Virus record (IMG/VR): IMGVR_UViG_3300043958_000214
Length of the DNA stretch: 64,000 bases
Reading direction: 5' to 3' (one strand)
Source: a virus
Position numbers and translations under genes: made by a program
Shown here: positions 1 to 64,000 of the stretch, in pieces
Layout: each line of letters begins with the position of its first letter
How positions within the stretch are numbered: the stretch's first letter is position 1
Notes under the pieces: model-generated
Seen by the model: only the letters and a program-made list of their open reading frames with translations
Database searches by the model: none
What the model was told of the DNA's origin: nothing

Positions 1-20
1 ACGTCGATGGTGAGGGACAT
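1..20 (-). CDS. cas7: Cas7 (Cse4) N-terminus, runs off window
   Basis: ATG at 20 after RBS CCAGGAG reads MSLTIDV, like the usual Cas7 start; follows cse2 in canonical I-E order. Confidence 0.65.
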
Positions 21-22
21 GG

Positions 23-658
23 TCACTCCTGGCTGGTTGTCGGTTCGGATGTGGGAGGGGTGATGGCGCCGACGTATTGGCGGCCCCAACGGCGCCGGAC
101 GCCGTCCGCCTTGAAGGCGCTGCGAAGATCGGCCAGGTCTGCGGCAAGATCCGGATAGTCGAACCCGATGGCGCGAGAGTGCATGAGCCCGACGAGAGAC
201 CTGAGATGGCGTTCCCTGACGACGTCGTTGCGGGCTGCGAGCAGTGAGGCGAAGTGAGCGCGGACCGTGTCCCCGCCCACCTCCGCGTCCAGGGCCCGTA
301 GGGCACGGGCGAACGGGATCCCATCTTGGTTGGCTTTCGACCCCGGACCCTGCGAGTGAAGGGCCCACAGGGTCAAAGCGATATGAGTGGCTGTCTCCTG
401 GGCGTCGTTCGCCCAATCCTCGCGGGTGCCGGCATCCGGGCGGATAATGTCCGCCCACAGGAACGGAGTCTGGGCCACGGTCTTTCCGACACCTCGGCGA
501 AGCTGCGCCAACGTCCTCTTCGAACGTGACGAGTCGGGAGCGGCATCGACGCGGGCGATGACAGACTTGGTCTGGCAGTACGCCAGGTAGGCGACGTCTG
601 AATAGCGTCGCCGCTGTGGAGCGCCCGGAGGTCTATACCCGGCGCCTGGCTGGGCCAT
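23..658 (-). CDS. cse2: Type I-E Cse2/CasB small subunit
   Basis: LAQLRRGVGK, HIALTLWALHSQ, HLRSLVGLM, DYPDLAADL, RRRWGRQY motifs; RBS AAGGAG before ATG 658. Confidence 0.9.
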   Translation of the reverse strand: MAQPGAGYRPPGAPQRRRYSDVAYLAYCQTKSVIARVDAAPDSSRSKRTLAQLRRGVGKTVAQTPFLWADIIRPDAGTREDWANDAQETATHIALTLWALHSQGPGSKANQDGIPFARALRALDAEVGGDTVRAHFASLLAARNDVVRERHLRSLVGLMHSRAIGFDYPDLAADLADLRSAFKADGVRRRWGRQYVGAITPPTSEPTTSQE

Positions 659-704
659 GAGTTCTCCTTGGATGATGTCGGGGCGGTGTCGCCCCCTTCT
701 GCAA

Positions 705-714
705 TGTGTGTGCC
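705..714 (-). promoter_or_regulatory. Class-B motif (upstream of cse2)
   Basis: GGCACACACA. Confidence 0.55.
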
Positions 715-762
715 GCGGCGCAGCCTCACAGCAAACAGGCCCAGCAAAGGGGCGGCACTCAT

Positions 763-2391
763 CTACTCGACGGCTTGAGGGCGCCCGCGACGAACGCGCT
801 TGGCTACCGGGGCACGGTGGCACTCGGTGGATAAGGCGAGATTCTTGCGCATCGCGGTGGTCCACGTCGCGATCACCGTTCCCGCGTCCTCCGTCTTCTT
901 CTTCGGGTCCGCCTTCAGGGTGAAAGCACGCATGCTGCTCTTGCTCAATCGCTCGTTGACCAGCGCCGAAAGCACCGTGCGCACCCGCGACCTGAAGGCG
1001 TCCCTGGCCTCGATTGGCCCCATTCCCGGGAGGGAGAGGAGCCAGGAGTTGAACGCGTCGCCAACCGCCGCGAGAGCGCGATCGTGATAGTCGGTCTTGC
1101 GTGAGGTCACCCCCATCCGCTTCGCTGGCCGGAAGCCGTCGCAGATGTCGAGGGCCTGCAGCAGTGAGTCCGTGGCTTCGAGGAGCTTCTTCCCAGCCTT
1201 GTAGGCGTTACGGATCTCGCCGAGGAGTAGTTCATCGTCAAGGACCGCCGACGGGATCGTGATCTTGTCTTTGACCGCTGTATCGAAGATTCCCATGCTT
1301 TCGCCGTACTGCTCACCGATGCGCACGAACGTGACGTCGTCGCAGACGCGGTCCGCCCACTCGATGATCGGAATGCTGACCTTGGAGATGCGAGGGAGGA
1401 CGGAGGGGAAGCCCTGCCATAGTGCGCTGGACACGGTGATGGCCTGCGCGCCCTTGTCGTCGATCGGCGCCATCGGATCGCAGGCGATGTCCCTTCGCGT
1501 CTCCTCAGGATGGGTGGCCATCGCCTTCTTGGGGGACGGAACGCAAGCGTTGTATGTGATGGAGGCCCCGATCACCCGCTCTTTCGCCTCGTCCCAATCC
1601 AGACGGATCGAGCGGCTCATGTGGGTGTAGGCGTCGATGATGCCCGTGAAGTGGGAAGACTTGAAGCCTCGCACGTCGAGGATGCTCACGGGGTCTTTCT
1701 CCCAGGAGGGGATGTCTTCGGGACCGGAGGGGATCCGGTAGATCTCGTCGGTGATCGGGATGAGGTTGGCGAGAAGCGTGTCAGCCAGCGTGTCCCGAGC
1801 GATGTAGAGGACGCTGGCGAAACCGCACCAACCCGCGCACCCGTAGATCTTGCTGCCCTTCACCTCAGGATTCCCCTCCTTGGGGCCGCCTTTGGATCCC
1901 CCGGTGTCCCAGTGCTGGGTGACAAGCATCCACCGCGCCGCGTCCGCGGGGTCCATGGAGTCATCCGAGGCTCGCAGTGAGGGGTGGAAGACGAGTCCCG
2001 AGCGCTGAGTGCGGTACACCGGTTTGAGTTTGGAGAGCGGACTGGGGTTAAGGCCTTCCATGCCCGGTGTCTGCAGGAAGGGCTTGTCCCCGATCAGCCA
2101 GAAGTCATCGGCGCGCTCACGCAGGTAGGCGATGGCAGCACGGGAGGCCTTCTCCCACGTCAGTTCCCTCCACTGCGCTTCGCTGCGGGGACCCGAGAGT
2201 GCGCGGTAGAGGATCGCCTCCAGCATTCTCAGCACGCTGGCGTTTTGGAGGGGAGATTCCATAGCGAGATCTGAGATGCGTGGGGCGTCGCGGAACACGT
2301 CGATCAACGTGGCATCACGAGGCTGGGTACCGCCATCGGCGACGGTGATCCACGGTAGGTCGGTGGCGAGGTTGTACGCCCTGTCTATCAT
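763..2391 (-). CDS. cse1: Type I-E Cse1/CasA (Cas8e)
   Basis: YNLATDLPWI start, FWLIGDKPFLQ, AARWMLVTQHWDTGGSKGG, TLADTLLANL, SRSIRL; lies between cas3 and cse2. Confidence 0.9.
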   Translation of the reverse strand: MIDRAYNLATDLPWITVADGGTQPRDATLIDVFRDAPRISDLAMESPLQNASVLRMLEAILYRALSGPRSEAQWRELTWEKASRAAIAYLRERADDFWLIGDKPFLQTPGMEGLNPSPLSKLKPVYRTQRSGLVFHPSLRASDDSMDPADAARWMLVTQHWDTGGSKGGPKEGNPEVKGSKIYGCAGWCGFASVLYIARDTLADTLLANLIPITDEIYRIPSGPEDIPSWEKDPVSILDVRGFKSSHFTGIIDAYTHMSRSIRLDWDEAKERVIGASITYNACVPSPKKAMATHPEETRRDIACDPMAPIDDKGAQAITVSSALWQGFPSVLPRISKVSIPIIEWADRVCDDVTFVRIGEQYGESMGIFDTAVKDKITIPSAVLDDELLLGEIRNAYKAGKKLLEATDSLLQALDICDGFRPAKRMGVTSRKTDYHDRALAAVGDAFNSWLLSLPGMGPIEARDAFRSRVRTVLSALVNERLSKSSMRAFTLKADPKKKTEDAGTVIATWTTAMRKNLALSTECHRAPVAKRVRRGRPQAVE

Positions 2392-2422
2392 CAGTTCCCT
2401 CTCAGCTGGGTAAGTGGTCGCG

Positions 2423-5275
2423 TTACTGGGCCGGTTCGATCCGCAGGCCGAGGCGGTGGTCATAGCGCATGCGGTAACGTCTGCGGCCCACGGCGAAGAG
2501 GTATTCGGATGTGGCGTCGGGGAGGGCGCGGGCGACGATCACGTGAATCTGATCCGCATAACGCGCTTGCTCCCGGTCCGGCTTCCAGTAGTTTTTCGTC
2601 GCGTCATGGACCGCCTTGGATGCCCATTCCGGCAGCGGGACGGTGATCCGCCGGCAGGCCTGCTGCGTGCGCCTAGACGGGGTTGCGCCGCGCTGGAGCT
2701 CCACCGTGTTGCCCAACCCGATGGAGGCGGGGTCGACCCAGCTGGGGGGCATAGGCGCGTTCGGTGTTCGAGGGTCCTCGGTGAGCCAGACGACCTCGAT
2801 GGAGTCGTCTTCCTCGCGAACCCCGATCTTCGCGTCGAGTTCTTCCCCGGTGACGCCGAGGGCGCCCCGGCGGCGCTCGTCCCACCCTCGAAGCGTCTGG
2901 AACTCCTCCCCGGCGAGCATCGCAGTGCGGGTGTCGGGAGCCGGCTTCATGCCGCGCTTTTGCTCGGCGGACTTTCTGGCGTTGCGTGCCCTCTCGGCAT
3001 CCTTCGCTCGCGCGTCGGTGAGCGCCTCCCTCCAGGTTCTCTCGAGAGAGTTCACGGTCGCCTCGTCCTCGGCATAGGCGGCGGCGACCTGGGTGGGGAT
3101 GTCGTCGGGGAGGCGGATGCCGTCCTTGCTGGTGCCGAGGGCAATGAGCGCGGAGCGTAGGAGCGGGTACATGCCGTAGACAAGGTCTGAGCTCTTCGGG
3201 GGAGCCACGGGCGTCGACTGCCATTGGGCGGCGACGATACGGAGCTCGGGGGCGCGCAGGGCGTCGGGCCGTGGCGTGTCTGCGCGGCGGTGGAGGCGCC
3301 CCGCGCGCTGGAGGACGAGGTCCCAGGGCGCGAGGTCGGTGACCATCAGGTCGAAATCAATGTCGAGGGACTGCTCGACGACCTGGGTGGCCACGACGAT
3401 CCTGCGGTACGGGCGGGCGGTGGCGTCACTGCCGAGCTCAGCCTCGATGAGCGTCTCGATGGCCTTGCGGTCCGGGGCGATGAACCGGGAATGATAGAGG
3501 ACGACATCATCCCCGAAGACCGTGCGGAGCCTCGTGTACGTGTCTTGTGCGCGCCCTACCGTGTTGCGGATGACAGCGGCGCACCCGCCATGATCGAGCT
3601 TGGAGGAGAGCATGCTGGCCAGGGCGTCGTCGTCATCGTCGTCGAGGACGAGGCGCACGGTCTGCGTGCGCTCAGATGCGGGCACGACCCTCTGGTGGAC
3701 CCTGTTGTCGGGAGTGACGTAGGTGATGAGCGAAGGGCTAGATGTCACGGCGGTGATCTCGCGCGTTTTCAGGCGGTACCCGCGGGCCCCGTCGCGGTAG
3801 GCGTTGACAAGCCGGATCCTCGACGCGGGCGGGAGGGTCGCGCTCATGAGGATGACGGGGATCCCGTACTTGCCTGCCCAGGCGAGGATGATGTCCAGGA
3901 ACACGCACATGTGCGTGTCATAGGAGTGCACCTCGTCGATGAGGAGGACGCCGCGAGCCATGCCGAGGTGCCTCATGGCCGTGTTCTTAGCTTGAAGGGC
4001 CGCGTAGAGGGCCTGGTCGATGGTTCCAACGACGAGGTCTGAGAGCATGCCCCGGCTGGTCCTCATCGCGAGCCACGGATGAGAGACAACTGCCGAGTCG
4101 TCGCTGCGCGGGGAGGGGAGCCGGACGAACGTATCGCTGAGATCGGCTCGCGAATGAGCGAGGAACGTGCTGACGGGATGGCTCGGACGCGAGGCCTCGA
4201 CCATGCGGATGAACCGTTCGAGGATGGAGTTCGCGGTGGCCATGGTCGGGAGGAAGACGTGGATCCCCGCCATCCCGGCGTTCCCCGCCATGACTGTCGC
4301 CGCGAGCGCGCCGGCTTCTGTTTTCCCTTCGCCCATGGGGGCTTCGATGATCATGAGCCCGGGGGTCCTGTTGCGGGCGATGGTCACGGCCGCGGTCTGG
4401 ATCGGCCGGGCGGAGGGGCGATGGAACCATTGCTGCATCCACTTTTCGGGCGGGAGTCCGGTGTCGGTGGGGTTCCAGTTGACTGGGAGTTGGGAGTGCC
4501 CCCACCCGCGGATGTGGCGGACGCGCATGTTGGCGGGTGAGGTCTGTTCGAAGGGGATCCCCGGGTAGCCGAAGACCTCGTGATCGTTGGACGCGATCCA
4601 GTCCGCTTCGGTGATGAGGCCGAGCAGGAGGATCTGGGCTTCGCGGGTGATTTGGGACCAGGGGCCGTTCGGGGCGAGCCACTGCGTGGCGTCGCAGGCG
4701 TCAATGAGGTGGTTGAGTAGGTCGTTTCGGGCGGCGTTCCATTGGGGTGAAATCCCATATGCCTCCCAGCCGCGGCGGTGATCCTTGAGTTCGCTGTCGT
4801 GTGGCGCGTGCCCGTGGTGGGCGCCGAGGATGTAGCCGATGCGGCGCGCGTCGAGGATCGACCAACCGAGCTCCTCTAGGTAGGTCTCGACGATGATTTG
4901 GCTGTGGATGTTGTGGTGGTAGTCCTCGAAGGGGTCCCCGGGGATTAAGGGAATGTCGAGGCCGAGGTCGATGATCGGGTCGGAGAGGTCTGTGATCTTG
5001 CTCTGGAATGCGGGCGTCGCTTTGCCGATGTCGTGGGCGCCGGCGAGGAAGGCGACGAGTGAGCGCGCCGCCTCCTGCCCTCCTACCGCGCCGGAGACGA
5101 AGTTATGGACGTGGTCGCTGACCGCGCTGTCCCACAGGTGAAGCGCGACATTCGAGGTGTCGGACATGTGGACGGCGAGAGGCACCCAGGAGATGACCTG
5201 GCGTTCGCGTGTCCGAGCCTTGCCCCATAGCGCGGCCGCTGCGGGACTTAGGGAGTCGATGTCCATGTCGTACAT
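2423..5275 (-). CDS. cas3: Cas3 HD nuclease-helicase
   Basis: HD domain (LAVHMSD, GAHDIGKA), Walker A APMGEGKTEA, DEVH, SAT, QRAGRLHR; start set at ATG 5275 because the ORF-track extension runs through the CRISPR array. Confidence 0.95.
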   Translation of the reverse strand: MYDMDIDSLSPAAAALWGKARTRERQVISWVPLAVHMSDTSNVALHLWDSAVSDHVHNFVSGAVGGQEAARSLVAFLAGAHDIGKATPAFQSKITDLSDPIIDLGLDIPLIPGDPFEDYHHNIHSQIIVETYLEELGWSILDARRIGYILGAHHGHAPHDSELKDHRRGWEAYGISPQWNAARNDLLNHLIDACDATQWLAPNGPWSQITREAQILLLGLITEADWIASNDHEVFGYPGIPFEQTSPANMRVRHIRGWGHSQLPVNWNPTDTGLPPEKWMQQWFHRPSARPIQTAAVTIARNRTPGLMIIEAPMGEGKTEAGALAATVMAGNAGMAGIHVFLPTMATANSILERFIRMVEASRPSHPVSTFLAHSRADLSDTFVRLPSPRSDDSAVVSHPWLAMRTSRGMLSDLVVGTIDQALYAALQAKNTAMRHLGMARGVLLIDEVHSYDTHMCVFLDIILAWAGKYGIPVILMSATLPPASRIRLVNAYRDGARGYRLKTREITAVTSSPSLITYVTPDNRVHQRVVPASERTQTVRLVLDDDDDDALASMLSSKLDHGGCAAVIRNTVGRAQDTYTRLRTVFGDDVVLYHSRFIAPDRKAIETLIEAELGSDATARPYRRIVVATQVVEQSLDIDFDLMVTDLAPWDLVLQRAGRLHRRADTPRPDALRAPELRIVAAQWQSTPVAPPKSSDLVYGMYPLLRSALIALGTSKDGIRLPDDIPTQVAAAYAEDEATVNSLERTWREALTDARAKDAERARNARKSAEQKRGMKPAPDTRTAMLAGEEFQTLRGWDERRRGALGVTGEELDAKIGVREEDDSIEVVWLTEDPRTPNAPMPPSWVDPASIGLGNTVELQRGATPSRRTQQACRRITVPLPEWASKAVHDATKNYWKPDREQARYADQIHVIVARALPDATSEYLFAVGRRRYRMRYDHRLGLRIEPAQ

Positions 5276-5279
5276 GCCC

Positions 5280-5289
5280 TGTGTGTGCC
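5280..5289 (-). promoter_or_regulatory. Class-B motif (cas3)
   Basis: GGCACACACA-GGGC-ATG. Confidence 0.65.
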
Positions 5290-5316
5290 GCGAAAAACCG
5301 ACGCAGCGCACAACGG

Positions 5317-5588
5317 GGGCTATCCCCACGCGGGTGGGGAACATCAGGAGCTTGTTGTCCCCCGTCTGTCTGAGGACGGACCATCCCCACGCTGGTGGGG
5401 AACATCGGGTGGGAGAAGAACTCCTCGGGCGGGGCCTGGGACCATCCCCACGCGGGTGGGAAACTAGACGCTGCCGGAGGCGGTCAAGGCTGGTGGGCGG
5501 ACCATCCCCACGCGGGTGGGGAACATGCCGTTGTAGGCCGTGACGACGGGGGCGTCGTTGGATCATCCCCGCATGCGGCGGGGAACGA
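5317..5588 (-). CRISPR. Type I-E mini-array, 5 repeats / 4 spacers
   Basis: 28-nt repeat ATGTTCCCCACCCGCGTGGGGATGGTCC (minus) at 5317, 5378, 5439, 5499; divergent 29-nt copy at 5560; spacers 33, 33, 32, 33 nt; palindromic CCCC..GGGG stem. Confidence 0.95.
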
Positions 5589-6006
5589 CAGGCGTCGTGT
5601 CTTGGATGCCGGTGCGCCGGGTGAACTCCTCCGACAGTCGGTGGCGTTCGGCTTGGCGGTCAGCCGTCCACCCAATCACTCGAACGTCCTGGTCGCGCTG
5701 GTCGAGGCAGTCGCGGGCCTCGGCGACGATCTGGTCCATGGGGCAGCTGGACGCGCAGACGAGGCGTGTGTCTCGCCCCGTTGGCGTGGCGATGGTGACG
5801 TCGTTGCGGATGCACCACAGGAAATCATCTCGCGTTTCCCAGTGCCAGCCGTCGCCGGGGTCGGGCAGGCCGTTGTCGGCAAGGAGGTAGCGGGCTGCGA
5901 GGTCGGCCGCGTGCCGGCGGTACGCCGCCTTGATGGCAAGGAGTGGGACGACAAACAGGTCCAAGAGAACGAGGACGGCGAGCAAGGCTTGGGTCGGGGT
6001 CAGCAT
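5563..6006 (-). CDS. Small membrane-anchored hypothetical protein
   Basis: RBS AGGAG, hydrophobic N-terminus; last codons and stop lie inside the first CRISPR repeat. Confidence 0.7.
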   Translation of the reverse strand: MLTPTQALLAVLVLLDLFVVPLLAIKAAYRRHAADLAARYLLADNGLPDPGDGWHWETRDDFLWCIRNDVTIATPTGRDTRLVCASSCPMDQIVAEARDCLDQRDQDVRVIGWTADRQAERHRLSEEFTRRTGIQDTTPVVPRRMRG

Positions 6007-6016
6007 GGAGGTTCTC

Positions 6017-7036
6017 CTAGAGACTGTTGATGGGTGTGGCACCCGCGGTCGGGTCGGTGACGAGGCTGTATCCGCGGTCGTCGGCGTGAATGAGCGCCCG
6101 CATGAGGAGGTCCACGTCGCTGGCGTAGAGGCCCGAGTTTGGTAGGGCGTTGAGTTCGACGACGATGGTCTTGCCGGTGTCGGCGTGGGTGGCGAGGTCG
6201 AGGACGAACGTGCCCATCCCGTCGCAGACGCGCTGGGCGAACAGTCGGTAGTCCTGGGCGAGGTCTGGGCGGTCCTCGACAGGGCTGTCAGGGTCGTTGC
6301 GCCTTCGGCGCGTGCGCATGTCGAAGGCGCCCCGGGCGGGGTCGTGGTCGAGGGGCGTGTACTCCTCGATGCAGCCGGCGCCCGTGACGGGGACACCGTC
6401 GACGACGAACAGCCGGTACTCGTGGGTCATGGGGATCCACTCCTGGGCCAAGAGCGCCTTCTCGGCCCCATCAAGGCGGACGACCGCCCAGTCGAGGGCG
6501 TCCCAGATCCGCTGGGACATGACGTCGGGGTCAGGGTCGAGGTCGAGGAACCAGATGCCACCCTTGGACTGGGCGGCCTTCAGGACTCCCCTCTCCACGC
6601 CCTGTTCGGCGAGGTATGCGAGCCAGTGGGCGGCGCTGTCCGGGCGCTGCCTCTCAGTGTCGAAGGTGACGCGCTGGTAGCGGCGCCCGCCGTAGCGCTT
6701 GAGGAGCGGGTGCATGAGGAACCGATCGCTTGCGTCCATGCCCTCTTCGTACATCGGGACGGGCCCGAGCCGATGCCGGAGCGTGTCCGCATCCCACGGG
6801 CCGAGCGAGACCTGCAGGTCTCCCCCGCTGGCCCGCCACGCGGCCGCCATCCGGCAGATGTCCTCCCAGCAGTACTCGATGTCGGCGCGCGGGTCCGGGT
6901 TCTGCCAACCATCCCACGCGGGGTCGGCCGCCCGGGCGTCCGCGAGCGCGCGTTCCGCTCGGGCACGTTTGTCGTGGTCCCAGGTGGTGGGGATGCCGGG
7001 GTAGGCGCGGATGCCGCCGGAGTAGAGGGTGGTCAT
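6017..7036 (-). CDS. ATP-grasp protein, R2K/DUF4343-like
   Basis: EWIPMTHEYRLFVVDG, FVLDL, VVELNALPNSGLY. Confidence 0.7.
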   Translation of the reverse strand: MTTLYSGGIRAYPGIPTTWDHDKRARAERALADARAADPAWDGWQNPDPRADIEYCWEDICRMAAAWRASGGDLQVSLGPWDADTLRHRLGPVPMYEEGMDASDRFLMHPLLKRYGGRRYQRVTFDTERQRPDSAAHWLAYLAEQGVERGVLKAAQSKGGIWFLDLDPDPDVMSQRIWDALDWAVVRLDGAEKALLAQEWIPMTHEYRLFVVDGVPVTGAGCIEEYTPLDHDPARGAFDMRTRRRRNDPDSPVEDRPDLAQDYRLFAQRVCDGMGTFVLDLATHADTGKTIVVELNALPNSGLYASDVDLLMRALIHADDRGYSLVTDPTAGATPINSL

Positions 7037-7437
7037 CGCGCGGCCTCGCGCCAGCCGAGTTCGTAGCCAACCGCGATGGATGCCTTGTAGTCGTCGGACT
7101 CCTCGGTATGTTGGGCGAGTGCGTGCTTCTCGCTGTAGCGGGGCCGGCCGGTCTTGCGGTCGTACCAGCCGGCGGCGTAGCCGACACGGAGGGGACCTCG
7201 TTCGCCCTCGCTGAGTCGATCGGTGTGCGTGGGCCAGCGTTTCAGCGCGGCGTCGCGTCCGTCCTGTGCGGCCTGTCGCACGTCATCGTCGTCGGACGCA
7301 GAGCTTGCCTCCGTCTTCTGCACCTTGACGGTCTTTGCATAGTCGTCGAGCTTGTCGGCGCGGCCCGGGTCGTTCTCCATGCGTGCGACGCGCGCCTGGA
7401 GCTCAAGGTAGTTGATGACCACGTCGATGGTCGCCAT
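7033..7437 (-). CDS. Hypothetical protein
   Basis: ORF with RBS, overlaps next gene by 4 nt. Confidence 0.65.
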   Translation of the reverse strand: MATIDVVINYLELQARVARMENDPGRADKLDDYAKTVKVQKTEASSASDDDDVRQAAQDGRDAALKRWPTHTDRLSEGERGPLRVGYAAGWYDRKTGRPRYSEKHALAQHTEESDDYKASIAVGYELGWREAAR

Positions 7438-7484
7438 CGGTTCGCCTTTCCGTCCTGCGCGGACTCTCCGCGCCCTCACCGCCT

Positions 7485-7495
7485 GTTGTGAGGCA
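7485..7495 (-). promoter_or_regulatory. Class-A motif core
   Basis: GCATG-N11-TGCCTCACAAC. Confidence 0.8.
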
Positions 7496-7516
7496 AGGTG
7501 CGGGCCCATGCAGCGC

Positions 7517-8155
7517 TTAGGCGAGTCCGAATCGGTTCCAGGGTCCTTCGACTGCCGGGCTGGCTGCGCCGATTCCGTGCAGGCGGACAACTTCGGCGAC
7601 CGCGGCGTCGAGGCGGATGGGGGTGAGATCGTTGACGTCGAGGCCGACGTTGAGCTGCTGGTAGCCCTCCCGGGTCCGCCACGCCTCATGGACGTGACCG
7701 CACAGGACAGGCAGGTGCCCATTGAGCGGTCGGCGGTCTGGGTAGCGGTCGGTGTCCTTGTGGTCGCCTTTGACGGGCATGTGCGACAAGACGATGCGGT
7801 GACCGTCGATCTCCAGCTCGACGGAACCGGACGTGTAGACCTGGTCGAATCCGGCCGCGTAGAACTCGGGGAGGGCTTTCATAGCCCCGCGGATGTTCTT
7901 CGCGGTGGTGTGGCGGTGCCAGCACTTGTCGTGGTTGCCGGCGATGAGGATCTTGCGTCCGTTGAGTCGGCTGGCCTGCTTCAGTCCGTCGCTCATGGCG
8001 ACGTCACCCAGGTGGTAGACGATGTCGTTCGGGGCGACGGCGGCGTTCCAGTTCGCGACGATGGCGTCGTCGTGCTGCTGGACGGTGTCGAAGCCGCGCA
8101 GGCCGGCGACGAGGCGGTGACCGAAGTGAGTGTCGGACGTGACCCAGGTTCTCAT
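7517..8155 (-). CDS. Calcineurin-like metallophosphoesterase
   Basis: SDTHFGH, GDV, GNHD, SH, GHVH motifs. Confidence 0.9.
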   Translation of the reverse strand: MRTWVTSDTHFGHRLVAGLRGFDTVQQHDDAIVANWNAAVAPNDIVYHLGDVAMSDGLKQASRLNGRKILIAGNHDKCWHRHTTAKNIRGAMKALPEFYAAGFDQVYTSGSVELEIDGHRIVLSHMPVKGDHKDTDRYPDRRPLNGHLPVLCGHVHEAWRTREGYQQLNVGLDVNDLTPIRLDAAVAEVVRLHGIGAASPAVEGPWNRFGLA

Positions 8156-8161
8156 GCCCCT

Positions 8162-8172
8162 GTTGTGGGGCA
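8162..8172 (-). promoter_or_regulatory. Class-A motif core
   Basis: GCATG-N11-TGCCCCACAAC-N6-ATG. Confidence 0.8.
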
Positions 8173-8261
8173 TGAGGCAGGTTCATGCTCGCTCATGAGG
8201 GGGACGGCGCTCGTCCACGTACCGGCGTGTGTTCGCGAGGCAGCAGGGTGCGTGGCGGCGA

Positions 8262-8528
8262 TCAGTTGTAGACGTGGTCCCGTTTACCCACATCAATGAC
8301 GACGACGACTAGCCTGTCGTCCTGAATGTCGCAGATAATGCGGTATTCCCCGACGCGGTATCGCCACAGTCCCGCGAGGTTCCCGGTCAGCCCCTTGCCG
8401 CGCGACCGGGGGTCTCCCGTGGCTGCTACCGCAGAGAGTGATCGTCGAAGACGTCGAGAAGTCTGGGGATCACGCTTTGCGAGCCATTTCACGACGTCCG
8501 GTTCGTACTCGATTGCCCACTGAGTCAT
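8262..8528 (-). CDS. relE: RelE/ParE-family toxin
   Basis: GKGLTGNLAGLWRYRVGEYRIICDI...VGKR. Confidence 0.9.
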   Translation of the reverse strand: MTQWAIEYEPDVVKWLAKRDPQTSRRLRRSLSAVAATGDPRSRGKGLTGNLAGLWRYRVGEYRIICDIQDDRLVVVVIDVGKRDHVYN

Positions 8529-8800
8529 GAGATGGCGTCGAGGTCAGCCTGAGTGGGATCACCGGCAGGGCCGAGTTCGGCGTCAACCTCTGTGGCGGTG
8601 AGTGCGCGTCTTCTGCCGGATCGCAAGTCGGCGGCGCGTTCGGCGATTCGCAGTTCCCATTCCAGGTCCGCGAGATCGCGTTCGAGAACCTCGCGGACAA
8701 CGTCGCCCTGACTGCGCCTGGTGTTGCGGGCGATCACGGCGATCCGTTCGCGTAGGTCCTCGGGGAGCCTCACAGATATCGGTGCGCTGAGCGGTGCCAT
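8525..8800 (-). CDS. RHH antitoxin (RelB-like)
   Basis: ISVRLPEDLRERI ribbon-helix-helix, directly upstream of and overlapping relE. Confidence 0.85.
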   Translation of the reverse strand: MAPLSAPISVRLPEDLRERIAVIARNTRRSQGDVVREVLERDLADLEWELRIAERAADLRSGRRRALTATEVDAELGPAGDPTQADLDAIS

Positions 8801-8818
8801 AACTACAGTGTATACAAT
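8801..8818 (-). promoter_or_regulatory. Host-type -10 and palindromic operator of relBE
   Basis: TGTATACA palindrome overlapping TACACT-N6-ATG. Confidence 0.55.
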
Positions 8819-8825
8819 GTCGCGT

Positions 8826-9986
8826 TCACTGCCCAGCAGGGAGATGCTCCATGTGGTCGAGCCGAGCGCGAGCTTCTTCGAGAGCGTGCCCGGTTGCGGC
8901 CCATTCACCACGGCGCAGTTCATCGGCCTTGCGGAAGTTCCGCATGGCCCGCATCGCCTTGTCGACCTTGTCGTGGGCGACGCGGGCGCGGATGACGTCG
9001 AGGCGCGCGTAGTCCTTCTCGCTCATTGAGTCGGGGATCCCGGTTGCGGCCTTCCACGTCGCCTTGGATACGGACAGCGAGATGTAGGTGGAGTCGCCTT
9101 CACGTTCACGCTGGACGAGCGCGTACTCGGTGCGCCCGCCGTCGCTCACGCGAACCTTCTTGTCGGAGATCCCCTCCTCGGCGATGATCTGGGCAAGGGT
9201 GCGCACCCGACCGTCCTCGCGCCGCCACTGCTGGGCAAGGTCCTTCTCGACCGTCTTCCGGACGGCGGGCGTGAGTGCCTCGAGGTCGATGCCGGCGTCG
9301 TGATAGCGGGGCGCCGGCGGGGCGGGTGGTGGCGTGACGTCGGCGTAGGCGCCATCTGGGAAAGCGAACGCGTGCGCGCCGGTGCCGGGCTTGTAATCTT
9401 CCGACGGCATGGTGAACTCGCGTGTCTCGCCCTGACCGCCTTTCCTCGCCCAGACGGTTGTCATCCCATCGTCGCCCCGAGACGCGGCGTTGACGATCCA
9501 GTCGTCGGCGTGTGCCGCGTTGAACTCGCGCGCAGCGACCACGTTGGACTCCTCGGGCGTCACCCTCTCGCCGGTCACCTGCTCCCAGGCGTCGGGCTGG
9601 TACTCGCGAAGAAGACGTTCCGCGAGGTCGATGTTCCCGATCTCGTCCGGGAATGCGTAGGCGGCACCCGCCCAGCCGTCGTCCTCCTCGTACCAGCCGC
9701 CTTTCTCGCGGAACGGGGCGGGGACCCTCCGGTTGCGTTGGGCGGACAGTTTGTATCCGCCGTGACTGTCGGTGTAGACGCGGACAATGCCGGGGGCAAT
9801 GTCCTCGACCTGGTCGGCTTCACCCCACGGGGTTCGGGACCCGACCTGAAGGCCCACGTTCCCCCAGTCGGTATGGGGGGTGCCCAACTCGACGCCTGCG
9901 GGCTCGGCGTGGTCCTTCGGGCTGTACTGGCCGACGTTGGCGGGGTTCTTCCCCCGCGGGTGCTTGGTTTCGTCGTAGGTGCTCAT
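8826..9986 (-). CDS. Hypothetical protein with HPRGKNP N-terminal tag and DUF7007-like domain
   Basis: MSTYDETKHPRGKNPANVGQYSPK; TPWG...SHGG...GWYEED motif. Confidence 0.75.
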   Translation of the reverse strand: MSTYDETKHPRGKNPANVGQYSPKDHAEPAGVELGTPHTDWGNVGLQVGSRTPWGEADQVEDIAPGIVRVYTDSHGGYKLSAQRNRRVPAPFREKGGWYEEDDGWAGAAYAFPDEIGNIDLAERLLREYQPDAWEQVTGERVTPEESNVVAAREFNAAHADDWIVNAASRGDDGMTTVWARKGGQGETREFTMPSEDYKPGTGAHAFAFPDGAYADVTPPPAPPAPRYHDAGIDLEALTPAVRKTVEKDLAQQWRREDGRVRTLAQIIAEEGISDKKVRVSDGGRTEYALVQREREGDSTYISLSVSKATWKAATGIPDSMSEKDYARLDVIRARVAHDKVDKAMRAMRNFRKADELRRGEWAATGHALEEARARLDHMEHLPAGQ

Positions 9987-9993
9987 ACCCATT

Positions 9994-10004
9994 CTTGTGC
10001 GGCG
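9994..10004 (-). promoter_or_regulatory. Class-A motif, variant
   Basis: CGCCGCACAAG-N7-ATG; weak upstream box. Confidence 0.6.
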
Positions 10005-10021
10005 GGTGTCGCAGTCCGGCG

Positions 10022-10510
10022 TCAATCGCGTCCGTGCTCTTCTTCCGCCAGCATCCGCCGGATGTCCTCCGCCCTCTCGCGCTCACGCTCGGTCTGCGGG
10101 TGATTGACGCAGTAATACTGACCGTCGTGTGTGAAGCATGGGTAGTGCTTGGCGCCGCAGACCGCACATTCGACGCCGACCTGCTCGGCGGTGAACACGC
10201 GGCTGGCGAAGCGGCCGCAGTGTCGGCAGATCCCAGCGCCGTTGTGGTATCCGCGAGGCTCGTACTCATGCCCTAGGCAGGTACGGATCCGCTCCCACTG
10301 GGACCACGCTGCGTCCTCAGCGGCGTCGAGTGACTTTCCTTCGCCGCGGATGAAGGTGTTGTCGGGGAACGCCTCGAAGAACGAGGTGCGGTACGGCTCG
10401 CCATCGCGCACGAGGACAATCCCCCGTCTCCCGCCCTGGATGAGGCAGTCGTGCGGCCACGCTTGATGCGGCTCGTAGTCGGGGGCGGTGATGGAGCGGA
10501 ACGGGCTCAC
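10022..10510 (-). CDS. Cys-rich hypothetical protein
   Basis: GTG start after GAGGAG; CRHC and CAVC pairs. Confidence 0.7.
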   Translation of the reverse strand: MSPFRSITAPDYEPHQAWPHDCLIQGGRRGIVLVRDGEPYRTSFFEAFPDNTFIRGEGKSLDAAEDAAWSQWERIRTCLGHEYEPRGYHNGAGICRHCGRFASRVFTAEQVGVECAVCGAKHYPCFTHDGQYYCVNHPQTERERERAEDIRRMLAEEEHGRD

Positions 10511-11373
10511 AGGGTCTCCTCTAGTTCCCGAGCCGCGGCCTGGACGGCTTCGCTCAAACCGTCGACGTGAATCTGATGCACCGTGGTCGTCAGATACGCT
10601 TCGGACACGCGGGGAAGGACCGGTTCGATGAGGCTTGCGACGCCTACGGGAGTGCCGGCACCCCAGCACGCCTTCATCGCCAGCCGGATGATCTCTTCAC
10701 CGGAGCCAAGGTCCTGGCACAGTCTTCCAGCGATCAGGTGGTGGGCGATCCTTCGAGCCCGGGCTGCCCGCGTGGGAATGCCCCGGTGACACGCAAGTGC
10801 GTCGTCTCCAGACGGGTCGAGGTCGCTCCAGTCTTCCCGATTGATGATCGGCCATGGCGCCAGGACCTCAAAGGACAGCATGGAATCGGCGAGAACCCCA
10901 GCCCCGGGTAGAACCCGGAGCCACGTCTCTTCGCGTTCCTGCCACGATGAGTCAGGCACGTCATGGGGCCTGTCCGCGTTGTTCCAGTACCCGTAGGACT
11001 GCCAGCCTGCGTCGACCTGTCGGACAGCGTCGAACATCTGCGCGTCGACGGCCTGCGGGACCCCGTAGTAGAGGCGGGTCTGAGGATCACGCCCGATCCA
11101 GACTCGGAGTTCCCCCGTCGAGAGGCATCGGCGAGCATGCTCAGTCCGCCACTCGTCCATGATGTCGCGGCCGGCGGCGACCACGGGTGACGTCCCCGAG
11201 CACGTCGGAAGCCCGACCAGTCTCGCGTCGGCGATGGCTGTGGCCCTCACCAGCGTCTCGTTCTCGACAATGTGGGCGCTCAGCGTCGTCGCGTGTGCGC
11301 GGACCGCGTCCGCGAAGTCGAAGGGATCCGTTCCGGGCCGCAGTCGGAAGCCGTCGTAGATTGTCGTGCTCAC
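10507..11373 (-). CDS. Hypothetical protein, paralog of 14483..15349
   Basis: GTG start after GAGGAG; shared GRDPQT-YYG and YWN-ADRP motifs. Confidence 0.75.
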   Translation of the reverse strand: MSTTIYDGFRLRPGTDPFDFADAVRAHATTLSAHIVENETLVRATAIADARLVGLPTCSGTSPVVAAGRDIMDEWRTEHARRCLSTGELRVWIGRDPQTRLYYGVPQAVDAQMFDAVRQVDAGWQSYGYWNNADRPHDVPDSSWQEREETWLRVLPGAGVLADSMLSFEVLAPWPIINREDWSDLDPSGDDALACHRGIPTRAARARRIAHHLIAGRLCQDLGSGEEIIRLAMKACWGAGTPVGVASLIEPVLPRVSEAYLTTTVHQIHVDGLSEAVQAAARELEETL

Positions 11374-11410
11374 AGGGTCTCCTCGGTTCACGCCTGAGCT
11401 TTCATACTCA

Positions 11411-11421
11411 GTTGTGAGGCA
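11411..11421 (-). promoter_or_regulatory. Class-A motif core
   Basis: GCACG-N11-TGCCTCACAAC-N5-ATG (MKAQA* leader). Confidence 0.8.
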
Positions 11422-11508
11422 ACGAGGCAGCTCGTGCATGGGTCCCGATCAACACCCCCATCAAGGGGTTCCATCGAACATGGCAAAGCCCCTCATCGGG
11501 CGCGGCGA

Positions 11509-13302
11509 TTAGGCCGTGAGGTCGTCGTGGACACCGACCTTGGCGAACTCGTTGGTGCCATCGGGCAGGACCCAGAAGTGGAGGCGCCTGGCGGATGGGG
11601 TCTTGACCTGCAGGCTGGCCCTCCAGGCCACGGCGCCGTCGTCGCGGATGCGTGCGGGATCGTCTCCGCCGTTGCCGGTGCGCAGCCGGTGGAGCTCCCG
11701 GCTGGGCATCTGGGCTGCCAGGCCGGTGAGAACTTCGAAGACGACGTCAGCGACCTTGGCCTCGCTGATGCCCTCCAGGTGATCGAGGGAGTCGAGGAAG
11801 TCGTCGCCCAGAAGGTAGTCGGGAAGGGGATGCTCGGCTTGTTCTCCGGGTTCGGTGCGGGTCGCCCACGCGGTGAGGACGAGATAGCGGAAGCCCTGCT
11901 CACGGTCGGCGAACCGCGGGGCCGGGGCCTGGCCTGTCGTCTTGGCTGACTTCTTGCGGAGCTTCGTGCGTGCCGCCTTGAGGCTGTTCTCCGCGTTCCT
12001 CGCCCGACGCTCCGCCTGGTCGAGGAGGAAGCGGAGTTGGTCCGTTTCGTCGGTCAGGTCATCGACTCGCTGCTCGAGCATGCGTCTCGCCCGATCGCAT
12101 GCCGACAGCCGCGCCTTCATGACCTCGCTGGCCGGGACCTGCGCGTTGAGCGGCTCCGTGTCCTGGTCGGACGCAGGAATGTCCTGCTGTTCGGCGTCGG
12201 GGCCGTTGGGGGTGTCGGGCGCTTCGTTTCCCGGGGCGGCTTCGCCGCGCTTCGCAGTGAGCAGGGCGGGAGTCGGGAGAGGTCTGTCTTCTGGCGTCGC
12301 AAGCAGTTGCCCAGAGGGTTCCAGGTCCTGCTGGTCTTGTTCGGTGTCGTCGACGTCCTCGGTTGTCATCCACGGCGGACCTCCAGGAAGAAGACTGGGG
12401 GCGGGGACCGGCTGCTCGTCATCGTTGATGTCGCTGAGAGTCAGGGACCAGCGGGGCGCTGTGCTGACAACCCGGGCTTCGACCACCTCGCCCGGTGTCA
12501 TGAGTGATCGCAGGTCGTCGGCAGGGTTCGTTGTGACGTCCTCGCGTGCGACGCCGACGACAACCGCCTTGGTGCGCGTCGTCGGATACAGCATGAGGCC
12601 GGCGGTGTCGCCACTCACCGCCCCGACCTTGGCGAGGACCACGTCACCCACCGCGTAGTGGGCAAGTGCCTCGTGGCAGGGACGCAAGCCCCGAGTGACG
12701 TCCAGGCGGCCCGTCTCAGGGTCGAAGAGTCCTTCGACCTGTTGTCCGACGCTGACGATACGGTCGATCGAGACGTCGGCGACGGTGAGCTCCTCAGCGA
12801 TCGATGCGGGCATCGCGGCCCCGACGTCGACGAACGCGCGCCCCGACACGATGCCGGTCACTCTGCCTGCGGCGTGCCTGAGCGTGGTGGCCGGTGTGGA
12901 TTGCGTCAGCCCCGCTGAGAAGGCCATGCGCAGGAGGTCGGAGATCAGACTGTCGGTCGCGCGCTTGCCTTCGTGGGCGGCGTAAGCGAACCGCAGCGGG
13001 GAGCGCGTCAGGTCGGTCTTCCATTCGTGACCGACGGGGTAGACGCGTCCAGCGCCGCCGTAGACCTGGGTGCCTTCGACCATGCGCCGGGCGAATTCTC
13101 GGCTCGCTGCCCCCGTCGCCATGAGATAGACCTCGGCCAGGTCCCCGGCTTCGCGCGCGACCCGGTCAACGTCGATCCACGGCTGCGTTCGGGCCGGCGG
13201 CGTGGTGACGACGACGATCGGGCGGCGGCGCGCGCTGCCGTTGAGTCGGCTCGCCAGTTCGGCGGCGGACCTCGGGTCGGAGACGTCGTGGATGTCGGAC
13301 AT
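11509..13302 (-). CDS. 597-aa multidomain protein (S1-like beta repeats, coiled coil, possible RelE-like C-terminus)
   Basis: Long ORF; VGDVVLAKV and PGEVVEARV repeats; coiled coil about aa 385-435; ends RRLHFWVLPDG...VGVHDD. Confidence 0.7.
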   Translation of the reverse strand: MSDIHDVSDPRSAAELASRLNGSARRRPIVVVTTPPARTQPWIDVDRVAREAGDLAEVYLMATGAASREFARRMVEGTQVYGGAGRVYPVGHEWKTDLTRSPLRFAYAAHEGKRATDSLISDLLRMAFSAGLTQSTPATTLRHAAGRVTGIVSGRAFVDVGAAMPASIAEELTVADVSIDRIVSVGQQVEGLFDPETGRLDVTRGLRPCHEALAHYAVGDVVLAKVGAVSGDTAGLMLYPTTRTKAVVVGVAREDVTTNPADDLRSLMTPGEVVEARVVSTAPRWSLTLSDINDDEQPVPAPSLLPGGPPWMTTEDVDDTEQDQQDLEPSGQLLATPEDRPLPTPALLTAKRGEAAPGNEAPDTPNGPDAEQQDIPASDQDTEPLNAQVPASEVMKARLSACDRARRMLEQRVDDLTDETDQLRFLLDQAERRARNAENSLKAARTKLRKKSAKTTGQAPAPRFADREQGFRYLVLTAWATRTEPGEQAEHPLPDYLLGDDFLDSLDHLEGISEAKVADVVFEVLTGLAAQMPSRELHRLRTGNGGDDPARIRDDGAVAWRASLQVKTPSARRLHFWVLPDGTNEFAKVGVHDDLTA

Positions 13303-13313
13303 TGATATGGACC

Positions 13314-13886
13314 CTATCGGTTGGTCGCGGGAAGCGTGCGGATGGTGAGAATGCCCCGCTGGTCGCCGTATCCCTCATCGCGGTAGGCGAGCTCAACGCC
13401 GTGAGGCGAGCTGACATACAGCGCGGGTTCCCCGTCGCGCTCGAAGATGACCGTGCCGACGCGATACAGAGTCTCGAAGACGTCGGTGGCGGGCTCGAGC
13501 CACTCCATCTCGTGGTCGTGGGGATGCGTGAACGCGTCCACGGGCACTTCGTAGACGTCGAGCCCTCCGCGGTGGGAGGACGCCCAGTAGGCGGTCGCGA
13601 ACACGCTGTCACGGACTCGCTGACACAGGTCCTCATCATGTGATGCTCCGCCTGTGGCGATCTGGACCTGGCGGATGTCGCGTCCGAACTCGTCTTGGGT
13701 GACCTCCTCGTCAACGGAGGCTTGCCCGCAGATCAGGCGCCCGCTCAACCATTGGATGAAGTCGGGAACGGTGCCGGTGAAGCCTTCGACTTCAGGAGGG
13801 TTCTCCCATGGGACGTCGATATCGGGCAAGTCTTTGGTGATGCCGAAGTGAGCGAGGAGGGCGTCGAGCGTGTCGTTGTTTCCCAT
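13314..13886 (-). CDS. Hypothetical protein
   Basis: 190-aa ORF starting 7 nt after a class-A motif. Confidence 0.7.
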   Translation of the reverse strand: MGNNDTLDALLAHFGITKDLPDIDVPWENPPEVEGFTGTVPDFIQWLSGRLICGQASVDEEVTQDEFGRDIRQVQIATGGASHDEDLCQRVRDSVFATAYWASSHRGGLDVYEVPVDAFTHPHDHEMEWLEPATDVFETLYRVGTVIFERDGEPALYVSSPHGVELAYRDEGYGDQRGILTIRTLPATNR

Positions 13887-13893
13887 ACCCCCA

Positions 13894-13904
13894 GTTGTGA
13901 GGCA
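13894..13904 (-). promoter_or_regulatory. Class-A motif core
   Basis: GCACG-N11-TGCCTCACAAC-N7-ATG. Confidence 0.8.
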
Positions 13905-13996
13905 TCAGGGGACCTCGTGCACATCGACCCCGCCTGCCGTCTCTGCTCGTGCGGGCCTGGTGTGCCTCTCAGCGCGGCGATGGCTCGCCCGGGAGC

Positions 13997-14486
13997 TCAG
14001 AGGCGGATGAGTCGGCTGGTATGCGCGGCGGGGTCGAGATGGATGATGGGCAGTCCGCGCCGGCGCGCTTTGCGGACGGCGTCGACGGTCCCGCCCGTGG
14101 TTCTCGTGGCGTCCCAGACGGCGATGAGGATGTCGCAGTCTCGTAGCATGGCGTCGTTGCGAGCGAAGAGGTAGCGGACGTCGTAGTGGTCGCCGATGGT
14201 GTGGATGCTGTTGGCACGCTCGAGGAGTTCCCGCCAGTGCTGCTGGTCACGTACGGGCCACCGATCAGCTTGCTGCGGGAACGGGACGTAGGCACGCAGG
14301 TCAAGGCCTGCGGTCAGTGCGGCGTCCGCCCACATCGTGTCCGCGCCGAGCGCCATGCCCGAGATCGCGGTCGTCGTCGCGCACTCGTCGCGCAGCTTCA
14401 AGGCAGTGCGCTCGCACCCAGCCGTTGGCTGGTCCGAGCCGGCGGTGACCGGTCAGGGCTGCTGTCGGGTACTCGGTTCCGCTCAC
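13997..14486 (-). pseudogene. SLOG/YspA (DUF1273)-like gene, frameshifted near 14400-14430
   Basis: ALTGHR in one frame; ISGMALGAD, ARNDAML, GGTVDAVRKA in another. Confidence 0.7.
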
Positions 14487-15349
14487 AGCGCGTCCATCGC
14501 GTCGAGTGTCGCCTGGGCGGCGGCGCGCACGGCCTTCGCCAGCCCCGGAATCTGCTGGTTCTCCACGGGGTGGGTGAGGTAGTCCTCCCCGACGTCCGGG
14601 AGGGCGGTCTCGAGGATGCTCGCAGTGTCCGCGAGGAGGTCGCCGTGGGATCCGAGGTAGGTGTACAGGCGGATGATGTCGTCACGTTCAGCGAGCTCGT
14701 TGCCGGCGTCGAAGCAGACGAGCCGGTGGGCTCGGTCCAGCGCGCGCTTGGGCGTGGCCAGCGCGGGAGTGCCACCGAACAGCATGCGGTTGGCCTCGAA
14801 GGCCTCCCAGTTCACTGTGGTGGGGACGTCGGTTCGGATTTCCAGGCTGAGCATTGAGTCCAGGGGGCGTCCAACACCGGGGAGGACGCGGTCCCAGACC
14901 TCACGTCGTTCCTTCCATTCGGCGTCACTGACACTGTCGGGACGGTCTGCGTCGTTCCAGTACTCGAAGTTCACCCACCCGGGAACATTGGTGATCCACC
15001 CCTCGAGGTCCGGGTCGGGAGTCTGGGTGATCCCGTAGTAGTACCAGGTCTGGGGGTCGCGTCCGAGCCACACGGTGACGTCACAGGCGCCGAGGCGTCC
15101 TTCGCGGCGCGCGTTCCGAGCGTCCTCGTCCTCGGCCAACCACGCGGCTGCGAGCGGGACCTCGTCGAGGGCGGGTTTCCCGTAGAGCTGGGTGTACGCG
15201 TCGTCGGCAAGGAGCGTGGCGCGGGTGATGAGATTGCGTTCCGCCCGGTGGGCAGCGCGCGTGGTGAGGCGCTCGCGCGCCTGGGCGGCGAAGGTGAAGG
15301 GGTCGGTGCCGCGTTCGAGGCGGAACCCGCCGGTGATGACAGTGCTCAT
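14483..15349 (-). CDS. Hypothetical protein, paralog of 10507..11373
   Basis: End-to-end similarity; leaderless start after class-A motif. Confidence 0.75.
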   Translation of the reverse strand: MSTVITGGFRLERGTDPFTFAAQARERLTTRAAHRAERNLITRATLLADDAYTQLYGKPALDEVPLAAAWLAEDEDARNARREGRLGACDVTVWLGRDPQTWYYYGITQTPDPDLEGWITNVPGWVNFEYWNDADRPDSVSDAEWKERREVWDRVLPGVGRPLDSMLSLEIRTDVPTTVNWEAFEANRMLFGGTPALATPKRALDRAHRLVCFDAGNELAERDDIIRLYTYLGSHGDLLADTASILETALPDVGEDYLTHPVENQQIPGLAKAVRAAAQATLDAMDAL

Positions 15350-15355
15350 GCTCCG

Positions 15356-15366
15356 GTTGTGAGGCA
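15356..15366 (-). promoter_or_regulatory. Class-A motif core
   Basis: GCACG-N11-TGCCTCACAAC-N6-ATG. Confidence 0.8.
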
Positions 15367-15386
15367 GAGGGCGCGGCCGTGCGCAC

Positions 15387-16157
15387 TCAAGATTGCAATC
15401 CCGCATCAAGCTCGGCGACGAGCTGGTCGAGGCGGACACGTCCCGGGGTCGCCGCGGTCCACACGCGCCCGAACCCTTCAGTGTTCTCCTCCGGGGTCAG
15501 GTTCCACGCGGCCCCAAGGTCGAGCCGGCCCGACCATGAGTCGCCGCCTGTCTCATGTCCGCTGAGCGCAAGGTCGGCGAGGGGGATCCGCGCGACGAAG
15601 GGGACGCCGTCGCGAGTCTTCTTCGCACGGCAGACGGCATCACCCTTGGTCTCGTGGACGCCAGTGAGTCGCGCGCCGTGACCCTCCTCGCGAACGGTGA
15701 GAGTGACACTGGCGTAGAGAGTGGGGGTGGCGAGGGCCGGGCGGGCGGACAGCTGGTCGGCCAGGGTCGGGCGATGGGTGAGGTCCGGGATGCGAATGTC
15801 GGGATTCTCCCTGGTGAGCTTCTCCAGTTCGCAGATCTTCTCTTGCGTCCATGGTGTGGGAGTGGCAGCCGGCAGGAGACCAACGTGGGTGTGACGCAGT
15901 TCGTCGGTCCATTGCCCGTACACGGGGACGCGCCCGTCAGCGTCGAACGGGTACCAGAAGAGGCTGGGGAACCACGTCTGCGGAAAGGGGCCCTCATCGT
16001 CACCGGAGCGGTGCTTGTGGGCGTCGGCATCGATGAGTCTCGCCTCGAGGGTCGTGGCGTTCAGGAGGTCGACCACGTCGGTGCTCACGGCGAACGCGTA
16101 GGAGTCATCACTGGACTGGCAGAAGCCGACGAAGATGCCTGGGGTGTTCTCGCTCAT
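15387..16157 (-). CDS. Hypothetical protein
   Basis: 256-aa ORF after class-A motif. Confidence 0.7.
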   Translation of the reverse strand: MSENTPGIFVGFCQSSDDSYAFAVSTDVVDLLNATTLEARLIDADAHKHRSGDDEGPFPQTWFPSLFWYPFDADGRVPVYGQWTDELRHTHVGLLPAATPTPWTQEKICELEKLTRENPDIRIPDLTHRPTLADQLSARPALATPTLYASVTLTVREEGHGARLTGVHETKGDAVCRAKKTRDGVPFVARIPLADLALSGHETGGDSWSGRLDLGAAWNLTPEENTEGFGRVWTAATPGRVRLDQLVAELDAGLQS

Positions 16158-16163
16158 GCCCCT

Positions 16164-16174
16164 GTTGTGAGACA
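16164..16174 (-). promoter_or_regulatory. Class-A motif core
   Basis: GCACG-N11-TGTCTCACAAC-N6-ATG. Confidence 0.8.
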
Positions 16175-16207
16175 GCTAGCCACCTCGTGCGCCGAGGGGG
16201 TCGCGTC

Positions 16208-16984
16208 TCACGCGCTGTGGTAGGGGCAGTGCCCGCGACGCCGGCAGGGCGCACCGTTTCGTGTCGGTGCGCCGCAGAGTCCCGCAGCCCTGGCCTTGGC
16301 CGACCTCGCGAGAGCATCGAAGATGGCGGCGGAGGCTCCCCCGGTGGGGGCGACGTCGTACGCGTGGGTTTCGAGGAGGGAGAGTCCGTCGATCGGCGGC
16401 TTGAGAGCTTCGCGGATGAGCGGCTCGAATGGTGCACCCGAGGCGGATCTGAATGCTTGGATGGAGGCCCTGTCGTTGTCGATCCGGCTGACGTTGCGCC
16501 AAGAGAGCGTCCGTCCTGTTCGTGCGGCGATCTGGTCGAGGAACGCGCGCTGAGTCCTCCCATTGCCCTCGCGGAAGGGGTGGATGAAATTCGTCAGCGA
16601 CAGCAATTCTGCGGCCTTCGGCACGAACTGGGCATCCCCCATCTCGGCGTCAGACAGGAGCCCGGAGTCGTTGATGTACTCCGTCACTTGTCCAAACGCC
16701 GTGGGGATCAGCGAGTGCGTGTGAAACTCGGAGCTTCCCTTGGTGATCTCGACGGTCCGGAGCTGGCCGGCCCACGCCCACACGTCTTGGTAGAGGCGGC
16801 GGTGGATCTCCTGGAAGTGGGCGAGGTTGAAGCTGCCGTGGACGGGATCGTCTTCGAGTTCGCGCCGCCGGAAGAGTGACATCCGCCGTTCGTACTGGTC
16901 CGCCTCGGTCGGATCCCTCAGTCCGGCCAGGTTGATCAGCACCTCGGTGCCTGGGTAAACGTACGGGTCGTCAAGTTGGTTCAC
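16208..16984 (-). CDS. fic: Fic-domain toxin/AMPylase
   Basis: HPFREGNGRTQR catalytic motif; DPYVYPGTEVL start. Confidence 0.92.
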   Translation of the reverse strand: MNQLDDPYVYPGTEVLINLAGLRDPTEADQYERRMSLFRRRELEDDPVHGSFNLAHFQEIHRRLYQDVWAWAGQLRTVEITKGSSEFHTHSLIPTAFGQVTEYINDSGLLSDAEMGDAQFVPKAAELLSLTNFIHPFREGNGRTQRAFLDQIAARTGRTLSWRNVSRIDNDRASIQAFRSASGAPFEPLIREALKPPIDGLSLLETHAYDVAPTGGASAAIFDALARSAKARAAGLCGAPTRNGAPCRRRGHCPYHSA

Positions 16985-17196
16985 GGCCCGACCACGGTCC
17001 CGTTGGGGAGTGGAGCGCGGCGCATGGCTTCGATCGCTTCCTGGAGCGTGAGGTCACCGGCGACGTAGGCGCGCACGACCTTCATTCCCGCTTCGTCGGG
17101 GAGGGCGTCCTCCAGTGCCCATGAGCCGAGGATGTTCTCCATGGACTCGCGGCGCTCGGCGACAAGGTCGTCGGCGGGCTCGGCGTGCTGTGCCAT
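16981..17196 (-). CDS. VbhA-like antitoxin
   Basis: GSWALE inhibitory-type motif, YVAGDLT; overlaps fic start. Confidence 0.8.
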   Translation of the reverse strand: MAQHAEPADDLVAERRESMENILGSWALEDALPDEAGMKVVRAYVAGDLTLQEAIEAMRRAPLPNGTVVGP

Positions 17197-17245
17197 GGTG
17201 CTCCCTCCTATCGTGTCCATCTTAGAATCGCGGCCCCTGCTCGCC

Positions 17246-17725
17246 TCACGCGTCGCGTATTTCGATGCGGTGCGCACAGTCGGGATGCCCTGCCTGGGCG
17301 ACAAGGCTGACTCCGGCTGCAGCGACCTTTTCGGGAATGTCGGTCTCTGCACTTGCCCAGAGCCCCTCCGGAAGGCCAGAATTCCGGAGCACCGTGTACT
17401 GCCACCACAGGTGGTCCGATACTCCGGCGGGCGCGCTGACGGTGATGATGACGGGACGATTGAACACGCCGAGAAGGTCCTCGACCGGGACCGCCTGGGG
17501 GTCGCGGGATCCCGTTCCCTCCGCGACGCACGTGTCATAGAGGCGGTACTCCCCCGGCTCTTCCTCGATGTCGCTCAGTGCGAGGTCTCCCCTCCGCGCG
17601 GAGGCCACGAGGAACAGTTCGCGACGGGCCATCTCGCGCCCGGACTTGCTGTACGGCCTGGGGATGGCCCAGTACGTGTCCGTCTTCTTCGTGACGCGTC
17701 GTGACGTGACGATACGAGTCTTCAC
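17246..17725 (-). CDS. Hypothetical protein, tandem paralog of 17731..18234
   Basis: Shared ARRELxLVA, PVEDLL, WWQ, TDxP motifs. Confidence 0.7.
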   Translation of the reverse strand: MKTRIVTSRRVTKKTDTYWAIPRPYSKSGREMARRELFLVASARRGDLALSDIEEEPGEYRLYDTCVAEGTGSRDPQAVPVEDLLGVFNRPVIITVSAPAGVSDHLWWQYTVLRNSGLPEGLWASAETDIPEKVAAAGVSLVAQAGHPDCAHRIEIRDA

Positions 17726-17730
17726 TGCGC

Positions 17731-18234
17731 TTACTCCCCCACCTTGACGTACCAGACGGTGTCGCTCTTCCCGCACTGGGCGGCAAGGGCTTCGGCGCGT
17801 TCGCGCACCCCGCTCGGCATGTCTGTGTCGTTGGACTGCCAGGTCCCCGCGGGCAGGGTCGTGTCCTCGACGACCTCGAATTGCCACCACTGGGTTTCGT
17901 GCACCGGTGCGCTGAGACCGATCATCGCCCTGCGCGGTGCCGCGTCCAGAAGGTCCTCGACAGGGGTGACGTCGGGGAACAGGTCCTTGTTGTAGTCGGT
18001 TCCGACCATGGTCTGGCGGACGTAGAGGCGGAAGTCTTTCTCCGTCTCGACGACGTCGGAGATGTCGAAGTTCTCGTCCTCGAACTCGCCCCCGGCGACG
18101 AGGAGCAGTTCCCGGCGGGCTCGGAGCTTGTCCGAGTACCGGTCGGGAATGGGGATGGAGAAGAAGTCCTCCTGGACACGCTGGACCTTCGTGGAGGACA
18201 CGAGATGCGTGGAGGTGGGGATCAGACCGGACAT
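17731..18234 (-). CDS. Hypothetical protein, tandem paralog of 17246..17725
   Basis: RBS GAGGA; motifs as above. Confidence 0.75.
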   Translation of the reverse strand: MSGLIPTSTHLVSSTKVQRVQEDFFSIPIPDRYSDKLRARRELLLVAGGEFEDENFDISDVVETEKDFRLYVRQTMVGTDYNKDLFPDVTPVEDLLDAAPRRAMIGLSAPVHETQWWQFEVVEDTTLPAGTWQSNDTDMPSGVRERAEALAAQCGKSDTVWYVKVGE

Positions 18235-18245
18235 GGTGGGGTTCC

Positions 18246-18824
18246 TCAGTTGATCGGGAATCGGACTTCGGAGACGACGAGGGTCGCGTCACCCTGCCTG
18301 ATGACAGTGCGGTTCTTGTCGTGAGTGGTGATGAGAATGCCGGGCGTGCCGTCATCGCGGGCCGCGAGCGCGGCGATGGGTTTGGCGAGGAGGCTGGGCT
18401 TGATGATGCGGCTGGTGCGGGCGACGGGCGCGGTGGTGGGGATGAGGGACGCATAGTCGCGTCCTTGGATGGTGGTGGCGATGGTGAGGGTGGCGCTCGC
18501 GTCGCCGGCGGTGAGTGTGAGCACCCCTTCAGTGAGGGTGACGGTGACCTGCGGTACCTTCGCCTTCTTCAGTATGGTGATGGCTCGGGTGAGTTCCTTG
18601 GGGTCGAAGCGCGCCCACCAGGAGTCGGTGCCTTCGGCGTGGAGGATTTCGCGGTCGAGGATGAAGCGGTTGGTGGCTTCGACGGTGAGGGTTTCTGGTT
18701 GCGCGGTGAGGCGGATGGTGGTGAGTTCGGGCATCGCCTCATCGACGTCGCGGGGTGACGCGAGGCAGGTGGTGGCGAGCTTGATGGCGTTCGCGAACTC
18801 TTGGAAGGCAAGTGTGAGGCTCAT
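18246..18824 (-). CDS. Short DNA polymerase III beta-clamp-like protein
   Basis: LTTIRL...LTVEATNRFIL resembles DnaN LVATDRYRL; only 192 aa. Confidence 0.55.
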   Translation of the reverse strand: MSLTLAFQEFANAIKLATTCLASPRDVDEAMPELTTIRLTAQPETLTVEATNRFILDREILHAEGTDSWWARFDPKELTRAITILKKAKVPQVTVTLTEGVLTLTAGDASATLTIATTIQGRDYASLIPTTAPVARTSRIIKPSLLAKPIAALAARDDGTPGILITTHDKNRTVIRQGDATLVVSEVRFPIN

Positions 18825-18830
18825 GCCCCT

Positions 18831-18841
18831 GTTGTGGGGCA
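18831..18841 (-). promoter_or_regulatory. Class-A motif core
   Basis: GCATG-N11-TGCCCCACAAC-N6-ATG. Confidence 0.8.
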
Positions 18842-18896
18842 TTCGGGTATGTCATGCACGCTCCTCACGGCCTGAGCGTTGACCCGTCACGCGGGG

Positions 18897-19238
18897 TTAG
18901 AAGTCGGTGTCGACATCGGGCATCTCCTGGTACCGGACCCTCTTGGGCATGAGGGCTGCGCGTTCGCGCTCATACGTCCCCATGGCTTCGAGGACCCGCG
19001 GGTCGTCCGTCCCGAACAGGGGTACTCCTGCGGCGACGGCGATGTTGAAGGCGTTGCCGATGGAAGTGGCGGGCGACCCCAGTTCGATGGTGGCGACGGT
19101 TCGTTGCGACACGCCGGCCCGCTCCGCGAGGTCGCGCTGCGTCCAGCCATGGTCGTGGCGCGCCATCTTCACGCGCGCGCCGAACACGGTGACGGCGTCG
19201 CGGGCGGTGGGGCTCATGACGGTGCGTTGACGCCCCAT
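18897..19238 (-). CDS. XRE/HipB-like HTH regulator
   Basis: GWTQRDLAERAGVSQRTVATIELG. Confidence 0.85.
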   Translation of the reverse strand: MGRQRTVMSPTARDAVTVFGARVKMARHDHGWTQRDLAERAGVSQRTVATIELGSPATSIGNAFNIAVAAGVPLFGTDDPRVLEAMGTYERERAALMPKRVRYQEMPDVDTDF

Positions 19239-19338
19239 GACGACCCTCTTACTTTCAGTCTTAGGCTGTCTTAGACACGTAGTATTGCACACGCTCGGCG
19301 TGCTTGCTCGAGCGACAGCTCTGACCGGCGACTGCCGA

Positions 19339-19635
19339 TCAGCGAGGGCCGACTGTCTGCGCCCCCAGGAGCTCACGGATCGGCAGGCCGTAGTTCCCGT
19401 TCTCTCCGTCCGGAACTCCTTGAAGGTCCCAGTCGGACAGGGCGTCACGTAGCGCGTCCTCGACGGTGGCGAACGTGGTCCTCGAAGTCATAGGTCCGAC
19501 GTTCATGTCCCCGTCGTCCCACAGCCAGGAGAATTTCTTGCCCCGGCGAAGGACGACGTAACCGAAGCCGACCTCGTCGCGCAAGTCGTGGATGACCTCG
19601 GTCCCGAACCGGTGGAGCTGCGATCTATCGAGCAT
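19339..19635 (-). CDS. Small protein, GY-W-DW repeat family
   Basis: DEVGFGYVVLRRG..WLW...FATVEDALRDALSDW; start uncertain. Confidence 0.65.
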   Translation of the reverse strand: MLDRSQLHRFGTEVIHDLRDEVGFGYVVLRRGKKFSWLWDDGDMNVGPMTSRTTFATVEDALRDALSDWDLQGVPDGENGNYGLPIRELLGAQTVGPR

Positions 19636-19936
19636 CTGACTGTTCCTTCTTCTCGAGTCGGGTGGCGACGGCACGCATCTTGGCGGCGCGCTTGGAGTGC
19701 CATTCTGCCCCGTTCATGTCCCAGTCGTCAGCGGCAGCACGTAGGGCTTCGGCGACCGTGTCGTAGCTCGTCTCGGAGACGTCACTCTCCTCGCCCGGCT
19801 CCTCATACGTCCAAAGGTACGTGGTGGCGATGGGGTTGGTGCTCGTCTCGCGGACGATGACGTATCCGGTCCCGTCCGCGTCCCGGTAGTCCTTGACGAT
19901 GGGCCAGCCGTTGTTGAGCTTCTTCTCGCGTGCCAT
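19625..19936 (-). CDS. Small protein, GY-W-DW repeat family
   Basis: DADGTGYVIVRE..YLW...YDTVAEALRAAADDW. Confidence 0.7.
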   Translation of the reverse strand: MAREKKLNNGWPIVKDYRDADGTGYVIVRETSTNPIATTYLWTYEEPGEESDVSETSYDTVAEALRAAADDWDMNGAEWHSKRAAKMRAVATRLEKKEQSDAR

Positions 19937-19979
19937 GACATCCCCCTCCTTGCGCGGGACCTCCGCGCCCTCACACCCA

Positions 19980-19990
19980 GTTGTGAGGCA
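19980..19990 (-). promoter_or_regulatory. Class-A motif core plus hairpin leader
   Basis: GCGCG-N11-TGCCTCACAAC. Confidence 0.8.
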
Positions 19991-20026
19991 GGAGGCGAAC
20001 TCGCGCTCGCTACCGCGCGTCGCGGC

Positions 20027-20770
20027 TCACGAATGGTAGTCGAACATGACGATGAAATGGTCCACGGTTGGGGTGCTGGGGCGCTCGAAGGAGACCTTGA
20101 CCTTGACGTTGCCGTGCTCGGGGATGGGGCGCTCGACGACCGCGAGGACATCATCCCCGTTCTCTCGGATCACGCTTGCCCTTACGGTGATCTTGCCACT
20201 GAACTCTGGCTCACTGGCAATCTTGAGTGCCGCGGCCTTCGCGCGCGCAATCGAGTCGTACGCCTCACGTGTGAAGAGGGCGCCCCTGCTGTCCACCAGT
20301 CGATAGACGGTCTTCGGTCGTCCCTCGGTGGTGCGGGCGACCGGCTTGCGAGCTGCTGGCTTCTTCATCACGCTGCACGCCGTCATGCGACTACGGACGT
20401 CAGCGGGCAGATGCTCCCGGACGACTTCCTCGATTTCCCATTCGCGGCCCTTGCCGCCGAAGACGGCGAGCTCGTCGGCGGACAGGTTGAACGTGTAGAT
20501 CTTGCTCGTTTCGACAGCATCAGCACAGATGGGCACGATGAGGGAGGTTGCCTCACTGACGTCTCCCCAGGAGTTGCTCTTCGCATGCGCGTTGGGGGTA
20601 GTGAGTGGAGTGACGAAGGGCGTTCCAACACGCGCGTCGTCGTACCGGTCCGCCTCGTTGGCATACCAGCCTGCGACAGCCTCCCGAAGGATGGTGTCGG
20701 CCTGTTCGTCTGTCAGCTCCGGCTTCATGCCGTTCGCCTCAACGTCAACCATCGCCGTGGAGTGACTCAT
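20027..20770 (-). CDS. Hypothetical protein
   Basis: 247-aa ORF after class-A motif and hairpin leader. Confidence 0.7.
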   Translation of the reverse strand: MSHSTAMVDVEANGMKPELTDEQADTILREAVAGWYANEADRYDDARVGTPFVTPLTTPNAHAKSNSWGDVSEATSLIVPICADAVETSKIYTFNLSADELAVFGGKGREWEIEEVVREHLPADVRSRMTACSVMKKPAARKPVARTTEGRPKTVYRLVDSRGALFTREAYDSIARAKAAALKIASEPEFSGKITVRASVIRENGDDVLAVVERPIPEHGNVKVKVSFERPSTPTVDHFIVMFDYHS

Positions 20771-20814
20771 CGTGGACCCCTTCCTTGCGCGGGACCTCCG
20801 CGCCTTCACACCCA

Positions 20815-20825
20815 GTTGTGGTGCA
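20815..20825 (-). promoter_or_regulatory. Class-A motif core plus hairpin leader
   Basis: ACGCG-N11-TGCACCACAAC. Confidence 0.75.
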
Positions 20826-20920
20826 GGGGGTCAACTCGCGTTTTCCCTCTGCCGAAACCAGCCCCACCAGCTCGGATGGAACGCTGTCAGACGGCATTGA
20901 GGGGCACCGGAAGAGGAGTC

Positions 20921-21334
20921 TTCCTCGCCTGTCGTGACGTCAAGCCCAGTGGTCCCTGTCGCGGTGCTCATCGTGTCGCACCTCTGAGGCCCGGGCCGCG
21001 GAGGGGGTGTGGAGATAGCGCGCTACTCCTCCGACCACTCCTGCCGCGTCTTCTCCGGGATCCCTAGCGCATCCTCCATCTGCGTGATCTGGGTCGCCCA
21101 GTCATCACCGTCAGCCGCCAACTGAGCGACGTGGTAGACAGAGCTGAACTCCAACGTCCAATGCTCGTAGGAGACGTGGGCGATGTGCGCCAGCTCCACC
21201 TGCTCCGCGAGCGAGAGCCCCTCGGACATGTTCTTCATTCTCATCGATCCTTTCTCGCCCGTGGTGACGTCAGGCTCAGTGGTTCCTGTGGCGGTGCTCA
21301 TCGTGTTGCCCCCTCCGAAGTCTGGGCCGCGGAG
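20921..21334 (-). repeat. Imperfect ~84-nt direct repeat (20921-21003 and 21251-21334)
   Basis: Both copies encode MSTATGTTxxDVTTGE. Confidence 0.75.
21023..21301 (-). CDS. Small hypothetical protein
   Basis: 92-aa ORF; start may be internal. Confidence 0.5.
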   Translation of the reverse strand: MSTATGTTEPDVTTGEKGSMRMKNMSEGLSLAEQVELAHIAHVSYEHWTLEFSSVYHVAQLAADGDDWATQITQMEDALGIPEKTRQEWSEE

Positions 21335-21834
21335 CGGAGTCGCATGGCGAAGTCGCGCTCAACGTTACTGGACTCATCCCAGTCGGAGGCGGCGGCAAGC
21401 ATGGCCTCAGCCGGGGTGTCGAACATGAAGCGGGTCTTCATGTCCGGCTCGCCGTCACCGGTGAACAGCCACCTGTACTTGCCGTCCTTCCGGTCGACAC
21501 GGTAACCCATGCCGTGTTCGTCGAAGAACTCGCGAATGTGCTCGATCCCGTCCGCTTCGTCGGCCGCGTCCCGTAGCTCGCCGAGGACGCGCATGAACTC
21601 GGTGGAGTCCGCGATGTCCGAGCGCTCCCAGTCCTTGATCGCGGCATCAAGAGCATCGCTGAGGCTCTCGTACGAACTGTCGTCTTCCACGATGAGAACT
21701 AGGAACTCGTCCTGCCATCCCCAACGGAGAGTGTCCCCTTCTCGGAAGATGATGTAGCCGATGCCGTCGTCGTCTAGGAACTTGGCGATGATGTCCTGCT
21801 CATCCGGCTTCGCCAACGTGACCGTGTCGCTCAT
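21298..21834 (-). CDS. Protein with two copies of the GY-W-DW domain
   Basis: DDDGIGYIIFRE...AIKDW and DEHGMGYRVDR...AASDW. Confidence 0.7.
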   Translation of the reverse strand: MSDTVTLAKPDEQDIIAKFLDDDGIGYIIFREGDTLRWGWQDEFLVLIVEDDSSYESLSDALDAAIKDWERSDIADSTEFMRVLGELRDAADEADGIEHIREFFDEHGMGYRVDRKDGKYRWLFTGDGEPDMKTRFMFDTPAEAMLAAASDWDESSNVERDFAMRLRSAAQTSEGATR

Positions 21835-21877
21835 GGTTTTCTCCCCCGCGCGGGATCTCGGTACCTTCTCACATCCA

Positions 21878-21888
21878 GTTGTGAGGCA
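21878..21888 (-). promoter_or_regulatory. Class-A motif core
   Basis: GCGTG-N11-TGCCTCACAAC. Confidence 0.8.
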
Positions 21889-21995
21889 GAAGGTGGACTC
21901 ACGCTCGCCCGACGCGGATATCGGCATCTTGACGTGGAGGCGGCGCGGCTGGAACATCTGTCGTGGATATCGGTCGAGGTATGAGAGGTGACCCA

Positions 21996-22934
21996 ATGGC
22001 GGGGATCGTGGCAATCGACTTCGAGACGGCGAATGAATGGAGGGGGTCAGCCTGTCAGATCGGGATGGCACGTGCCGACGACTCGGGGCGGGTCGTGGAG
22101 ACGTTCTCTTCCCTCATCCATCCGGATCCTGGATTCGACTACTTCCGGCCGATCAATATGGCTCTGTCTGGGATCACGGCCGACGATGTCGTTGACGCTC
22201 CACTCTTTTCGGGGATCTCCACCCGGGCGCGCGATTTCATTGGGGACTCTCCGATTCTCGGACATAACCTCGCGTTCGACTACTCGGTGTGGAACGCTCA
22301 TGTGAAGGCGGGGCACGCACCCGCCCTGGACATCCCTCGCCTATGCACGCTGCGCATCGCTCGGACGATCTTGCATCGGCCCACTGGCACGAACTCGCTG
22401 GATCACCTGGCTGAGGACCTGTGCCCCGGCACCGCGTTCAGGCATCACGACGCTCTGGCCGATTCGAAGATGACCATCGGGGTCCTCTTCGCCATGCTCG
22501 ATCAGATCGGCGTCACCCTCAGCGAAATGGTGTCGGAGTTCGCGCTCTCCCCAAGCGGGTCTCGCCCGGCGGTGAGCCGATTCTATCGGGAGGGCGGGGC
22601 AGGCCATGCCCCGATCATCAGCGCCTTGGTCGAGGACTGGCCGCAGAGCACAGCCCTGCAGGGAAAGAAGGTCTGTTTCACCGGCAAGCTGGAGCGACTG
22701 AATAGGGCATCCGCCAAGGCGTTGACGGCGCGACTGGGAGGCCAGCCAGTGTCTTCGGTGTCTCAGAAGACGGACGTGTTGGTGGTGGGGATCCCGAACC
22801 CGGGGACGTGGCGCCCGGACGCTAACGGGTCGTCGAAGACGATTGCCGCCGGCAAGCTCTGCGCACGGGGAGTACCGATCGAGATTCTCAGTGAGACGGA
22901 GTTCTTCGACTGGATCGCCGATCTGGTGTCCTAA
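21996..22934 (+). CDS. DnaQ/epsilon-like 3'-5' exonuclease fused to BRCT
   Basis: IDFETAN, GHNLAFD, HDALAD; BRCT VCFTGKL...VSSVSQKTDVLVVG. Confidence 0.9.
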   Translation: MAGIVAIDFETANEWRGSACQIGMARADDSGRVVETFSSLIHPDPGFDYFRPINMALSGITADDVVDAPLFSGISTRARDFIGDSPILGHNLAFDYSVWNAHVKAGHAPALDIPRLCTLRIARTILHRPTGTNSLDHLAEDLCPGTAFRHHDALADSKMTIGVLFAMLDQIGVTLSEMVSEFALSPSGSRPAVSRFYREGGAGHAPIISALVEDWPQSTALQGKKVCFTGKLERLNRASAKALTARLGGQPVSSVSQKTDVLVVGIPNPGTWRPDANGSSKTIAAGKLCARGVPIEILSETEFFDWIADLVS

Positions 22935-23365
22935 TCGTTGGCTGGCCGGGTGCCTGCCTCCTTCGCTTCACTGGCAACATCCGTCTGCGGTGCTTTGTCG
23001 GCCTCCGGTTGCGAGAGCCTGAAGTCCGCGATCAGGTTCGTCAATGTCGCGAAATCTGATCCATGGTCCGTCATGCCTGCGTTCGCATTCACGACCACCC
23101 ACCGCTTGCCGACCCACCGGAGATCCCGAGCCAAGGCCATGGCAGCGGCCGCAGCAGCACGACTGTGTCCGATGGTCGTACTCACCTTCATACCACCGTC
23201 ATCGCGCCGGTCGATCGCTGCCTCGAAGCCGGTCATCTTGGTCACCCGTGACAGTGAGAACGCTCCGATCTCCCTCCAGTTGTCCTTGATCAGCCACGCA
23301 GCACATGCAAGGCCACCGATTGCGGGGATCATGGCGAGTCCGAGCAGGAATGAGGTCACGTCCAT
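22931..23365 (-). CDS. Membrane-anchored hypothetical protein
   Basis: Hydrophobic N-terminus; class-A motif upstream. Confidence 0.6.
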   Translation of the reverse strand: MDVTSFLLGLAMIPAIGGLACAAWLIKDNWREIGAFSLSRVTKMTGFEAAIDRRDDGGMKVSTTIGHSRAAAAAAMALARDLRWVGKRWVVVNANAGMTDHGSDFATLTNLIADFRLSQPEADKAPQTDVASEAKEAGTRPAND

Positions 23366-23421
23366 CTGGGGGAATCACTTTCTCTTGTCGAGTCGGGCAG
23401 AGCGGCCCGACACTCACCCTT

Positions 23422-23432
23422 GTTGTGAGACG
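23422..23432 (-). promoter_or_regulatory. Class-A motif core
   Basis: GCGTG-N11-CGTCTCACAAC. Confidence 0.7.
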
Positions 23433-23505
23433 GCGGTAGGACTCACGCACGACACCCGAGGGCGACCAACCGGCCAGTCGCGCCCTTCCCCCGCGCAGGA
23501 CCGCT

Positions 23506-25566
23506 TCACTCGACCATCGCCAGGAACTCGGCCGGGGTGACAGTGCGCACCCCGAGGCTCTGGGCTTTCACGTACTTGCCGGTCGTGGACGGTTCAGAGA
23601 CGAGGAGGCTCGTCTTCTTCGAGACCGAGGAGGCCGCGCGCCCACCCAAACTCTCAATGAGTTCCTGGGCCGTCTGGCGCGTGTAGCCGGGGACGTTTCC
23701 CGACACGACGACCGTCATCCCCTCCAACGGGCGCCGGTTCGCCGGAGCGTTCTCGGGTGTGCCGGCCTCGATGCCGGACCCGTCGCGAGCGGGAGATGCC
23801 CCCATATTCACGCCACGCTGGGCGAGGCGGTCCAGGAGACGTTCCTGACGTTCCAGCTCGGCATGGATCAGCTCCGCCTTCTTCTCCCCCACACCCTCAA
23901 CAGCCTTCAGCTCCTCGACAGTCGCGCCCATCAGGCGCCCCTTAGAGGGGAACGCGGCGGCGAGCCGGCGGCTCATGGACCGCCCCGTTCCTCGCAGGCC
24001 GAGCGCCGTGATGACTCGCGCCCACGCAGACGCCTTGGCCTTCTCGATCTCCGCAGCGATCTTCACCGCGGTCTTCTCCCCCACCACGCGCCCAGACTCG
24101 AGCGTGAGATGAGCGAGCGTCTCCCCGGTGAGGTCGAAGACGTCAGCCAGATCCTCAACGATCCCCTGGTCGATGAGAGCGTCCACGATCTCGGCGCCCA
24201 GTCCTTCGATGTCGAGGGCCGCGCGGGAGACCGCGTAACGAACCTGCGCGCCGACGGAGAGTTCCGGGGATGTCGAGCGCCACAAGAGCGTGGACTTATC
24301 CCATTCCCCACCCGCGGGATCGGTGGCCGGCGGCTCCCACCTCACGGCGTCCGCCGGACGCTCTGTCATGTCGACACCGTCGATATAGGGAATGACGTCG
24401 TTCGCCCGGCGGATCGTCACCGTGTCACCGACACGGATGTCCTTCTCCTGCATCCAGGAGACGTTGTGTCCGCTCGCGTACGTGATGGTGGTCCCACCAA
24501 CGAACACAGGCTCGACCTCAACGCGAACAGCCAGTCGCCCAGTGCGTCCGATATCCGTGGTGATACCGACGACCCGGGTCGTCCCCGTCTCCGCGGGGTA
24601 CTTGTAGGCGACCGCCCACCTGGGGTGGTGCGACGTTGAACCCAAGCGCTCGCGATCCGCGTCCTCATCGGCTTTCACGACAATGCCGTCCGTGGGAAAT
24701 CCGAGGGTCGGGCGCGCGTTTCCGAAAGCGCGCACAAGGTCGAGGACGCTGCCCTCCTCGCCGGCACCAACCGGAGCCATCGGAAGGACGGACACAGCCC
24801 GCTTTCGGGCCGAGGCGATGCCGCACTGCTCGATGATGCTCAGGCGTCCCGAATAGGTCGAGCCGTCCGTCCCGAAAACCAACTCGTAGGTGTCCTCATG
24901 AGCCGACCTGGGCAGGATCACGTCGTAGCAGGCGAACGACAAGAGGCCCGCGTACGCGGGGTCCCCCGCCCGCAAGATCCCAGCGGCGGCATTGCGCTGG
25001 TTGATGAACGGCTTCGCCCCTTCACCCTCGCGGGTGTCCTGGGCGGCGGGGAAATCCCTGTCCGCCATGTACACCTCGCCGCGAACCTCGACGGTGAGAT
25101 GGCGTCCCCGGCCCTCCAGACGATCGGGAAGCCCCTGGACCAGGAGCTTGCGGATTCGGGGCGTGATGTCCTCACCGGTGCGCCCGTCCCCGCGGGTGGC
25201 GATCAGCGCTAGCTTTCCGAAGCGGTACTCGGCGCGGATGGCGAGACCGTCGAGTTTCGGCTCGACCACGACGGAGCCCGGCGTATCTGCGACGAATACG
25301 CGGACCGCATCGAGCGTGGGGACCTTCCCCATGGAAAGCATGGGCGGGCAGTGGGTGACATCCCCGCCCTTGGACGTGCCTGCGGACACGGCGTTGAAGA
25401 GGTCAGCGTACTGGCCGGCTAGACCGGGGTCCTCCGCAACGGCGATACGCAGCTGCTCGATACCGTCGTCGTAGTCGGCGTCGGACATCAACACCGTGTC
25501 GGTGTCGTAGTAGGCCGCCGCTGCGGCACGAAGACGGCTAGCCAGCTTTGCGATTTCAACGTTCAT
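23506..25566 (-). CDS. ligA: NAD-dependent DNA ligase
   Basis: YYD..MSDADYD, EPKLDG, EVRGE, DGIVVK, HhH repeats, C-terminal BRCT. Confidence 0.95.
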   Translation of the reverse strand: MNVEIAKLASRLRAAAAAYYDTDTVLMSDADYDDGIEQLRIAVAEDPGLAGQYADLFNAVSAGTSKGGDVTHCPPMLSMGKVPTLDAVRVFVADTPGSVVVEPKLDGLAIRAEYRFGKLALIATRGDGRTGEDITPRIRKLLVQGLPDRLEGRGRHLTVEVRGEVYMADRDFPAAQDTREGEGAKPFINQRNAAAGILRAGDPAYAGLLSFACYDVILPRSAHEDTYELVFGTDGSTYSGRLSIIEQCGIASARKRAVSVLPMAPVGAGEEGSVLDLVRAFGNARPTLGFPTDGIVVKADEDADRERLGSTSHHPRWAVAYKYPAETGTTRVVGITTDIGRTGRLAVRVEVEPVFVGGTTITYASGHNVSWMQEKDIRVGDTVTIRRANDVIPYIDGVDMTERPADAVRWEPPATDPAGGEWDKSTLLWRSTSPELSVGAQVRYAVSRAALDIEGLGAEIVDALIDQGIVEDLADVFDLTGETLAHLTLESGRVVGEKTAVKIAAEIEKAKASAWARVITALGLRGTGRSMSRRLAAAFPSKGRLMGATVEELKAVEGVGEKKAELIHAELERQERLLDRLAQRGVNMGASPARDGSGIEAGTPENAPANRRPLEGMTVVVSGNVPGYTRQTAQELIESLGGRAASSVSKKTSLLVSEPSTTGKYVKAQSLGVRTVTPAEFLAMVE

Positions 25567-25597
25567 GGACTCAGGCTCCTCATTTGCTCTCGTTCTA

Positions 25598-25608
25598 GTT
25601 GTGAGGCA
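25598..25608 (-). promoter_or_regulatory. Class-A motif core (ligA)
   Basis: GCGTC-N11-TGCCTCACAAC. Confidence 0.75.
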
Positions 25609-25628
25609 ACGGGAGCCGTGACGCACCC

Positions 25629-26099
25629 CTATCGTGAATCGACAACCGCACGTCTGATCGTGGCGATCTGCCGGTCGGTGAGGCCATAGTGGTCACGGGG
25701 GGTGACCAGAATGGCACGTTCGCCGAGACGGCGTCTAATAGAAGCCCCAACCGTGCGATCGTCATCAACGACGACCACCGTGCCGAATGCGTCGTTCGCC
25801 GCAGCCATGATGGCGTCCGTCTTCGAGGCCGCGTGGCCTATCAGCAGGTGAGGGAAGTCGGGGATCGCACCGCGAGTGTCGGTGGCGAAAGCCTGCGTGA
25901 TGTGGCCCCAGGACGAGGCCCACACAGGTGTCGCCGGAGATGCGGCTAACCATTGGAGAAAGTCGAGGACCTCGCGACGGATGTGAAGGTCAAACCCACC
26001 CAGCCGGAATGGGGTCCACTCTGCTCCGGCAGGCTCGCAGGGCTCGTAGGGACTGATGACACCATCGAAGTCGAGGGTGACGAGGACGCTCATCTGCAC
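25629..26099 (-). CDS. HAD-family phosphatase (HAD_SAK-like)
   Basis: LDFDGV, WASSW, VVDDD. Confidence 0.75.
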   Translation of the reverse strand: MQMSVLVTLDFDGVISPYEPCEPAGAEWTPFRLGGFDLHIRREVLDFLQWLAASPATPVWASSWGHITQAFATDTRGAIPDFPHLLIGHAASKTDAIMAAANDAFGTVVVVDDDRTVGASIRRRLGERAILVTPRDHYGLTDRQIATIRRAVVDSR

Positions 26100-26788
26100 C
26101 CTTCACTTGCCAGCTCGACACGCTCGAAGCAACCGCCGTCATCTCGTCGCATTGGTGCTGACCGAACGCGTTGTTCTGTGCTCCGCGGCTGACGCACGTG
26201 TGAGCCGTACCGCGTGGTGCGCGGGGACCACCACCAGCAGGTCGCCGTCACGTCCTCTGGGCGGATCTCCCACAGGCAAGCCTGGACGTCGGGGCAGTCC
26301 GGCGCGATGGTGAACGCATGCTGCCACGATGCCTCGATCTCTGTCTGCGTCCACACCCTGTCCCAGACCCCCTCGTCTTCCCATTGGTCGCGAGGCACGC
26401 AGTACGTGCCGTTCAGCACGCTGTGCCACAGGCCAAAGTCGGAGAGAAGGACGCGGGCAGGGTCCACATCCAGTACCAGCCAGAAAAGACCGCGCGCCTC
26501 GCTGTTGGGCCAGGACGTGCGTCCACCGAGATGAAAATCCAGGGGGACCATGTTCCAAGAAAACCGGGGTGTCGGACTGTCGCGACCAGACATGCGGGCC
26601 CACGCCCAAACGGGCCAGAGAGCACCGTTAGGCCCGGGCCCGAGGACGGCGGCCATCCGCTGGGCGATCCAGTCGTACGCGCCAGCAAAGTCTCCTCCCC
26701 ACTCGGACCTGGCCGGGTCGCACCGATACGCCTTGCCTCCACGCAGAGAATTGACGACCTCACGGGGTTGCATGGTCCACAGACGCAA
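26090..26788 (-). CDS. DUF3841-like protein
   Basis: LWTMQP, AYDWI, PVWAW, VLLSDFGLWHSVLNG, QACLWEI. Confidence 0.7.
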   Translation of the reverse strand: MRLWTMQPREVVNSLRGGKAYRCDPARSEWGGDFAGAYDWIAQRMAAVLGPGPNGALWPVWAWARMSGRDSPTPRFSWNMVPLDFHLGGRTSWPNSEARGLFWLVLDVDPARVLLSDFGLWHSVLNGTYCVPRDQWEDEGVWDRVWTQTEIEASWQHAFTIAPDCPDVQACLWEIRPEDVTATCWWWSPRTTRYGSHVRQPRSTEQRVRSAPMRRDDGGCFERVELASEGCR

Positions 26789-26933
26789 CTTGACATCCTC
26801 GATTCATCTCCCAGTGAGCCGGAAGAACGTGCAGCGTACGTTCAACGTTGCCTCTCCGGCAAAACGGGAAGGAGACTCGGTGATCACTCTGTCGCCCACG
26901 ACGCTCTCCTCGGCGGCCTTCTCGTTCACAGCA

Positions 26934-26944
26934 GTTGTGAGACA
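26934..26944 (-). promoter_or_regulatory. Class-A motif core
   Basis: GTACG-N11-TGTCTCACAAC. Confidence 0.75.
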
Positions 26945-27018
26945 AGACGACGCCTCGTACCCCCTCCGAAGGGCAGGATCGTGGGTGGACGAACCCGCAG
27001 AGGACAGACAGGGTGAAG

Positions 27019-27090
27019 CGCCCCCGGCAGGATTCGAACCCGCGGCACGTGGGGTAGAGACCCACTGCTCTTCCGCTGAGCTACGGAGGC
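27019..27090 (-). tRNA. tRNA-Arg(TCT)
   Basis: Cloverleaf; anticodon arm GTGGG TCTCTAC CCCAC (C33). Confidence 0.8.
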
Positions 27091-27091
27091 A

Positions 27092-27182
27092 TGGCGTCCT
27101 CGGCGGGAGGGGCCACCTCATCCGCCTTTGGCGTCCTCGGCGGGAGGGGCCACCTCATCCGCCTTTGGCGTCCTCGGCGGGA
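27092..27182 (-). repeat. 37-nt tandem repeats containing the tRNA-Arg(CCT) 3' end
   Basis: 17-nt TGGCGTCCTCGGCGGGA (plus) at 27092, 27129, 27166 with identical linkers. Confidence 0.9.
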
Positions 27183-27241
27183 TTCGAACCCGCAACCTAC
27201 GGTGTAGGGGACCGACGCGCTATCCGTTGCGCCACGAGGAC
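27166..27241 (-). tRNA. tRNA-Arg(CCT)
   Basis: Loop CCCCTAC (C33); CCA encoded. Confidence 0.8.
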
Positions 27242-27245
27242 ATCG

Positions 27246-27317
27246 AGCCACCAGGTGGATTCGAACCACCGTTCCCCGATTACAGGTCGGGAGTTCTCTC
27301 CGCTGAACTATGGAGGC
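27246..27317 (-). tRNA. tRNA-Thr(TGT)
   Basis: CCCGA CCTGTAA TCGGG (C33). Confidence 0.8.
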
Positions 27318-27345
27318 GACGGCCGTGCCTCCCGGCGCAGCCTAG

Positions 27346-27418
27346 AGCCCGAGGTGGGGGTCGAACCCACCGCCTCCCGATTACGAAACGGGCGCTCAAC
27401 CAGGTGAGCTTCTCGGGC
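27346..27418 (-). tRNA. tRNA-Thr(CGT)
   Basis: Loop TTCGTAA. Confidence 0.85.
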
Positions 27419-27421
27419 ATG

Positions 27422-27480
27422 GAGGTGCTGGCCGGAAGCGTTCCACTCACCGACCACTCCTCTTCGAGGTGCTGGCCGGA
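27422..27480 (-). repeat. Duplicated tRNA-Cys 3' end (15 nt)
   Basis: GAGGTGCTGGCCGGA (plus) at 27422 and 27466. Confidence 0.8.
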
Positions 27481-27537
27481 GTCGAACCGGCCTGAGCGGC
27501 TTTGCAGGCCGCGACCTTGCCGCTCGGCCACAGCACC
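27467..27537 (-). tRNA. tRNA-Cys(GCA)
   Basis: GCGGC CTGCAAA GCCGC; U73. Confidence 0.9.
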
Positions 27538-27538
27538 A

Positions 27539-27616
27539 TGGGGAGACTGACCGGATTTGAACCGGCGACGACCCGGGCCACAACCGGGCGTTCTACCAGA
27601 CTGAACTACAGCCTCC
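27539..27616 (-). tRNA. tRNA-His(GTG)
   Basis: G-1:C73, loop TTGTGGC, CCA encoded. Confidence 0.92.
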
Positions 27617-27618
27617 AG

Positions 27619-27690
27619 TGCTTCCGGGTGGAATCGGACCACCGCGCTCCGGGCTTCAACCGGATGCTCTACCAACTGAGCTACAGAAGC
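27619..27690 (-). tRNA. tRNA-Phe(GAA)
   Basis: TCCGG TTGAAGC CCGGA. Confidence 0.88.
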
Positions 27691-27721
27691 AATGCGGGAC
27701 GACGCCCCGCAGGCGCGACCG

Positions 27722-28054
27722 TCACGGGCGGTCGAAAGCGTAGGGCCGACCCGGCGCCGGGTTCAGCTTGTCCCACCCCTCATGGTCCGGGTGGGCGGCC
27801 CAGAACTCGCTCGTGTGCGCGTGAGAGCGGGCGGGATCCAACAGGCGCTCCATCCACGGGTATTGTCGGCACATCTCGTGGGCGCAGTCGTGACACACGA
27901 ACACCGTGGGAATGCCCTGATCGTTGTCGTCATGGAACATGCCGTAGCCGCCGCCGAACGTGATCGGCAGGGCGTTCTCAAGCTGAGTCGTGTCGGGGTC
28001 GTCGTCCTTCCACACCGGCTTGAGTTCCGTCCCGCAGTTGATACAGGTCGCCAT
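27722..28054 (-). CDS. Small putative zinc-binding protein inside the tRNA array
   Basis: CINC and CHDC pairs; RBS AAAGGGG. Confidence 0.7.
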   Translation of the reverse strand: MATCINCGTELKPVWKDDDPDTTQLENALPITFGGGYGMFHDDNDQGIPTVFVCHDCAHEMCRQYPWMERLLDPARSHAHTSEFWAAHPDHEGWDKLNPAPGRPYAFDRP

Positions 28055-28069
28055 CGTGACCCCCTTTCG

Positions 28070-28140
28070 CTCCGCCTCTAGGATTCGAACCTAGGTTCGG
28101 GGAACCAAAATCCCCTGTGCTGCCCTTACACCAAGGCGGA
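28070..28140 (-). tRNA. tRNA-Gln(TTG)
   Basis: GGGGA TTTTGGT TCCCC. Confidence 0.9.
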
Positions 28141-28212
28141 ATTGACTCGGCGTCTTCACGCCGTCGTCGGGATTTCTCCAAAACTTCGGCTTCGATGCCG
28201 CTGGCATCTCAG

Positions 28213-28285
28213 TCGGGATGGCGGGTCTCGAACCCACGACCTTCCGCTCCCAAAGCGGACGCGCTACCTACTGCGCCACATCCCG
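28213..28285 (-). tRNA. tRNA-Pro(TGG)
   Basis: TCCGC TTTGGGA GCGGA. Confidence 0.9.
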
Positions 28286-28289
28286 AAAG

Positions 28290-28362
28290 TGCGCGCGGCG
28301 GGGCTCGAACCCGCAGCCTCCGGCTCCGGAGGCCGGCGCTCTTTCCGTTGAGCTACGCGCGC
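28290..28362 (-). tRNA. tRNA-Arg(CCG)
   Basis: CCGGC CTCCGGA GCCGG. Confidence 0.9.
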
Positions 28363-28363
28363 A

Positions 28364-28441
28364 TGGTTGCGGCGGTTGGACTCGAACCAACGACCCCTCC
28401 GTTATGAGCAGAGCGCTGCTAACCGACTGAGCTACGCCGCA
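28364..28441 (-). tRNA. tRNA with CAT anticodon (elongator Met or Ile2)
   Basis: CTCTG CTCATAA CGGAG; CCA encoded; lacks initiator GGG/CCC. Confidence 0.85.
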
Positions 28442-28464
28442 ATCAAGGCTCCGCGAGGAGCCAG

Positions 28465-28538
28465 TGGTGACGCCTGGGATCGAACCAGGGATCTCCGCCT
28501 TATCAGAGCGGTGCCTTCACCAGCTTGGCCACGTCACC
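28465..28538 (-). tRNA. tRNA-Ile(GAT)
   Basis: CCGCT CTGATAA GGCGG. Confidence 0.9.
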
Positions 28539-28539
28539 G

Positions 28540-28612
28540 TCGGGATGGCGGGGCTCGAACCCACGACCTCGCGGCCCCCAGCCGCGCGCGCTTCCTACTG
28601 CGCCACATCCCG
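28540..28612 (-). tRNA. tRNA-Pro(GGG)
   Basis: CGCGG CTGGGGG CCGCG. Confidence 0.88.
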
Positions 28613-28712
28613 GTTGCACGGCGCTGATCGGGCGCTGACGGCCTGTGCCAAGCCGGAGGTTTCGCAAGACGCCGTACGCGCGTTCGCGGACAGTTGCGGG
28701 CCGACGACCCAG

Positions 28713-28783
28713 AGCGAGTGGCGGGAATCGAACCCGCATCGGGTGCTTGGAAGGCACTCGTCCTGCCATTGGACGACACTCGC
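28713..28783 (-). tRNA. tRNA-Gly(TCC)
   Basis: Loop CTTCCAA; U73. Confidence 0.88.
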
Positions 28784-28892
28784 ATCGGTGCGTTTCGCCT
28801 TGCGGCGCGGAGCACCAGGCCGGCCCACGTGTTTCGCTGGACCCCGAGGGCGGGGCTGGGATTCTTCCGCCGATCGCACGTACGCCTGCGCT

Positions 28893-29190
28893 CTCGGTTC
28901 GGTTCCAGCTACCGGGCTCCTTGATACCGGAGGACGCCACCATCGCTGTTTCGGCTTGACCCGTCATGGTCGCCCTGTCCTGCGGGTTCCAGCAGATTCG
29001 CTCCGCGAGAGCGTCCGCGTAGCGGGGTAAGCATCGGGACCTCGCGGGTCCCGCCCCGCGGCGTTGTTGTCCCTCAACGCCACTCCCATGACCCCGCGTC
29101 CGCGGGGTGAATGCCTCACCAGTGGTCGCGCAGGTTTCTGCGACGTCACCAGAAAACGGGACCCGGACGTCCATGGCCACCGAAGTCGAG
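28893..29190 (-). ncRNA. Candidate structured RNA with RNase P-like pairing topology
   Basis: Terminal pairing CTCG/CGAG, TTCGG/CCGAA, CCA/TGG; GGACGT/GCGTCC and CCGGG/CCCGG pseudoknot; no convincing ORF. Confidence 0.4.
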
Positions 29191-29205
29191 GACTGTTACT
29201 TCCAG

Positions 29206-29278
29206 TCGGAATAGCAGGGCTCGAACCTGCGACCTCGAGGACCCGAACCCCGCGCGCTACCAACTGCGCCATATTCCG
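29206..29278 (-). tRNA. tRNA-Pro(CGG)
   Basis: Loop TTCGGGT. Confidence 0.88.
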
Positions 29279-29282
29279 ATAG

Positions 29283-29354
29283 CTGCTCTGCCAGGATTCG
29301 AACCTAGCGCTCCCGATCCAGAGTCGGGCGGGTTACCGAATACCCCACAGAGCA
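29283..29354 (-). tRNA. tRNA-Gln(CTG)
   Basis: CCCGA CTCTGGA TCGGG. Confidence 0.88.
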
Positions 29355-29421
29355 ATGCGACCGTTGGTCCCAAAAGCTGGGAACGGACACATGAACAACG
29401 CACCGCGCGGAGTGCGCTTCG

Positions 29422-29504
29422 CGGAAAGCAGAGAACTCGAATCCCAGCGCTTGAGCGCCCAACCGACTTCCAATCGGTGCCCGAACCTCACGGGTTTACT
29501 TTCC
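29422..29504 (-). tRNA. tRNA-Ser(GGA)
   Basis: ACCGA TTGGAAG TCGGT; long variable arm. Confidence 0.85.
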
Positions 29505-29505
29505 A

Positions 29506-29583
29506 TGGCGACCTATGTCGGATTCGAACCGACGATCTCCGCCGTGACAGGGCGGCGTCCACTCCAAACTGGACCAATAGGCC
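29506..29583 (-). tRNA. tRNA-Asp(GTC)
   Basis: CCGCC CTGTCAC GGCGG; CCA encoded. Confidence 0.92.
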
Positions 29584-29611
29584 ATTACGCACCGGATGCT
29601 TCCGGTGCCGG

Positions 29612-29684
29612 CTCTCCGAGCAGGACTCGAACCTACGACACGGCGGTTAACGGCCGCCTGCTCTACCAGCTGAGCTACCGGAGA
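29612..29684 (-). tRNA. tRNA-Asn(GTT)
   Basis: GGCGG CCGTTAA CCGCC (C33). Confidence 0.85.
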
Positions 29685-29791
29685 ATGCGTTCTGGGGCCA
29701 GCGGCCTTTGCGACGGCGAACCGCCCCGACACGATGCCGATGGGGCGGTCTGTGACCGAGAGGCCTTACCGGCGTCACGTCCAGAACGTCG

Positions 29792-29864
29792 TACTCCCAG
29801 GGGGACTCGAACCCCCGCCCCCGGAGTGAAGATCCGGGATCCTGGACCGCTAGACGATGGGAGC
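29792..29864 (-). tRNA. tRNA-Glu(TTC)
   Basis: CCGGA TCTTCAC TCCGG (C33). Confidence 0.85.
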
Positions 29865-29883
29865 ATGGGCGCTCTCGCGCCAG

Positions 29884-29956
29884 AGCCCAGTGCGGGGTTC
29901 GAACCCGCGACCTCGCCCTTACCAAGGGCGTGCGCTACCGACTGCGCCAACTAGGC
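29884..29956 (-). tRNA. tRNA-Thr(GGT)
   Basis: CGCCC TTGGTAA GGGCG. Confidence 0.9.
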
Positions 29957-29960
29957 ATCG

Positions 29961-29997
29961 AGCGGATGGTCGGGTTCGAACCGACGATCTTCTCCTT
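29961..29997 (-). pseudogene. 3' half of a tRNA-Gly (probably GCC), broken at the anticodon loop
   Basis: AA GGAGA AGATC GTCGG TTCGAAC CCGAC CATCCGC T remains; IS right end abuts position 37. Confidence 0.75.
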
Positions 29998-30310
29998 TTG
30001 ACATCCTCTCGGCCCTGAGGGACCGAGATTCCTGTTGGCCGTGCGGTCGCCTTCTCAGACTGCGTGCAGGTCAGTGCAGGGGGTTGACGCTTCGCAGGGG
30101 TTGCCGGCCGGCACCTGGGTGCTGGCGGGTCTTACTGCTCCTCCACGTCCAAGGCCGTTGTCCCGGCCCGTCTCACGGTGGGTTTCTTCCAGTCCCAGGG
30201 TGAGGATGTTGGTGGCGGCGTTGATGTCCGCGTTGTCCTCATGCCCGCAGGCCACGCACCGGAAGACCACTTGGCTCTCGCGGCTCCCTTTGCGACGCGG
30301 CCACGCCCGG
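29998..30310 (-). mobile_element. tnpB: IS200/IS605-family remnant: tnpB 3' end plus right end
   Basis: FRCVACGHEDNADINAATNI zinc finger/RuvC-III; right end hairpin CTCGGTCCCTCAGGGCCGAG then GATGTCAA; left boundary approximate. Confidence 0.85.
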
Positions 30311-30341
30311 GCCGCAATCCGGGGCGTGACACCCGGACCAG

Positions 30342-30414
30342 AGCGAGCAGCGGGGATCGAACCCGCGACCTCTTCCGTGGGAGGGAAGCGCGCTACCAGC
30401 TGCGCCATGCTCGC
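30342..30414 (-). tRNA. tRNA-Gly(CCC)
   Basis: CTTCC CTCCCAC GGAAG. Confidence 0.9.
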
Positions 30415-30455
30415 ATGAGCGCCGATCCCAGTACTCGGACCTGCTTGTCGCCCAG

Positions 30456-30540
30456 TACCCGCTCCGGGGCTCGAACCCGGACGTCCTTGCGGACACCGAG
30501 GTTTGAGCTCGGCGCGTCTACCTGATTTCGCCACGCGGGC
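30456..30540 (-). tRNA. tRNA-Leu(CAA)
   Basis: CCGAG CTCAAAC CTCGG; long variable arm. Confidence 0.9.
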
Positions 30541-30699
30541 ATGTGGTGGAGCGCGCGGCGACTCGACCTCCGCGCCCCGGCGCGACTCTTGTCGCCCGGA
30601 TTTCTGGCCGGCCCTGGTGAATGCGCCCGGCACTGGTGAGCCATCAGCAGCTCGGTATCGGCACCACCCGATCCGCGGGCTGCGTCACTCGCCCCAAAG

Positions 30700-30772
30700 T
30701 GGACCGTACCGGGATCGAACCGGTGACCTCCTCGTTGCGAACGAGGCGCGCTACCTACTGCGCTAACAGCCC
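30700..30772 (-). tRNA. tRNA-Ala(CGC)
   Basis: G3:U70; loop TTCGCAA. Confidence 0.9.
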
Positions 30773-30861
30773 AATCGGGCACCCGTGCGCTGCCGTAGCC
30801 ACTCACGCGCGGGCAACCAGTCCGACTCGGGATCTCTCCCTCCCTCGCTGGTCTTGCCCGG

Positions 30862-30934
30862 TGGACCGTGCGGGATTCGGACCCGCGACCTCCGCCATGC
30901 CATGGCGGCGCGCTACCAACTGCGCCAACAGCCC
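30862..30934 (-). tRNA. tRNA-Ala(GGC)
   Basis: G3:U70; loop ATGGCAT. Confidence 0.88.
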
Positions 30935-31078
30935 ATTGAGACACCGTCGCCGAACCTCTGGCGGCACTGCGGCACAGGCCAAGGTTTGGCTATCGTCCTT
31001 GACCCGCCTACGGTGTCTTTCGGCCCCGCGACGGGCCGGGACGCTTCCGCGCCCCCGGACGGTCCGCTGCCCGTGCAG

Positions 31079-31151
31079 TTGGCGATCCCGGGCTCGAACC
31101 GGGGACCCTCTCCTCGTCGTGGAGATGCGCTACCGACTGCGCCAATCGCCA
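31079..31151 (-). tRNA. tRNA-Val(GAC)
   Basis: TCTCC ACGACGA GGAGA (C33, G37). Confidence 0.78.
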
Positions 31152-31333
31152 GTGCGGCCGAGGGCCTGCAGAACCCTCGACTTGATGTCTCGTCCGACGT
31201 CGCGGGCATCCTCGCGTCCCGGTATGTGTGCCGGGCTCGCCCGGCTACCATGTCGGCCGGGGCTCTCGTCGTGGTCGCGGAGGCGAAGTGCACGGCACTT
31301 CTCACCCCGCCGACACCCCTTCGGGTGCCGTCG

Positions 31334-31418
31334 CGGAAGGTGCGGGAGTCGAACTCGCACGGGGTCTCCCCCACACCGCTTTCAAGGCGGCTGCCGGCGC
31401 CAATCGGCTGGACCTTCC
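31334..31418 (-). tRNA. tRNA-Ser(TGA)
   Basis: Loop CTTGAAA; long variable arm. Confidence 0.88.
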
Positions 31419-31421
31419 AAA

Positions 31422-31516
31422 GTGCCGCTGGAGGGAATGGGATGCCCTCCATCTTCACTGCGTGCCGCTGGAGGGAATGGGATGCCCTCCATCTTCACTG
31501 CGTGCCGCTGGAGGGA
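31422..31516 (-). repeat. 40-nt tandem repeats containing the tRNA-Arg(ACG) 3' end
   Basis: GTGCCGCTGGAGGGA (plus) at 31422, 31462, 31502 with identical linkers. Confidence 0.9.
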
Positions 31517-31576
31517 GTCGAACCCCCGACCTCGACGTTCGTAGCGTCGCACTCTATCCTGCTGAGCTACAGCGGC
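31503..31576 (-). tRNA. tRNA-Arg(ACG)
   Basis: CGACG CTACGAA CGTCG. Confidence 0.9.
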
Positions 31577-31619
31577 ATTGCGTCCGGGGACGAGCGAGGA
31601 TCCCCGGACAGTAGTCTCG

Positions 31620-32500
31620 GCACGCCTTCCCGGAGTCGACCCGGGAGCGTCTCGCCTTCGCCAAAGGGCGGTCTCGCTGGCGCGCTACCCGTCCTGAATT
31701 CTTGGGCCGAGGACTACTTCGGCTTGCAGCGCCACTCGGCCTCCCGGCCGGCCTCGAATCGGCTGATGCCCTGCACGACATGAATGCCGCGCGCTTCGGG
31801 AAGTTGATGCGAGTGAGAGTATCCCGCATGATCTCGGTGTTCTTTCGCCGCCGTATGGATTAGCGACTTCTCCACGGTGTTCCCACCGTACCCACCACAC
31901 ACGGTCGGTTGCGCCGACCAGTCGTCGAGTCATCGACTACTCCACCGGTTTCGATTCGTCTTGGGATTGCAGGTCCCAGGATTGCTCTACCGCCGCATGA
32001 ACCACGAGGCTCCTTGCGAGAACCACGTAGCCTCCGTTGCCCGAAAGCCGAAGGATTAGTGCGCTATTGTCGATGACTGAGGAAGTCTTTCGCTATGAAA
32101 AAACCATTTCATGTGGTTTGAGGTACCGGGACGCGCTTCCTCTGAGGTTCCGGCTCCTTTTGAAAGTCAGAATGCCTCACGCCCCCATATGCGTTCGTTG
32201 TCGGCTACTAGCAATCTGTCTGTCGTCCACGATCCCGTCGGACCGTTTCCGGCATTCATGGGCCCCGCCCTCGGCTGACGACCTCGGACTCCTGACCCTC
32301 ACGAACGACGCACCGCGCTCACCTGACACTCCCGCGACACGCCACGCTAGCGTGTGGGCCCTCAGCAGTTTTGCCCTTGGGCCACGGGAGCGGCTCGCGC
32401 GGCGAGGGACCCCCACTTACGGATCCCTGCTCGCCCGGCGTGCGTGGATGTACCACCGAAGTGGCGGGCAGGTGTACCGGACCGTGCCCTTTCACCGGCT
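31620..32500 (-). ncRNA. Probable GOLLD-like large ncRNA (boundaries approximate)
   Basis: About 900 nt without a credible ORF inside a tRNA array; lower-GC core; GGTTCTCGCAAGGA..GTGGTT..GGTAGAG segment recalled as GOLLD-like. Confidence 0.6.
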
Positions 32501-32531
32501 CACGCCGGCTTATGCCCCCACGCGGGCATCG

Positions 32532-32603
32532 CACTCCCAGGGGGATTCGAACCCTCGTCGCCCGGCTGAGAACCGGGCGTCTTGACCACTGGACTATGGG
32601 AGC
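32532..32603 (-). tRNA. tRNA-Glu(CTC)
   Basis: CCCGG TTCTCAG CCGGG. Confidence 0.9.
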
Positions 32604-32608
32604 CTGCG

Positions 32609-32689
32609 TGCCGATCGAGGGACTTGAACCCTCACGCCCGAAGACACCAGCACCTCATGCTGGCGCGTCTGCCATTCCGCCAGATCGGC
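32609..32689 (-). tRNA. tRNA-Leu(GAG)
   Basis: CCAGC ATGAGGT GCTGG. Confidence 0.88.
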
Positions 32690-32720
32690 AATGCGGCGAT
32701 TCGGCGCGCCGCGCGCCTCG

Positions 32721-32802
32721 TACCGACTCCGGGGCTCGAACCCGGATGCCCGAAGGCACCGCCACCTGAAGGCGGCGCGTCTGCCAATTTCGCCAAGTCG
32801 GC
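32721..32802 (-). tRNA. tRNA-Leu(CAG)
   Basis: CCGCC TTCAGGT GGCGG. Confidence 0.9.
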
Positions 32803-32803
32803 A

Positions 32804-32875
32804 TGGTCGACGGTCTGGGAATCGAACCCAGCACGACCTCCGTGTAGGGGAGGCTTGCGTCCCAGCGTCCCGTCG
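32804..32875 (-). tRNA. tRNA-Val(TAC), atypical D-arm
   Basis: CCTCC CCTACAC GGAGG (C33); good T-arm; CCA encoded. Confidence 0.65.
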
Positions 32876-32924
32876 GATGGCGCGGAGGCCGTTGGAGGAG
32901 ATGGAGAGCCCCGACCTCCGCGCC

Positions 32925-32999
32925 TGGCATACCGACCGGGGTTCGAACCCGGATCTGCGGTGTTGGAGACCGCTGTTCTCACCGTTGAACTATCGGCAT
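32925..32999 (-). tRNA. tRNA-Trp(CCA)
   Basis: GCGGT CTCCAAC ACCGC; CCA encoded. Confidence 0.9.
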
Positions 33000-33026
33000 A
33001 GTGGGCACCGGCATCCCGGTGCTTTG

Positions 33027-33099
33027 TGCGCCCAGAGGGGTTCGAACCCTCGACCCGGAGCTTAAAAGGCAACTGCTCTACCAACTGAGCTATAGGCGC
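33027..33099 (-). tRNA. tRNA-Lys(TTT)
   Basis: Loop CTTTTAA; two mismatches in anticodon stem. Confidence 0.78.
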
Positions 33100-33116
33100 A
33101 AGAAACGTGAAGCCAG

Positions 33117-33190
33117 TACCCCGTCTGGGGATCGAACCCAGGACCCGACGCTTAAGAGGCGCCTGCTCTTACCGGCTGAGCTAACGAGGC
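33117..33190 (-). tRNA. tRNA-Lys(CTT)
   Basis: GGCGC CTCTTAA GCGTC. Confidence 0.9.
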
Positions 33191-33243
33191 ATGATGGAGA
33201 AGGAGAGGCGCGGCATTCGCCGCTCGCCCACCTGCTCACTGCG

Positions 33244-33315
33244 TAGCGCAGGCCGGATTCGGACCGGCATCTTCTGGCGTATGAGGCCAGTGTGTTCCCG
33301 TTACACCACCGCGCG
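33244..33315 (-). tRNA. tRNA with CAT anticodon (possibly initiator-like)
   Basis: CTGGC CTCATAC GCCAG; unpaired C1/U72 but no GGG/CCC stem. Confidence 0.78.
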
Positions 33316-33319
33316 TCAC

Positions 33320-33945
33320 GCCGGGCGCCGAGTCGCTGCGAGCGCTTTCGCTGCTCGAGTCTCGGCTGCGGGATAGCCCGCCACGTCCTGCCCCGGCGAC
33401 AGGAGGTTCCGGTATGCGTGTACTCGGCCGGACCCCGGTTTCCGTAGCCCGTCCGAGTACCGGGTGGGCGGCATGGCCCTCGGCGCGGGGCCCCGCGCCT
33501 TCGCTGCCCCGGCAGGCAGGACGACCTCCTCACTCATGTCACGCAAGCCGGACGAGGTCGGTTCCGGTCGCGCGGGCGGACGTTCCGCCGACCTCACCGC
33601 CGGCTTCCTGCCTGGCAATGAGGTGGAGTGTCCCGCGGTCCGTGCACGGCTCGCGGGGGTCCCGGATTCCGTTCGGCTCCGGTGGCCGGATCCCAAGGTT
33701 AGCGTCGCAGGTTGGTTGACGGGGAGGTTTGGCCTGGCCGTTCCCATGCACAGGGGTCCGCGTGGTGTCGTCACCGGACGTGTCCGCGCTTCCCCCTTCC
33801 TAGCCCCGATGACAGCCGGGGAGAGGGCGTTGAATGCACCCAGGGTATGACGGTCGCTGGGTGCCCCTCACCGCGCTCCGGGGCGGGATCAACCCGCCCT
33901 TGCGTCGCGCTCGGCTTCGCCGCGGGGCGAGAGGCCGAGGTCTCC
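33320..33945 (-). ncRNA. Candidate ~620-nt structured RNA
   Basis: No credible ORF; many stems (GTACTCGG/CCGAGTAC, GAGGTCGG/CCGACCTC, GGCGCGGGG/CCCCGCGCC). Confidence 0.4.
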
Positions 33946-33948
33946 ACG

Positions 33949-34029
33949 TGCCGGCTGAGGGGGTCGAACCCTCATGCCCGAAGGCGCTGGCTCCTAAGGC
34001 CAGTGCGTCTGCCATTTCGCCAAGCCGGC
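33949..34029 (-). tRNA. tRNA-Leu(TAG)
   Basis: CTGGC CTTAGGA GCCAG. Confidence 0.9.
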
Positions 34030-34156
34030 AGTTCCCGGGGATGAGGCGCGGCTGCCGGGCCAGCCTGAGGCGTGCGCCGGGGGCTACCGGGCGTCGTTTC
34101 CCACTCCGATTTGGGCGTCACCACAGGTGTGGGAGCGGCCTGGAGGCGGACGATCG

Positions 34157-34229
34157 TGGACCCACGGGGAATCGAACCCCGAACCCCCTGCTTGCAAAGC
34201 AGGTGCGCTACCGTTTGCGCTATGAGCCC
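34157..34229 (-). tRNA. tRNA-Ala(TGC)
   Basis: G3:U70; CCTGC TTTGCAA GCAGG. Confidence 0.9.
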
Positions 34230-34305
34230 AGCTTCCGGGTCCTCGGCATCGCGGGCGGTCGTCGCCGTGTGCATCCGCGACCCAGCGGCTTGAACGCTGG
34301 CCGGA

Positions 34306-34360
34306 CAGTGGAGCTGCGGGGAATGGAATACCCCTCGCTTCCAGTGGAGCTGCGGGGAAT
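34306..34360 (-). repeat. Duplicated tmRNA 3' end (19 nt)
   Basis: CAGTGGAGCTGCGGGGAAT (plus) at 34306 and 34342. Confidence 0.85.
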
Positions 34361-34691
34361 CGAACCCCGGTCCGAGATGGCAAGTCATTCAAGGATTTCA
34401 CGAGCGTAGGACGGCGAAGACTCCTGGGCGCGCCCGCGCCGTCCACGGCGCGCCCTCGTTTCCGATCATTGTCTCAACGCCGGGCCTGGTCGGTCGTCCC
34501 GTCGTCCAGTCGCACTACATGATGCCTGCCACCTGGGGGTGCGACCGCCCCGGTGCGGCACTCGTCACGCGGCGAGAATGAAGTTGTCGTTGGCAACTAT
34601 GGGTGCAGCGCCAGTTGTTGACGGGGGTGATGCTGCCTGCCCCGGCTCGACTTTCAATCATCGTTTCATCCCGTCGAAACCGATCAGCCCC
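34345..34691 (-). ncRNA. ssrA: tmRNA
   Basis: 5' GGGGCTGATCGGTTTCGAC; 3' T-arm and CAGCTCCA with G3:U70; tag ORF ANDNFILAA* at 34565-34594. Confidence 0.95.
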
Positions 34692-34720
34692 GATAGGGAT
34701 ACACCCTCAAGGTGCACCAG

Positions 34721-34803
34721 CGGAAGAAGGAGGTCTCGATCCCCAGCCCGATGGGCCAAGCCGCCTAGCAAACGGTTCCAGCCACCCGGCTGGTTCTTCT
34801 TCC
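34721..34803 (-). tRNA. tRNA-Ser(GCT)
   Basis: GGAAGAA/TTCTTCC acceptor; loop TTGCTAG; long variable arm. Confidence 0.75.
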
Positions 34804-34974
34804 ATGTGGGCGGGGACCGCTCGGCCCCCGCCCTAGTGTCGGCCGGCATGACACCGGCCGGTACCTCGGGATGGTGCCCGAGGCTGCTGCCCGCCATGTG
34901 GTGGCGGGCATGTTGTCTGTCCTCTGTGTAGTTCATCAAGATCATGTTGAGATCGGCTTGCGCCGAACCCTGCG

Positions 34975-35059
34975 CGGATCGAGAGGGAATCGAACCCCCG
35001 GGCCCTTTCAGACCGCCTGTATTCGAAGCAGGTCCCGGCTACCAACACCGGACCGATCC
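34975..35059 (-). tRNA. tRNA-Ser(CGA)
   Basis: Loop TTCGAAT; long variable arm. Confidence 0.82.
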
Positions 35060-35103
35060 ACTGACATCCGTCACCTATGCGTAGGCGGATGCCCTCGTAT
35101 GTA

Positions 35104-35114
35104 GTTGTGAGGCA
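35104..35114 (-). promoter_or_regulatory. Class-A motif core at head of tRNA array
   Basis: GCATG-N11-TGCCTCACAAC. Confidence 0.8.
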
Positions 35115-35143
35115 GTCGCGCGTGTCATGCACGGTCTTGCCGG

Positions 35144-35225
35144 TGGGAGATGAAGGACTCGAACCTCCGGTGTTTCCCCGTGCCCGATTTACAGTCGGGT
35201 GCCGTCGCCGCTGGGCCAATCTCCC
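35144..35225 (-). tRNA. tRNA-Tyr(GTA)
   Basis: CCCGA CTGTAAA TCGGG; long variable arm. Confidence 0.9.
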
Positions 35226-35327
35226 TCACAGCCCATGATGCGTAGGTCCCACCTCTCGGCCTCTGACGACCGACTTGTCCAGCCGATCCTCCGCTCCCGG
35301 AGGCAGTCCCAAGGGGCTGTCAGGACT

Positions 35328-35338
35328 GTTGTGCGGCA
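35328..35338 (-). promoter_or_regulatory. Class-A motif core upstream of tRNA-Tyr
   Basis: GCGCG-N11-TGCCGCACAAC. Confidence 0.75.
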
Positions 35339-35372
35339 AAGCGGAGCATCGCGCATCACCGTGTTGCTCTCA

Positions 35373-35382
35373 TGTGTGTGCC
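35373..35382 (-). promoter_or_regulatory. Class-B motif (head of tRNA array)
   Basis: GGCACACACA. Confidence 0.55.
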
Positions 35383-35429
35383 GACCGCGGTTTCCAGTAG
35401 ACGTCGACGTGTTTACGCAAGTGGAAGAG

Positions 35430-35876
35430 CTACCGCGCGAAGGTGCGTGATCGTCGGTCCGCGGTGTCGAGACCCTCCTGGAAGACTTCCCGCGCTGACT
35501 TCTTCCCGAGCTGCTTGCGTCTCTCCTTGGGATCGTCTGCTTCCGCGGGGAGGGGGCCAGGCTCCGGCTCGGCGTCCGGGACGGTTTTCGGGCCGAGGAT
35601 CCGCAAGACGGCACCGTCGAGGAAGGAGCAGAGGTCGGTGTCTGCCACGGAGGCTGTGTGGGCCACAGGGTCCTCCTCGGTAATGTCGTAGATGCCGCGG
35701 CGGTGCTCGATCTGCTGGAAGAAGCCGATGCCGTCCGCGGTTCCCTCGACCGTGGCACCGTGGACGTCGACACGCACTGCACTGGCGCGCCGTGTGAGGG
35801 CGGTGAGGAGCTGCTTGGCGTAGGCAGCGACGCAGCGGGTGGTCTGGTAGGGCGGGTTCGGGGCGTCGCTTGGCAT
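35430..35876 (-). CDS. Hypothetical protein
   Basis: 148-aa ORF coupled to the kinase gene. Confidence 0.65.
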   Translation of the reverse strand: MPSDAPNPPYQTTRCVAAYAKQLLTALTRRASAVRVDVHGATVEGTADGIGFFQQIEHRRGIYDITEEDPVAHTASVADTDLCSFLDGAVLRILGPKTVPDAEPEPGPLPAEADDPKERRKQLGKKSAREVFQEGLDTADRRSRTFAR

Positions 35877-36712
35877 CAGGACGCCTGCTTGGCAGGAACG
35901 TCATGCGACTTCTCCCCCTGGAGGTTGACGCTGCCGATCTTTGCCTTCAGCGCCGGGGCCAACCTGTTGGCCGCCTTGGGCGATTGCGTGCGCACCGCGA
36001 TCCTGCTCGCCGCGTCAGCGACGGCCTCCGCCTTCGTCCACAGGTCCTTGATCTCAGCGTCGTTGGCGATCACCATGTCGACTGGCAGGGTGTCGATGTG
36101 GGTCTCCGAAGCGTGGGAGGCGTCCCGGGACGTGTCGCGATCGGGGCGCGTGATCCGGATGAGGACGCCGCCTGCGCGCTTGATGGCGTCCGCCTCGTTG
36201 GGGAACCGAACGTCCGTGATGACGACGGGCCCGTTCACTGCGGCGGCACTCTTCAGGCCCCGGTTCACCCAGATGTCGTCTCCGTAATACTCGCGAATCG
36301 ATTCGGTGCCGAGACGCTGGAGGAGGCGGCGGACTTCCGGGAGGCGCTCCTTCGCGTAGTCCCATCCGACCTCGGGAATGACGTCGGTGAGTCGTTCTCC
36401 GACGACGGTGTACGGGTCGAGGGCGAGGAGGGCGTCGACGGACTGATCAGGATTCCCTCCTCCCACGAAACCAAGGTGCGCTTCGACGGCTTCACGGAAA
36501 CGGTCGAGAAGAAGGAGGTCCGGGTTCTCGGAGAACCGTACCGCGTTCTCGGAACGCAGTGGGATGACGACCGGGTTGATGGCGAGCAGGAGGTCGCGTA
36601 GGGGGTCGGCGAAAGCGATCCGTGTGTAGCCCCTGCGCTCGGTCAGCCGTGAGGCGAACGTGTCCTTGCCCGTCTGCTTGTGCCCCTCGATGCCAAGGAT
36701 GATGGATGCCAT
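35876..36712 (-). CDS. Deoxynucleoside monophosphate kinase
   Basis: GHKQTGKDT, FADPLR, RRLLQRLGTE, TDVRFPNE, HASE. Confidence 0.9.
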   Translation of the reverse strand: MASIILGIEGHKQTGKDTFASRLTERRGYTRIAFADPLRDLLLAINPVVIPLRSENAVRFSENPDLLLLDRFREAVEAHLGFVGGGNPDQSVDALLALDPYTVVGERLTDVIPEVGWDYAKERLPEVRRLLQRLGTESIREYYGDDIWVNRGLKSAAAVNGPVVITDVRFPNEADAIKRAGGVLIRITRPDRDTSRDASHASETHIDTLPVDMVIANDAEIKDLWTKAEAVADAASRIAVRTQSPKAANRLAPALKAKIGSVNLQGEKSHDVPAKQAS

Positions 36713-36726
36713 GGTGCGTTCTCCTC

Positions 36727-37170
36727 TTACTTTTCGATGATTCTCGTGGCCTTCGCGGCTTTGGCGCGTACCGGCCTTCCTTCGCACCCCACCGACAGCC
36801 AGCACTTCGCGCCCGTCTGCCCGGAAGTGGGGACGTAGGCGTAGCGCCCGCAGGTCGGGCAGACGGCGAGGGTGATCCTGGCGTCGCTGCTGTAGCGGAT
36901 GGGCTCGAGGAGACTGCCCCAGGAGAGGATGAGTTCCCACTGTTGGTCGCTCAACCCGATGCGTCCCGTGATGAGGGAGCGGTCCGGCGTGTCAGGTTCC
37001 GCCCACGTCCTGTTTTCGGGGTCGTTGGCGACGGCCAGGCAGAGATCAGCCAGCGATGCGACCTTCGCACGCCGGAGGGCGACGAGCAGGAGGCTTGCCG
37101 CCTGCGCGGATTCCGGCACACCGGTGGGCGTATCGATCACGAAACGCGGCGGGCGCCGCTTAGCAGCCAT
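36727..37170 (-). CDS. Hypothetical protein with C-terminal Cys cluster
   Basis: RBS AAAGGAGG; CPTC...C...C. Confidence 0.7.
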   Translation of the reverse strand: MAAKRRPPRFVIDTPTGVPESAQAASLLLVALRRAKVASLADLCLAVANDPENRTWAEPDTPDRSLITGRIGLSDQQWELILSWGSLLEPIRYSSDARITLAVCPTCGRYAYVPTSGQTGAKCWLSVGCEGRPVRAKAAKATRIIEK

Positions 37171-39340
37171 GGGGCCTCCTTTCCGGTACTGCCATGTGTG
37201 TGCCACGAGAAGGCTGGACAGCGTGCATTGACGTTGCGGGCGTTCGATGGGTCCCGGGCTGCCTGTTGATGGCCATGTTGATGAGATCGATGACGAGCGC
37301 GGCGACTGCGGCGTCCTTCCCGTCGACGACGGAGACGTCGGAGTCGCCTCCCAGGACGGGGTTGAGGGTCTTCGCCTTCTGCGCGAGGATGCCCTGAATG
37401 CGTTCGTCCAGGGTGCCGGGCGCGACCATGGTGGTGGCGGTCATCTGGTTTCGTTGTCCGATGCGACGGATCCGGTCGAGAGCCTGCTCAACGAGGGCTG
37501 GTGTCCAGTCGGTTTCCACGAACAAGGCGTCGGCGGAGCGGGTGAGGGTGACGCCGACGCCGGCGGCCGTGATGGAGGCGACGAGGACGGCGGTGCGTCC
37601 GGCTTGGAAGTCGGCGATGATGCCGGGAATCGCGGATTGCGGGGTCTCTCCCCAGATGGCGTCCACGGGCACCCCGAGATCTGAGACCGCGTCGATCATC
37701 GCTTCGGTGACGACACGGTGGTGCGTCCACACGATGAGGGGCCTGTCCCAGGTCCCGCCCTTGTCGGGGCGCGCGGACTCCACGAAGTCTCTGACCCAGT
37801 CCTTGGCCGCGTCGATCTTGGCGAGTCCCGCGGCCTTGCGAAGTTGGGAGACGAGCTCGAAACCGTCTTCACGTGCCATTTCTTCGATGGCTTGTTCGAT
37901 CATCGGGGCCGGGAGGTTCGGGGCGAACTTCGGGTTGTTATCCGTCCACTCGCGGATCCGGTCGAGGATTTCCGCGTGGGTCTTGCGGAAGCCGGCGAGG
38001 TTGACGTCGACGATGAGGGGCACCTGCATGAGGTCGGGTAGGTCGAGAACATCGGCCTTGCGCCGGCGCACCCAGACGTGCCGGTTCATTTCACTTCCGA
38101 GGTCCTCCAGTGTCGTTTGGCGTGGGACCCATCCGCGCATCTGGTCTTGCCGGCAGTACGTCTCCATGAAGTGGCTGTAGCCGCCGAAGACGGGCTGGAG
38201 GTGCCCGGAGATGTCCAGGAGGGGCGCGAGGTCTGCGGGGCTGGACACGAGCGGGGTCCCGGTGATGGGGATGCGCAGGCCGCGAACGTTGTGGGCGAGG
38301 CGACGAACCGCTTTCGACCTCTTCGATTCCAGGCCTTTCTCGCGATGCGCTTCGTCAACGATCAGCCCGTCAGGGCGCCACGCGATGAGAGAGTCCAGGA
38401 GAGCCGAGCGTGACGCGAGCAGGGAGTCCGCGACGATCACGACACCGCGGTCGGGGAAGGGGCGAATCTTCCGGGTCGGGCTGATGACAGAGACCTCCAT
38501 GTTCCAGCCGGCCGTCTTGATCTCCGTCTTCCAATTGGACAAGACGACGGGTGGGACAACGCAGACCGCACGGGTCGTTCCGACTGTGGCGAGCGCGGTG
38601 ATGGCTTGCACGGTTTTGCCGAGTCCAGGCTCGTCAGTGAGCGCGGAGTGTCCGGCGGCCACGGCCCGGGCACCCGAGGCCTGGAAGCCGAAGAGTGTGC
38701 GGGCAGGCTGCCACAGGACGGGCTCGCCGGGGACGTGCAGGTCGTCTTGGGCGTGCGCGAGGCGAGACAGGTCCCTTTCGTCGGCCCCTCCGGAGGCGAA
38801 GGGCCGGGCACAGCGGTGCCGGTGGGCGGCGTCGAGGACGTCGCGCGGAAGAATGAACCGGGTGTCGAGCATGTCGGGGGTGGACACCCAGAACGCCTGA
38901 CGCGCTTTGTCCCACTCGTGGTAGGCGGGCAGGAGGTCCTCAACCCCGACGGCGAACCGGGGGTAGACCCACGTTCCAGCATCATCGTCGTCAAGTGCGA
39001 CCACAGGGACGGCGAGGTCAGCCAGACAGGTGATGTGCCCCGTGGCCGCTGCGTAGTCGACATCGAATCCGAGCTCGGCGAGAAGCCGGTCGATGTCGGG
39101 CCCCGGATTGGTGACGATCCACGTCTTGTCCTCTGGGTTCCACCGTCTGTTCGGCATGGCCTTGACCCACTCCCCCAGGGTGCGGGGGCGTCCGGGGCGA
39201 ACCATCTTGCCGCGGGCGAACGGGCTCTTCTTGGGAGGGTAGGCGGGGAACCGGACGCAACCCGTGGACATCTTCGGCCCGAACCTCATGACGAGACGCG
39301 GGTCGAGGAAGTGCCCCTCAAGGGTGGCGGTGGGGCTCAT
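37160..39340 (-). CDS. SNF2/SWI2-family helicase
   Basis: DEPGLGKT, DEAH, TGTP, QALDRIRRIGQ. Confidence 0.92.
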   Translation of the reverse strand: MSPTATLEGHFLDPRLVMRFGPKMSTGCVRFPAYPPKKSPFARGKMVRPGRPRTLGEWVKAMPNRRWNPEDKTWIVTNPGPDIDRLLAELGFDVDYAAATGHITCLADLAVPVVALDDDDAGTWVYPRFAVGVEDLLPAYHEWDKARQAFWVSTPDMLDTRFILPRDVLDAAHRHRCARPFASGGADERDLSRLAHAQDDLHVPGEPVLWQPARTLFGFQASGARAVAAGHSALTDEPGLGKTVQAITALATVGTTRAVCVVPPVVLSNWKTEIKTAGWNMEVSVISPTRKIRPFPDRGVVIVADSLLASRSALLDSLIAWRPDGLIVDEAHREKGLESKRSKAVRRLAHNVRGLRIPITGTPLVSSPADLAPLLDISGHLQPVFGGYSHFMETYCRQDQMRGWVPRQTTLEDLGSEMNRHVWVRRRKADVLDLPDLMQVPLIVDVNLAGFRKTHAEILDRIREWTDNNPKFAPNLPAPMIEQAIEEMAREDGFELVSQLRKAAGLAKIDAAKDWVRDFVESARPDKGGTWDRPLIVWTHHRVVTEAMIDAVSDLGVPVDAIWGETPQSAIPGIIADFQAGRTAVLVASITAAGVGVTLTRSADALFVETDWTPALVEQALDRIRRIGQRNQMTATTMVAPGTLDERIQGILAQKAKTLNPVLGGDSDVSVVDGKDAAVAALVIDLINMAINRQPGTHRTPATSMHAVQPSRGTHMAVPERRPHGC
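37195..37204 (-). promoter_or_regulatory. Class-B motif
   Basis: GGCACACACA then RBS AAAGGAGG. Confidence 0.6.
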
Positions 39341-39771
39341 AGCGACACGCCGCTCAGGTGAGCGACCGCATCAGCGCAGCGGATGAGGACGCTCATCCTG
39401 TCAAGGACCCGCACCTCCCACTGGGCGCGTAAGGAGCTGTCAGCGTCGCAGACACGCGCGATCATCGCTCTCATGTCCTCAACCTGGCTGGGGGTACAAG
39501 GGTGGGCGAGACGCTCGCAAAGGACGTGACGGGTCACGATGTCCAGGTCGCGCGTCAGATCCCAGATAGGACGCGACCTGGGGCCCTCAGGGTCGGCGTA
39601 GATCGGTTCGCTGAACAGCGCGCGTCCCCTTGCCGCCAGTGACCACCCTTGACTGGCGTACAAGAGGAACTGCAGACGTCGCGCGGTCATGGGCGGGGAT
39701 GCGGGGTCCTGCTCATGGAGCTGCTCGTCACGGGACACGACCTCCACAGCGACATCCGCCACGCTCACCAC
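39337..39771 (-). CDS. Panacea/SocA (DUF4065)-like protein
   Basis: RRLQFLLYASQGWSLA..ALFSEPIYADPEGP matches the KLQKLLYYAQGW...AW..GP signature. Confidence 0.6.
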   Translation of the reverse strand: MVSVADVAVEVVSRDEQLHEQDPASPPMTARRLQFLLYASQGWSLAARGRALFSEPIYADPEGPRSRPIWDLTRDLDIVTRHVLCERLAHPCTPSQVEDMRAMIARVCDADSSLRAQWEVRVLDRMSVLIRCADAVAHLSGVSL

Positions 39772-40139
39772 AGCTGCAGCCCACCCGATGTGTCCGCCAT
39801 CGCGGGATCGCCCCAGTTCGGGATCGTCCGGTATTCGACGGGAATGCCCATGGCCCTTGCCGACTCGATGCCGGCCTTCATACCGTCGGAGACTCCGAGG
39901 TCCGTATAGGCGACCGACTTCTCAGCGGCGTCGTGCCAGGCGAAACCCGCCTGAATGCCCTGCTCGCGCTGAGCGGGGTCGAGGTCATCAAGGACCTGCG
40001 TGTAGAGCAGGTGTGAGGCGAACGGGGCCTCACCGCGTGCCAGGCTGTCACGCATCGCAGCCTGGGCGTAGCGCGTGTTGCGTTCGACATCGCCGGCCAA
40101 CGGCGACTCGATGACGACCCGGACAGGAACCATGTGCAT
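39765..40139 (-). CDS. Nucleoside deoxyribosyltransferase-like small protein
   Basis: VVIESPLAG, GEAPFASHLLYTQVL, GVSDGM. Confidence 0.65.
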   Translation of the reverse strand: MHMVPVRVVIESPLAGDVERNTRYAQAAMRDSLARGEAPFASHLLYTQVLDDLDPAQREQGIQAGFAWHDAAEKSVAYTDLGVSDGMKAGIESARAMGIPVEYRTIPNWGDPAMADTSGGLQLW

Positions 40140-40145
40140 ACCCAA

Positions 40146-40156
40146 GTTGTGAGGCA
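40146..40156 (-). promoter_or_regulatory. Class-A motif core
   Basis: GCGCC-N11-TGCCTCACAAC-N6-ATG. Confidence 0.8.
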
Positions 40157-40375
40157 AGCAGCGCGCTGGCGCACACTAACGGCCCTCAACCTGCCCGCAG
40201 CCACCCGTGAACGGTCCAGAAAAACGGCGAGTCGGCGGGTTCACGCGCGCCCGGAAGCCGGGAGCGCGCCCCGGCGTTGAAACGGAGCGCGTGACCTCGA
40301 GGTGGGAGTACCCAGGCTGAGCGCAGAGGCTGCGCAGTTGGCGATGCCATCCGAGTGCAAGCAGCGCGCGTTGCG

Positions 40376-41095
40376 TCATGCCGCCTCACTCGGACGAGAC
40401 CGGAGCGGCCGGCACAGTCCGCACGCGCACAAGACGCCGTCCCCAGGTTGGGAGACGTCCACCGCGAACGCCCGCGTGGCATCCTCTTCACCCAGGAGGA
40501 CACGCAGTTCGACGGCTGGAACGTACCCGAGAATCACGTGGGCGTCGAACCTCGAGCGGATCGCCGGATCCAGGTCGAGGGCGCGCTGCGCGGCAGCGAC
40601 CACGAACACACCGACCTTCGGCCCACCGCGAAGCACCCTGAGGAGATCCCTGACAATGCCCTGCCTCACGCGGTTATCCCTGGCGACCCGCCTGCGCAGA
40701 CGCGCGCTCGCCGGATCCTCCGTGACCACCGGCAGAGCGTCCGGGGTGCTCAGGTGCGCCAGGCCATCGACGAACGCGACGATCGGGGCGCGCGGCTCGA
40801 CATCACCGCCGCTGCGACGGGCGACCTCAGCGAGCAGCCACCGGAGAAGCACTCGGGTATCTGCGAGGGTCTGCGCGCGCCGGACTCTCGGATCGATCCA
40901 GTCACCGCGACGCGCCTCATCGACGTGAACCACATCCATCCCGGCCGCCAGGGCGGCCCGCGACAGCCGGTCGACAAGGGCGGTCTTCCCCGCACCGGTG
41001 GGACCCACGATGAGGGCGTTTCCTTCCAGCGGCAGGTCTACGTCAGCACTGATGGGAAGGGTGTTCATGGTTTTCCTTTCGACATACCCGCTCAT
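40376..41095 (-). CDS. FtsK/TraD-like P-loop protein
   Basis: GPTGAGKT; degenerate Walker B; VGVFVVAAAQR. Confidence 0.65.
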   Translation of the reverse strand: MSGYVERKTMNTLPISADVDLPLEGNALIVGPTGAGKTALVDRLSRAALAAGMDVVHVDEARRGDWIDPRVRRAQTLADTRVLLRWLLAEVARRSGGDVEPRAPIVAFVDGLAHLSTPDALPVVTEDPASARLRRRVARDNRVRQGIVRDLLRVLRGGPKVGVFVVAAAQRALDLDPAIRSRFDAHVILGYVPAVELRVLLGEEDATRAFAVDVSQPGDGVLCACGLCRPLRSRPSEAA

Positions 41096-41649
41096 GCGAA
41101 GACATGGTCACTGTCGTCGCCCCAGGCGTCCCAGCCCGGCCGGCGCTCGCGGGCGAACATCTCCAGCTTTCGGGCGTGCGGGTAGAGGGCGTCGATGCGG
41201 CGTGCAACCTCGTCGGGCTTGCGTGAGTGCTCACGTTTGGGGGCAAGGACGACCTGGCGGACGGATTCCGAGGCGAGCGGGAGCGGACGACCCTTGGCGC
41301 GCGTGGAGGCGGCGAGGACGAACTCGGTGGTCGGCTTCACGATGGTGAGGCGCACGCCTTGGGCCCCGATAGGGGTGATGCCATCCGCCTTCGTCTTCAC
41401 CCAGACGAACGCCACTCCGCGGTAGTGGAGTCCCCACGACCGGATGCACTCCAGGGCGAAGTCGAGGCGCGGGCACGTGGCCCACAAGAACAACACGCCG
41501 GGGTCCGCCAATGCCACGTCGAGGGAGCGGAGGTCCTCATCCTCCATGAGCGCGTACTCCTTGCCGGCCGCGCCCATCTTGGTTGGGCTCCCGTAGTAGG
41601 TCCAGGGAGGGTCGGAGAGGATGACCGGATACGGGGCGCTCCATCTCAT
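41092..41649 (-). CDS. MT-A70-family adenine methyltransferase
   Basis: DPPW, LFLWAT, WVK, EHSRKP, LEMFAR. Confidence 0.9.
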   Translation of the reverse strand: MRWSAPYPVILSDPPWTYYGSPTKMGAAGKEYALMEDEDLRSLDVALADPGVLFLWATCPRLDFALECIRSWGLHYRGVAFVWVKTKADGITPIGAQGVRLTIVKPTTEFVLAASTRAKGRPLPLASESVRQVVLAPKREHSRKPDEVARRIDALYPHARKLEMFARERRPGWDAWGDDSDHVFA

Positions 41650-44600
41650 TCGTGGAGTCCCTTGAGGAAGTCGACGGCTGTGTCGAGCTTGGAGATGCGC
41701 CTTCCCCAGTCCTCCCCCAGGGCCCGCATGTAGAGCTTGCGGGTCTGCTCCGGGTAGGAGAAAACGCTGGCCGGTTTCTTCAACAGGCGCGGGTCGAGGA
41801 GGGCGACCATTCCCTTGTCGTTGCCCGAGCGGATGAGTCTGCCGGCGGCCTGCTCGACCAGTAGCGCCGCGTCGGCCACGTAGACCTGTCGGTCGGCACG
41901 CCACCGGTCGATCTTCTGGGCGCTCATCAGCGACTCCAGGCGGGCGTCATCCACCGGGTTCGATGGGGAGCGCGGGATCCGATCGATGATGACGAGACTG
42001 CAGGTGGTGCCCGGGGCGTCCACTCCCGTCATGAGGGATCGTGTTCCCACGAGGACAGCTGTCTCGTCGCTACGCCACCGTTCGACCAGCTCTCGAAGAG
42101 GGAGCCCGTCCCACTGGTCGAGGACGGTGAACATCCCTCCCGTACGGGTGCGCAGATACTCCGCGTAGGCCTTCCCGTCGCTTGATTTCGCGGCGAGGAC
42201 GAGGGCGCGTCCGCCGTTTGCTTCAACGAGTGCGGCGATCTTCGGGATCACCCAGGCGGCGTGACGCGACGTGTCGAGTTTGGGCTTTCCGGAGCGCGCC
42301 TGGGTCGCGGACAGGGCGGCGATGTCGGCGGGGTCGATCGCTCGCGGCACGTAGACGGCCGAACGCTTCCGCGCGACGTCGAAGGGCGAGGGGAAGCAGA
42401 TGACGCTCGCGTCAAGGCCCATTTCTCTGGCGAAACCCTGGGGAATGGTTGCGGACACGGCGACGACGCTCATCGGGTAGTAGACCTTGTCGCCTTCGGG
42501 CCCGACGTCACAGGAGATGTCGTCCTCGGCTTGGGCGCGGTCCCTGTCCTTGAGATCGTCTTCCACCTCTGGGGCGATCCACAGGTTCCGCTTGAGTGCT
42601 GCCGAGACGTTGACCGTCGAGTATCGCAGCGCCGCTTCATGGTCATTGCCTCGCCCCGCCTCGACCCAGCGGGCGACGCCCGGTGTGTGGGTACGGACTT
42701 GGTTGAGGTCGGAGAGCGCATTGTCGAACCGGGTGAGGACGCGCTTGACGGACATGTCGTTGCTATGGGCCTTCGTGGCCTGGACGATGAGCGCGCGGGC
42801 TTGGGTGAGCCAGGCCTCCATCGCGGATCCGAAATCTGCGGCGGGATCCTCGTCCTCCCCCACCTTATGGATGTCGCCATTGCGGACTTTCGCGTTCAGG
42901 GCCTTGTCGACCATCTGCGCGATCATGTCGCCGGCGTCTGCGATCTTATGGTTCTTCCCGAGTTCGACGGTGTGGGTGAGGGAGCGGGCGAGGGAGCGGA
43001 TGCGGCGTCCCGTCACTTCACCGGCACCCTGGTTTCGGACTTGGCTGGGCATGCCGTGCGCCTCGTCCATGACGATGGCGTCGAAGTGGCCGAGGGTTTT
43101 CGAGCCTGTGACCGCGGGGACGCCGTTGGCCGCTTCAACGGCTAGAAGCGTGTGGTTGGTGACGACGACATCCGCCTCGGCGGCGGCCACCTTGGCTCGC
43201 GCTGCCTTGCACCGGTCGGCGAACGGGCACTTCTTGACCCCGATGCATTCCGCCGGCGTCACGGAGACGGACGCCCAGTCCGCGCCGTTGGAGACCCCGG
43301 TGTAGGAGTGCCGGTCGCCTTTCAGAGCCGGGTCGCTGTATTGGTCGAGGGCCCAGGCGACCAGCATCTCTTGCTGCCCTCCACGCTCACGGAGCCTCCC
43401 CGCCATCTTCTCGTCTGGCTCCTCTTTTCCCTCCTTGATCCTGAGGATCTTGTGGGCGGTCTCGCGGGCGGCGACCAGACAGGCGTGGTTCGACCAGCCC
43501 TTGAGGACCGCGACCTTCGGGGCGGTACCGGGGACGACTTGGCTGACTGCCCGCGTGACGACGGGCGCGTCCTTGTCGACGAGCTGAGACTGGAGAGACA
43601 GTGACTCGGTGGAGACGACCGTGCGTTTGCCGTCCACGGCTGCTGCCAGCGCCGCCGGCACGAGGTACGCCAGCGAGTTATGCGTGGGGACGCAGGACGT
43701 CCCGGCGAGGAACAGGTGGGTGGGGGACTTCACGGTGATGCAACGCACCGGGACCGGTTCGACTTTTTCGACGCGGATGATGTGCAGTCCTTGCGCGCCA
43801 GTGTTCGCAGCGCGATTGAGCTCTGCGGCTTTGTCTGGGCAGCGGAAGACGCGGATGCCACCGTGGTTGAACGCCAGACGTGCGTTCCTCCCCCATCTCG
43901 ACCGGCTGACGTGGATCCCGAAGGTGGCGAGAAGTTGGAGAACGGACTCGGTGAATGCGCGAGAGGGATGGGCGAAGAGGCAGGTTTCGCCTGTCGCCTC
44001 GACTTGGTCGACGGCGCCAGCGACGTCCATGATCCCCTGGAGCAGCGCCAGCCTTTGGACCGTAGAGGCCCGGAGGTAGGAGTGGGGGATCTCGAGAGAG
44101 TCCGGCTGAGCGGCGAGGCGCTGGCCTAGCCGGTAGGGATCCAAGGGCAGTCGGGCGTCGGGAAGGACCATCGGCAAGGTGGGGACGAGGAGGGAGACGT
44201 TCGTTCGCCGCCCGAGGTCTTGGGTGCGGGTGATCACCCTGTTGACCTCAGCCAGGTCCTCCTGGCCGAGTAGCCTGATCGCCTCGTCCAGGACGTCCGC
44301 CGGGGCCACCATGATGGGGTTTGGCAGTCGCCCTCCGATGAGCCGTTCAACGTCCTCCGGCGAGGCGTTGCCGGACAACTCTGACTCGTCGGCTCCGGCG
44401 AGTCGGGCGATGCCGAGGATACTTGTCGCTTCCGCGACAGTCGATCCCGCCAGTCTGGTGAGGCGTTCCAGCGAACCGGCTTCCCGCAAAGTCGATCCTG
44501 CGGCGTTCTCGATGACCTTCACTGGGAGCAGGCGCGCTATCGTCACCCCTGCAGCCTCGGCGAGAACGGCCATGGGGAGGGCGCCCCGGCAGTCCTCATA

Positions 44601-45101
44601 CAGGTCCAGGACGTTGACTTTTGTCCGCTCCGCATCTGCGGCGTAGGCGTCACGGACCTCCCGGCAGATCTCGACCCTGCTCCTCGTATCAGCGGCATCG
44701 GGGATGGTGGGCCACAGGTGCTCACCTGAGGCGATGATCCACGACCCGTCAGAGAAGGTGAGGCGAAAACACTCACGATCCCGGACGATGCGGTGGGCGA
44801 CGCTGACGGTGACGACGGAACCGAACTCGTCGAACACCTCGTCCCCCCGCTTCAGTTCCCCCATCAGTGCCCACCCCGTGGGGTGCTTCGCGCTGATGGG
44901 GACCGGGATCGGGGTCGTGACCGCCAGCGCCTTCCCGGTCCCGGTTCCGGCTTGCCCGATGGCCTGCCCGCCCGGGTGGTTGAGAGCGCGGGCGACCTCT
45001 TGGGCGAGTTCAAGCTGGGCGGGGCGGGCATGGGAGTCTGGATCGCCGGTGATCAGCTGGACCGCGCGGTCCATAGCGTTGATGAGGAGTTCTGGCTTCA
45101 T
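41646..45101 (-). CDS. dinG: DinG-family helicase containing an intein
   Basis: QAGTGTGK|SLAYL, Fe-S cysteines, DEAH, SAT, EQAAGRLIR. Confidence 0.9.
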   Translation of the reverse strand: MKPELLINAMDRAVQLITGDPDSHARPAQLELAQEVARALNHPGGQAIGQAGTGTGKALAVTTPIPVPISAKHPTGWALMGELKRGDEVFDEFGSVVTVSVAHRIVRDRECFRLTFSDGSWIIASGEHLWPTIPDAADTRSRVEICREVRDAYAADAERTKVNVLDLYEDCRGALPMAVLAEAAGVTIARLLPVKVIENAAGSTLREAGSLERLTRLAGSTVAEATSILGIARLAGADESELSGNASPEDVERLIGGRLPNPIMVAPADVLDEAIRLLGQEDLAEVNRVITRTQDLGRRTNVSLLVPTLPMVLPDARLPLDPYRLGQRLAAQPDSLEIPHSYLRASTVQRLALLQGIMDVAGAVDQVEATGETCLFAHPSRAFTESVLQLLATFGIHVSRSRWGRNARLAFNHGGIRVFRCPDKAAELNRAANTGAQGLHIIRVEKVEPVPVRCITVKSPTHLFLAGTSCVPTHNSLAYLVPAALAAAVDGKRTVVSTESLSLQSQLVDKDAPVVTRAVSQVVPGTAPKVAVLKGWSNHACLVAARETAHKILRIKEGKEEPDEKMAGRLRERGGQQEMLVAWALDQYSDPALKGDRHSYTGVSNGADWASVSVTPAECIGVKKCPFADRCKAARAKVAAAEADVVVTNHTLLAVEAANGVPAVTGSKTLGHFDAIVMDEAHGMPSQVRNQGAGEVTGRRIRSLARSLTHTVELGKNHKIADAGDMIAQMVDKALNAKVRNGDIHKVGEDEDPAADFGSAMEAWLTQARALIVQATKAHSNDMSVKRVLTRFDNALSDLNQVRTHTPGVARWVEAGRGNDHEAALRYSTVNVSAALKRNLWIAPEVEDDLKDRDRAQAEDDISCDVGPEGDKVYYPMSVVAVSATIPQGFAREMGLDASVICFPSPFDVARKRSAVYVPRAIDPADIAALSATQARSGKPKLDTSRHAAWVIPKIAALVEANGGRALVLAAKSSDGKAYAEYLRTRTGGMFTVLDQWDGLPLRELVERWRSDETAVLVGTRSLMTGVDAPGTTCSLVIIDRIPRSPSNPVDDARLESLMSAQKIDRWRADRQVYVADAALLVEQAAGRLIRSGNDKGMVALLDPRLLKKPASVFSYPEQTRKLYMRALGEDWGRRISKLDTAVDFLKGLHE
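43677..44930 (-). other. Class 3-type intein (418 aa) in the DinG P-loop
   Basis: Starts Ala; HLW (block B), VRCITV (F), PTHN/S (G); LAGLIDADG remnant LQGIMDVAG. Confidence 0.88.
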
Positions 45102-45105
45102 GCCT

Positions 45106-45115
45106 TGTGTGTGCC
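45106..45115 (-). promoter_or_regulatory. Class-B motif (dinG)
   Basis: GGCACACACA-AGGC-ATG. Confidence 0.65.
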
Positions 45116-45281
45116 TGGGCGGGGGCGGGAAGCGAACCGGATGGTTCGCGGCGGGTGGTGCCGGGAGCCCGATCGCGTTCAACCGCCTTTTCGCGCATTC
45201 GGGCTCCCGGCGGCGGGACCGTGGTTCCGCCGGAGGCCGCGCACCACCCCTGAGCGGTCTCCACCCGCATCTATGCGTAGG

Positions 45282-46490
45282 TCAGTACCATCCGGTGTTC
45301 TGGGAGTGGGCCCAGGCTGCTTGCGGGGATCCGTAGCGCCCGGCGATGTAGTCCATCATCCAGGCCAGTTGCGTGCGCGGGTTGGTGGCCCAGTCCGACC
45401 CATGGCTGCTCATTTTGGACCCGGGGAGCGCTTGGGGGAGCCCGTAGGCGCCGGAGGGGTTCGAGGCTGTCACGGACCATCCCGACTCCCTTGCGACGAG
45501 GGCGTTGAAGGCGTCCCACTGCTGCGCCCACCCGCGCTCAGCGAGCATGCCGAAAGCCAGGTCCTGGACCTGAGTGCTTGGCGTCTGTGTGGGGCCGACT
45601 CCTTCTGCGGGGTCGGGCTGTTTCGTTCCGACCGCGATTTCCTCGGTGATGGGTGCGGTCGTCTCGACGGATTCGACGGCGCGGTGAGTGACCTGCCCGT
45701 CGACTCGCTCCTCCCACACGGTTGTGCGGGTTTCGCCGTCGGCCCCCTGTTGGACGATTTCCTCCTGTCCTGTGGGAAGGGTCGGGTCCTCGTGGCGGTG
45801 GGTGGAGTGCGGTGTGGAGTCGACGTGGACGCGCGTCCCCCGGTCGACGCGCGTGAGCGTGAGGGTGAGGGTCGTGCGGTCGAGCGTGGCGTGGATCCTG
45901 TCGTTGGGGGAAGCGTCGATTCCAGCTTTAGTCAGGAGGGTCTGGGCGGAGTCTCTGGGTGTGGCATCGATGTGTGTCTCTTCGCCGTCTGAGAGGATCG
46001 TGACGGTTTCCGTGTCCGCGACGAGGGGAATCTCGGTGCGGGCTTCTCCCCTGGTGGGGATCGCCTGGGCTTGCCCGCTGTCCGTGACCGACTGTGCGAG
46101 TTCGCGGATGGAGTCCGCGGTCGACCAGACTTCGATCGTCCTATCACCGTTGGTAGCGGTGTGGGGGCGGGCGTGGCGCACGATGATCGAGATTCCATCG
46201 CTGGCGGGACTGGCCGGTGCAGGGGCGACGAGATCATGGTCCCCGGTTTCGACTCCTGCGGCGGACAGGACGTCTCCGACACTCCGGTAGAACCCGGCGG
46301 CAGGAGTGGTGACACCGTCGACTTCGAGGGTCACGGAGTGGTATGAGGAGACGGACGACGCGGTGGCGACGCCGATGATGAGGGCGGCGGAGGCGAGCGA
46401 GGAGACAAGGACGCGGTGCTTGTCCTTCGCCCGGCGTCGTGCGGCTCCTCGCTCCGCACGGGACGGGAGGGGAACCCGGCTATCGGACAC
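45282..46490 (-). CDS. Secreted DUF348/G5 lytic transglycosylase (Rpf-like architecture)
   Basis: N-terminal TM, G5-like segment, ESGW..NPSGAYGLPQA. Confidence 0.85.
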   Translation of the reverse strand: MSDSRVPLPSRAERGAARRRAKDKHRVLVSSLASAALIIGVATASSVSSYHSVTLEVDGVTTPAAGFYRSVGDVLSAAGVETGDHDLVAPAPASPASDGISIIVRHARPHTATNGDRTIEVWSTADSIRELAQSVTDSGQAQAIPTRGEARTEIPLVADTETVTILSDGEETHIDATPRDSAQTLLTKAGIDASPNDRIHATLDRTTLTLTLTRVDRGTRVHVDSTPHSTHRHEDPTLPTGQEEIVQQGADGETRTTVWEERVDGQVTHRAVESVETTAPITEEIAVGTKQPDPAEGVGPTQTPSTQVQDLAFGMLAERGWAQQWDAFNALVARESGWSVTASNPSGAYGLPQALPGSKMSSHGSDWATNPRTQLAWMMDYIAGRYGSPQAAWAHSQNTGWY

Positions 46491-47166
46491 GGCGCCCCCC
46501 GCGTCGTCCTTTAACTGCGTTGCGCAGTTCTGGGGACAGCGCCAGCTCGTGGGATCGGCCCATGGGCTGTGAGGCGACGATGTAAGCGTCGGCGAGCGGG
46601 TCGGGCGCCCTCCCCAACCGGGTTCCGGGTGCACAGAGCTCCTGGCAAATGTCTGGGGCTGGCTCTGCGGAGGCAACGTGTCCGGTGGCGGGGATGGAGA
46701 GCCACGGGTCCCCCACCGCATGGGGCCCGTCAACGTCGAGGACGCAGTTCATCGCGACCGCCTCAAGGCCACCGGCGTCGGCGATCAGGGTGTGGAGGGG
46801 CTGGTAGTTCAACGTCTGGGGGAGCATGTCGCCGGCGAGGAGGATCCGGTCGGCGGGCCCGTAGGGCGGGCACCTCAAGGGGATCCGGTGGCGTCCGGCG
46901 ACTGAGCAGGCGATCTTCGCCATCGAAGATGCCTTGAGATAGTAGGCCCCCTTCACTTCGACCCACAGTCCCAGTCCGGGGAGGAAGAAGTCGGGCAGGT
47001 AGCTCATCTTGCGTGTGACCCGGTAGAGGCAGGGCTCGTAGTCCCAATCCCATCCGACGCAGTCGAAGAAGAGAGCCCACCTGGCCTCCAGCCTGCTCCT
47101 GAATGTGACGCCGGAGTAGGCGGTGGATGCCGCCCCCGTCTTCGCGGTGACCGTTCTGGATCCCAT
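46480..47166 (-). CDS. PD-(D/E)XK nuclease-like protein
   Basis: FRSRLEARWA, YLPDF, WVEVKG. Confidence 0.8.
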   Translation of the reverse strand: MGSRTVTAKTGAASTAYSGVTFRSRLEARWALFFDCVGWDWDYEPCLYRVTRKMSYLPDFFLPGLGLWVEVKGAYYLKASSMAKIACSVAGRHRIPLRCPPYGPADRILLAGDMLPQTLNYQPLHTLIADAGGLEAVAMNCVLDVDGPHAVGDPWLSIPATGHVASAEPAPDICQELCAPGTRLGRAPDPLADAYIVASQPMGRSHELALSPELRNAVKGRRGGRRVR

Positions 47167-47168
47167 CC

Positions 47169-47651
47169 TCAGCGCCTCCTCGGACGCGGCGTGCGGGGGT
47201 GGTTGGGGGACGGCTCGTTCTTCGTCCGATCCTCCCTTCTGGGGGTGACGAGGACGGCCTTGCCCAAGGAGGGAGCCGCCTGCCCGACGACCGACCCGGC
47301 AGGGAGGCTCTTCGACCAGCGGGGGCGCGACTCAACCCACCAAGACCGCCAGAGGACCCATGCGCCTCCCATGACGATGACGCCCCACAGGTAGGCGGGG
47401 TCCGTCCAGGAGACGAGGACGATGAGGGCGACCCACCGGTAGGTCCTTCGCCACGACCCCGGAACGAGGAGGCAGGTTGCCACCCAGGGCGCGGACAGTC
47501 CGGCGAGCATCCACCCGACGCCATGGGGCGTCGCGTAGACGATGACCGATGCGGCCCACACCGTCGAGACGAAGAGAAGAACGAGGAACCACCCGCAATC
47601 GGGCGCGATCGCCTTCACCCGACGAGCCGCACCGTGCAGGGCCTCACTCAT
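47169..47651 (-). CDS. Membrane protein
   Basis: Several hydrophobic segments. Confidence 0.7.
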   Translation of the reverse strand: MSEALHGAARRVKAIAPDCGWFLVLLFVSTVWAASVIVYATPHGVGWMLAGLSAPWVATCLLVPGSWRRTYRWVALIVLVSWTDPAYLWGVIVMGGAWVLWRSWWVESRPRWSKSLPAGSVVGQAAPSLGKAVLVTPRREDRTKNEPSPNHPRTPRPRRR

Positions 47652-48981
47652 GGATCAAGTTCCCATCCAGAAGGTCCTCTTCGCTCACGACCGGCACGTA
47701 ATCGAGAAGGATCGTGCGCAGGTACTCCGCGACCGTCGTCGGGTCAGACCCGAGGGGCGCGCCCTCCCACGCTGCAGCCCGCTCGAGACGGCTCCCCCAA
47801 GCCCGCCTGGCTTCTTCCGCTTCCCGCCTCAGCTGCTCGTTGCGATCCTGCTGCTTGCGGTGAACGGAGTAGGGGCTGACCGTCTCGCATTCGATGGCAA
47901 CGAGCGAGTCGACGAGGTCGAGGCACAGGGAGGCCCACTGCTTGTCGTGGGGGTCCCCGGTCTTTACGACGGCCCGGATCAACGCCGCCATCCGCCTGGC
48001 GGGCGGACGCGGCAGATCCTCCACGGCGGCGGCGACCAGCCCGTTGCACAGGGCATCACCCATCCCGATGACAGTCGTGAGCGCATCATCGTCCCACCCG
48101 TCCCACACGGCCTCGATGACGGGGTGGGTGACCTTACCGGTTAACACGTTGCGCGCGCACTGACGCGAGAGCGTCGTGTCCTGGGCGATCATCGTCCGGA
48201 CGCGGGCGCGGGCCTCAGGACTGGACAAACGCCTGGTTTCTGGGAGTCCGAAAGCCGCCCTGGCCGCCGCGGCCGCGAAATGGACCCTGCGGGCGCCTCT
48301 CATCCGCCCGAAGGCTGCGGCACCCAAGGTCGCCAGGATGTTGTCGATCCTGATTGTGTCGGTCTTGTCCATCAACTCCGTATGAACGTCGGGAGCGTCC
48401 ACGCTGAACGACGACACGGCAGAGACCAGGGGGAGGTCGGATGGATCCGTCGCGTCCTGATGGCGTGAGAAGGCCCGCCTCTCGTCGCGGATCAGCTGCA
48501 GGGCCGCCCATGACGCTTTGTGGAAGGCGTAGGACGAGAACTTGGCTTGCTGGACGCTTCCATCGGGCTGGACAGACATTCTGAAGAAGTCGTACCCGCC
48601 CTCTGCGAGCGGGGTGAGGATGGCGGACACGAGTTTCTCGATGACCCTGTCGCGCACCTCCTCAAGCTCCCAGTCCTTGATGGGACCCATGTCGAACCCG
48701 CCAACCGAGCCATGTCCGCTCGAAGAGCCGTCATAGTGGGCTCGATGATGTTTGGCGTTGGGACGGAACTGTCGGGCGCGGACCGCGATCGCTGGGACGT
48801 CGTAGCGCATGGTCTCTTCGGCGAGGCGGATCCGGGCTTCACGGTCGGAGATCTCCCCCGCTTTCAGGAGGGAGCGCACCTCCTCAGCCTTCTCGTCGAG
48901 CTTGCGAGCGGCCTGATGCGAATCACAGGGAATGAACCCCATGACGGGGATATCGGTGTCGAAGTTTATGCTGTTCCTCAC
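47644..48981 (-). CDS. Putative sigma-factor-like protein
   Basis: LEEVRDRVIEKLVSAI and AKFSSYAFHKASWAALQLIRDERR resemble sigma70 regions 2.2-2.4; GTG start 7 nt after class-A motif. Confidence 0.5.
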   Translation of the reverse strand: MRNSINFDTDIPVMGFIPCDSHQAARKLDEKAEEVRSLLKAGEISDREARIRLAEETMRYDVPAIAVRARQFRPNAKHHRAHYDGSSSGHGSVGGFDMGPIKDWELEEVRDRVIEKLVSAILTPLAEGGYDFFRMSVQPDGSVQQAKFSSYAFHKASWAALQLIRDERRAFSRHQDATDPSDLPLVSAVSSFSVDAPDVHTELMDKTDTIRIDNILATLGAAAFGRMRGARRVHFAAAAARAAFGLPETRRLSSPEARARVRTMIAQDTTLSRQCARNVLTGKVTHPVIEAVWDGWDDDALTTVIGMGDALCNGLVAAAVEDLPRPPARRMAALIRAVVKTGDPHDKQWASLCLDLVDSLVAIECETVSPYSVHRKQQDRNEQLRREAEEARRAWGSRLERAAAWEGAPLGSDPTTVAEYLRTILLDYVPVVSEEDLLDGNLIHE

Positions 48982-48988
48982 AATGCCT

Positions 48989-48999
48989 GTTGTGGGGCA
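48989..48999 (-). promoter_or_regulatory. Class-A motif core upstream of sigma-like gene
   Basis: GCGCG-N11-TGCCCCACAAC-N7-GTG. Confidence 0.75.
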
Positions 49000-49025
49000 A
49001 CCGCAAACCCCGCGCACGTGGGCCC

Positions 49026-52000
49026 TTAGCGCCCGGCCTCGGCGTTCTTGAGCCTCCCCGCCTTCTCCTGCTCGCGGGCGATGACGTCGGTGGAGGTGGT
49101 GGAGATCTGGGAGAGGAAGTCCTTCGGAATCAGGATCTGGGTGGGCACGACCCGGTCTGACAGGTCGACGTACAGCCCGATGGCCCCCCTGATGACCTCC
49201 CCGGTTTCCGCGTCGCGCAGGGCTCGCATCGAATTCCAATTGGGTTCCTGTGACCCCTCGATCGTGGCAGGGGCCGACAACCGGGCCAGGCGCTGCTCTG
49301 TTGCTTGGAGCTTGAAAAGCTGGAGGGCGAGACCCGCTTCGCCATTGTCCGTGTTCCCGAACCGGTCCTTCTGCCCCGTGCCACGTCCAAGGGGAAGAAT
49401 CACCCCGCGGCTGATCCCGCCGAGAAGATCAGCCTCGACAAAGTCCGAGACCTTCTGGGAGGCGAGGACCACGAGAACCTGCTGGGAGCGAGCCAGCCGG
49501 GAAAGACGGTCAAGTTCGGCCTTGCCTTCCGGGCCGATCATGAACTGCCACGCCTCGTCAAGGACGACGACGCCCTCCCGGTAGGCGACAGCAGCCGCAG
49601 ACCCGTACACCATCATGCGCAGAACCCACGACCCGATGCGTTGGATCATGGAGGACCGCTGCCACCCGCCCTCCCCCGTATCCGGAAGAGCGATCCGAGC
49701 ATTGCCGACCATGATCAGCGACAGCCCCTCCGCCTGCCGGAGAGCCTGCCCATTCGGCGAAAACCCGAGGATCGCGCGGGCCAACGGAGTGGCCTCCAAC
49801 ATCCGCAAGATGGGCGTGAGCAACCCGTCAGGCAGAGGCGTCGCAGCGTCCGAGATACGCAAAGCCTCACCCACACAGGTCCCACCGTGCTCAACCCCGT
49901 ACCGCAGCGCCGAAAGCAGGTCGACCTCGAAACGCCCCCGCAGGTCCCCACCCCACGGATCGATGGAAGAGATCATCTGAGAAGCCAGCTCCACCGCCTC
50001 TCCGATCGTGTTCGCGAAAGACTCCGGACTCGTACGGTCAATGAGGGTGCGAATCGGGTCGAACACGCCATCAGCGGACGCGAGATCATCCAAACTCATC
50101 ACTTGCCCGCCAAGCTTGCGCACCGGCTCAGAGAAATCAGACCCCGGTTTCGCATCAATCATCACGATCGGCGTCCGCCACCCACGCGAGGTTGGAATAT
50201 GGGCCCACTGCCTGACAAGGGAAAGGAGAGTCATCGTGTTGTGAGAAGGAACGAAGCCCTCGACCAAATACGTATGGTCCGGGGAATCCACGGACAAGCA
50301 CCGACAGGCCCGCGGCGCAACCGCCTCAATCCCCGTGATGCCGAGACGCAGCTGATCCTCCCCCACCGACCTGGGAACAAGCCGCGCCTTCTCAGCCACA
50401 CGGAAGACAGTTTCAACAGTCGTGAAACCCACCCGGTAGCACATGCCCACACGGTGCCCGGCATCCGCTTCGGCAATACTCATCGACGCCTTGATCCCGA
50501 GACCGCGAACCAGCTCAAGGACATCCCCCGCCAAACCCTCACCCTCCACAGCGAGCTCGCATTCCCCGCCATGCCCAACCCTCCCCCTCTCATCCATGAG
50601 ACCCTGGAGAAGAGCGAGCCGCTGCGCCCGCGAGGCGCGCTGATAGATCGCAGGGATGCGATCACCGACTGGAACGCCGACCGAACCCCCCGCAGCACAC
50701 TCCCCGCCCAGCCACACGCCCAGAGAATACGGATCCACCGGAAGAACCGCGTCAGGGAGATCGAGCGCTCGCGGGAGCCTGATCGAGAAGTTCGCGCAGA
50801 CGTTGTCGCCTTCGCGCACGCTCACTCCCTGGTCGAGCATCTCCCCCGTTGACATGACGACTTCTCCTGGGTCCAGGCTTGGCTCGTCCGCGTGCTGCTG
50901 CTGGACGCGGATGGCGAGGCCTCGGATAGCCGCCTTGGTGGAGTAGACGAGGGGGCGATACCGCATCGCCGCGACAGGATGTTCGGCGGATGGGCGCGGA
51001 TGCCGACCGTCTCGGACATTCCGCTCGGCCCCGGTAGGGACGGACCGGGGCGCCACGTCCACCATGCGCAAAGACGCGTGGATCCCATTTGGGCCTCTCC
51101 AGGGGGTTGCGTCGATGTCGTTGACGATCTCCCACAGGTCTTCCAGGGCGGAAAGGTGCTCGTCGTCATAGTCGTCAGCCAGGTCGCAGAGCCGCCACGC
51201 GAGGTCACGCGCCTCCCGGCTCGTCTCGACGCAGTGGCGGGAAGGGGATGGATGGGGCTGGGCGCGCCGACGGACCACCCACTGGTGATTCGAGTCGGCG
51301 TCGATGTGTTGTCCGTCTGAGAGCGTGAGGCGGTACAGGTGGGGCTTGCGTTCGATGGCGGACAGGTCGGTGACCCGGCATGGGCGCCCATCGCGCCCGA
51401 GCACTTCGTCGCCGACATTGAGCTGTCCGACGGTCGTCCAACCGGTGGGTGTGGGGATGCGCGTCGTCAGCGCAAGCAGCTTCCCCGACCCCGTTCCTCC
51501 GGCGACGACAAGGAGCGGACCTCCGTCGCCTTTCGTTGCAGCGAAGGGGGAGATGTAGGCGGGCTGCTGGTCAGCCTCCGTCAGGCCGAGAAGGGCTCCG
51601 CTCGTGTCCCCCACGGTCGACAGGTTCGCCAGTCCGGCGCACGCGATGGTCTGGGCCGGGAGTTCGTGAACCCTGGGGGCGGCCTTGACGTTGGAGCAGA
51701 GTTTCATCTCCTCGAAAGCCGCCTGCTGGCGTGCGGGAAGCGCTCCGAGGTGGATCGAAGAGTCTCCCATGAGCCTGCCGACGTCCTTTTGGACCCGGTC
51801 GAGGGCGACGACGATGGAGGTATCGATGAGGGTGGGTGTCCCCCCTTGGGTTCCGTAGGCGGCCTCGACTTGGGAGAGGATCTCGATCTGCTGGTCTTGC
51901 TCAGCCTTAGACATGAGCCCCTGGGCAACGCGGTCCTCACGATCTTTGCGGAAATTGTCTCGCCCCCGAGCGAGTTCGGCGCGGGTGATTTGGGCTGGTT

Positions 52001-52865
52001 CGATCTTGCCGCGAATGCTGATCGCCCGGGCTCCCTTGAGGACGAGGTCGATTCCCCACTGGGCTCTGGCAGAGGTGGCGTCGATCCAGGGGAGGTCGAA
52101 CTCGGCCGCCGAGGCGAGAGTGAGCGCATAGGCCTGGGAAGGTAGTCTCCAGTTTTCGCATTCTGCGGGGTCCATGTCTGCGGCCATCTGGGCGGCTGAG
52201 ATGGTCCGGCAGACGTGGATGTGGTCGTCGTGGAGGAGGATCGGGACGTCTGGCGTGTCGCCGAAGTTCCACCACCCGCGGGCTAGGGCGAGCTCGTCTC
52301 GGCCGAACGTGTCGACGCCGAGTTCCCGCATGCCCGCCTGGCGGAAGATGGCGTCAACGACCTGGTAGTCGTCCTCGAAGTCCTCGACCGGAATGCCGCC
52401 GGTGAGGAACGTCTCCGACACGGACTCGACCGCGGACGCCACTCTTCCCTTGCCTGCCCTGGTCATCTTGGGGAGGAGTCGTGTCCCCACGAGGAGAAGC
52501 CTCCGGAACGTGTACTCATCGCCGTAGTCGCGTGTGAGCATGTCGGCGTTCGGGAGGCCGTGGTTGGGCTTGAGGGGGGTCGGAATATTGAGGAGGAGCA
52601 GGTGCAGGTCGCGGTAGGAGTCGCGATTGAACTGGCGGCGTTTCCCGGTTGTGTGCGCGAGGGCGGCCAGCTGCTCCATGACGCGGAGGATCGGGACGGA
52701 CGCTTCGAGGACCTTCTGGGAGTCGCGGGCGTCCTGGATGGGGGACAACGGGGCTGCGCGGTAGCACCACATGCTGGAGTTTTTCGGCCCGACCAGTCTT
52801 CCCCCGTCGAGGACGCGGCTGATCAGGGTGGTGCCCTGGGGGGCGGCAGTCAGAATCTCACTCAT
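49026..52865 (-). CDS. VirB4/TraC-like conjugation ATPase containing an intein
   Basis: GGTGSGK|TMTL, VVVLDEAW, LARSQQVLVVLASQ. Confidence 0.8.
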   Translation of the reverse strand: MSEILTAAPQGTTLISRVLDGGRLVGPKNSSMWCYRAAPLSPIQDARDSQKVLEASVPILRVMEQLAALAHTTGKRRQFNRDSYRDLHLLLLNIPTPLKPNHGLPNADMLTRDYGDEYTFRRLLLVGTRLLPKMTRAGKGRVASAVESVSETFLTGGIPVEDFEDDYQVVDAIFRQAGMRELGVDTFGRDELALARGWWNFGDTPDVPILLHDDHIHVCRTISAAQMAADMDPAECENWRLPSQAYALTLASAAEFDLPWIDATSARAQWGIDLVLKGARAISIRGKIEPAQITRAELARGRDNFRKDREDRVAQGLMSKAEQDQQIEILSQVEAAYGTQGGTPTLIDTSIVVALDRVQKDVGRLMGDSSIHLGALPARQQAAFEEMKLCSNVKAAPRVHELPAQTIACAGLANLSTVGDTSGALLGLTEADQQPAYISPFAATKGDGGPLLVVAGGTGSGKLLALTTRIPTPTGWTTVGQLNVGDEVLGRDGRPCRVTDLSAIERKPHLYRLTLSDGQHIDADSNHQWVVRRRAQPHPSPSRHCVETSREARDLAWRLCDLADDYDDEHLSALEDLWEIVNDIDATPWRGPNGIHASLRMVDVAPRSVPTGAERNVRDGRHPRPSAEHPVAAMRYRPLVYSTKAAIRGLAIRVQQQHADEPSLDPGEVVMSTGEMLDQGVSVREGDNVCANFSIRLPRALDLPDAVLPVDPYSLGVWLGGECAAGGSVGVPVGDRIPAIYQRASRAQRLALLQGLMDERGRVGHGGECELAVEGEGLAGDVLELVRGLGIKASMSIAEADAGHRVGMCYRVGFTTVETVFRVAEKARLVPRSVGEDQLRLGITGIEAVAPRACRCLSVDSPDHTYLVEGFVPSHNTMTLLSLVRQWAHIPTSRGWRTPIVMIDAKPGSDFSEPVRKLGGQVMSLDDLASADGVFDPIRTLIDRTSPESFANTIGEAVELASQMISSIDPWGGDLRGRFEVDLLSALRYGVEHGGTCVGEALRISDAATPLPDGLLTPILRMLEATPLARAILGFSPNGQALRQAEGLSLIMVGNARIALPDTGEGGWQRSSMIQRIGSWVLRMMVYGSAAAVAYREGVVVLDEAWQFMIGPEGKAELDRLSRLARSQQVLVVLASQKVSDFVEADLLGGISRGVILPLGRGTGQKDRFGNTDNGEAGLALQLFKLQATEQRLARLSAPATIEGSQEPNWNSMRALRDAETGEVIRGAIGLYVDLSDRVVPTQILIPKDFLSQISTTSTDVIAREQEKAGRLKNAEAGR
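50238..51479 (-). other. Class 3-type intein (414 aa) in the ATPase P-loop
   Basis: Starts Leu; HQW (B), CRCLSV (F), PSHN/T (G); LAGLIDADG remnant LQGLMDERG. Confidence 0.85.
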
Positions 52866-54045
52866 CGGCGTGCCCCTCGACGCGCAGCAGGACAGGCCGG
52901 TTAACGACCGTGGGGGATGCGTTCTGCGGGGTTTCGTCCAAGATGATCGGCGCTGAGGCGATGAGGCTCGCCCGGTATTCGCCCCTCTGGGGGGCGGCGC
53001 GCACCGGTGAGCAGGGCATTGTCTCCGCGATCGCCGCGTGCTGAGCGAATGCCAAGGATGAGAGGTGGCAGGAGCCGGTGTCGATGAGAGACGAGACGTG
53101 GTCTTCCCGATGCCCGATAGCGACGATGATCGATGTGTCGACGAGGTTCGCGGGGCCGTCGTGCGCGTCCGGGGAGGATGAGCCGGGAGAGATCCTGCCG
53201 CCCAGGTTGTCGCGGCGAGCCTGTGCGCGTTTCACTTTTCCGCGGGTCTTTTCGATCCGTGTGAGCGACGAGGGCTCAACTCGCCCGCTGATTGAGATGA
53301 CCTTGGGGCCGAGCTCGCAGATGTCGTTCACCCAGTATGCGGTTTCGAGTGTCGACCAGAGCCATGACTGGTCGAGTTCGGGGACGAGTGCCATGGTGAT
53401 GACCTGGGAGCCTGGGATGTCCCAGTTCGCGCATTCCGACGGATCTCGGGCGGCGGCGATGTTCGCGCTCGTTGCCGTGCGGAAGATGTGAACATGGTCG
53501 GCGTGGATGAGGAGGCGGGTGTCGGCCTCACCGGTCCCCGCCATCCAGTTCAGGACGCGGGACCGCTGCTCCGCCTTGAGCTCACCAGTCCCCGCGTCGC
53601 GCATGGTGGCGTCGACGAGGGTGTAGTCCTGCACGTAGTCGAAGATGGATCCTCGCCCGGAGACCAGCTCCTCGCTCAGTGACGTCATGGCGGAAGACCA
53701 TGCGCCTCTGCCCTGTCGGGTTGGCAGTCCTCGCAGTTCGACGCCGACGGCCGCGAAGCCGTCATCGGGGAAAACGAGGAGCTTGAAGTTCCGGTAGCGG
53801 CGGAGGTTTCGGCGCCCCGATGTGGCTTCTCCCTGGTCCGAGAGGGCGGTGAGGAGGCGGAAGACCGGATTCCCCATTCCGACAGACCTGCGAACGGTCT
53901 CCGCGCCTGGAACGCGGAGAATGGGGACGCCCCGGTACACCCAGAGGGTGTTGTGGACGCCGACGAACCGCCCGCCCGTCAGGACCGCGCGCACGTAGGT
54001 ATTCCACGCGCGCGGTTGGGCATTCTGGGTCGCGGGAATGCTCAC
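52858..54045 (-). CDS. Paralog of the N-terminal domain of the VirB4-like protein, lacking the ATPase
   Basis: Shared LxHxDHxH, DPxECxNW, SIxGxxEP, DTSIxVA, APxxxE motifs. Confidence 0.7.
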   Translation of the reverse strand: MSIPATQNAQPRAWNTYVRAVLTGGRFVGVHNTLWVYRGVPILRVPGAETVRRSVGMGNPVFRLLTALSDQGEATSGRRNLRRYRNFKLLVFPDDGFAAVGVELRGLPTRQGRGAWSSAMTSLSEELVSGRGSIFDYVQDYTLVDATMRDAGTGELKAEQRSRVLNWMAGTGEADTRLLIHADHVHIFRTATSANIAAARDPSECANWDIPGSQVITMALVPELDQSWLWSTLETAYWVNDICELGPKVISISGRVEPSSLTRIEKTRGKVKRAQARRDNLGGRISPGSSSPDAHDGPANLVDTSIIVAIGHREDHVSSLIDTGSCHLSSLAFAQHAAIAETMPCSPVRAAPQRGEYRASLIASAPIILDETPQNASPTVVNRPVLLRVEGHADE

Positions 54046-55091
54046 TGGGCGTCCGCCCTCCCGGCGGTCGTGGCGTTCTGGAAGGGGGTGAGGAGATGAC
54101 CGGTTCCCGGCGCTCCCCAGGCGACGACCTTCGGGGATCCGCTCTGCGCCCCGGTGAGGAGAAGATCGAGGTGCATTTCGGGAAGTGTGACGTTGTCCTG
54201 TTCGGTGACTCCCTGGCGGTCGATCTGCAGTGATACCTGAACGACCTCAGTGTCGGAGGTGGAGGCGTTGTCTTTGACCTCCTTGCCGCTGAGGAGGTAG
54301 GCGGCTCCGATGGATGTCCACTTGGCTTGGACGACGCCGGTGAGCGGAATGTAGGCGTGAGACGTGTCGGGGTCGCTGACCGCGGTACTCAATGTGGCTG
54401 GATCACCTGACGTGTAGGCGGAGACCCAGGCGGTGATCGCGTTTTGCACCGGTTGTGTCGGGCTGGTTGACACGCCGTTGGGCCAGGCCGCCTCGTCGAC
54501 TTGCATTGTGGCGTCGGTGGGCGCGTTCGGGGTGAGTGCCGGGTTCCCGACGGCTGATGCGCCCTGGCTGGGAAGGTAACCGACAAGCTGTTCAATCGTG
54601 TACGTGCGTGTCGGTGTCAGTTTGTTCCCGTTATCATCGAACGTCGCATCGACCTGGGCGGTGAAGGAGTGCACCCATCGCTGGGCGGATTCATTCTCTG
54701 AGGCGAGGAGTCCGTTGCCGGCGGCAGAGGACGCGGTCTCGATCTGTCGCGCTCCGTTCCAGGAGACGACGTGGGCTCCGGGCAGTGGGGCAGGATCCGT
54801 GCCGAGCCACCGCGAGACCGCGTCCACCGCTTCGGCTTTCCCCGGAGGATTGAGGATCTGTTGGGAGGACTGCGCTTGGTCGCCGCTGGTTGCGTCCCGT
54901 CCGAGAACGGACAGGCTCCCGACCGCCGTGATTGCGGAAAGAGAGAGGAGCACCCAGATGAGGCCCTTGTAGAACCGCGCTTTGCGGCGCTCCTTCCTGA
55001 TCGGATCGAGGCTCCTGCGCGGGCGTTCCTGGACGACGGAGGTCCCCCAGACGTCATCGTCATCCTGGGCGTTTCTCTTCCGGTGACTCAC
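54042..55091 (-). CDS. Bitopic membrane protein, TcpC/VirB8-like candidate
   Basis: Single N-terminal TM then two domains; sits upstream of the VirB4-like genes. Confidence 0.55.
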   Translation of the reverse strand: MSHRKRNAQDDDDVWGTSVVQERPRRSLDPIRKERRKARFYKGLIWVLLSLSAITAVGSLSVLGRDATSGDQAQSSQQILNPPGKAEAVDAVSRWLGTDPAPLPGAHVVSWNGARQIETASSAAGNGLLASENESAQRWVHSFTAQVDATFDDNGNKLTPTRTYTIEQLVGYLPSQGASAVGNPALTPNAPTDATMQVDEAAWPNGVSTSPTQPVQNAITAWVSAYTSGDPATLSTAVSDPDTSHAYIPLTGVVQAKWTSIGAAYLLSGKEVKDNASTSDTEVVQVSLQIDRQGVTEQDNVTLPEMHLDLLLTGAQSGSPKVVAWGAPGTGHLLTPFQNATTAGRADAQ

Positions 55092-55300
55092 CCGCGTTGA
55101 CCCCCTCCGGCGCGAAGCTGGGCGGCGGCCGATGCGGACACCGTTGGATCGAGGTCACCTGCGAGGACTTCGAGGATGTCGATCGCCTGGCCTGGTTCCT
55201 CCGCGAGCCATCGCCTCACGACGGGATCGGGATGCGACATCAACTTCCGCTCGCAGTCCTCGCACCGCGTGCGCCCGGTCGGCACGCGGTGTCGACAGGG
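55088..55300 (-). CDS. Small Cys-containing hypothetical protein (start uncertain)
   Basis: C..H...CEDC then helical tail. Confidence 0.4.
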   Translation of the reverse strand, partial: PCRHRVPTGRTRCEDCERKLMSHPDPVVRRWLAEEPGQAIDILEVLAGDLDPTVSASAAAQLRAGGGQRG

Positions 55301-55391
55301 CACCCACCGGCGCGCCTTGCCTCCTGGGGCCCTCTGTCCTGAGTGAGTGGAACCGGGGAGAGGGCGCCACGACTTGCACCGCGCCATCGGG

Positions 55392-55937
55392 TCAGGCTTT
55401 CGCTGCCAGCTCGGCGATCGAATAAAGGCGTGCGTCAACGGTCTCGTCAAGGCCTCGAACGGCCTTGACGAGGGCGATCGCGGCGTGGGCGGGCTGCGAG
55501 GGCACGCCGTCCAGGTCCGCGCCCAGCGTGCGGGCCAGCTTCCAGACCGCCTTGATGTCTGCCGCGTCCATCCCAGCGATGGTGACACCCGCGGTGAGGT
55601 CGTCCGAGGTGCGCACGACGGTCAGAGCCTCCAGTGACGTGGATGCCTCCTTCGACCCCTCCTGGATGGCGACCGCAAGCTCGGCGAGATCTGCCTTGCC
55701 AAACAGGCCGGCAAGTACCTCCAGGTCGTTCTCCGGGGCTTGGGTGAGCGCGATCGCTTTCGCGGCGACCGCGACAAGTTTGGCGTCGGCGCCCCGGCGA
55801 GACGAACTTGAGCGTTTCTTCCCAGACCTCGAGCGCTTCGGTTTCGCGTCACCGTCGTCAGACGCCTCGGGGGCGTCGCTTGGCCACGTCGGTTCGGTGT
55901 CGCTGCCTGATGTCTGGAACCGGTCCCATTCGGGCAT
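55392..55937 (-). CDS. Hypothetical protein
   Basis: RBS GAGGAGAG; 181 aa. Confidence 0.7.
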   Translation of the reverse strand: MPEWDRFQTSGSDTEPTWPSDAPEASDDGDAKPKRSRSGKKRSSSSRRGADAKLVAVAAKAIALTQAPENDLEVLAGLFGKADLAELAVAIQEGSKEASTSLEALTVVRTSDDLTAGVTIAGMDAADIKAVWKLARTLGADLDGVPSQPAHAAIALVKAVRGLDETVDARLYSIAELAAKA

Positions 55938-55979
55938 TGATGCTCTCCTCTTTCTACGGTGCGTCCTGTTCTGACCTAC

Positions 55980-56820
55980 CTATGCGGAGGCGGCGAGCTG
56001 CGACTCTCGGATGCGCATGAGTCGGAGCGCGTAGGCGGCTTGTTGGGGGACGACCCCGTTGCCGAGGGCTCGGAGCTGCTGGGGGCGCGGGATGTCGACG
56101 CCGGTCACCCAGCCGTCGGGGAGGCCCATCATCCACTCGACGAACCGCGGCGAGAGGCGCGGTGAGCCGTGCGCGCCCGGCTCTGTCGGCGCGGGAGCAG
56201 GGCGCCCGCAGACACGCTCCCAGCGCCGGATCGCGGGCGCGTACTCGCCGAACCTGTCCTCCGACGCGATGCCGTTCAGGAGGAGTTCGTCAGAGCGCGA
56301 GCCCGACCGGCGCTTGTGCCCTCCCTCGACGTCAGCGACCTGCGGCGTGGGCAGGAGCTTGTCGATGCTGTCCAGCCCGTAGCGCACCGCGGCCCCCTCG
56401 GACGGGGATTGATTGGACCCGTAGCGTCCTGCCGTGGGGGTCGGCAGGAGCGTCAGAGGCTCTCCGCCACGTCCGCGATCGACGGCTGATGACCCCCCCC
56501 CCCGCCCTGCGCTTCGCCGGCGGCTGCCCCCCACGGTCCTCCCCATCCCTGGCCGCTGGGGTAGGTAGTAGGCGCACATTCTCTGTGCTGGAGCCACCAC
56601 GAGTCGCCCTCGGGGTGTGCAACAACGAAAACTCGATACCTCTGGTGGGGTGCGCCGACATCGGAAGCGCGTACGCCCACCCACTGCGCGTCATACCCGA
56701 TTGAGGCCAGGTCTCCGAGAACGCGCCCGAGAGCGCGGAGAAGAGGTCCATCTGCGCGGACTCCCAGATGTCCCTCTCGGGACTCCATGAGGCTATAGGC
56801 GGGTGCTGAAAGGGCTCCAC
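55980..56820 (-). pseudogene. C5 DNA methyltransferase beta part (LLPTP repeats, motifs IX-X), out of frame at a G11 tract
   Basis: Frame from 56820 (SETWPQSGMTRSG..LLPTP) joins the frame ending ALGNGVVPQQA if one G is removed at 56493-56503 (841 to 840 nt). Confidence 0.7.
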
Positions 56821-57217
56821 GGACGTTCTCCCATACGACTAGATGCGGGCGGAGTGTGCCGATCGCTTTGATCATGGATTCCCACAGGCCCGAGCGCGTG
56901 CCAGGCCTCATGCCGGCGCGCTGCCCGGCCAGGCTCAGGTCCTGACACGGACTTCCGCCGGCGATCACGTCGACCGGCTCCACGTCGGCCCAGTCCACGG
57001 CGGTGACGTCCCCGAGATTCGGAGCGTCCGGGTAGCGCTGGGCGAGGATCGCCGGAGCGTTCCCGACCACGATCCCCTTCTCGTCGAGCTCGACGATGTC
57101 CGATACCCACGCCGTGCGAGCCGGGCCGAGGGCCATCTGCACGCCCATACCGAGACCTTCATAGCCGCTGAAAAGGGACCCGAGCTTGGGCGGTGGGATG
57201 GAAGCGGATGGGCTCAT
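56453..57217 (-). CDS. C5 DNA cytosine methyltransferase alpha part (motifs I-VIII)
   Basis: SLFSGYEG, GGSPCQD, ENV, QRYRVF. Confidence 0.85.
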   Translation of the reverse strand: MSPSASIPPPKLGSLFSGYEGLGMGVQMALGPARTAWVSDIVELDEKGIVVGNAPAILAQRYPDAPNLGDVTAVDWADVEPVDVIAGGSPCQDLSLAGQRAGMRPGTRSGLWESMIKAIGTLRPHLVVWENVRGALSAPAYSLMESREGHLGVRADGPLLRALGRVLGDLASIGYDAQWVGVRASDVGAPHQRYRVFVVAHPEGDSWWLQHRECAPTTYPSGQGWGGPWGAAAGEAQGGGGGHQPSIADVAESL

Positions 57218-57221
57218 GCCT

Positions 57222-57231
57222 TGTGTGTGCC
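57222..57231 (-). promoter_or_regulatory. Class-B motif (C5 methyltransferase)
   Basis: GGCACACACA-AGGC-ATG. Confidence 0.65.
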
Positions 57232-57259
57232 GCGACGGTCCGGGGCGGCGTGCAACACC

Positions 57260-57997
57260 TCAGTGCGAGCCCGCCGCCGCAAGACAAATGACTGTGAAGC
57301 CAAAGGCTGTAAGCAGGGACATGAGAATCTTCTCCCGACGCGACCCTGCGTCCCCAAGAAGGGGCAGGCCGATTTTGATCCCGGAGAATGGGAGGAATGG
57401 CTGAAGCATCTCAGTGGTCAACGCGTCGCCGACGAGGTGGACGACGTAGCCGACGATGAGCGAGTACGCGACCCACGAGCCTGTCGAGGGGACGAGGGTC
57501 CCCATAAGGAGCGCCAAGGCAAGCGCGCCCGCCCATCCGGCGATGGGTCCGAACTCGAACTTCAGCGCCCGCATCGCTAGGGAACCCGCCAGGAGAATGG
57601 TCGCCCCCAGGGTCCCGTTGAACGCGCCCCACGGCAATGTGATGACCCAGGACTGCCGGCATACCGTGAAGACGAGAGCAGCGAAGATGACAGTCCCGAG
57701 AACGCCATGAGTACCCTTCCGATGCCCGCCAGATATAGCCCCCACGGCGGTGGAAACGCCCTCCGTGATGGGTGTCAGGGAGTGAGAGATGGTCGAGGAC
57801 CTCTGATCGAGGTCGGGGGCGAGGGCGGCACCAGCGGCGAGCAGCCCGCACGTAGCCACGTACCGGGGTCCTGCAGGGGCTCCGATGAGGTTGGTCGCGA
57901 GGGTGAGGGTGCCCACGCGCGGAAGCGTACATGCGGCGGTGGTAGACAGGGCGACGCCGGCGACCAATCCGGACAACGCGTGCGATGGACCCATCAT
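57260..57997 (-). CDS. Membrane-bound metal-dependent hydrolase (YbcI/DUF457-like)
   Basis: SHA, PDLD, HRKGTH, HLVGD with TM segments. Confidence 0.85.
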   Translation of the reverse strand: MMGPSHALSGLVAGVALSTTAACTLPRVGTLTLATNLIGAPAGPRYVATCGLLAAGAALAPDLDQRSSTISHSLTPITEGVSTAVGAISGGHRKGTHGVLGTVIFAALVFTVCRQSWVITLPWGAFNGTLGATILLAGSLAMRALKFEFGPIAGWAGALALALLMGTLVPSTGSWVAYSLIVGYVVHLVGDALTTEMLQPFLPFSGIKIGLPLLGDAGSRREKILMSLLTAFGFTVICLAAAGSH

Positions 57998-58055
57998 GGT
58001 GGTGCTCCCCGTTCCTCGGCTGGGACCATCTATGCGGAAGGCCCCCTCGCCTTCA

Positions 58056-58066
58056 GTTGTGAGGCA
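58056..58066 (-). promoter_or_regulatory. Class-A motif core
   Basis: GCACG-N11-TGCCTCACAAC. Confidence 0.8.
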
Positions 58067-58097
58067 AGTGGGTCTTCCGTGCTCTGGGGCAGTACGG

Positions 58098-58418
58098 TTA
58101 CCGGACGGTGACGGAGCTTGCCGGGCAATAGGTACGCGTGACGTTCAGGTCGGGGACAACGTCGCGCGTGACACACCCCGAGAGGCCTATGGTGGCGCCC
58201 TCGTGGACGAGATCCGAAACATTCGTACCGGCGCCGGCGAAGATCGTCACGGAGGTGCGCGCCTCGCTGATGGTCAACAGGTAGGCGCCGTCCGAGGTAG
58301 GGCCCTCGACGCCCAGCACTTTGACGCCCTTCGGGTCGGCATCCGCAGCCGCACTGGCTCCCGGGACCGAGTCGTCTTGGGTGCCTGCCTGAAGCATGGA
58401 CACCGAGGTGCAGGTCAT
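58098..58418 (-). CDS. Small hypothetical protein
   Basis: 106-aa ORF; start uncertain. Confidence 0.5.
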   Translation of the reverse strand: MTCTSVSMLQAGTQDDSVPGASAAADADPKGVKVLGVEGPTSDGAYLLTISEARTSVTIFAGAGTNVSDLVHEGATIGLSGCVTRDVVPDLNVTRTYCPASSVTVR

Positions 58419-58453
58419 GCCGTCTGTGTCTGAAGGACCGGGCCGTGCCGGCC

Positions 58454-59092
58454 TCACACGGCCGGCGGTGTCCCTACGACGGCGGTGAGCGTGTTCGGAG
58501 CGATCTCGGTGAGGCCCGAGTCGTGGACCTCGATGCGTTCCGGCGCGACCGAGTGAACGTCGCCGACGGTGAGGCTGAGTCCCGGGCCCGCCTGCCACTC
58601 GTCCCGGACATGTTTCGGCGCGTGGAGGAGCCACAGGCACGCCGCGTGGGCGGCCTGGGCTGCGGCCTTTCCTGTGGTCATGTCTACGTCGCGGTTGATG
58701 ACGACGTGAGGGTGCGCCGCCGCTGTGGGGACGATGTACTCGTCCGCATCATCATTGTTGCGAAGGTCGAGTCCTGAGACCTGGAGTCGGGACAGATCCT
58801 TCGGCCATTCCGCGTAGGGGGTGGGGGCGAACGCCCACGCGGTCGCCCCGCCGACGGAGAACCGCACCTTGGGGATGTCGAGAGCGTCGATCCTGCGGGC
58901 TTGGGACTCCTTGGAAACCCGCCGAACCGACTTTGTGAACAGGCCGTGGACCCACGTGTCCCAGTACGGGGACTCGAGGTCCGGGGCGAGCGTGGCAAGG
59001 CCGGAGGCAATGGCGGCGGCCGCGATGGTCTCCAGGTGCGTGGTCGGCGCCACGACGATCGCCTGCACCGGGACGGTCGACTCAGCGCGCAT
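58454..59092 (-). CDS. Peptidyl-tRNA hydrolase type 2-like protein
   Basis: MTTGKAAAQAAHA and DSGLTEIAPNTLT. Confidence 0.85.
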   Translation of the reverse strand: MRAESTVPVQAIVVAPTTHLETIAAAAIASGLATLAPDLESPYWDTWVHGLFTKSVRRVSKESQARRIDALDIPKVRFSVGGATAWAFAPTPYAEWPKDLSRLQVSGLDLRNNDDADEYIVPTAAAHPHVVINRDVDMTTGKAAAQAAHAACLWLLHAPKHVRDEWQAGPGLSLTVGDVHSVAPERIEVHDSGLTEIAPNTLTAVVGTPPAV

Positions 59093-59273
59093 CGGGATCG
59101 TCTGCGAGTTCGTAGTCGCGCTGGAAGCGGTCTACGTTGGTGTTGCCCTCGCGTCTGGGACTATCGACGTGACGCCACCTGACACGGTCGCTCCAGAGGT
59201 TGAAGATCCTGACCAAGCGGCCTGTCCTCTTGCTGCGCCAGACCTGCAGGACGCCGATCTGCTGCGCCAGCAT
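59082..59273 (-). CDS. Small hypothetical protein
   Basis: 63-aa ORF coupled to both neighbours. Confidence 0.55.
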   Translation of the reverse strand: MLAQQIGVLQVWRSKRTGRLVRIFNLWSDRVRWRHVDSPRREGNTNVDRFQRDYELADDPDAR

Positions 59274-59857
59274 CAGAAAGTCCTCTCAGAGAGCACGCGA
59301 CGCAGGTGGCGCAGCCGGTCCAGTGACGCCTGGATGTCGGCGAAGGCTGTGTGGTCGGAGTCCGCGGCGTGCGGGTTGGCGACGTCCTCCCCCACCCATT
59401 CGTCGGCGAGGAACTGGACGGCCGACACGTCAACGCTGCGGTAGTGCAGGTGAGCCATCGTCTGAGGGAGGTAGACGTCCCCGAAGTTCATGTCAAGGCG
59501 GAGGCTGGATCCGGCCATGCGGGCCTGGCGGGGTTCCGGGGCGAACCGCCGGACGAAGGCGAGGAGAGCCTCGTCGACTTCAGCGAGCGGAAGGGCCTCC
59601 GAGCCCTGGACGGCCTGCCAGATGCCGTTGTCGGTGTGCATCTTCCGGACGAGCGGCGTCGCGCGGGCGTAGAGGCTATGAGCTTCCTCGGGCGTGTGGG
59701 CCACCAGTGCGTGGAAGTGCTCGTCGGTCAACTCCACCAGGTTGGTGTCGGTGACGATGGCCGCGACCTCCAGGAGTTCACAGTCCTTGGGGTCGAGTCC
59801 CGAGGTCTCGGTATCCACCCACAGGAGGATGTTCTGGTGGTCGGTGTCGGTGGTCAT
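59273..59857 (-). CDS. orn: Oligoribonuclease
   Basis: WVDTETSGLD, MHTDNG, HYRSVDVS, HTAFADI; an alternative start exists near 59947. Confidence 0.9.
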   Translation of the reverse strand: MTTDTDHQNILLWVDTETSGLDPKDCELLEVAAIVTDTNLVELTDEHFHALVAHTPEEAHSLYARATPLVRKMHTDNGIWQAVQGSEALPLAEVDEALLAFVRRFAPEPRQARMAGSSLRLDMNFGDVYLPQTMAHLHYRSVDVSAVQFLADEWVGEDVANPHAADSDHTAFADIQASLDRLRHLRRVLSERTF

Positions 59858-59952
59858 GCGGAGGTCCTCTGCAGCGTCGGTTGATGTCTCATGACAGTGT
59901 CCGCCCGTCCACCGGCACTTCCGCCGGCGGACGAACCAAGCTGACATCACCA

Positions 59953-59963
59953 GTTGTGAGGCA
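59953..59963 (-). promoter_or_regulatory. Class-A motif core (orn)
   Basis: GCGCC-N11-TGCCTCACAAC-N5-ATG. Confidence 0.8.
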
Positions 59964-60053
59964 AACCGGGACCTGGCGCTCCCTGGTGACGCGAGAGTGA
60001 GAGGCAGTCGTCAGTGCTGGGCTTCGAGGTTGTCCATGAGCGGGCCGATCAGC

Positions 60054-60935
60054 TCAGCCACGGGAGTTCTCCTTCTGCTCGGCTGCGATGCGTTCCATGG
60101 ACACCTGCGCGCCCTGGAATGCCCGCCCTTCCAGGCCATCCATGACACCCATGCCGCGTCCGTAGGCGGTCTCTGCGAACGTCTCGAGTTTCGCGCGTTG
60201 GTCGTCGCTCAACTGCGTGGGCCCGCCGGGCCAGTAGTTGTAGCCGGTCCCGTACAGGACCTCAAGCTCACCATCCCCGCCCTTGGTCACCACCAGACAG
60301 TCTTCTTCGTCGTCTCCGTATTCCAGCACCATGTCGGGCGAATCCCCGTCGTCCCAGACGAACTCGATCTCAGGGGCTGGCAGCCCCTCCGGATAGGCAG
60401 CGGGCGCGGGGTAGAATCTCGCGAAGGCATCGGAGCGAGCGTAGGTCTCTGCGTCGTCGGCGATGAGCCGCTTGACGAGGTCGGCGCGGTCCTCGGCTGA
60501 AAGGGACTTCGCTTGGGCGGTGAGTGTCGCCACGGTCGGTGCCTGCAGCGACCCGGGTTCGCTGATTGTCGCCGCAGCGTCACGCAGCCACTCGGCCTTG
60601 ACCAGGCGCAACGTGAAGCCGGTCATTTCCTCGTCGTCCCGCTTCGGGGCATCGTCAACCATGGCAAGGATCCGCTGGGCTGCCTGGGCGCGCACTCGCG
60701 CGTCGTGGGCGCCGACCATCGCGTCCCACCGTGCGGACGCGGTCTCGGGGTCTGTGGCGTCGTAGTACCCGTCGGAATGCTGAGCGTCCTCGATGTAGGT
60801 GGCGCGGAGCTCATCGAAGGGATCCTGAGAGTCGATCAGTTCCACGCCCGAATCCTCCCTATACTCACGGTTGCTGTACTGGCCGGTGTTGTCGGGGTTC
60901 TTCCCGCGGGGATGCTTGATCGGATCCTCAGCCAT
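60054..60935 (-). CDS. Hypothetical protein with HPRGKNP N-terminal tag
   Basis: MAEDPIKHPRGKNPDNTGQYSNRE; RBS GAGGAG. Confidence 0.75.
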   Translation of the reverse strand: MAEDPIKHPRGKNPDNTGQYSNREYREDSGVELIDSQDPFDELRATYIEDAQHSDGYYDATDPETASARWDAMVGAHDARVRAQAAQRILAMVDDAPKRDDEEMTGFTLRLVKAEWLRDAAATISEPGSLQAPTVATLTAQAKSLSAEDRADLVKRLIADDAETYARSDAFARFYPAPAAYPEGLPAPEIEFVWDDGDSPDMVLEYGDDEEDCLVVTKGGDGELEVLYGTGYNYWPGGPTQLSDDQRAKLETFAETAYGRGMGVMDGLEGRAFQGAQVSMERIAAEQKENSRG

Positions 60936-60946
60936 GATTGTTCTCC

Positions 60947-61687
60947 TCAGATGTCGGTGTCGGCCCAGCGGCCGATGGTCTGGATGACATTGTCGTAGTC
61001 GCCGGACGTGGCTTCGTCCATGAAGGCCGCGATGTCGTCCGCGGTTGCGCCGCCGCGACGAAGAGCCTTCATGGTCCGTCCGATCATGCCGGCCGCATTG
61101 GCGTCTTGGCCGAGCAGGTCGACGTGAATGTCCGGGAACCGGGGTCCCTCCTGCTCGGCGGTCGTCTCCTTCTTGCGGAGGACGACCCAGCCCTCGGCGT
61201 CGTAGGGTTTCTCTCCGTCTTCCTCGTCGAGTTCGGCTCGCTCGTCGTCGTGCATGTAGTGGGCTTCCGCGAGGACGTAGGTGCCGGGTTCGTCAATCAT
61301 CTTCTGCGCGAGCGCCCCGCTGAGGATCTCCGAGTTGTGCATGACGGGGCCGTTGTACCCGTACTGTCCGGTGTAACCGTCGGAGACGGCCTCCCAACCC
61401 GAGATCGAGGAAGCATCCACGCGCCAATTGTCATGGCCGACTTGGTACAGGTCGTAAGAGCCATCGAAGTAGACGGGTGAGTCTGAGATCGTGCCGTCGC
61501 CGTTGGAGACGATCGGGCAATTGAACTCGACGAGATCGTCGAGGGAATCCACCGTTACGGGCATTCGCGTCGGTTCGTTCCTTGCCAAAGTCACGCCCTC
61601 CGCCTCTGCGTGGTCCTTGGGGCTGTACTGGCCGGTGTTGTCGGGGTTCTTCCCGCGCAGGTGTTTCGACTCGTCATATGCGCTCAT
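60947..61687 (-). CDS. Hypothetical protein with HLRGKNP N-terminal tag
   Basis: MSAYDESKHLRGKNPDNTGQYSPK; C-terminal GQDANA...EATSGDYD domain common in phage ORFs. Confidence 0.75.
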   Translation of the reverse strand: MSAYDESKHLRGKNPDNTGQYSPKDHAEAEGVTLARNEPTRMPVTVDSLDDLVEFNCPIVSNGDGTISDSPVYFDGSYDLYQVGHDNWRVDASSISGWEAVSDGYTGQYGYNGPVMHNSEILSGALAQKMIDEPGTYVLAEAHYMHDDERAELDEEDGEKPYDAEGWVVLRKKETTAEQEGPRFPDIHVDLLGQDANAAGMIGRTMKALRRGGATADDIAAFMDEATSGDYDNVIQTIGRWADTDI

Positions 61688-61694
61688 GCTTCTT

Positions 61695-61705
61695 CTTGTG
61701 CGGCA
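61695..61705 (-). promoter_or_regulatory. Class-A motif, variant
   Basis: GCGCC-N11-TGCCGCACAAG-N7-ATG. Confidence 0.7.
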
Positions 61706-61713
61706 AGCCCTGG

Positions 61714-62895
61714 TTAGGCGCACATCTCCCAGAGGCGCTGGAGCGTGCGGCGGCGAACTTCCCCGGTTCCCAGGTAGTCGCGGAGCTGAAGGTTGAGTTG
61801 AGGGGTGGTCGTGATGGTGACGCCTCTGACCCTGGTAGGATTGGGGCAGCCGTCGGCGATGACCCAGACCCTCACGGTGTGCCCCGGGGGAAGGTGTCGG
61901 CCGAGCGCGGAGGCGGTCTTTTTCGCGGTCTTGGCGAGCCCTGCGACGTGGAGGGGAGTCGCCGCGCACTCGAGTGTGACGATGAGGGCGACGCGTCTTC
62001 CTACGACGACCGCGTGGTCGATCCCCGTCGCGGCGTAGGGAGGCCAGATGTTGTGGAAGAGGCGGGCTCCGGTGAGGTCGGAGAGTCCTCGCAGCGTGTC
62101 CAGGAGCGGGTCCGAGACCGTGGGAGCGGACTGTTCGAAGACGCGCGCGGCGTCGACGGGGTAGGCGCCGATGCCGGGTCGTTTGACGCTTCGGATGTCG
62201 CGAATGGCCCAGGATAGCCACCACCCCGCCGCGCACGTCGCGCTGCCGGCTGCGAGCGTGAGGAGCGCGTGGGGAAGGCTGGTGGCGGATGCGGCCGCGA
62301 AAACGCCTCCTGGCAGCGCGAGGACGAGAATGAGGCGGGCGCCGGCAAGCGTTGCCCGGGTGTGGCGAAAACGCCACATGAACCCGTCGGAAAGGGTGGC
62401 GAAGATGAACGCTGTCTCGGTGATGAGGGTGATGAGCCCCAATGGCGCGGGACTGCCCCACCACGTGGTCCACGCGAGGAGGACGTAGGCCGATACCGTC
62501 AGCGAGATGACGGCGACCGGGATCTCCCACCAGTGTGTCTGGTGAGGCGCGATCGTCTCGGCTTCCGGTTGCGGGGTCTGGGCGGCGGTAGCGGACCACG
62601 GGTCTGGTTTTGGCACCGGCCGAGCGGGCTGCGGCGCGCGCGGACGCGGGTGCGGCGGTGTGGTGGCGGGCGCGTCCTTGGGACGGCGGCTGAGATCGTA
62701 GGCTGCTCTCTTGGAGTCGTTGGAGAGGGTGGCCCACGCCTCGTTGACGAGGGCGGTCATCTCCTCGCCTTCAGGACCTGCCACGTCCGGGTGATAGGTG
62801 CGGATCGCCTTGAGGTAGGCCCTCTTGATGGCGGCGCGATCCGCGTGCACGTCGACTCCGAGGAGCCGGTACCAGTCCCTAGCCGGGTCTGCCAT
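61714..62895 (-). CDS. DnaJ-domain membrane protein with NERD-like C-terminus
   Basis: DWYRLLGV, YHPD, NEAWATLS; 4 TMs; IDHAVVVG. Confidence 0.8.
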   Translation of the reverse strand: MADPARDWYRLLGVDVHADRAAIKRAYLKAIRTYHPDVAGPEGEEMTALVNEAWATLSNDSKRAAYDLSRRPKDAPATTPPHPRPRAPQPARPVPKPDPWSATAAQTPQPEAETIAPHQTHWWEIPVAVISLTVSAYVLLAWTTWWGSPAPLGLITLITETAFIFATLSDGFMWRFRHTRATLAGARLILVLALPGGVFAAASATSLPHALLTLAAGSATCAAGWWLSWAIRDIRSVKRPGIGAYPVDAARVFEQSAPTVSDPLLDTLRGLSDLTGARLFHNIWPPYAATGIDHAVVVGRRVALIVTLECAATPLHVAGLAKTAKKTASALGRHLPPGHTVRVWVIADGCPNPTRVRGVTITTTPQLNLQLRDYLGTGEVRRRTLQRLWEMCA

Positions 62896-64000
62896 CAGTG
62901 CTTCTCACACTCGGCGACGACCACTCGCTGGTGGAACCCTTCTCCCCAGGGTGTGCCGTCCACCCGGATCCCGGACTCCAGGGCCTTGAGCCTGGGGACG
63001 GTGATGGAGGAGACGATGCCGCCAGTCACTCCGGAGGCGGCGATGCCGGCCTGGTCCCTGAGATGAGGGGGAACGTCTTCGCCTTCATCAAGGGTGATGA
63101 GAATGGAGGACCGGGCTCCCTCGTCCGCCCGGTTGAGTTCCATGACGGCCTCGGCGGTGGTCCCGGATCCCGCGAACGGGTCCAGGATGACGGCGCCCGG
63201 GTCGTTGAGGGTGACGAGTCGGATCCAGCGAGCGAGGATGTCCGGGTCTTTCGGGAAGGGGAACGGGGTGCGGCGGATGCCGAACAGGTCAGCGAGCCTG
63301 TCGGCCGCGTGCTTGCGGGGCGCGTAGAACACGTTCGAGGCGGCGGCCGCGGTGTGTTCGTCGAGGTAGAGCATGGCGGCGGGCTGGACGCTTTCGTCTG
63401 GCCCGAAAACGATCCTCCCCTCCGCTTGCATCTTCTCGAAGGTCTCCCTGGTCATGCGCCACCCTCGGGCCGGCTTCGCGCACGCCCGTCCGGTGACCGG
63501 GTGGATGATGTCGTAGGAGTAGCGGGCCGTGCCGGGGCTGACGAGGGGCCCGCGCCTCCACGGGCGCCCATCCTCGGTCAGTCTCGTGTACTGGCGGACG
63601 CCGGACGGCGGGTTCTGAAGGCCTCTGAGGTGCTTCTGCCACCTGGCGGTGGCTTCCTTGGGAGAGTTCGCCTCGCGGGCGATCCTCCTGGCCGTTTCCA
63701 GGAGCTTGTCCACCCCCTCCTTCGGCTCCCGCCACTTGATGTTGGCCTTCTTGAGGGCTTGACGCGACTTCGTATAAATCAGCATGTAGTCGGCCGTGTT
63801 GGCGATAAGGGGTCGGGTGGAGCCGATCTGGCCGGAGTGGATGAGCATCGAGATGAAGTTCTCCTCCCCGAAGACGGAGTCAAGGAGGATGCGGAGGTAA
63901 GCGACTTCGGAATCGTCGATCGCCATGATGAGGGTGCCGGTCTCGGAGAGGAGCTCATGCATGAGGAGGACCCGCGGCCGCATGAAGTTCGTCCATTGGG
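62895..64000 (-). CDS. N6-adenine DNA methyltransferase (type III Mod-like), 5' truncated by window
   Basis: IDDSE, FGEENF, FPFPK, LDPFAGSGTT. Confidence 0.9.
   Translation of the reverse strand, partial: QWTNFMRPRVLLMHELLSETGTLIMAIDDSEVAYLRILLDSVFGEENFISMLIHSGQIGSTRPLIANTADYMLIYTKSRQALKKANIKWREPKEGVDKLLETARRIAREANSPKEATARWQKHLRGLQNPPSGVRQYTRLTEDGRPWRRGPLVSPGTARYSYDIIHPVTGRACAKPARGWRMTRETFEKMQAEGRIVFGPDESVQPAAMLYLDEHTAAAASNVFYAPRKHAADRLADLFGIRRTPFPFPKDPDILARWIRLVTLNDPGAVILDPFAGSGTTAEAVMELNRADEGARSSILITLDEGEDVPPHLRDQAGIAASGVTGGIVSSITVPRLKALESGIRVDGTPWGEGFHQRVVVAECEKH

Follow-up and report, generated by a model that had tools for sequence, protein, structure and literature searches.

The tRNA array analyzed here carries a C at position 33 in seven of its 41 genes. 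It lies in a 64,000-nucleotide stretch of virus record IMGVR_UViG_3300043958_000214 (hereafter the window). U33, the base just before the anticodon, is almost universal in tRNAs, and our analysis shows that this position, one of the most conserved in tRNA, is optional in bacterial accessory tRNAs. Among the seven C33 tRNAs, only tRNA-Val(GAC) shows convergence. Its U33C change recurs in unrelated phages and plasmids. As some bacterial defence RNases cut at this uridine, the change may act as armour against them.

The array and its carrier element

The array encodes tRNAs for all 20 amino acids together with a GOLLD RNA and a tmRNA, all within 8.2 kb of the minus strand (27018-35225). At its default setting ARAGORN called 38 of the 41 tRNA genes, while Val-TAC, Ser-GGA and Ser-GCT were recovered only at a relaxed threshold. 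The GOLLD RNA (RF02032; 31807-32185, minus strand) scored 180 bits against a cut-off of 150, and the tmRNA (34342-34691, minus strand; 118 bits) encodes the tag peptide ANDNFILAA. A further ARAGORN call, a glycine tRNA at 34274-34355, was rejected as it represents the duplicated tmRNA 3' end. tRNA-Ser(GGA) (29421-29504, minus strand) has eight acceptor pairs and four T-stem pairs; tRNA-Ser(GCU) (34720-34803, minus strand), read by eye, shares this 8/4 acceptor branch and has a long D-stem with a tetraloop. Both carry U33. A C-terminal TnpB remnant (29957-30340, minus strand) adjoins the 3' half of tRNA-Gly(GCC), which is all that survives of a gene found whole in sister arrays and lost here without replacement. 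The second U-turn base, U55, is changed to C in the fMet, Ala-GGC and Phe genes. A promoter scan gave no usable signal.

The array is flanked by two genes that served as synteny anchors, a deoxynucleotide monophosphate kinase gene upstream (35876-36712, minus strand) and a DUF3841 gene downstream (26090-26773, minus strand). AAA_10 ATPase and DNA ligase genes also lie nearby, and the best matches of an SNF2 gene are found on Curtobacterium and Arthrobacter megaplasmids (34-38%). With a GC content of 66%, the carrier looks like a large actinobacterial plasmid-like mobile element, either a plasmid or an integrated element, and the array is related to arrays on Arthrobacter and Curtobacterium megaplasmids. 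It resembles the tRNA array units of actinobacterial plasmids and phages, which hold at least 20 tRNA genes at more than 2 per kb on one strand (PMC5966550; definition in PMC4758250). It likewise resembles L-arrays such as the Anabaena trn operon (PMC8421152), having 20 or more tRNA genes with a density of at least 2 per kb, a tmRNA and a large structured RNA alongside, and carriage by a mobile element, as indicated by the SNF2 matches and neighbouring genes. The Anabaena paper does not mention U33 or C33. What sets the present array apart is the 17% share of C33 genes, compared with 0-2 such genes per array in seven related plasmids and 0-1 in each of four actinophage arrays.

The seven C33 tRNA genes

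All seven C33 loops claimed in a preliminary description of this DNA are present as 7-nt loops in register. Six of them, as claimed, sit on fully paired 5-bp anticodon stems, and tRNA-Arg(CCU) has four pairs. The array itself reaches beyond the described extent of 27049-32850. Contigs from run X8 span five of the seven C33 sites with zero differences and sister arrays show C33 at six of them; sequencing error is therefore unlikely. An alternative register, in which the arginine loops would read as CUA suppressors with U33, was rejected as no stem forms there. Six of the seven genes look like those of normal working tRNAs.

All seven genes are on the minus strand. tRNA-Arg(UCU) (27018-27090, C33 at 27059) retains A20 and shares C33 with sisters A and C, while sister B has U33. 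For tRNA-Arg(CCU) (27166-27241, C33 at 27209) and tRNA-Thr(UGU) (27245-27317, C33 at 27285), C33 is found in all three lineages, even though the sister B genes are only 79% and 69% identical, respectively, with stems altered yet paired. tRNA-Asn(GUU) (29610-29684, C33 at 29652) also has C33 in all three lineages, with genes 96-100% identical. In both the threonine and asparagine tRNAs, C33 is the sole loop difference from the host type. tRNA-Glu(UUC) (29791-29864, C33 at 29831) differs from the sister B gene by this single base, a recent change, and its C33 is found in the present element only. tRNA-Val(GAC) (31078-31151, C33 at 31119) has C33 in all lineages and a uridine-free loop, A32-C33-GAC-G37-A38; other loop uridines remain in the remaining six C33 tRNAs. 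tRNA-Val(UAC) (32804-32875, C33 at 32847) falls below the ARAGORN default and Rfam thresholds and has a non-canonical body without a U8/9 linker, with a shrunken D-arm whose stem has 2-3 pairs and with a purine mismatch at 7:66. A literature search, with most subscription journals outside its reach, found no paper on short-D-arm valine tRNAs. All seven tRNAs differ at position 33 from the tRNAs of proxy hosts, which stand in for the actual host.

Position 33 in sister and unrelated arrays

Syntenic sister arrays contain seven C33 genes each, in partly different tRNAs, and 11 isoacceptors have C33 in at least one of the three sister lineages. Conservation in related arrays, proposed earlier as a check, is seen for six of the seven sites of the window and not for Glu-TTC. 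Seven isoacceptors switch between C and U across the three lineages, some between genes 95-99% identical. Position 33 was variable in 6/35 genes (17%) compared with 5/315 at other invariant sites, a level close to the 19% of other unpaired bases and a rate no faster than theirs. Position 33 hence behaves as a free loop base while the other invariant sites hold, which argues against general decay. Searches of genome, metagenome and viral contig collections yielded no further sister arrays and GOLLD searches of actinobacterial genomes matched nowhere, leaving three independent arrays to represent the lineage.

The preliminary description had proposed selection rather than decay. Its rejection of decay stands: invariant sites are kept and position 33 changes only to C. 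Selection on C33 is well supported only for Val-GAC. Based on gene comparisons it is weakly supported for Thr-TGT and Arg-CCT, because C33 there outlasts gene divergence with stems still paired. At the other sites, C and U alternate between genes that are nearly identical. Val-GAC and Asn-GTT sit in blocks with spacer identities often of 91-98%, and their conservation within the lineage may thus reflect shared ancestry.

C33 in the window exceeds chance expectation, since 121 other mobile arrays showed C33 in 67 of 1823 tRNAs (3.7%; p=0.0007 against 7/41, with background tRNAs that are not fully independent), and two host-type actinobacterial chromosomes showed it in 1/86 calls, the other 85 having U33. 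C33 clusters by array (overdispersion p=0.0003), and actinophage arrays of 16-40 tRNAs contain 0-1 C33. Many features were tested on background tRNAs, with uncorrected p values; C33 showed no link with anticodon GC strength (p=0.9) and was not enriched in otherwise uridine-free loops (9/202 vs 51/1247). For Asn-GTT, Thr-TGT, Arg-CCT, Arg-TCT and Glu-TTC, C33 occurs in other arrays at background level only. Val-GAC has C33 in 11/35 unrelated arrays compared with 56/1782 for other tRNAs, and an independent scan that ignored position 33 found C33 in 5/21 Val-GAC genes compared with 10/376 other tRNAs of the same arrays (p=0.0005). Loci with Val-GAC C33 range from 30 to 72% GC. The A32-C33 of Val-GAC recurs in mycobacteriophage ScoobyDoobyDoo and in a plasmid array from a Cellulosimicrobium with U33 on its own chromosome. 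A literature search that left most subscription journals out of reach found no paper combining "phage tRNA" with "C33" and none describing C33-rich arrays.

Proposed RNase evasion and competing explanations

Our preferred, though tentative, explanation is that C33 removes, at little cost, a uridine that U-specific anticodon RNases need. The element provides a complete back-up tRNA set, in which the genes stay intact even as position 33 is relaxed from U to pyrimidine. C33 would spread where it removes the uridine beside the cut site of such enzymes, candidates being the HEPN-type RNases (Cas13, retron HEPN effectors and PrrC-like enzymes). The C33 copies would outlast the destruction of the chromosomal U33 copies by host defence or toxin RNases, and translation would continue. 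Support for this idea is good in tRNA-Val(GAC), where the loop contains no remaining uridine. The idea is plausible for Thr(UGU), Arg(CCU) and Asn(GUU) and unproven for Glu(UUC), Arg(UCU) and Val(UAC).

Cas13a (PMC11042736), Cas13b6 (PMC13692257) and the Retron-Kva2 HEPN domain (10.64898/2026.07.14.738597) all cut anticodon loops after uridine, including U33, and are candidate selective agents only for the present array. Cas13b6 excises U33 of tRNA-Val(GAC), and its cleavage is lowered by the loop substitutions U33A and U33A/G34U, the replacement base assayed at position 33 being A (PMC13692257). Retron-Kva2 cuts at U|N and its commonest tRNA fragment ends at U33 (10.64898/2026.07.14.738597). 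As to cost, C33 barely impairs yeast tRNA-Leu(GAG) (PMC13492127). U33C is not known to block a named nuclease: colicin E5 cuts U33C and wild-type substrates equally well (PMC1635277), U33C gives no protection against yeast gamma-toxin, and AriB reads positions 36-41, with escape mapping to 39 and 41 (PMC12409363). Nuclease evasion, as first suggested for these tRNAs, remains the leading idea, but the colicin-like enzymes and PrrC named as agents fit poorly, since the PrrC target Lys(UUU) retains U33 throughout the sister arrays and in 51/51 genes of the background.

Nuclease-insensitive tRNAs of mycobacteriophage C1 (PMC10264068) likewise have loops that differ from the host type, as do 22/40 loops here. 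Thr(UGU) and Asn(GUU), both C33 tRNAs in the present array, are also targets of PARIS AriB, against which T5 tRNAs act (PMC12409363). Neither paper mentions position 33. Unlike in these cases, the present carrier is plasmid-like rather than a lytic phage, and its resistance is putative. Eukaryotic initiator tRNA-Met (C33), Candida tRNA-Ser (G33; PMC5041475) and yeast tRNA-Leu(GAG) (C33; PMC13492127) are functional without U33, but they are single fixed exceptions, in contrast to the 11 isoacceptors seen here. A broader and rather unlikely extension is that U33 is a shared weak point for U-specific defence RNases from which mobile arrays escape repeatedly by U33C, with Val(GAC) as a convergent hot spot and the present lineage extending the change to a sixth of its tRNAs. 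If so, the set of C33 isoacceptors would be a record of the RNases met by the element. Glu-TTC here and in sister B form a natural U33/C33 pair one base apart, which offers a cheap and sharp test of the reason for tRNA arrays on plasmids and phages, as does the convergent Val-GAC case when matched to RNases that cut at U33. Protection would make U33C a general counter-defence move and a route to tRNAs that survive Cas13 collateral cleavage, while its absence would still bound the importance of the U-turn uridine in bacterial translation.

Tolerated drift is a possible but not probable overall explanation and may account for several of the six C33 tRNAs other than Val-GAC. Here, C33 would be nearly harmless in redundant genes and T-to-C changes would build up under weak selection in a 66% GC element, with purines purged as they break the loop. 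The polymorphism of position 33 at the level of other unpaired bases, the switching between near-identical genes, the U55 changes and the unreplaced loss of Gly-GCC are all consistent with drift, as is the positive correlation between C33 share and GC over 58 arrays (rho 0.52). However, this trend is not monotonic over GC bins (2.0, 3.5, 7.5 and 4.7%), and at the free position 32 the share of C stays level from bin to bin. Drift also leaves unexplained the tenfold Val-GAC excess, which extends to AT-rich loci, and the near lack of C33 in actinophage arrays.

A change in modification or decoding is improbable. C33 could remove the recognition base of a modifying enzyme or block U33-A37 pairing in under-modified loops, resulting in wobble tuning or independence from host enzymes; TGT, for instance, requires U33-G34-U35 to place queuosine on tRNA-Asn. 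All seven C33 tRNAs have a pyrimidine at position 36 (post hoc p=0.008), and Arg-ACG and both CAU elongator-type/initiator genes hold U33 in all lineages. Within the ribosome-bound loop, U33 also makes contact with base 36 (PMC5041475). Yet among background tRNAs the pyrimidine-36 link weakens on removal of Val-GAC and Ile-GAT (p=0.19), and C33 is not linked there to A37 (p=0.54), U36-A37/t6A context (p=0.35) or Q-type anticodons (4/254). Codon rarity does not predict C33 either: in the genes of the element, the codons read include common ones (AAC, GUC) as well as rare ones (GUA, AGA).

C-to-U editing, also raised in the preliminary description, fared worse and is highly unlikely. A deaminase would restore U33 after transcription and leave the genes free to drift to C, as with CDAT8, which edits C8 in Methanopyrus tRNAs, the majority of tRNA genes there having C at that site. 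The restriction to C, the clustering by array and the parallel U55 changes would fit editing. However, no deaminase motif was found in seven sister loci or in the 64-kb window, itself part of a contig of up to 192 kb. Moreover, the two small conserved genes located in the array and ahead of it are unlike deaminases, just 17% of genes have C33 despite the 66% GC, and C33 functions unedited in yeast (PMC13492127).

That the C33 genes are pseudogenes of an eroding array is extremely unlikely: one gene is broken beside the insertion remnant and background C33 genes deviate slightly more often elsewhere (15% vs 8%, with deviations at 54-58 possibly understated since ARAGORN penalizes T-loop changes), but identity to sister A is 98% for the C33 genes, 94.5% for U33 genes and 68% for spacers, stems remain paired in diverged orthologues, and across 165 genes position 33 is never a purine and positions 37, 56 and 57 are unchanged, in contrast to the stem or invariant-base loss and spacer-like divergence of pseudogenes.

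The tRNA array and its C33 genes

Using ARAGORN with default settings, 38 tRNA genes and a tmRNA were located at 27018-35225 on the minus strand. Relaxing the threshold added Val-TAC, Ser-GGA and Ser-GCT for a total of 41 genes covering all 20 amino acids. These two tRNA-Ser genes, missed by default ARAGORN (29421-29504 and 34720-34803, minus strand), have an 8/4 acceptor branch, a previously described class (PMC5389517), and a GOLLD RNA was assigned to 31807-32185 based on Rfam. The locus qualifies as a tRNA array unit under the published definition. The array itself is another member of a known array type and its enrichment in C33, a cytidine replacing the near-universal U33, is a variant; no paper describing C33 enrichment in tRNA arrays was found.

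All seven anticodon loops named in the preliminary description (Arg-TCT, Arg-CCT, Thr-TGT, Asn-GTT, Glu-TTC, Val-GAC and Val-TAC) were recovered in register, and base 33 is C in each. Stems of five pairs were confirmed for six of them while that of Arg-CCT has four. Because five of the seven C33 sites were identical in contigs from another run and six are also C33 in sister arrays (syntenic arrays A, B and C), C33 is not a sequencing error.

Position 33 in mobile and sister arrays

U33 was present in 85 of 86 chromosomal tRNA calls from Cellulosimicrobium sp. Marseille-Q4280 and Cellulomonas sp. SG140, the sole exception being an odd Arg-TCG call taken to be spurious. The plasmid array of the Cellulosimicrobium sp. 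Marseille-Q4280 genome contained three credible C33 genes. Across a background of 121 mobile loci with at least five tRNAs each (1823 genes), position 33 was C in 67 genes and a purine in six. The window value of 7/41 lies above this background (p = 0.0007), and only two of 47 large arrays were as C33-rich. C33 is thus a low-level trait of mobile arrays generally, with the window lineage near the top of the range. Within the background (viral and plasmid loci L093-L512), C33 was raised in Ile-GAT (7/69), Glu-CTC (4/30) and Leu-GAG (3/28) and was not seen in Phe, Trp, Tyr or Lys-TTT (0 of 51-61 each).

Sister arrays were located via flanking proteins (dNMP kinases 62-64% identical); A and C are close to each other and B is separate. 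Each carries seven C33 genes, and no purine was found at position 33 in 165 genes. Conservation of C33 among relatives was complete for four of the seven tRNAs (Val-GAC, Asn-GTT, Thr-TGT and Arg-CCT, in all lineages); Arg-TCT and Val-TAC share it with A/C only, and C33 in Glu-TTC is unique to the window. C33 in Pro-CGG is confined to A/C, and that in Ala-TGC, Leu-CAA and Pro-GGG to B. The analysis adds a comparison of rates at this site between sister arrays: position 33 was polymorphic in 6/35 genes versus 5/315 at other invariant sites (p = 0.0002), with ordinary unpaired tRNA bases at 19%. Decay of the C33 genes, already disfavored in the preliminary description, is contradicted by conservation and highly improbable, as these genes are 98% identical to sister A compared with 68% for spacers. 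Further, Thr-TGT and Arg-CCT (69% and 79% identity to B) retain C33 with altered yet paired stems. Because the blocks around Val-GAC and Asn-GTT have diverged little, conservation of these two genes within the lineage proves less. These comparisons show the C33 genes to be maintained as tRNAs, with position 33 acting as a pyrimidine position.

Convergence at Val-GAC and candidate explanations

For most of the seven tRNAs, counts in other arrays showed no sign of convergence (C33 in Asn-GTT 2/72, Thr-TGT 1/62, Arg-CCT 0/18, Arg-TCT 1/44, Glu-TTC 1/62, Val-TAC 3/42). Since Val-GAC was already conspicuous in an initial sample (5/13), an independent scan for array Val-GAC was run using a search pattern blind to positions 32 and 33. 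C33 was found in 5/21 array Val-GAC genes versus 10/376 neighbours (p = 0.0005), or 11/35 pooled over samples, and the excess in Ile-GAT and Glu-CTC was weaker. Loci with C33 in Val-GAC span 30% to 72% GC, GC pressure cannot give the Val-GAC pattern, and the A32-C33 pair of the window gene recurs in a mycobacteriophage and the Cellulosimicrobium plasmid. Arrays have converged on C33 at Val-GAC.

The C33 pattern is real, non-random and probably functional. Our preferred explanation, held tentatively, is that the array would refill the tRNA pool while host RNases act and that C33 would shield some tRNA copies from them. Replenishment under nuclease attack has been proposed for phage tRNAs (PMC10264068), and stress-induced tRNA arrays are consistent with pool refilling (PMC8421152). 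The cost of C33 is low, since it barely impairs yeast tRNA-Leu(GAG) (PMC13492127). Nuclease evasion, as suggested in the preliminary description, finds no support from several known enzymes: C33 does not protect from colicin E5 (PMC1635277) or gamma-toxin (PMC2275089), AriB escape positions are 39 and 41 (PMC12409363), and Lys(UUU), the PrrC target, keeps U33 here. Uridine-specific HEPN RNases fit better. Cas13b6 cuts after uridines in anticodon loops and removes U33 from tRNA-Val(GAC) (PMC13692257), Cas13a favours uridine-rich anticodons (PMC11042736), and the HEPN domain of Retron-Kva2 cleaves U|N, the commonest fragment being tRNA-Leu ending at U33. The window Val-GAC loop contains no uridine. 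The analysis also adds the hot spot at Val-GAC, seen again in the second scan, and its match to RNases cutting at U33. The other six loops still contain uridines and background tRNAs showed no overall C33 enrichment in uridine-free loops, which argues against a general uridine-removal rule.

Tolerated drift at position 33 is the main rival and a realistic possibility, in line with the C/U swap rate at this position, the C33 GC trend across arrays and U55-to-C changes in three window genes (fMet, Ala-GGC and Phe; 33243-33315, 30860-30934 and 27618-27690). The Ala-GGC change occurs in all lineages and U55-to-C also in Thr-TGT of sister B. For different tRNAs, protection and drift can both be valid. 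Altered modification or decoding through C33 received little backing from background tRNA tests and is unlikely; C-to-U editing is more doubtful still, as no deaminase motif was found in the window or in seven sister loci. The proposed C33 mechanism is directly testable.

Carrier element and further array features

The window (66% GC) originates from bioreactor sludge metagenomes. Neighbours of the array encode NAD-dependent DNA ligase, dNMP kinase, an SNF2 helicase, a G5-domain protein, an AAA_10 ATPase, a peptidyl-tRNA hydrolase domain and type I-E CRISPR proteins (cas3 and cse1, 763-5566, minus strand). The best plasmid matches of the SNF2 protein are Curtobacterium and Arthrobacter megaplasmids (34-38%), several of which carry similar tRNA arrays, and we infer that the carrier is a large actinobacterial element, either a plasmid or integrated. 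Domain matches to PTH2 (58454-59092), a HAD_SAK_2 RNA-repair-type phosphatase (25629-26099), a metallophosphoesterase (7517-8173) and an R2K ATP-grasp protein (6017-7036), all on the minus strand, suggest translation rescue and RNA repair functions.

tRNA-Val(UAC) has a short D-arm (window 32804-32875, minus strand; compared loci L042:13595-13666, L043:13483-13556, L319:8997-9067, L320:8993-9063 and L007:4595-4664), for which no description was found in the literature. It lacks the U8/9 linker, has a 3-pair D-stem and frequently a purine mismatch at 7:66, a form that is conserved in plasmids and phages of actinobacteria. Relatives with the shrunken D-arm in Arthrobacter phage Talia1610, Microbacterium phage Big4, a Curtobacterium plasmid and sister B are all U33. 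Among five sequences, 7/20 pairs showed compensatory changes, all in acceptor, anticodon and T stems and none in the short D-stem.

In all sister arrays, the genes Gly-CCC and Gly-GCC flank a tRNA-Sec-like RNA (L042:16346-16436, L043:15984-16074, L048:16229-16319). It has an 8-pair acceptor, a bulge and a T stem of five pairs; its anticodon arm is interrupted, and one register of the loop gives ACU with C33. This RNA is missing from the window, where a TnpB C-terminal remnant (PF07282, 29957-30340) occupies its place and that of the 5' half of tRNA-Gly(GCC), leaving only the 3' half beside it. Four spacers (29685-29790, 30935-31077, 31152-31332 and 30541-30698) match one or more sister arrays at 91-98% identity. 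Possible explanations are RNA structure or a recent exchange of blocks; two of the four spacers fold better than shuffled sequences (z about -2.6). Gene 3' ends are tandemly repeated just downstream of Arg-CCT (37 nt twice, 27092-27165), Arg-ACG (40 nt twice, 31422-31501) and tmRNA (36-nt spacing, 34308-34343). A 110-aa cysteine-motif ORF within the array (27722-28054, minus strand) is kept in the sisters and resembles unnamed phage proteins.

What the first reader, a model, noticed from the sequence alone, without database searches (positions are those of the whole stretch)
27092..34360. tRNA/tmRNA 3'-end echoes that rebuild a hairpin
Seen at four loci: the last 15-19 nt of Arg(CCT) (2 extra copies, 37-nt period), Cys (1), Arg(ACG) (2 extra, 40-nt period) and tmRNA (1) are repeated downstream. 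Each linker carries a stretch complementary to the copied T-stem strand: GGCGG/CCGCC, TGGTCGG/CCGGCCA, TGGAGGG/CCCTCCA, GGGG/CCCC. The Arg(ACG) and tmRNA linkers share nearly the same loop (CATCCCATT vs TATTCCATT). Tailored complementarity is not expected from simple slippage. Inference: minihelix-like units that are processing signals, decoys for tRNA-targeting nucleases or integrases, or small RNAs released from the array.
Basis: partly seen in the sequence, partly recalled or inferred. Interest (0 to 1): 0.7.

Follow-up and report, generated by a model that had tools for sequence, protein, structure and literature searches.

The report
Miniature tRNA-linked repeat hairpins
Behind four genes of a plasmid-like tRNA array, the last 15-19 bases of the gene are copied again and folded away by a matching but deliberately imperfect mirror sequence; this is a very small version of the long-known, still unexplained tRNA-linked repeats of E. 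coli, and it most likely acts as a harmless folded spacer rather than as a new kind of RNA.

Summary
The four echoes are real, far beyond chance, and their linkers are tailored to their own gene. Each linker carries an imperfect reverse complement of the whole copied strand, not only of the T-stem. Its purines are all kept (34/34); most pyrimidines are changed (14/21). Three related arrays show the units gained, lost and doubled: Arg(ACG) is always present, tmRNA, Cys and Arg(CCT) units are patchy. There is slight covariation (one G-C/C-G swap, one added G-C pair) and some pair-breaking change. The design is not new: E. coli tRNA-linked repeats (TLR/RtT, 98-181 bp) copy the same segment, and I found the same gene-specific mirror arm in them. 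These are 36-44 bp miniatures without the E. coli core. None was found in 377 genes of 15 other arrays. Folding models suggest the arm sequesters the echo yet is mostly too weak to unfold the tRNA. The minihelix reading is weakened: acceptor-like pairs are broken, base 73 is paired, and the loops are not T-loops. No RNA data could be obtained. The scan has noted longer TLR-like units before in other genomes. Verdict: new miniature variant of a known, functionally unexplained kind.

The parts
27018..35225 (-). Long tRNA array (39 genes called by ARAGORN including tmRNA; further tRNA-like genes uncalled) on a GC-rich, plasmid- or ICE-like contig
   Evidence: related arrays
27166..27241 (-). tRNA-Arg(CCT), encodes CCA; host gene of two units
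27129..27165 (-). Arg(CCT) unit 1 (37 nt): mirror arm 27150-27163, 6-nt loop, echo 27129-27145
   Evidence: colinear diverged homolog in L009
27092..27128 (-). Arg(CCT) unit 2, identical copy: arm 27113-27126, echo 27092-27108
27466..27537 (-). tRNA-Cys(GCA); with the unit in place its CCA is no longer encoded (the echo carries it)
27422..27465 (-). Cys unit (44 nt): mirror arm 27450-27462, inner hairpin, echo 27422-27436
   Evidence: cleanly absent in L009, L013-L015, L017
31502..31576 (-). tRNA-Arg(ACG), host gene of two units
31462..31501 (-). Arg(ACG) unit 1 (40 nt): arm 31485-31498, 9-nt loop 31476-31484, echo 31462-31476
   Evidence: one copy in every relative
31422..31461 (-). Arg(ACG) unit 2, identical copy: arm 31445-31458, echo 31422-31436
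34344..34691 (-). tmRNA (tag ANDNFILAA), host gene of one unit
34306..34343 (-). tmRNA unit (36-nt period): arm 34331-34343, 9-nt loop 34322-34330, echo 34306-34324
   Evidence: present in L011, L016, L017, absent in L009/L010
33191..33242 (-). Trailer of tRNA-Met(CAT): hairpin with a mirror-like arm (33227-33239) but no echo; possibly a decayed fifth unit (inference)
28166..28211 (-). Trailer of tRNA-Pro(TGG): two small hairpins ending in an 8-nt copy of the Pro acceptor strand; in L009 it also follows Pro(GGG)
31807..32185 (-). GOLLD RNA (Rfam RF02032), context only

Best explanation
These are miniature tRNA-linked repeats. Each is a 20-29 bp insert at a tRNA or tmRNA 3' end that leaves positions about 58-60 to 74-76 duplicated (shown). 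The insert's purine-rich 5' arm is an imperfect reverse complement of the duplicated strand (shown). In the array's precursor RNA the arm pairs with the echo and forms a self-contained hairpin spacer (predicted). This stops the echo from stealing the tRNA's 5' acceptor strand, while the mismatches keep the arm too weak, in three of four cases, to unfold the finished tRNA (predicted). The spacer is then cut away with the trailer (inferred). Origin is inferred as DNA template switching at the T-arm, with a hairpin core shared between Arg(ACG) and tmRNA and its arms refitted to each gene. Recombination between the direct copies deletes or doubles units (presence, absence and doubling shown in relatives). 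They are tolerated, structurally constrained spacers, not needed for the tRNAs.
For: Same copied segment and same gene-specific mirror arm in E. coli TLRs after Tyr, Lys, Arg, Pro and Ser tRNAs, with changes again mostly at C opposite G. Clean presence/absence and 0/1/2 copy number among related arrays. Arm bias: purines kept 34/34, pyrimidines 7/21, p about 3e-8, register chosen by pairing. Folding: own acceptor stem probability 0.72/0.56/0.40 (Arg-CCT, Cys, Arg-ACG) and 0.63 (tmRNA end) with the real linker, against 0.13/0.02/0.06/0.15 with shuffled linkers; a perfect mirror arm alone drops it to 0.00 in all four, the real arm alone leaves 0.99/0.07/0.97/1.00. At two G.U wobble sites the arm has A, matching the complement of the 3' strand and not the gene's 5' strand. 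Some covariation: one G-C/C-G swap in Arg(CCT) and one extra G-C pair in the L011 tmRNA unit.
Against: No RNA data. Folding models ignore tertiary structure and modifications; the Cys arm is predicted to invade its tRNA, and in L009 the Arg(CCT) echo pairs better with the tRNA 5' strand than the gene's own 3' strand does. Covariation rests on two sequences and does not beat its shuffle control (266/500). The Arg(ACG) unit is kept in all lineages sampled, which could mean it is useful. The origin mechanism is not demonstrated, and two wobble sites are weak evidence because the arms are A-rich anyway.
Confidence: 0.55

Rival explanations
1. The units are processing signals or minihelix-like small RNAs: the repeated 3' end is recognised by RNase P, RNase Z or RNase E-type enzymes, so the hairpin is cut out as a discrete RNA or helps release the next tRNA.
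For: In E. coli, TLRs of rRNA operons give discrete short-lived RNAs and the authors suggest the repeat is an RNase E signal (PMC8144298). The Arg(ACG) unit is present in all relatives. The Arg(CCT) hairpin keeps its geometry despite 12 differences in 36 nt. The last Arg(CCT) and Cys echoes end in an encoded CCA.
Against: Acceptor-equivalent pairs are broken (5, 2, 3 and 2 defects in 7), base 73 is paired in all four, and loops lack the T-loop consensus except a 6/7 match for tmRNA. Three of four units are missing in some close relatives whose genes are otherwise intact. No Rfam family matches the units.
Confidence: 0.2
2. A tiny selfish, non-autonomous element that is copied into tRNA 3' ends by an enzyme encoded elsewhere, the mirror arm being part of its targeting or of its recognition as single-stranded DNA.
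For: Arg(ACG) and tmRNA units share a core across two different genes, as E. coli TLRs share a core across five tRNA types. Four of 38 genes here against 0 of 377 in other arrays, p about 6e-5, suggests a lineage-specific generator. Filled and empty sites are clean.
Against: Cys and Arg(CCT) units have unrelated loops. The shared-loop motif was found nowhere else in the window, in any fetched locus outside this lineage, or in viral contigs. No candidate enzyme among about 45 ORFs scanned. Strand asymmetry of the DNA hairpins is small, and the triloop-like trailer start is common in arrays without echoes (25/377).
Confidence: 0.15
3. Scars or decoys of integrase-mediated insertion: each echo is the displaced 3' end left by an island that integrated in the tRNA gene and was almost wholly deleted.
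For: The echo keeps the old downstream context, as a displaced 3' end would; for Cys it carries the encoded CCA. Partial tRNA duplications by integrating elements are well known (PMC9897764). Some tmRNA echoes elsewhere look like island junctions.
Against: The copy starts at position 58-60 and lacks an intact T-loop. A 20-29 bp remnant that mirrors the target at four separate genes is not expected from deletion. No integrase hit among the ORFs scanned.
Confidence: 0.1

Closest known systems
E. coli tRNA-linked repeats (TLRs; 22 copies at ten loci, Rudd 1999 as cited in PMC8144298), including the tyrT/tyrV 178-bp repeats (RttR/RtT RNA)
   Same: Lie directly behind a tRNA gene in one to several copies; end in an exact copy of the gene's 3' end starting at the 3' side of the T-loop; carry a gene-specific, imperfect mirror arm that pairs with the copy, with changes mostly at C opposite G; a core shared between different tRNA genes.
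   Different: 36-44 bp instead of 98-181 bp; no multi-hairpin core and no sequence match to it or to any Rfam family; the arm starts 0-4 nt after the gene and covers the whole copied strand, including bases 73-74; found in a mobile long tRNA array of a probable actinobacterium and behind tmRNA.
attL/attR duplications of tRNA 3' ends by tyrosine integrases
   Same: Direct repeat of the tRNA or tmRNA 3' end with the old downstream context on the distal copy.
   Different: Insert is only 20-29 bp, mirrors the target, has no integrase nearby, and the repeat lacks an intact T-loop.
tRNA minihelices (acceptor stem plus T-arm; model substrates of RNase P, RNase Z, CCA-adding enzyme and synthetases; from my own knowledge)
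   Same: Hairpin of about 12-14 pairs whose 3' strand is that of a tRNA.
   Different: Acceptor-equivalent half is the most mismatched part, the discriminator is paired, loops are 6, 9 or 15 nt and not T-loops.
Long tRNA arrays (L-arrays) of plasmids and phages (PMC8421152), with GOLLD RNA
   Same: This is the setting: about 40 co-oriented tRNA genes, tmRNA and GOLLD on a mobile element.
   Different: No hairpin-type echo in 377 genes of 15 other such arrays.

Membership tests
E. coli tRNA-linked repeat (TLR/RtT) | 3' end identical over about 18-19 bp to the 3' end of the gene immediately upstream | tested here: met
   15, 15, 17 and 19 nt exact copies, starting at position 58-60; slightly shorter than the E. 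coli range in three cases
E. coli tRNA-linked repeat (TLR/RtT) | Located in a tRNA or rRNA operon directly behind the gene, one to five copies per locus | tested here: met
   One or two copies directly behind four genes of the array
E. coli tRNA-linked repeat (TLR/RtT) | Gene-specific inverted arm pairing with the copy (seen here in E. coli TLRs; not taken from the literature) | tested here: met
E. coli tRNA-linked repeat (TLR/RtT) | Shared multi-hairpin core sequence and 98-181 bp length | tested here: not met
   Units are 36-44 bp, lack the core; no Rfam match even at E up to 5. So: works like a TLR, not a member by descent as far as can be shown
E. coli tRNA-linked repeat (TLR/RtT) | Transcribed and processed to a discrete RNA | not testable with these tools
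tRNA minihelix | Well-paired 7-bp acceptor stem stacked on a 5-bp T-stem | tested here: not met
   5, 2, 3 and 2 mismatches or bulges in the acceptor-equivalent half
tRNA minihelix | 7-nt T-loop consensus | tested here: not met
   Loops of 6, 15, 9 and 9 nt; only the last 7 nt of the tmRNA loop approach the consensus, 6/7
tRNA minihelix | Unpaired discriminator and CCA end | tested here: not met
   Base 73 is paired in all four predicted hairpins, base 74 in three; CCA encoded only on the Arg(CCT) and Cys echoes
Integrase att-site duplication | Integrase gene within or next to the insert | tested here: not met
   Inserts are 20-29 bp; no integrase hit among about 45 window ORFs scanned; the rest of the contig was not scanned
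Integrase att-site duplication | A relative with a full-length island at the same site | tested here: inconclusive
   None in the few related arrays available

The most novel reading that the evidence does not exclude
The units are the minimal working form of the TLR family: an actively spread or actively maintained 36-44 nt tRNA-end mimic that is released as RNA or recognised as DNA by a dedicated factor, so that filled and empty sites in this one lineage reveal what TLRs do and how their arms are refitted to each tRNA.
Probability: 0.15. Interest if true: 0.75.

Novelty: new variant of a known kind. Interest (0 to 1): 0.42.

Why it matters
TLRs were first described in 1978 and, apart from the rRNA-operon members, still have no known function (PMC8144298). 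These units reduce the design to copy, mirror arm and loop in under 45 bases, and come with natural filled, empty, doubled and diverged alleles in related arrays. That makes two questions easy to test: whether the mirror arm exists to neutralise the copied tRNA end, and how arms get refitted to each gene. If they are only tolerated spacers, the interest is modest.

Tried and rejected
No whole genome is held for the window. Protein-anchored scans for relatives in viral and metagenome contigs found nothing; DNA-pattern scans found no further homologous units; three contig look-ups failed or gave no array. A DNA-hairpin reading based on C-GNA-G triloops after base 74 was considered and downgraded: the motif starts 25 of 377 trailers in arrays that have no echoes, and sense versus antisense folding energies differ little. 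Derivation from a duplicated tRNA gene that lost its D and anticodon arms was rejected as the main route: arms follow the complement of the 3' strand at two wobble sites and pair with bases 73-74, which the gene's 5' strand does not. Terminator function was rejected: none of the units has a U-tract. Assembly artefact is unlikely: identical units occur in independent assemblies (L006, L007, L018). Williams 2002/2003 and Bosl and Kersten 1991 could not be read, and Rudd 1999 was seen only through PMC8144298, so I cannot say whether the mirror arm of E. coli TLRs is already in print. The tallies include genomes flagged unpublished (G341 and nine others); only negative counts rest on them.
Full report
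Setting. The window holds a minus-strand array of 38 called tRNA genes plus tmRNA between 27018 and 35225, with a GOLLD RNA inside it. Flanking genes include Cas3, Cse1, an NAD-dependent ligase, SNF2 and DEAD-type helicases, a nucleotide kinase and an AAA_10 ATPase. The best array matches are large plasmids of Actinomycetota, and the contig carrying these proteins reaches 192 kb. I infer a large plasmid or integrative element of an actinobacterium; the host is not identified.

Observation. All copies start at tRNA position 58-60 and end at 74-76. Chance expectation is about 1.5e-4 for the array and no cross-gene match occurs in 1406 pairs. The same units are in independent assemblies.

Anatomy. 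Each linker holds a 13-14 nt arm that mirrors the whole copied strand, followed by a loop. Against a perfect reverse complement, all 34 purines are kept and 14 of 21 pyrimidines are changed or lost (p about 3e-8; the register was chosen by pairing, so this is an upper bound on the strength). The resulting non-standard pairs are almost all G.A, A.G or U.G. The arms are tailored: the four linkers rank 1st, 2nd, 4th and 6th of 38 trailers for pairing with their own gene's 3' strand, and few foreign strands do as well (combined p about 0.004). The third-ranked trailer, behind tRNA-Met(CAT), has a mirror-like arm but no echo and may be a decayed unit (inference). The Arg(ACG) and tmRNA units align along the linker and share a 15-nt stretch around the loop at 14/15 in relatives; the Cys and Arg(CCT) loops are unrelated.

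Relatives. Homologs of two flanking proteins led to three related, syntenic arrays: L009/L010, L011/L017 and L016 with L013-L015. Arg(ACG): one unit in every relative, two in the window; arm changes are one that breaks a pair, one at a mismatch, and in L016 the tRNA has mutated while the echo has not. tmRNA: present in L011, L016 and L017, cleanly absent in L009/L010; L011 has one extra G-C pair, added on both sides, so its echo is no longer an exact copy. Cys: absent from all relatives, where the gene ends in an encoded CCA that in the window sits on the echo. Arg(CCT): absent in L013-L015 and L017, but L009 has a colinear 36-nt unit that differs at 12 positions and keeps the same 14-position stem, with one G-C/C-G swap. 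With two sequences this does not beat the shuffle control (266/500); it does beat all slid registers.

Distribution. No hairpin-type echo in 377 testable genes of 15 other plasmid and phage arrays (4/38 against 0/377, p about 6e-5). No short tmRNA echo in 401 sampled Actinomycetota genomes (the first half of the pattern matched 5 of 5 control tmRNAs). A scan of species genomes gave about 13 true tmRNA echoes among 120 hits, most of them slippage repeats or island-junction-like; one (L076/L200, Ignavibacteriales, period 39) has the same mirror-arm design and one more (L133) partly so. The miniature form is therefore rare but has arisen elsewhere.

Known relatives. E. coli has 22 tRNA-linked repeats at ten loci, each ending in 18-19 bp identical to the 3' end of the upstream gene, with no known function for the tRNA-operon members (PMC8144298). 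I extracted them from K-12. Units behind Tyr, Lys, Arg(ACG), Pro(CGG) and Ser(GGA) are 98-181 bp, share a multi-hairpin core, and most carry a gene-specific mirror arm that pairs with the copy; in the Lys and Arg arms the changes again fall mostly on C opposite G. Tailored complementarity is thus a property of the known family. The window's units match its layout but not its length or core sequence, so they work like TLRs without being shown to descend from them.

How it most likely works. A free copy of the 3' strand would compete for the tRNA's 5' acceptor strand. In folding models with shuffled linkers the gene's own acceptor stem falls to 0.02-0.15; with the real linker it is 0.40-0.72. 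A perfect mirror arm would fold back over three bases onto the gene's own 3' end before the echo is made and abolish the stem (0.00 in all four); the real arm leaves 0.97-1.00 in three cases, but 0.07 for Cys. The mismatched arm thus looks tuned to hide the echo without unfolding the tRNA. These are secondary-structure predictions without tertiary contacts or modifications. Origin by template switching at the T-arm, and transfer of one core between Arg(ACG) and tmRNA, are inferences from the direct-inverted-direct layout and the shared loop. Loss and doubling by recombination between direct copies fit the alleles seen.

Against the minihelix reading. The acceptor-equivalent half is the most damaged part (5, 2, 3 and 2 defects in 7 positions), base 73 is paired in all four, and the loops are not T-loops. 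No RNA evidence could be obtained.

Earlier notes of this scan describe longer (130-400 bp) tRNA-end echo modules in CPR and other genomes, several likened to RtT. They agree with a reading I had reached before consulting them and are not independent evidence.

Verdict. Observation confirmed; interpretation partly supported. New miniature variant of a known but unexplained kind. Interest 0.42.

Noticed in passing
window 29960-30330 (-): tRNA-Gly(GCC) survives only as its 3' half; a TnpB/IS200-IS605-type remnant replaces its 5' half and the neighbouring long tRNA, the junction lying just 3' of the anticodon.
   Followed up: partly
L009 15984-16074 (also L011, L016, L017): Relatives carry an unusual tRNA with an 8-bp acceptor stem and an irregular anticodon arm, called Cys(GCA) in L009 and L016; it recalls selC*/allo-tRNAs (from memory, untested).
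   Followed up: no
window 29421-29504, 32806-32874, 34720-34803 (-): Three tRNA-like genes not called by ARAGORN in the window: Ser(GGA), a degenerate Val(TAC) and Ser(GCT); counterparts are called in relatives.
   Followed up: partly
window 28166-28211 (-): The Pro(TGG) trailer has two small hairpins that vary with compensation among relatives and ends in an 8-nt copy of the Pro acceptor strand; L009 has it behind both Pro(GGG) and Pro(TGG).
   Followed up: partly
L009 18999-19112: In this relative the diverged Arg(CCT) echo pairs 7/7 with the tRNA's 5' acceptor strand, whereas the gene's own 3' strand has a C.A mismatch; the echo could act as an alternative 3' end.
   Followed up: partly
L213 430-1780 (Actinomycetota genome G206): 157-199 bp TLR-like units with a shared core behind tRNA-Pro(TGG), Arg(TCT) and Arg(TCG), each ending in a rebuilt T-arm and the gene's 3' end.
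   Followed up: no
L001-L005, L245-L249 and window array: Many CCA-less tRNA genes of actinobacterial arrays are followed by the same trailer start (C74 then GCAG or GAAG), 25 of 377 in other arrays; possibly a 3'-processing preference.
   Followed up: partly
window 31807-32185 (-): GOLLD RNA confirmed above the Rfam gathering score.
   Followed up: yes
window about 39237-39278: A 42-bp in-frame indel near the start of the SNF2 gene is the only difference between the window and L006 over 20.9 kb.
   Followed up: no
window 763-5566 (-): Type I-E CRISPR genes (Cse1, Cas3) on the same element as the tRNA array.
   Followed up: no

What the first reader, a model, noticed from the sequence alone, without database searches (positions are those of the whole stretch)
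47644..48999. Candidate element-encoded sigma-like factor carrying its own target motif
Seen: 445-aa ORF with LEEVRDRVIEKLVSAI..GGYDFF..AKFSSYAFHKASWAALQLIRDERR, aligning by eye with sigma70 regions 2.2-2.4 (EDLxQE..; KFSTYAxWWIRQAI); a class-A motif lies 7 nt before its GTG. The C-terminal half is not obviously region 4. Inference: the specificity factor for the 21-site promoter, forming a positive-feedback switch for the element programme.
Basis: inference. Interest (0 to 1): 0.72.

Follow-up and report, generated by a model that had tools for sequence, protein, structure and literature searches.

The report
Divergent sigma-like protein of actinobacterial megaplasmids
A gene on a roughly 190-kb actinobacterial plasmid-like element encodes a very divergent relative of bacterial sigma factors: it keeps the RNA-polymerase-binding, promoter-melting domain but carries a new 240-residue tail, and it may let such plasmids run their own promoters, though that role is untested.

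Summary
A 445-aa gene (47644-48981, minus strand, GTG start) lies 7 nt downstream of a class-A box (TGCCCCACAAC, 48989-48999).

The sigma resemblance seen by eye is real. In the AlphaFold model, residues ~8-179 fold like sigma domain 2: 24 of the 30 best solved chains are sigma factors, at modest Z of 5.5-7.5. Weak sequence signals agree and sit in register with regions 2.2-2.4. No curated sigma model reaches its threshold.

An acidic disordered linker follows (residues 176-205, net charge -7). Then comes a confident helical domain of 240 residues with no detectable sigma region 3 or 4 and no known fold.

The family has 69 cluster representatives, no Pfam, NCBIfam or PHROG model, and no name. 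It is a conserved backbone gene of Micrococcales megaplasmids such as pACHL01. There it sits after a VirB4-like ATPase and overlaps a small membrane-protein gene.

In all seven lineages examined, the lineage's own leaderless-promoter box lies 7-9 nt before a GTG: the called start in four, an in-frame GTG I propose as the start in three.

Nothing shows that this protein reads the 21-site promoter. A second sigma-like gene on the element and canonical sigma genes on related plasmids are rivals.

The scan had already proposed cryptic sigma factors for private megaplasmid promoters on other DNA.

The parts
47644..48981 (-). CDS of the sigma-like protein (445 aa plus stop), GTG start
   Evidence: start conserved in P0003; model pLDDT 85
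48457..48924 (-). sigma domain-2-like region (residues ~20-175: a region-1.2-like helix, a 2.2-like D-L helix, an F-D turn, a 2.3/2.4-like helix ending in invariant R165)
   Evidence: VIA-align: 24 of the top 30 chains are sigma factors, Z 5.5-7.5; profile against sigma sequences and decoys; column conservation
48676..48765 (-). disordered insertion of about 30 residues (73-102), present only here and in P0003
   Evidence: alignment A2; pLDDT about 50
48367..48456 (-). acidic disordered linker (residues 176-205, net charge -7)
47647..48366 (-). conserved all-helical C-terminal domain (residues 206-445) with no known fold and no detectable region 3 or 4
   Evidence: model pLDDT 94; fold searches; profile against sigma sequences at noise level
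48989..48999 (-). class-A box TGCCCCACAAC (-10-like element), 7 nt before the GTG
49010..49017 (-). upstream half GTGCGCGG of the bipartite promoter (-35-like position), just after the stop of the ATPase gene
   Evidence: GTGCRYGA at -23 to -16 from the core; G and C present in 20 of 21 sites
47169..47651 (-). 160-aa polytopic membrane protein whose start overlaps the sigma-like gene's stop by 8 nt; conserved partner
   Evidence: the same overlap arrangement occurs on pACHL01, the zg-Y1110 plasmid and pYJN5-1
49026..52865 (-). upstream VirB4-like (AAA_10) ATPase with an intein; conserved neighbour

Best explanation
The gene encodes a highly diverged member of the sigma-70 superfamily. It has three parts: an N-terminal sigma-2 domain, an acidic flexible linker of about 30 residues, and a new 240-residue helical domain where region 4 would normally be. 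The sigma-2 domain has a region-1.2-like helix, a region-2.2-like acidic D-L helix that would dock on the beta-prime clamp helices, and a region-2.3/2.4-like helix (S-x-x-G-[W/Y]-A-R ... R-D-x-R-R) that would hold the melted -10-like element. The linker resembles the sigma-2 to sigma-4 linker of ECF sigmas. The most likely function is an element-encoded alternative sigma that recruits host RNA polymerase core to the element's private, mostly leaderless promoters, including its own. The overlapping small membrane protein would be a partner or regulator. Shown: the fold, family conservation, synteny, and a box upstream of the gene in every lineage examined. Inferred: RNA polymerase binding, promoter specificity, any DNA or beta-flap contact by the C-terminal domain, and autoregulation.
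For: Fold. Residues 8-179 match sigma domain 2 in 24 of the 30 best chains out of 48,161 (pro-sigmaK Z 7.5; RpoS region 2, Z 7.2, 94 of 96 residues at 3.4 A; SigE N-domain, Z 7.0, 80 of 80 at 2.8 A). The C-terminal domain of the same protein returns only mixed helical bundles, which serves as an internal control.

Sequence. The N-terminal family profile scores 10.5, 6.6 and 5.5 bits on an ECF sigma, RpoS and a sigma-like plasmid protein, all aligned on region 2.3/2.4. Of 2613 shuffled decoys, 0 reach 10.5 bits and 6 reach 6.6. The only NCBIfam model hit by more than one family member is TIGR02937 sigma70-ECF, and one member hits Sigma70_r2 weakly. The nearest named ESM Atlas clusters are phage Sigma70_r2 proteins. 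The highest-probability rows in the viral fold library are phage sigma factors.

Motifs. Position 108 is always acidic (61 of 61) and is followed by L/V/I. An F-D-L turn follows, then an aromatic residue at 151 (60 of 62) exactly 14 residues before R165 (56 of 61), the same spacing as W-x13-R in ECF and sigma-70 region 2.

Linker. It is disordered with net charge -7.

Promoter. The class-A sites are bipartite with sigma-like geometry. Two of them head tRNA genes with no start codon, so the box acts in transcription, not translation.

Conservation. A lineage-specific box lies 7-9 nt before the GTG of the homologue on pACHL01, pYJN5-1, the Arthrobacter zg-Y1110 plasmid, a metagenome-assembled contig and two Curtobacterium plasmids. 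For the zg-Y1110 and Curtobacterium genes that GTG is an in-frame start I propose upstream of the annotated one.
Against: No curated sigma model reaches its threshold. hhalign against a small sigma alignment found nothing. Foldseek gave no significant PDB match. Z of about 7 is modest for a helical domain. No region 4 or helix-turn-helix was found, and the C-terminal domain is slightly acidic (net charge -3), which is unusual for a DNA-reading head. The partner membrane protein has no recognisable anti-sigma domain. The gene sits in a conjugation/DNA-processing backbone, which would also suit a non-transcriptional role. Another sigma-like gene and canonical sigma genes exist on this element family.
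Confidence: 0.45

Rival explanations
1. It is a genuine sigma-like factor but not the reader of the class-A box. The box would be read by the leader-tagged sigma-like protein encoded elsewhere on the element, by a canonical plasmid or host sigma, or by the two together. This protein would be one member of the box regulon and would serve another promoter class, for example a later transfer or establishment stage.
For: The class-A promoter has a conserved -35-like half, which a canonical region 4 could read and for which this protein shows no helix-turn-helix. About a third of the genes in the window carry the box, so a box in front of this gene is not specific.
Against: The box core (CACAAC, CACACAG or CATAG) is not the TANNNT that housekeeping sigma-A reads (own knowledge). 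This protein is a universal backbone gene wherever the box system was seen.
Confidence: 0.2
2. It is a sigma-2-derived RNA-polymerase-binding modulator rather than a promoter-specificity factor. It would dock on the clamp helices to displace or block host sigma, or tether polymerase near the membrane or transfer machinery through its partner, biasing transcription toward the element.
For: The clamp-helix-facing D-L helix is the best conserved sigma-like feature. In this copy the aromatic residue that is W in 49 of 62 members is Y. There is no DNA-reading second domain. A conserved membrane partner is present.
Against: The region-2.3/2.4-like helix, with its aromatic residue and invariant arginine, is conserved across the family, which suggests it is still used for DNA.
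Confidence: 0.15
3. It is unrelated to transcription. On this reading it is a helical component of the conjugation/DNA-processing backbone (next to a VirB4-like ATPase and coupled to a membrane protein), and its resemblance to sigma-2 is a common helical arrangement.
For: Conserved position between the VirB4-like ATPase and a DinG-like helicase. Z stays under 8, hhalign found nothing and Foldseek was not significant.
Against: Sigma factors fill 24 of the top 30 rows while the C-terminal domain of the same protein gets none. Independent sequence, language-model and motif signals all point to sigma region 2. The Curtobacterium homologues lie outside any conjugation context.
Confidence: 0.15

Closest known systems
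ECF (group 4) sigma factors, e.g. E. coli RpoE, M. tuberculosis SigE/SigH/SigL, S. coelicolor SigR/ShbA
   Same: Same sigma-2 fold (Z 5.2-7.0). D-L helix and W-x13-R spacing are shared. A flexible linker follows sigma-2. The gene carries what may be its own promoter and is followed by a co-transcribed membrane protein. The only sub-threshold curated hits are ECF models.
   Different: It has an extra region-1.2-like helix. It has no sigma-4; a 240-residue domain of unknown fold stands in its place. The partner is a polytopic membrane protein of about 150-160 aa without an anti-sigma domain. No curated threshold is met.
SigI-type sigma factors with RsgI anti-sigma (Clostridium thermocellum; PMC10575876, PDB 8i24)
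   Same: A sigma-70-family member whose domain organisation departs from the canonical one (abstract of PMC10575876), paired with a membrane protein gene. By my own knowledge its C-terminal domain differs from canonical region 4. SigI6 matches the sigma-2 part (Z 5.8).
   Different: No match between the C-terminal domain here and the SigI C-terminal domain was seen. The host phylum differs. RsgI is a single-pass sensor with a defined anti-sigma domain.
Phage T4 gp55 late sigma (PMC7892883, PDB 7d7d)
   Same: A highly diverged sigma-2-only homologue that binds the clamp helices through acidic residues and reads a -10-like element without region 4. Chain F of 7d7d, probably gp55, matches at Z 7.2 with 125 aligned residues but rmsd 6.0 A.
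   Different: gp55 is 185 aa with a helix-loop-helix and needs gp33 and the gp45 clamp. The protein here has a large extra domain, and its candidate promoters do have a -35-like half.
SigN (ZpdN) of Bacillus subtilis plasmid pBS32 (PMC6751061)
   Same: [quoted passage not shown] This is the functional model for a plasmid-private transcription switch.
   Different: By my own knowledge SigN is a recognisable sigma-70-family protein. It belongs to a different phylum. No sequence relation was tested here.
Leader-tagged sigma-like protein of the same element and of pACHL01-type plasmids
   Same: A second divergent sigma-2-bearing protein without region 4 on the same plasmid family. It is also a candidate reader of the box.
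   Different: It carries the shared N-terminal leader peptide and hits Sigma70_r2 near the cut-off. It scores only 5.5 bits against this family's profile, so the two are not close paralogues.

Membership tests
sigma-70 superfamily | Sigma domain-2 fold (regions 1.2/2.1-2.4 helical bundle) | tested here: met
   AlphaFold model pLDDT 85. VIA-align: 24 of the top 30 chains are sigma domain 2, with near-complete coverage of isolated sigma-2 structures (94/96, 80/80 and 77/78 residues at 2.8-3.4 A). Z is only 5-7.5.
sigma-70 superfamily | Match to curated region-2 models (Pfam PF04542, NCBIfam TIGR02937) above their cut-offs | tested here: not met
   No hit for this protein even at E<=10. Among 62 family members, one weak PF04542 hit (E 0.036) and two weak TIGR02937 hits (best E 0.0024).
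sigma-70 superfamily | Region 2.2 D-L acidic helix and region 2.3/2.4 aromatic residue followed by arginine, in order and spacing | tested here: met
   Position 108 is D or E in 61/61 and is followed by L/V/I. F-D-L lies at 130-132. Position 151 is aromatic in 60/62. R165 is present in 56/61, 14 residues after the aromatic. Profile alignments to RpoS and an ECF sigma fall on this stretch, and decoys score lower.
sigma-70 superfamily | Region 4 (4.2 helix-turn-helix reading -35 and binding the beta flap) | tested here: inconclusive
   No sigma-3 or sigma-4 chain appears among the matches of the C-terminal model. The C-terminal profile against sigma sequences is at noise level. Residues 248-323 were barely sampled by the fold searches.
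sigma-70 superfamily | Binds RNA polymerase core and confers promoter-specific initiation | not testable with these tools
   Needs pull-down and in vitro transcription, or complex modelling that was not available here.
ECF sigma / anti-sigma pair | Co-transcribed transmembrane anti-sigma factor with an N-terminal anti-sigma domain | tested here: inconclusive
   A membrane protein gene overlaps the stop codon in all Micrococcaceae plasmids examined. It has only about 20 cytoplasmic residues before the first hydrophobic segment and no Pfam hit.
T4 gp55-type sigma | Small sigma-2-only protein with a C-terminal helix-loop-helix and a sliding-clamp-binding motif | tested here: not met
   The protein has 445 aa including a 240-aa extra domain. 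Only the sigma-2 part matches chain 7d7d_F.

The most novel reading that the evidence does not exclude
This would be the founding member of a new sigma class private to actinobacterial megaplasmids. Sigma-2 reads the CACA-type -10 box of leaderless promoters. The new C-terminal domain replaces region 4 and reads the GTGCRYGA half at -35. Box spelling and recognition helix co-evolve between plasmid lineages. The overlapping polytopic membrane protein gates the factor, coupling plasmid gene expression to the state of the neighbouring VirB4-type transfer machine.
Probability: 0.15. Interest if true: 0.85.

Novelty: new variant of a known kind. Interest (0 to 1): 0.62.

Why it matters
Large actinobacterial plasmids repeatedly show private promoter codes in front of leaderless genes and tRNA arrays, with no known reader. 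It has an orthologue on pACHL01 of the culturable Pseudarthrobacter chlorophenolicus A6, so the question can be tested directly by pull-down, in vitro transcription and deletion with 5'-end mapping. If it is a working sigma, its 240-residue tail would be a further solution to promoter recognition without region 4, alongside SigI and gp55. It would also show plasmids insulating their transcription from the host much as phages do.

Tried and rejected
- **Family libraries:** Pfam, NCBIfam, PHROGs and PADLOC gave no hit on the protein. A family profile against PDB sequences found only a designed helical protein at E 0.6.
- **hhalign:** N- and C-terminal family alignments against a 10-sequence sigma alignment gave no hit. 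That target profile was thin (Neff about 4).
- **Foldseek:** PDB and BFVD searches gave no row at E<=0.001. The weak Thermus sigma-A rows also appear for the C-terminal model alone and vanish on VIA re-alignment, so I do not count them.
- **C-terminal domain:** ESM Atlas scores were about 0.81, at noise level. Weak DnaA domain IV rows (Z 4.5) were not pursued.
- **Fused relatives:** The longer family members showed no informative extra domain.
- **Related DNA:** Two related-loci scans with the close alignment found nothing in genomes or metagenomes.
- **Flagellar-sigma idea:** I considered it for the Curtobacterium copies and rejected it, because a FliA-like Sigma70_r2 ORF lies nearby on that plasmid.
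- **Box as translation signal:** Rejected, because two boxes precede tRNA genes.
- **Box versus recognition helix:** Seven homologues are too few to test co-variation.

Full report
**The observation**

Read on the minus strand, the 44-nt gap after the stop of the upstream gene (TAA, 49028-49026) holds four elements in order:
- GTGCGCGG at 49017-49010
- ten bases of spacer
- TGCCCCACAAC at 48999-48989
- AGGCATT (7 nt), then the GTG

The finding's end coordinate is therefore the 5' edge of the box. The start is supported by the 60%-identical homologue P0003, which aligns from residue 1. The strict box G[CT][CA][CTG]CACAA[CG] occurs 21 times on the gene strand and never on the other strand.

**What kind of protein it is**

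No Pfam, NCBIfam, PHROG or PADLOC model matches. An exhaustive phmmer search found 69 cluster representatives at E<=1e-3, mostly of about 340-440 aa. None of those scanned has a significant Pfam domain, and none of the ten looked up has a name.

With 62 of them as alignment, AlphaFold gives a confident model (pLDDT 85). Its layout is:
- helices at 21-41, 46-59 and 62-71
- a disordered insertion at 73-102, present only here and in P0003
- helix 103-122
- a small hairpin
- helix 148-175
- a disordered stretch at 176-205
- a 12-helix C-terminal domain

**The N-terminal domain**

An all-against-all structural search over 48,161 representative chains placed sigma factors in 24 of the 30 best rows. 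They include pro-sigmaK, RpoS, sigma-32, HrdB, SigE, SigB, SigW, WhiG, RpoE, Thermus and Taq sigma-A domain 2, ShbA, CnrH, sigma-70, SigI6, SigH, SigL, and chain F of the T4 late complex.

Coverage of isolated sigma-2 structures is almost complete:

| Structure | Residues aligned | rmsd |
|---|---|---|
| RpoS region 2 | 94 of 96 | 3.4 A |
| SigE N-domain | 80 of 80 | 2.8 A |
| SigR N-terminal fragment | 77 of 78 | 2.8 A |

The Z-scores are modest (5.5-7.5), and the tool warns that helical models reach such values by chance. What counts is the make-up of the list. The same protein's C-terminal domain, folded alone (pLDDT 94), returns only a mixture of unrelated helical bundles and no sigma chain.

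Independent weak signals agree:
- **Profile search:** the N-terminal profile aligns to an ECF sigma of a Curtobacterium plasmid (10.5 bits), to E. coli RpoS (6.6) and to a sigma-like plasmid protein (5.5). All three alignments fall on region 2.3/2.4. Of 2613 shuffled or reversed decoys, none reaches 10.5 bits and six reach 6.6.
- **Control:** the C-terminal profile scores at noise level against the same sigma sequences.
- **Curated models:** across the family, the only NCBIfam model hit by more than one member is TIGR02937 sigma70-ECF, and one member touches Sigma70_r2.
- **Language model:** the nearest named ESM Atlas clusters are small phage Sigma70_r2 proteins.
- **Viral folds:** the highest-probability rows in BFVD are phage sigma factors.

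Column statistics show the sigma region-2 landmarks in order:
- position 108 is always acidic (61/61) and is followed by L/V/I, like the D-L of region 2.2
- an F-D-L turn follows
- an aromatic residue at 151 (60/62) lies exactly 14 residues before R165 (56/61), the W-x13-R spacing of ECF and sigma-70 region 2.3/2.4 (the reference spacing is from my own knowledge)

Set against this, hhalign with a thin sigma alignment found nothing, and Foldseek was not significant. I rate sigma-2 homology at about 0.8.

**The rest of the protein**

The linker 176-205 is disordered and carries a net charge of -7. This resembles the acidic sigma-2 to sigma-4 linker of ECF sigmas and the sigma finger (own knowledge).

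The C-terminal 240 residues are the best conserved part of the family. Conserved features include R-M-R-G, two arginines, P-R-P, E-C-E and P-L-G. No fold or sequence link to region 3 or 4 was found, though residues 248-323 were barely sampled. The domain is slightly acidic overall. What the tail does is unknown.

**Context**

tblastn places the family on seven Micrococcales megaplasmids of 375-608 kb, from Pseudarthrobacter, Arthrobacter, Paenarthrobacter and Curtobacterium.

On pACHL01, the Arthrobacter zg-Y1110 plasmid and pYJN5-1, the gene order matches the window:
- a protein of about 350 aa
- a VirB4-like AAA_10 ATPase (37-47% identical to the window's, which also carries an intein)
- this gene (24% identical)
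- an overlapping membrane protein of about 148 aa (38% over its core)
- a DinG-like helicase

On pACHL01 and the zg-Y1110 plasmid the locus extends further, to a methylase or other genes and then an SNF2 helicase. On a 79-kb metagenome-assembled contig the same order holds from the 350-aa protein through this gene.

The window's partner protein has three to four hydrophobic segments and only about 20 residues before the first one. It is therefore not a classical anti-sigma factor.

The two Curtobacterium copies lie elsewhere, just after a flagellar cluster and csrA.

**The promoter link**

The 21 class-A sites are bipartite. GTGCRYGA lies at -23 to -16 from the core, with its G and C present in 20 of 21 sites, followed by TGCCTCACAAC. 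In about half of the sites a start codon follows 5-7 nt later. With transcription starting at that codon, the two halves fall near -35 and -10.

Two sites stand in front of tRNA genes of the 38-tRNA array, with no start codon. The box is therefore a transcription signal.

Every homologue examined is preceded by its own lineage's version of the box:

| Lineage | Box and spacing |
|---|---|
| pACHL01, pYJN5-1, zg-Y1110 plasmid, MAG contig | CCGCACAC, 9 nt, GTG |
| Curtobacterium plasmids (two) | CCGCATAGG, 7 nt, GTG |

On the zg-Y1110 and Curtobacterium plasmids the GTG is an in-frame candidate start upstream of the annotated one.

Box spelling differs between lineages, which fits a private, co-evolving reader. 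Related plasmids also carry canonical Sigma70_r2 ORFs and the leader-tagged sigma-like gene, which earlier notes found on this same element. The box precedes roughly a third of the genes in the window. Seven homologues are too few to test co-variation of box and recognition helix.

**Verdict**

I commit to the following reading: a divergent, element-encoded sigma-family protein that most likely directs host polymerase to the element's private promoters (0.45).

The rivals are:
- it is a sigma for another promoter class, while another factor reads class A (0.2)
- it is a polymerase-binding modulator (0.15)
- it is a non-transcriptional backbone protein (0.15)

The closest known analogues are ECF sigmas, SigI (PMC10575876), T4 gp55 (PMC7892883) and the self-activating plasmid sigma SigN (PMC6751061). 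The protein fails curated membership thresholds and lacks a detectable region 4, so I file it as a new variant of a known kind.

The scan had already proposed cryptic sigma factors for private megaplasmid promoters on other DNA. I could not check whether those belong to the same family.

Noticed in passing
window 27018-35225 (minus strand): An array of 38 tRNA genes plus a tmRNA. Class-A boxes at about 35333 and 35109 stand in front of tRNA-Tyr and tRNA-Ser with no start codon.
   Followed up: partly
window, the 21 class-A sites: The promoter is bipartite: GTGCRYGA lies at -23 to -16 from the C of CACAAC, with its G and C present in 20 of 21 sites. Three sites (about 19985, 20820, 21883) are followed by a GC hairpin and a Shine-Dalgarno sequence rather than a leaderless start.
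   Followed up: partly
L002, L003, L019, L020, L001, L018 and their records W01-W05: Box spelling differs by plasmid lineage. It is CCGCACAC-N9-GTG on pACHL01, pYJN5-1 and a MAG contig; CCGCACACAG-N6-ATG many times on the Arthrobacter zg-Y1110 plasmid; CCGCATAG-N8-RTG on the Curtobacterium plasmids.
   Followed up: partly
L003:12019 versus annotated start 12094; L018:8866 versus 8983; L001 about 11270 versus 11389: The annotated starts of three homologues look too far downstream. An in-frame GTG 7-9 nt after a box lies 75 or 117 nt upstream (L001 was read by analogy with L018), with no stop codon in between.
   Followed up: partly
L001 and L018 (Curtobacterium megaplasmids): Family members sit directly after a complete flagellar gene cluster and csrA, outside any conjugation context.
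   Followed up: no
window 49029-52865 and 41649-45182: Both the VirB4-like ATPase and the DinG-like helicase carry inteins. In the ATPase the intein is inserted right after the P-loop GTGSGK. The pACHL01 orthologues lack them, but the pYJN5-1 helicase is also about 1187 aa.
   Followed up: partly
window 45285-47166: A G5/DUF348 lytic transglycosylase and a phage-type endonuclease-like gene lie between the membrane partner and the helicase. They are absent at this place on pACHL01-type plasmids.
   Followed up: no
window 5317-5533: Four direct repeats with a 61-nt period that look like type I-E CRISPR repeats (core CCCCACGCGGGTGGGGAAC).
   Followed up: no
W01:378959, W02:355549, W01:357536, W02:268732: Related megaplasmids carry strong canonical Sigma70_r2 ORFs. 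About 13-14 kb from the target homologue they also carry the leader-tagged sigma-like gene (N-terminus with the PxGGQFA-type leader).
   Followed up: partly

Follow-up and report, generated by a model that had tools for sequence, protein, structure and literature searches.

In a 64,000-nucleotide stretch of viral DNA (IMG/VR record IMGVR_UViG_3300043958_000214, hereafter the window), the coding sequence of a C5-methyltransferase (C5-MTase) is distributed over three reading frames that meet at a run of eleven G residues. The reading that we favour, with moderate confidence, is an orphan C5-MTase made of two polypeptides encoded in overlapping frames, in which the length of the G tract would decide which chain receives the C-terminal module.

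Three reading frames and a G11 tract

The gene comprises the following features:

56453..57217, minus strand: alpha open reading frame (frame A) as assembled, 254 aa, from the ATG at 57217 to the TGA at 56453; C5-MTase
56828..56832, minus strand: Shine-Dalgarno-like (SD-like) GGGAG, 7 nt upstream of the beta GTG, from sequence reading
56504..56820, minus strand: genuine part of the beta frame (frame B, +1 relative to alpha), GTG start at 56820-56818; matches phrog_1008, E 1e-14
56493..56503, minus strand: G11 homopolymer (C11 on the plus strand), within the conserved beta unit KR(R/K)AGGH
56453..56455, minus strand: TGA immediately preceding TLLPTP of frame C; relatives (L039) natively end their short beta chain here
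56332..56492, minus strand: what frame B encodes beyond the tract in the G11 state, a tail of 53 residues rich in Arg (VISRRSRTW..) with its stop at 56332
55980..56492, minus strand: frame C (third frame) with motifs IX-X, stop at 55980; matches phrog_1008, E 1e-45
56385..56399, minus strand: GAGGGGG-N5-GTG in frame C with the GTG at 56387; start of a 135-aa fragment

The motifs expected on one chain of a C5-MTase (PF00145), i.e. I, IV (PCQ), VI (ENV) and VIII (QxRxR), are all found in the translation of frame A, where they read FSGYEGLG, GGSPCQDLS, ENV and QRYRVF, respectively. Motifs IX and X are both intact, and they lie in frame C, which at G11 is continuous with neither alpha nor beta. 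The Pfam profile PF00145 matches frame A with an E-value of 2e-24 over residues 13-206, corresponding to profile positions 4-166 of 324 only, and the C-terminal half of the C5-MTase fold is thus absent from alpha. The alpha ORF is also matched by phrog_363 (E 1e-54). Its coordinates and its assignment to motifs I-VIII had been proposed in the initial annotation, and both agree with the four motifs seen and with the Pfam match. Motif VIII is followed by a Gly-rich spacer. Downstream of G11, alpha enters HQPSIADVAESL and is ended by the TGA at 56453..56455; in relatives, this same sequence and stop form the C-terminus of the short beta chain.

After a stop, frame B opens at GTG 56820; until the tract, its translation is ..SETWPQSGMTRSG..LLHTP..LLPTP... 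Its N-terminal module (N-module; ..IASWSPERDIWES..SETWPQSGMTRSG..) is conserved, consists of non-Pfam sequence and overlaps alpha motifs VI-VIII. It is followed by two LLPTP-type units, LLHTPRATRGGSSTE.. (LLHTPRATRGG..) and LLPTPAARDGEDRGG..AKRRAGGG. In alpha motif VI (WENV), the codons for W-E make up the GGGAG, and the CGT-GGA (R-G) that comes next gives the beta GTG. Beta starts in relatives are an ATG arising from the ENV codons (AAT-GTN), GAGGAGG-N6-ATG, or a GTG after ENVRG with GGGAG; the window (56832-56818) is of the last type, and the signals of the relatives are the same or stronger.

Frames A, B and C meet at the G11 tract, which encodes poly-Gly in both overlapping frames and has the position and length given in the initial annotation. 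Beyond it, frame C contains a linker (SSAVDRGRGGEPL), two further LLPTP units, WERV..PAPAPTEP, motif IX (FVEWMMGLPDGW, including FVEWMMGLP) and motif X (LGNGVVPQQA, including GNGVVP). Gene callers predict a 135-aa fragment in this frame (P0127, P0247), which could give a third, free C-terminal piece. The Arg-rich 53-residue tail of frame B has no relatives and represents an out-of-frame tail of beta. Apart from G11, no homopolymer of the 64-kb window exceeds 6 nt. G/C runs of at least 7 occur once in the window compared to 21 times in dinucleotide shuffles, showing that the element avoids such runs. Runs of at least 6 are also strongly avoided (13 observed, 70 in the shuffles).

Family layouts and selection on the +1 frame

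The best full-length relatives of the gene are P0007 (406 aa) and P0008 (416 aa), which are 77-78% identical to it. Both read ..YPSGEGWGGPWRAAAGEA.G..SAVDRGRGGEPLTLLPTPTAGRYG.., i.e. they correspond to frame A of the window up to the tract and to frame C beyond it. P0008 is encoded by the IMG/VR phage contig L039. In a DNA alignment of the window with L039, the sole frame-changing difference is an excess of 5 nt at the tract (GGGC-G11-TC in the window, GGGC-GGGCGGGC in L039), and the next ~120 nt are nearly identical. A tract of G12 or G9 would thus restore a single alpha chain of 411-412 aa. A succession of three independent frameshifts, from A to B, back to A and on to C, was rejected, as the closest relatives require only the change at the tract. 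The gene is a mosaic, its 5' side being ~80% identical to L039 and its 3' side 89-100%. A 54-nt segment of the window (56569-56622), which alpha reads as HPEGDSWWLQHRECAPTT and beta as a complete LPTPRATRGGS.TE unit, is missing in P0007 and P0008 and present in relatives of the P0009, P0013 and P0015 type.

The family shows several layouts. In the short nested layout, which is that of L039, beta stops just before a frame-A LLPTP unit. A conserved beta unit of relatives reads ..KR(R/K)AGGH(Q/G/S)P(S/T)(L/I)AD..L followed by the stop, and the run of the window lies in the AGGH codons. A beta stop 1-4 codons before the frame-A LLPTP unit is present in 16 of 61 non-redundant relatives (L045, L047, L059, L046 and others). 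The junction of the AESL stop with TLLPTP is therefore native family architecture and was rejected as a lesion, and the 2-nt CT insertion that had been postulated at this position is not needed. Such beta stops often arise where GTA, a rare codon for Val, precedes GAC, which gives TAG in the +1 frame, and short direct repeats (GACCTG-TA-GACCTG) are found at beta-stop/LLPTP junctions, suggesting that the points of frame hand-over may arise via small duplications at unit borders. In the long nested layout, the beta stop is located ~4 codons before the frame-A motif IX; the frame-A spacer of these relatives is junk-like but open, even at 46% GC (L082). In the split layout, alpha ends 11-32 residues past motif VIII, with the repeats and motifs IX and X all encoded by the +1 ORF (L090, L084, L093 and others). 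Finally, an EcoHK31I-like layout, in which the +1 frame encodes motif IX and frame A encodes motif X, is found in the L103-L118 group only.

Selection on the +1 frame was assessed in 110 homologous loci retrieved via frame-A peptides. Over motifs VI-VIII, the +1 frame is open in 101 of the 110 loci, and the +2 frame in 13. The +1 translation is conserved (..IA.WNP.RD.WET..DLFS..S..FSETWP.SGMTRNG.AY.LPTS..T..S.SS.LPTP), and this conservation persists at 33-40% frame-A identity and across 36% to 73% GC. We compared 62 homologues of <80% identity with synonymous shuffles that preserve each protein and its codon usage. Within the overlap (alpha residues 137-205), the +1 frame contains 1 stop in 3600 codons, compared to 60 ± 7 expected (lowest shuffle 45). 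For the +1 frame of an upstream control region (residues 12-130), 158 stops were observed and 175 expected, and for the +2 frame of the overlap 93 and 103, respectively. Amino-acid identity in the +1 overlap is 0.377 and that of the shuffles 0.253 (z 33). Stop depletion and the synonymous shuffles led us to reject frame B as a shadow of DNA conservation, as which off-frame tblastn matches in intact phage MTase genes might be read.

Selection across the family supports the overlapping +1 frame, in the window the ORF from 56820, as real coding sequence. The second frame inside alpha, already noted in the initial annotation, is confirmed in this respect, and its two-polypeptide idea is supported by the stop depletion and by the occurrence of the N-module described below. 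This evidence from the beta frame, its selection and the layouts comes from the family and is absent from a reading of the window sequence by itself.

A profile search with the N-module yielded 13,361 protein cluster representatives, 4,232 of them at E <=1e-10. In nearly all of the best 150 of the 13,361 clusters, the module is located at residues ~2-75, and this N-terminal position fits a separate beta polypeptide. A word-index search with frame-B residues 1-72 returned no match owing to the sensitivity of the word index, while the HMM search found thousands. In the AlphaFold model of P0008, which matches M.HhaI chains, the catalytic core and the C-terminus are confident, and residues 204-281 and 128-152 have a pLDDT <50. 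These low-confidence residues are the parts of alpha that overlap beta, and by itself alpha shows no confidently predicted recognition domain. The natural long beta of L090 alone was predicted with a pLDDT of 61, mostly at low confidence and with disordered repeats. A VIA-align comparison of the beta model with the PDB gave a best Z of 2.0, which is uninformative and yields no structural match, and a profile search of beta against PDB sequences returned no match.

Two characterized enzymes resemble these layouts. M.EcoHK31I (E. coli HK31, YGGCCR; Lee, Kam and Shaw 1995) has its beta subunit encoded in another frame inside alpha (PMC2836561, PMC3404938), with the recognition domain on alpha and motif IX only on beta (PMC3404938). 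The initial annotation had drawn this comparison, and it is apt in that the window also encodes a putative two-polypeptide C5-MTase with a second chain in a different, selected frame within the alpha gene. The relatives L103-L118 also separate motif IX (beta) from motif X (alpha). In contrast to M.EcoHK31I, beta here consists of a 70-residue N-module over motifs VI-VIII plus LLPTP repeats and lacks motif IX in the canonical state of the window, where motifs IX and X lie together in frame C; the likeness is one of layout.

In M.AquI (Agmenellum quadruplicatum, CYCGRG; Karreman and de Waard 1990), alpha carries motifs I-VIII together with a portion of the variable region, and beta the rest of the variable region and motifs IX-X (PMC3404938). 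This arrangement is natural in L090, L084 and L093; the window as assembled does not have it and would adopt it at G10 or G13. Unlike in M.AquI, the alpha and beta ORFs share 227-371 nt, as measured in eleven complete relatives of the split layout, and the beta chain of the family has a conserved N-module encoded over alpha motifs VI-VIII.

A nested frame has also been annotated in one family member. The GenBank record of Mycobacterium phage Babsiella (NC_023697.1) lists a +1 CDS, gp55 ('DNA methylase domain protein', LPTPRASRGASTTE..), inside the MTase gene gp54. It differs from the beta frame described here by an internal TTG start that leaves out the N-module, and it carries neither a functional claim nor a homopolymer.

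Tract length and the state of the enzyme

The frame arithmetic of the tract gives three states:

G9/G12: alpha of 411-412 aa with motifs I-X; beta of 121-122 aa ending in HQPSIADVAESL (layout of L039)
G10/G13: alpha of 294-295 aa that ends in junk; beta of 279-280 aa comprising four LLPTP units plus motifs IX and X (M.AquI-like)
G8/G11/G14: alpha of 253-255 aa ending in the native tail of beta; beta of 161-163 aa with a junk tail

At G8/G11/G14, motifs IX-X are on neither chain, and the assembled state is the null one of the three. As G11 leaves the C-terminal module on neither chain, the enzyme as assembled is probably inactive. Each in-frame state corresponds to a natural architecture of relatives. 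Removal of one base at the tract fuses frame B to the frame of motifs IX and X, giving 279 aa without a stop. The initial model, in which G10 or G13 switches the enzyme on, holds to this extent and is incomplete, since G9 or G12 joins frame A to the same frame.

Our proposal is as follows. Alpha would be the catalytic chain, and beta would be translated in the +1 frame from its own GTG within alpha motif VI, its N-module and LLPTP repeats forming, as we infer, part of the DNA-recognition region. Among intact relatives, the nearest have an alpha that continues through further LLPTP units and motifs IX-X and a beta that ends just before them. In the window, the codons for the beta unit KRRAGGH, rich in G, appear to have turned into a pure G11 run, the length of which would assign the C-terminal module to alpha (G9/G12, nested), to beta (G10/G13, split as in M.AquI) or to neither chain (G8/G11/G14). 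Because an 11-base run slips readily, a population is expected to contain both kinds of in-frame variant. That the tract acts as a three-position switch, by which the catalytic chain, the recognition chain or neither obtains the C-terminal module (motifs IX-X plus two LLPTP units), is an unlikely extension of this proposal; if true, a population would hold two differently built enzymes, maybe of different activity or specificity, in addition to an off state.

Phase-variable MTases provide the precedent for such a tract. Type III mod genes form phasevarions in Haemophilus, Neisseria and Helicobacter. As in phase-variable MTases, a mononucleotide run inside the gene sets the frame and is long enough for high-rate slippage. 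The window differs from them in that the enzyme is an orphan, Type II-like C5-MTase on a mobile element, the copies of which show one frame state, and in that the run lies in a two-frame overlap with two in-frame outcomes instead of a simple on/off. A further difference to a contingency locus is that the repeat is not kept at the same site in relatives: the KR(R/K)AGGH unit of 14 relatives contains G runs of only 3-6, and G/C runs are not enriched in the genes of the family. The tract is thus not a conserved switch. When other viral contigs were searched for a G run at KRxA, two matches appeared, both in unrelated genes.

Phase variation of the tract is plausible but unproven. The part of the initial annotation that called the locus a phase-variable switch, now off, stands in that the tract sets the frame and the assembled state is null; the remainder meets with one frame state in all database copies and with no ON allele. 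Protein searches found no in-frame (ON) allele among database proteins of 88-445 aa, and exact-flank patterns matched no viral or metagenome contig. A search of the same contigs with a conserved 32-mer returned the contig of L039 only, and the plasmid collection contains no close match to the DNA of the locus.

The assembled tract might instead be an assembly or base-calling error, with a true length of G12 (or G10) and an intact gene. Long G/C homopolymers are error-prone on several platforms, and a change of one base is enough to bring back the layout found in the closest relatives. However, 6 contigs from JGI/IMG and Logan carry an identical truncated alpha, called as 231 aa with the Gly run and an HQPS tail included, and 11 contigs carry the separate C-terminal ORF, though these may come from the same reads. 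We consider such an error quite unlikely.

A dead-end frameshift, in which an accidental run arising in this lineage has inactivated an MTase that the element does not need, appears improbable as well. Here the run would slip, switching would be unselected and the gene would be decaying. Such an end point is in line with the lineage specificity of the tract, with database copies that are all null without an ON allele, and with a second MTase on the element (N6_N4, 62895-63983). On the other hand, everything but the tract is intact in all three frames, and dN/dS in comparison with L039 is 0.18 downstream of the tract (dS 0.36) and 0.38 upstream; the value after the tract argues against an old pseudogene, so that any inactivation would be recent. 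Moreover, in an element that purges G/C runs of at least 7 (1 versus 21 expected), a tolerated G11 is conspicuous.

It is very unlikely that the enzyme is active despite the break, either by assembly of the short alpha, the junk-tailed beta and the 135-aa piece, or by slippage of RNA polymerase or the ribosome that supplies the product. Transcriptional slippage on G runs is a possible source of in-frame product, and GAGGGGG-N5-GTG precedes the 135-aa piece as a candidate start. Fragments of C5-MTases complement each other, as for M.BspRI, M.BsuRI, M.HhaI and M.SssI, and M.AquI is naturally split (PMC3404938). Yet the 135-aa piece lacks the first frame-C LLPTP unit, and a three-piece layout occurs in 0 of 61 non-redundant loci.

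Genomic context, implications and distant homologues

The surroundings of the gene are those of a conjugative-type element. Its neighbours encode a VirB4-like AAA_10 ATPase (49026-52865), a protein with G5/DUF348, helicases and an SNF2 protein; upstream of it come the genes for a DnaJ-domain protein (61714-62895) and for the N6_N4 MTase (62895-63983). The neighbouring genes include no restriction enzyme adjoining the C5-MTase gene. Together with the conjugation-type neighbours, this fits an orphan MTase of the anti-restriction type. Only the MTase gene is shared in synteny between the window and L039, which points to a cassette moving between phages and conjugative elements. A Cas3 (HD + helicase) gene and an NAD-dependent DNA ligase gene (2423-5566, 23506-25626) lie on the strand of the conjugation-type genes.

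If the tract varies, it would constitute a contingency switch in an orphan anti-restriction MTase on a conjugative-type element of Actinobacteria, a group with little documented phase variation outside M. tuberculosis. Phase variation by homopolymers has been described there for M. tuberculosis glpK and others (PMC6667613, PMC10334774). The window is an independent case in a C5-MTase family of phages and mobile elements that databases treat as single genes, the genes of which harbour another gene, under selection, in the +1 frame across motifs VI-VIII. For annotation, this suggests that many 'frameshifted' or 'split' methylases may not be broken. In structure prediction, the alpha 'linker' would be the shadow of beta, and the prediction of target specificity from sequence would also be affected by the hidden beta frame.

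Several distant homologues show further arrangements. A distant member with 40% identity (L100, IMGVR_UViG_3300006802_000867) contains a G11 (6353-6363) and a C9 (6578-6586) in its LLPTP repeats and has motifs IX-X in the +2 frame, which makes it a second, independent case of long G/C runs at frame changes. In Luteimicrobium album NBRC 106348 (L012:6001-7500), the homologue is divided into three segments (frame A, +2, frame A) in addition to a +1 N-module, and is either broken or of a more complex layout. Lastly, gp50 of Propionibacterium phage B22 (L002:1132-3231) is a homologue of 699 aa with an insertion of ~350 residues at the Pro-Cys of motif IV, which by its borders (GGSPC / FVAGTSVL ... 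VVHN / CQDLS) looks like an intein.
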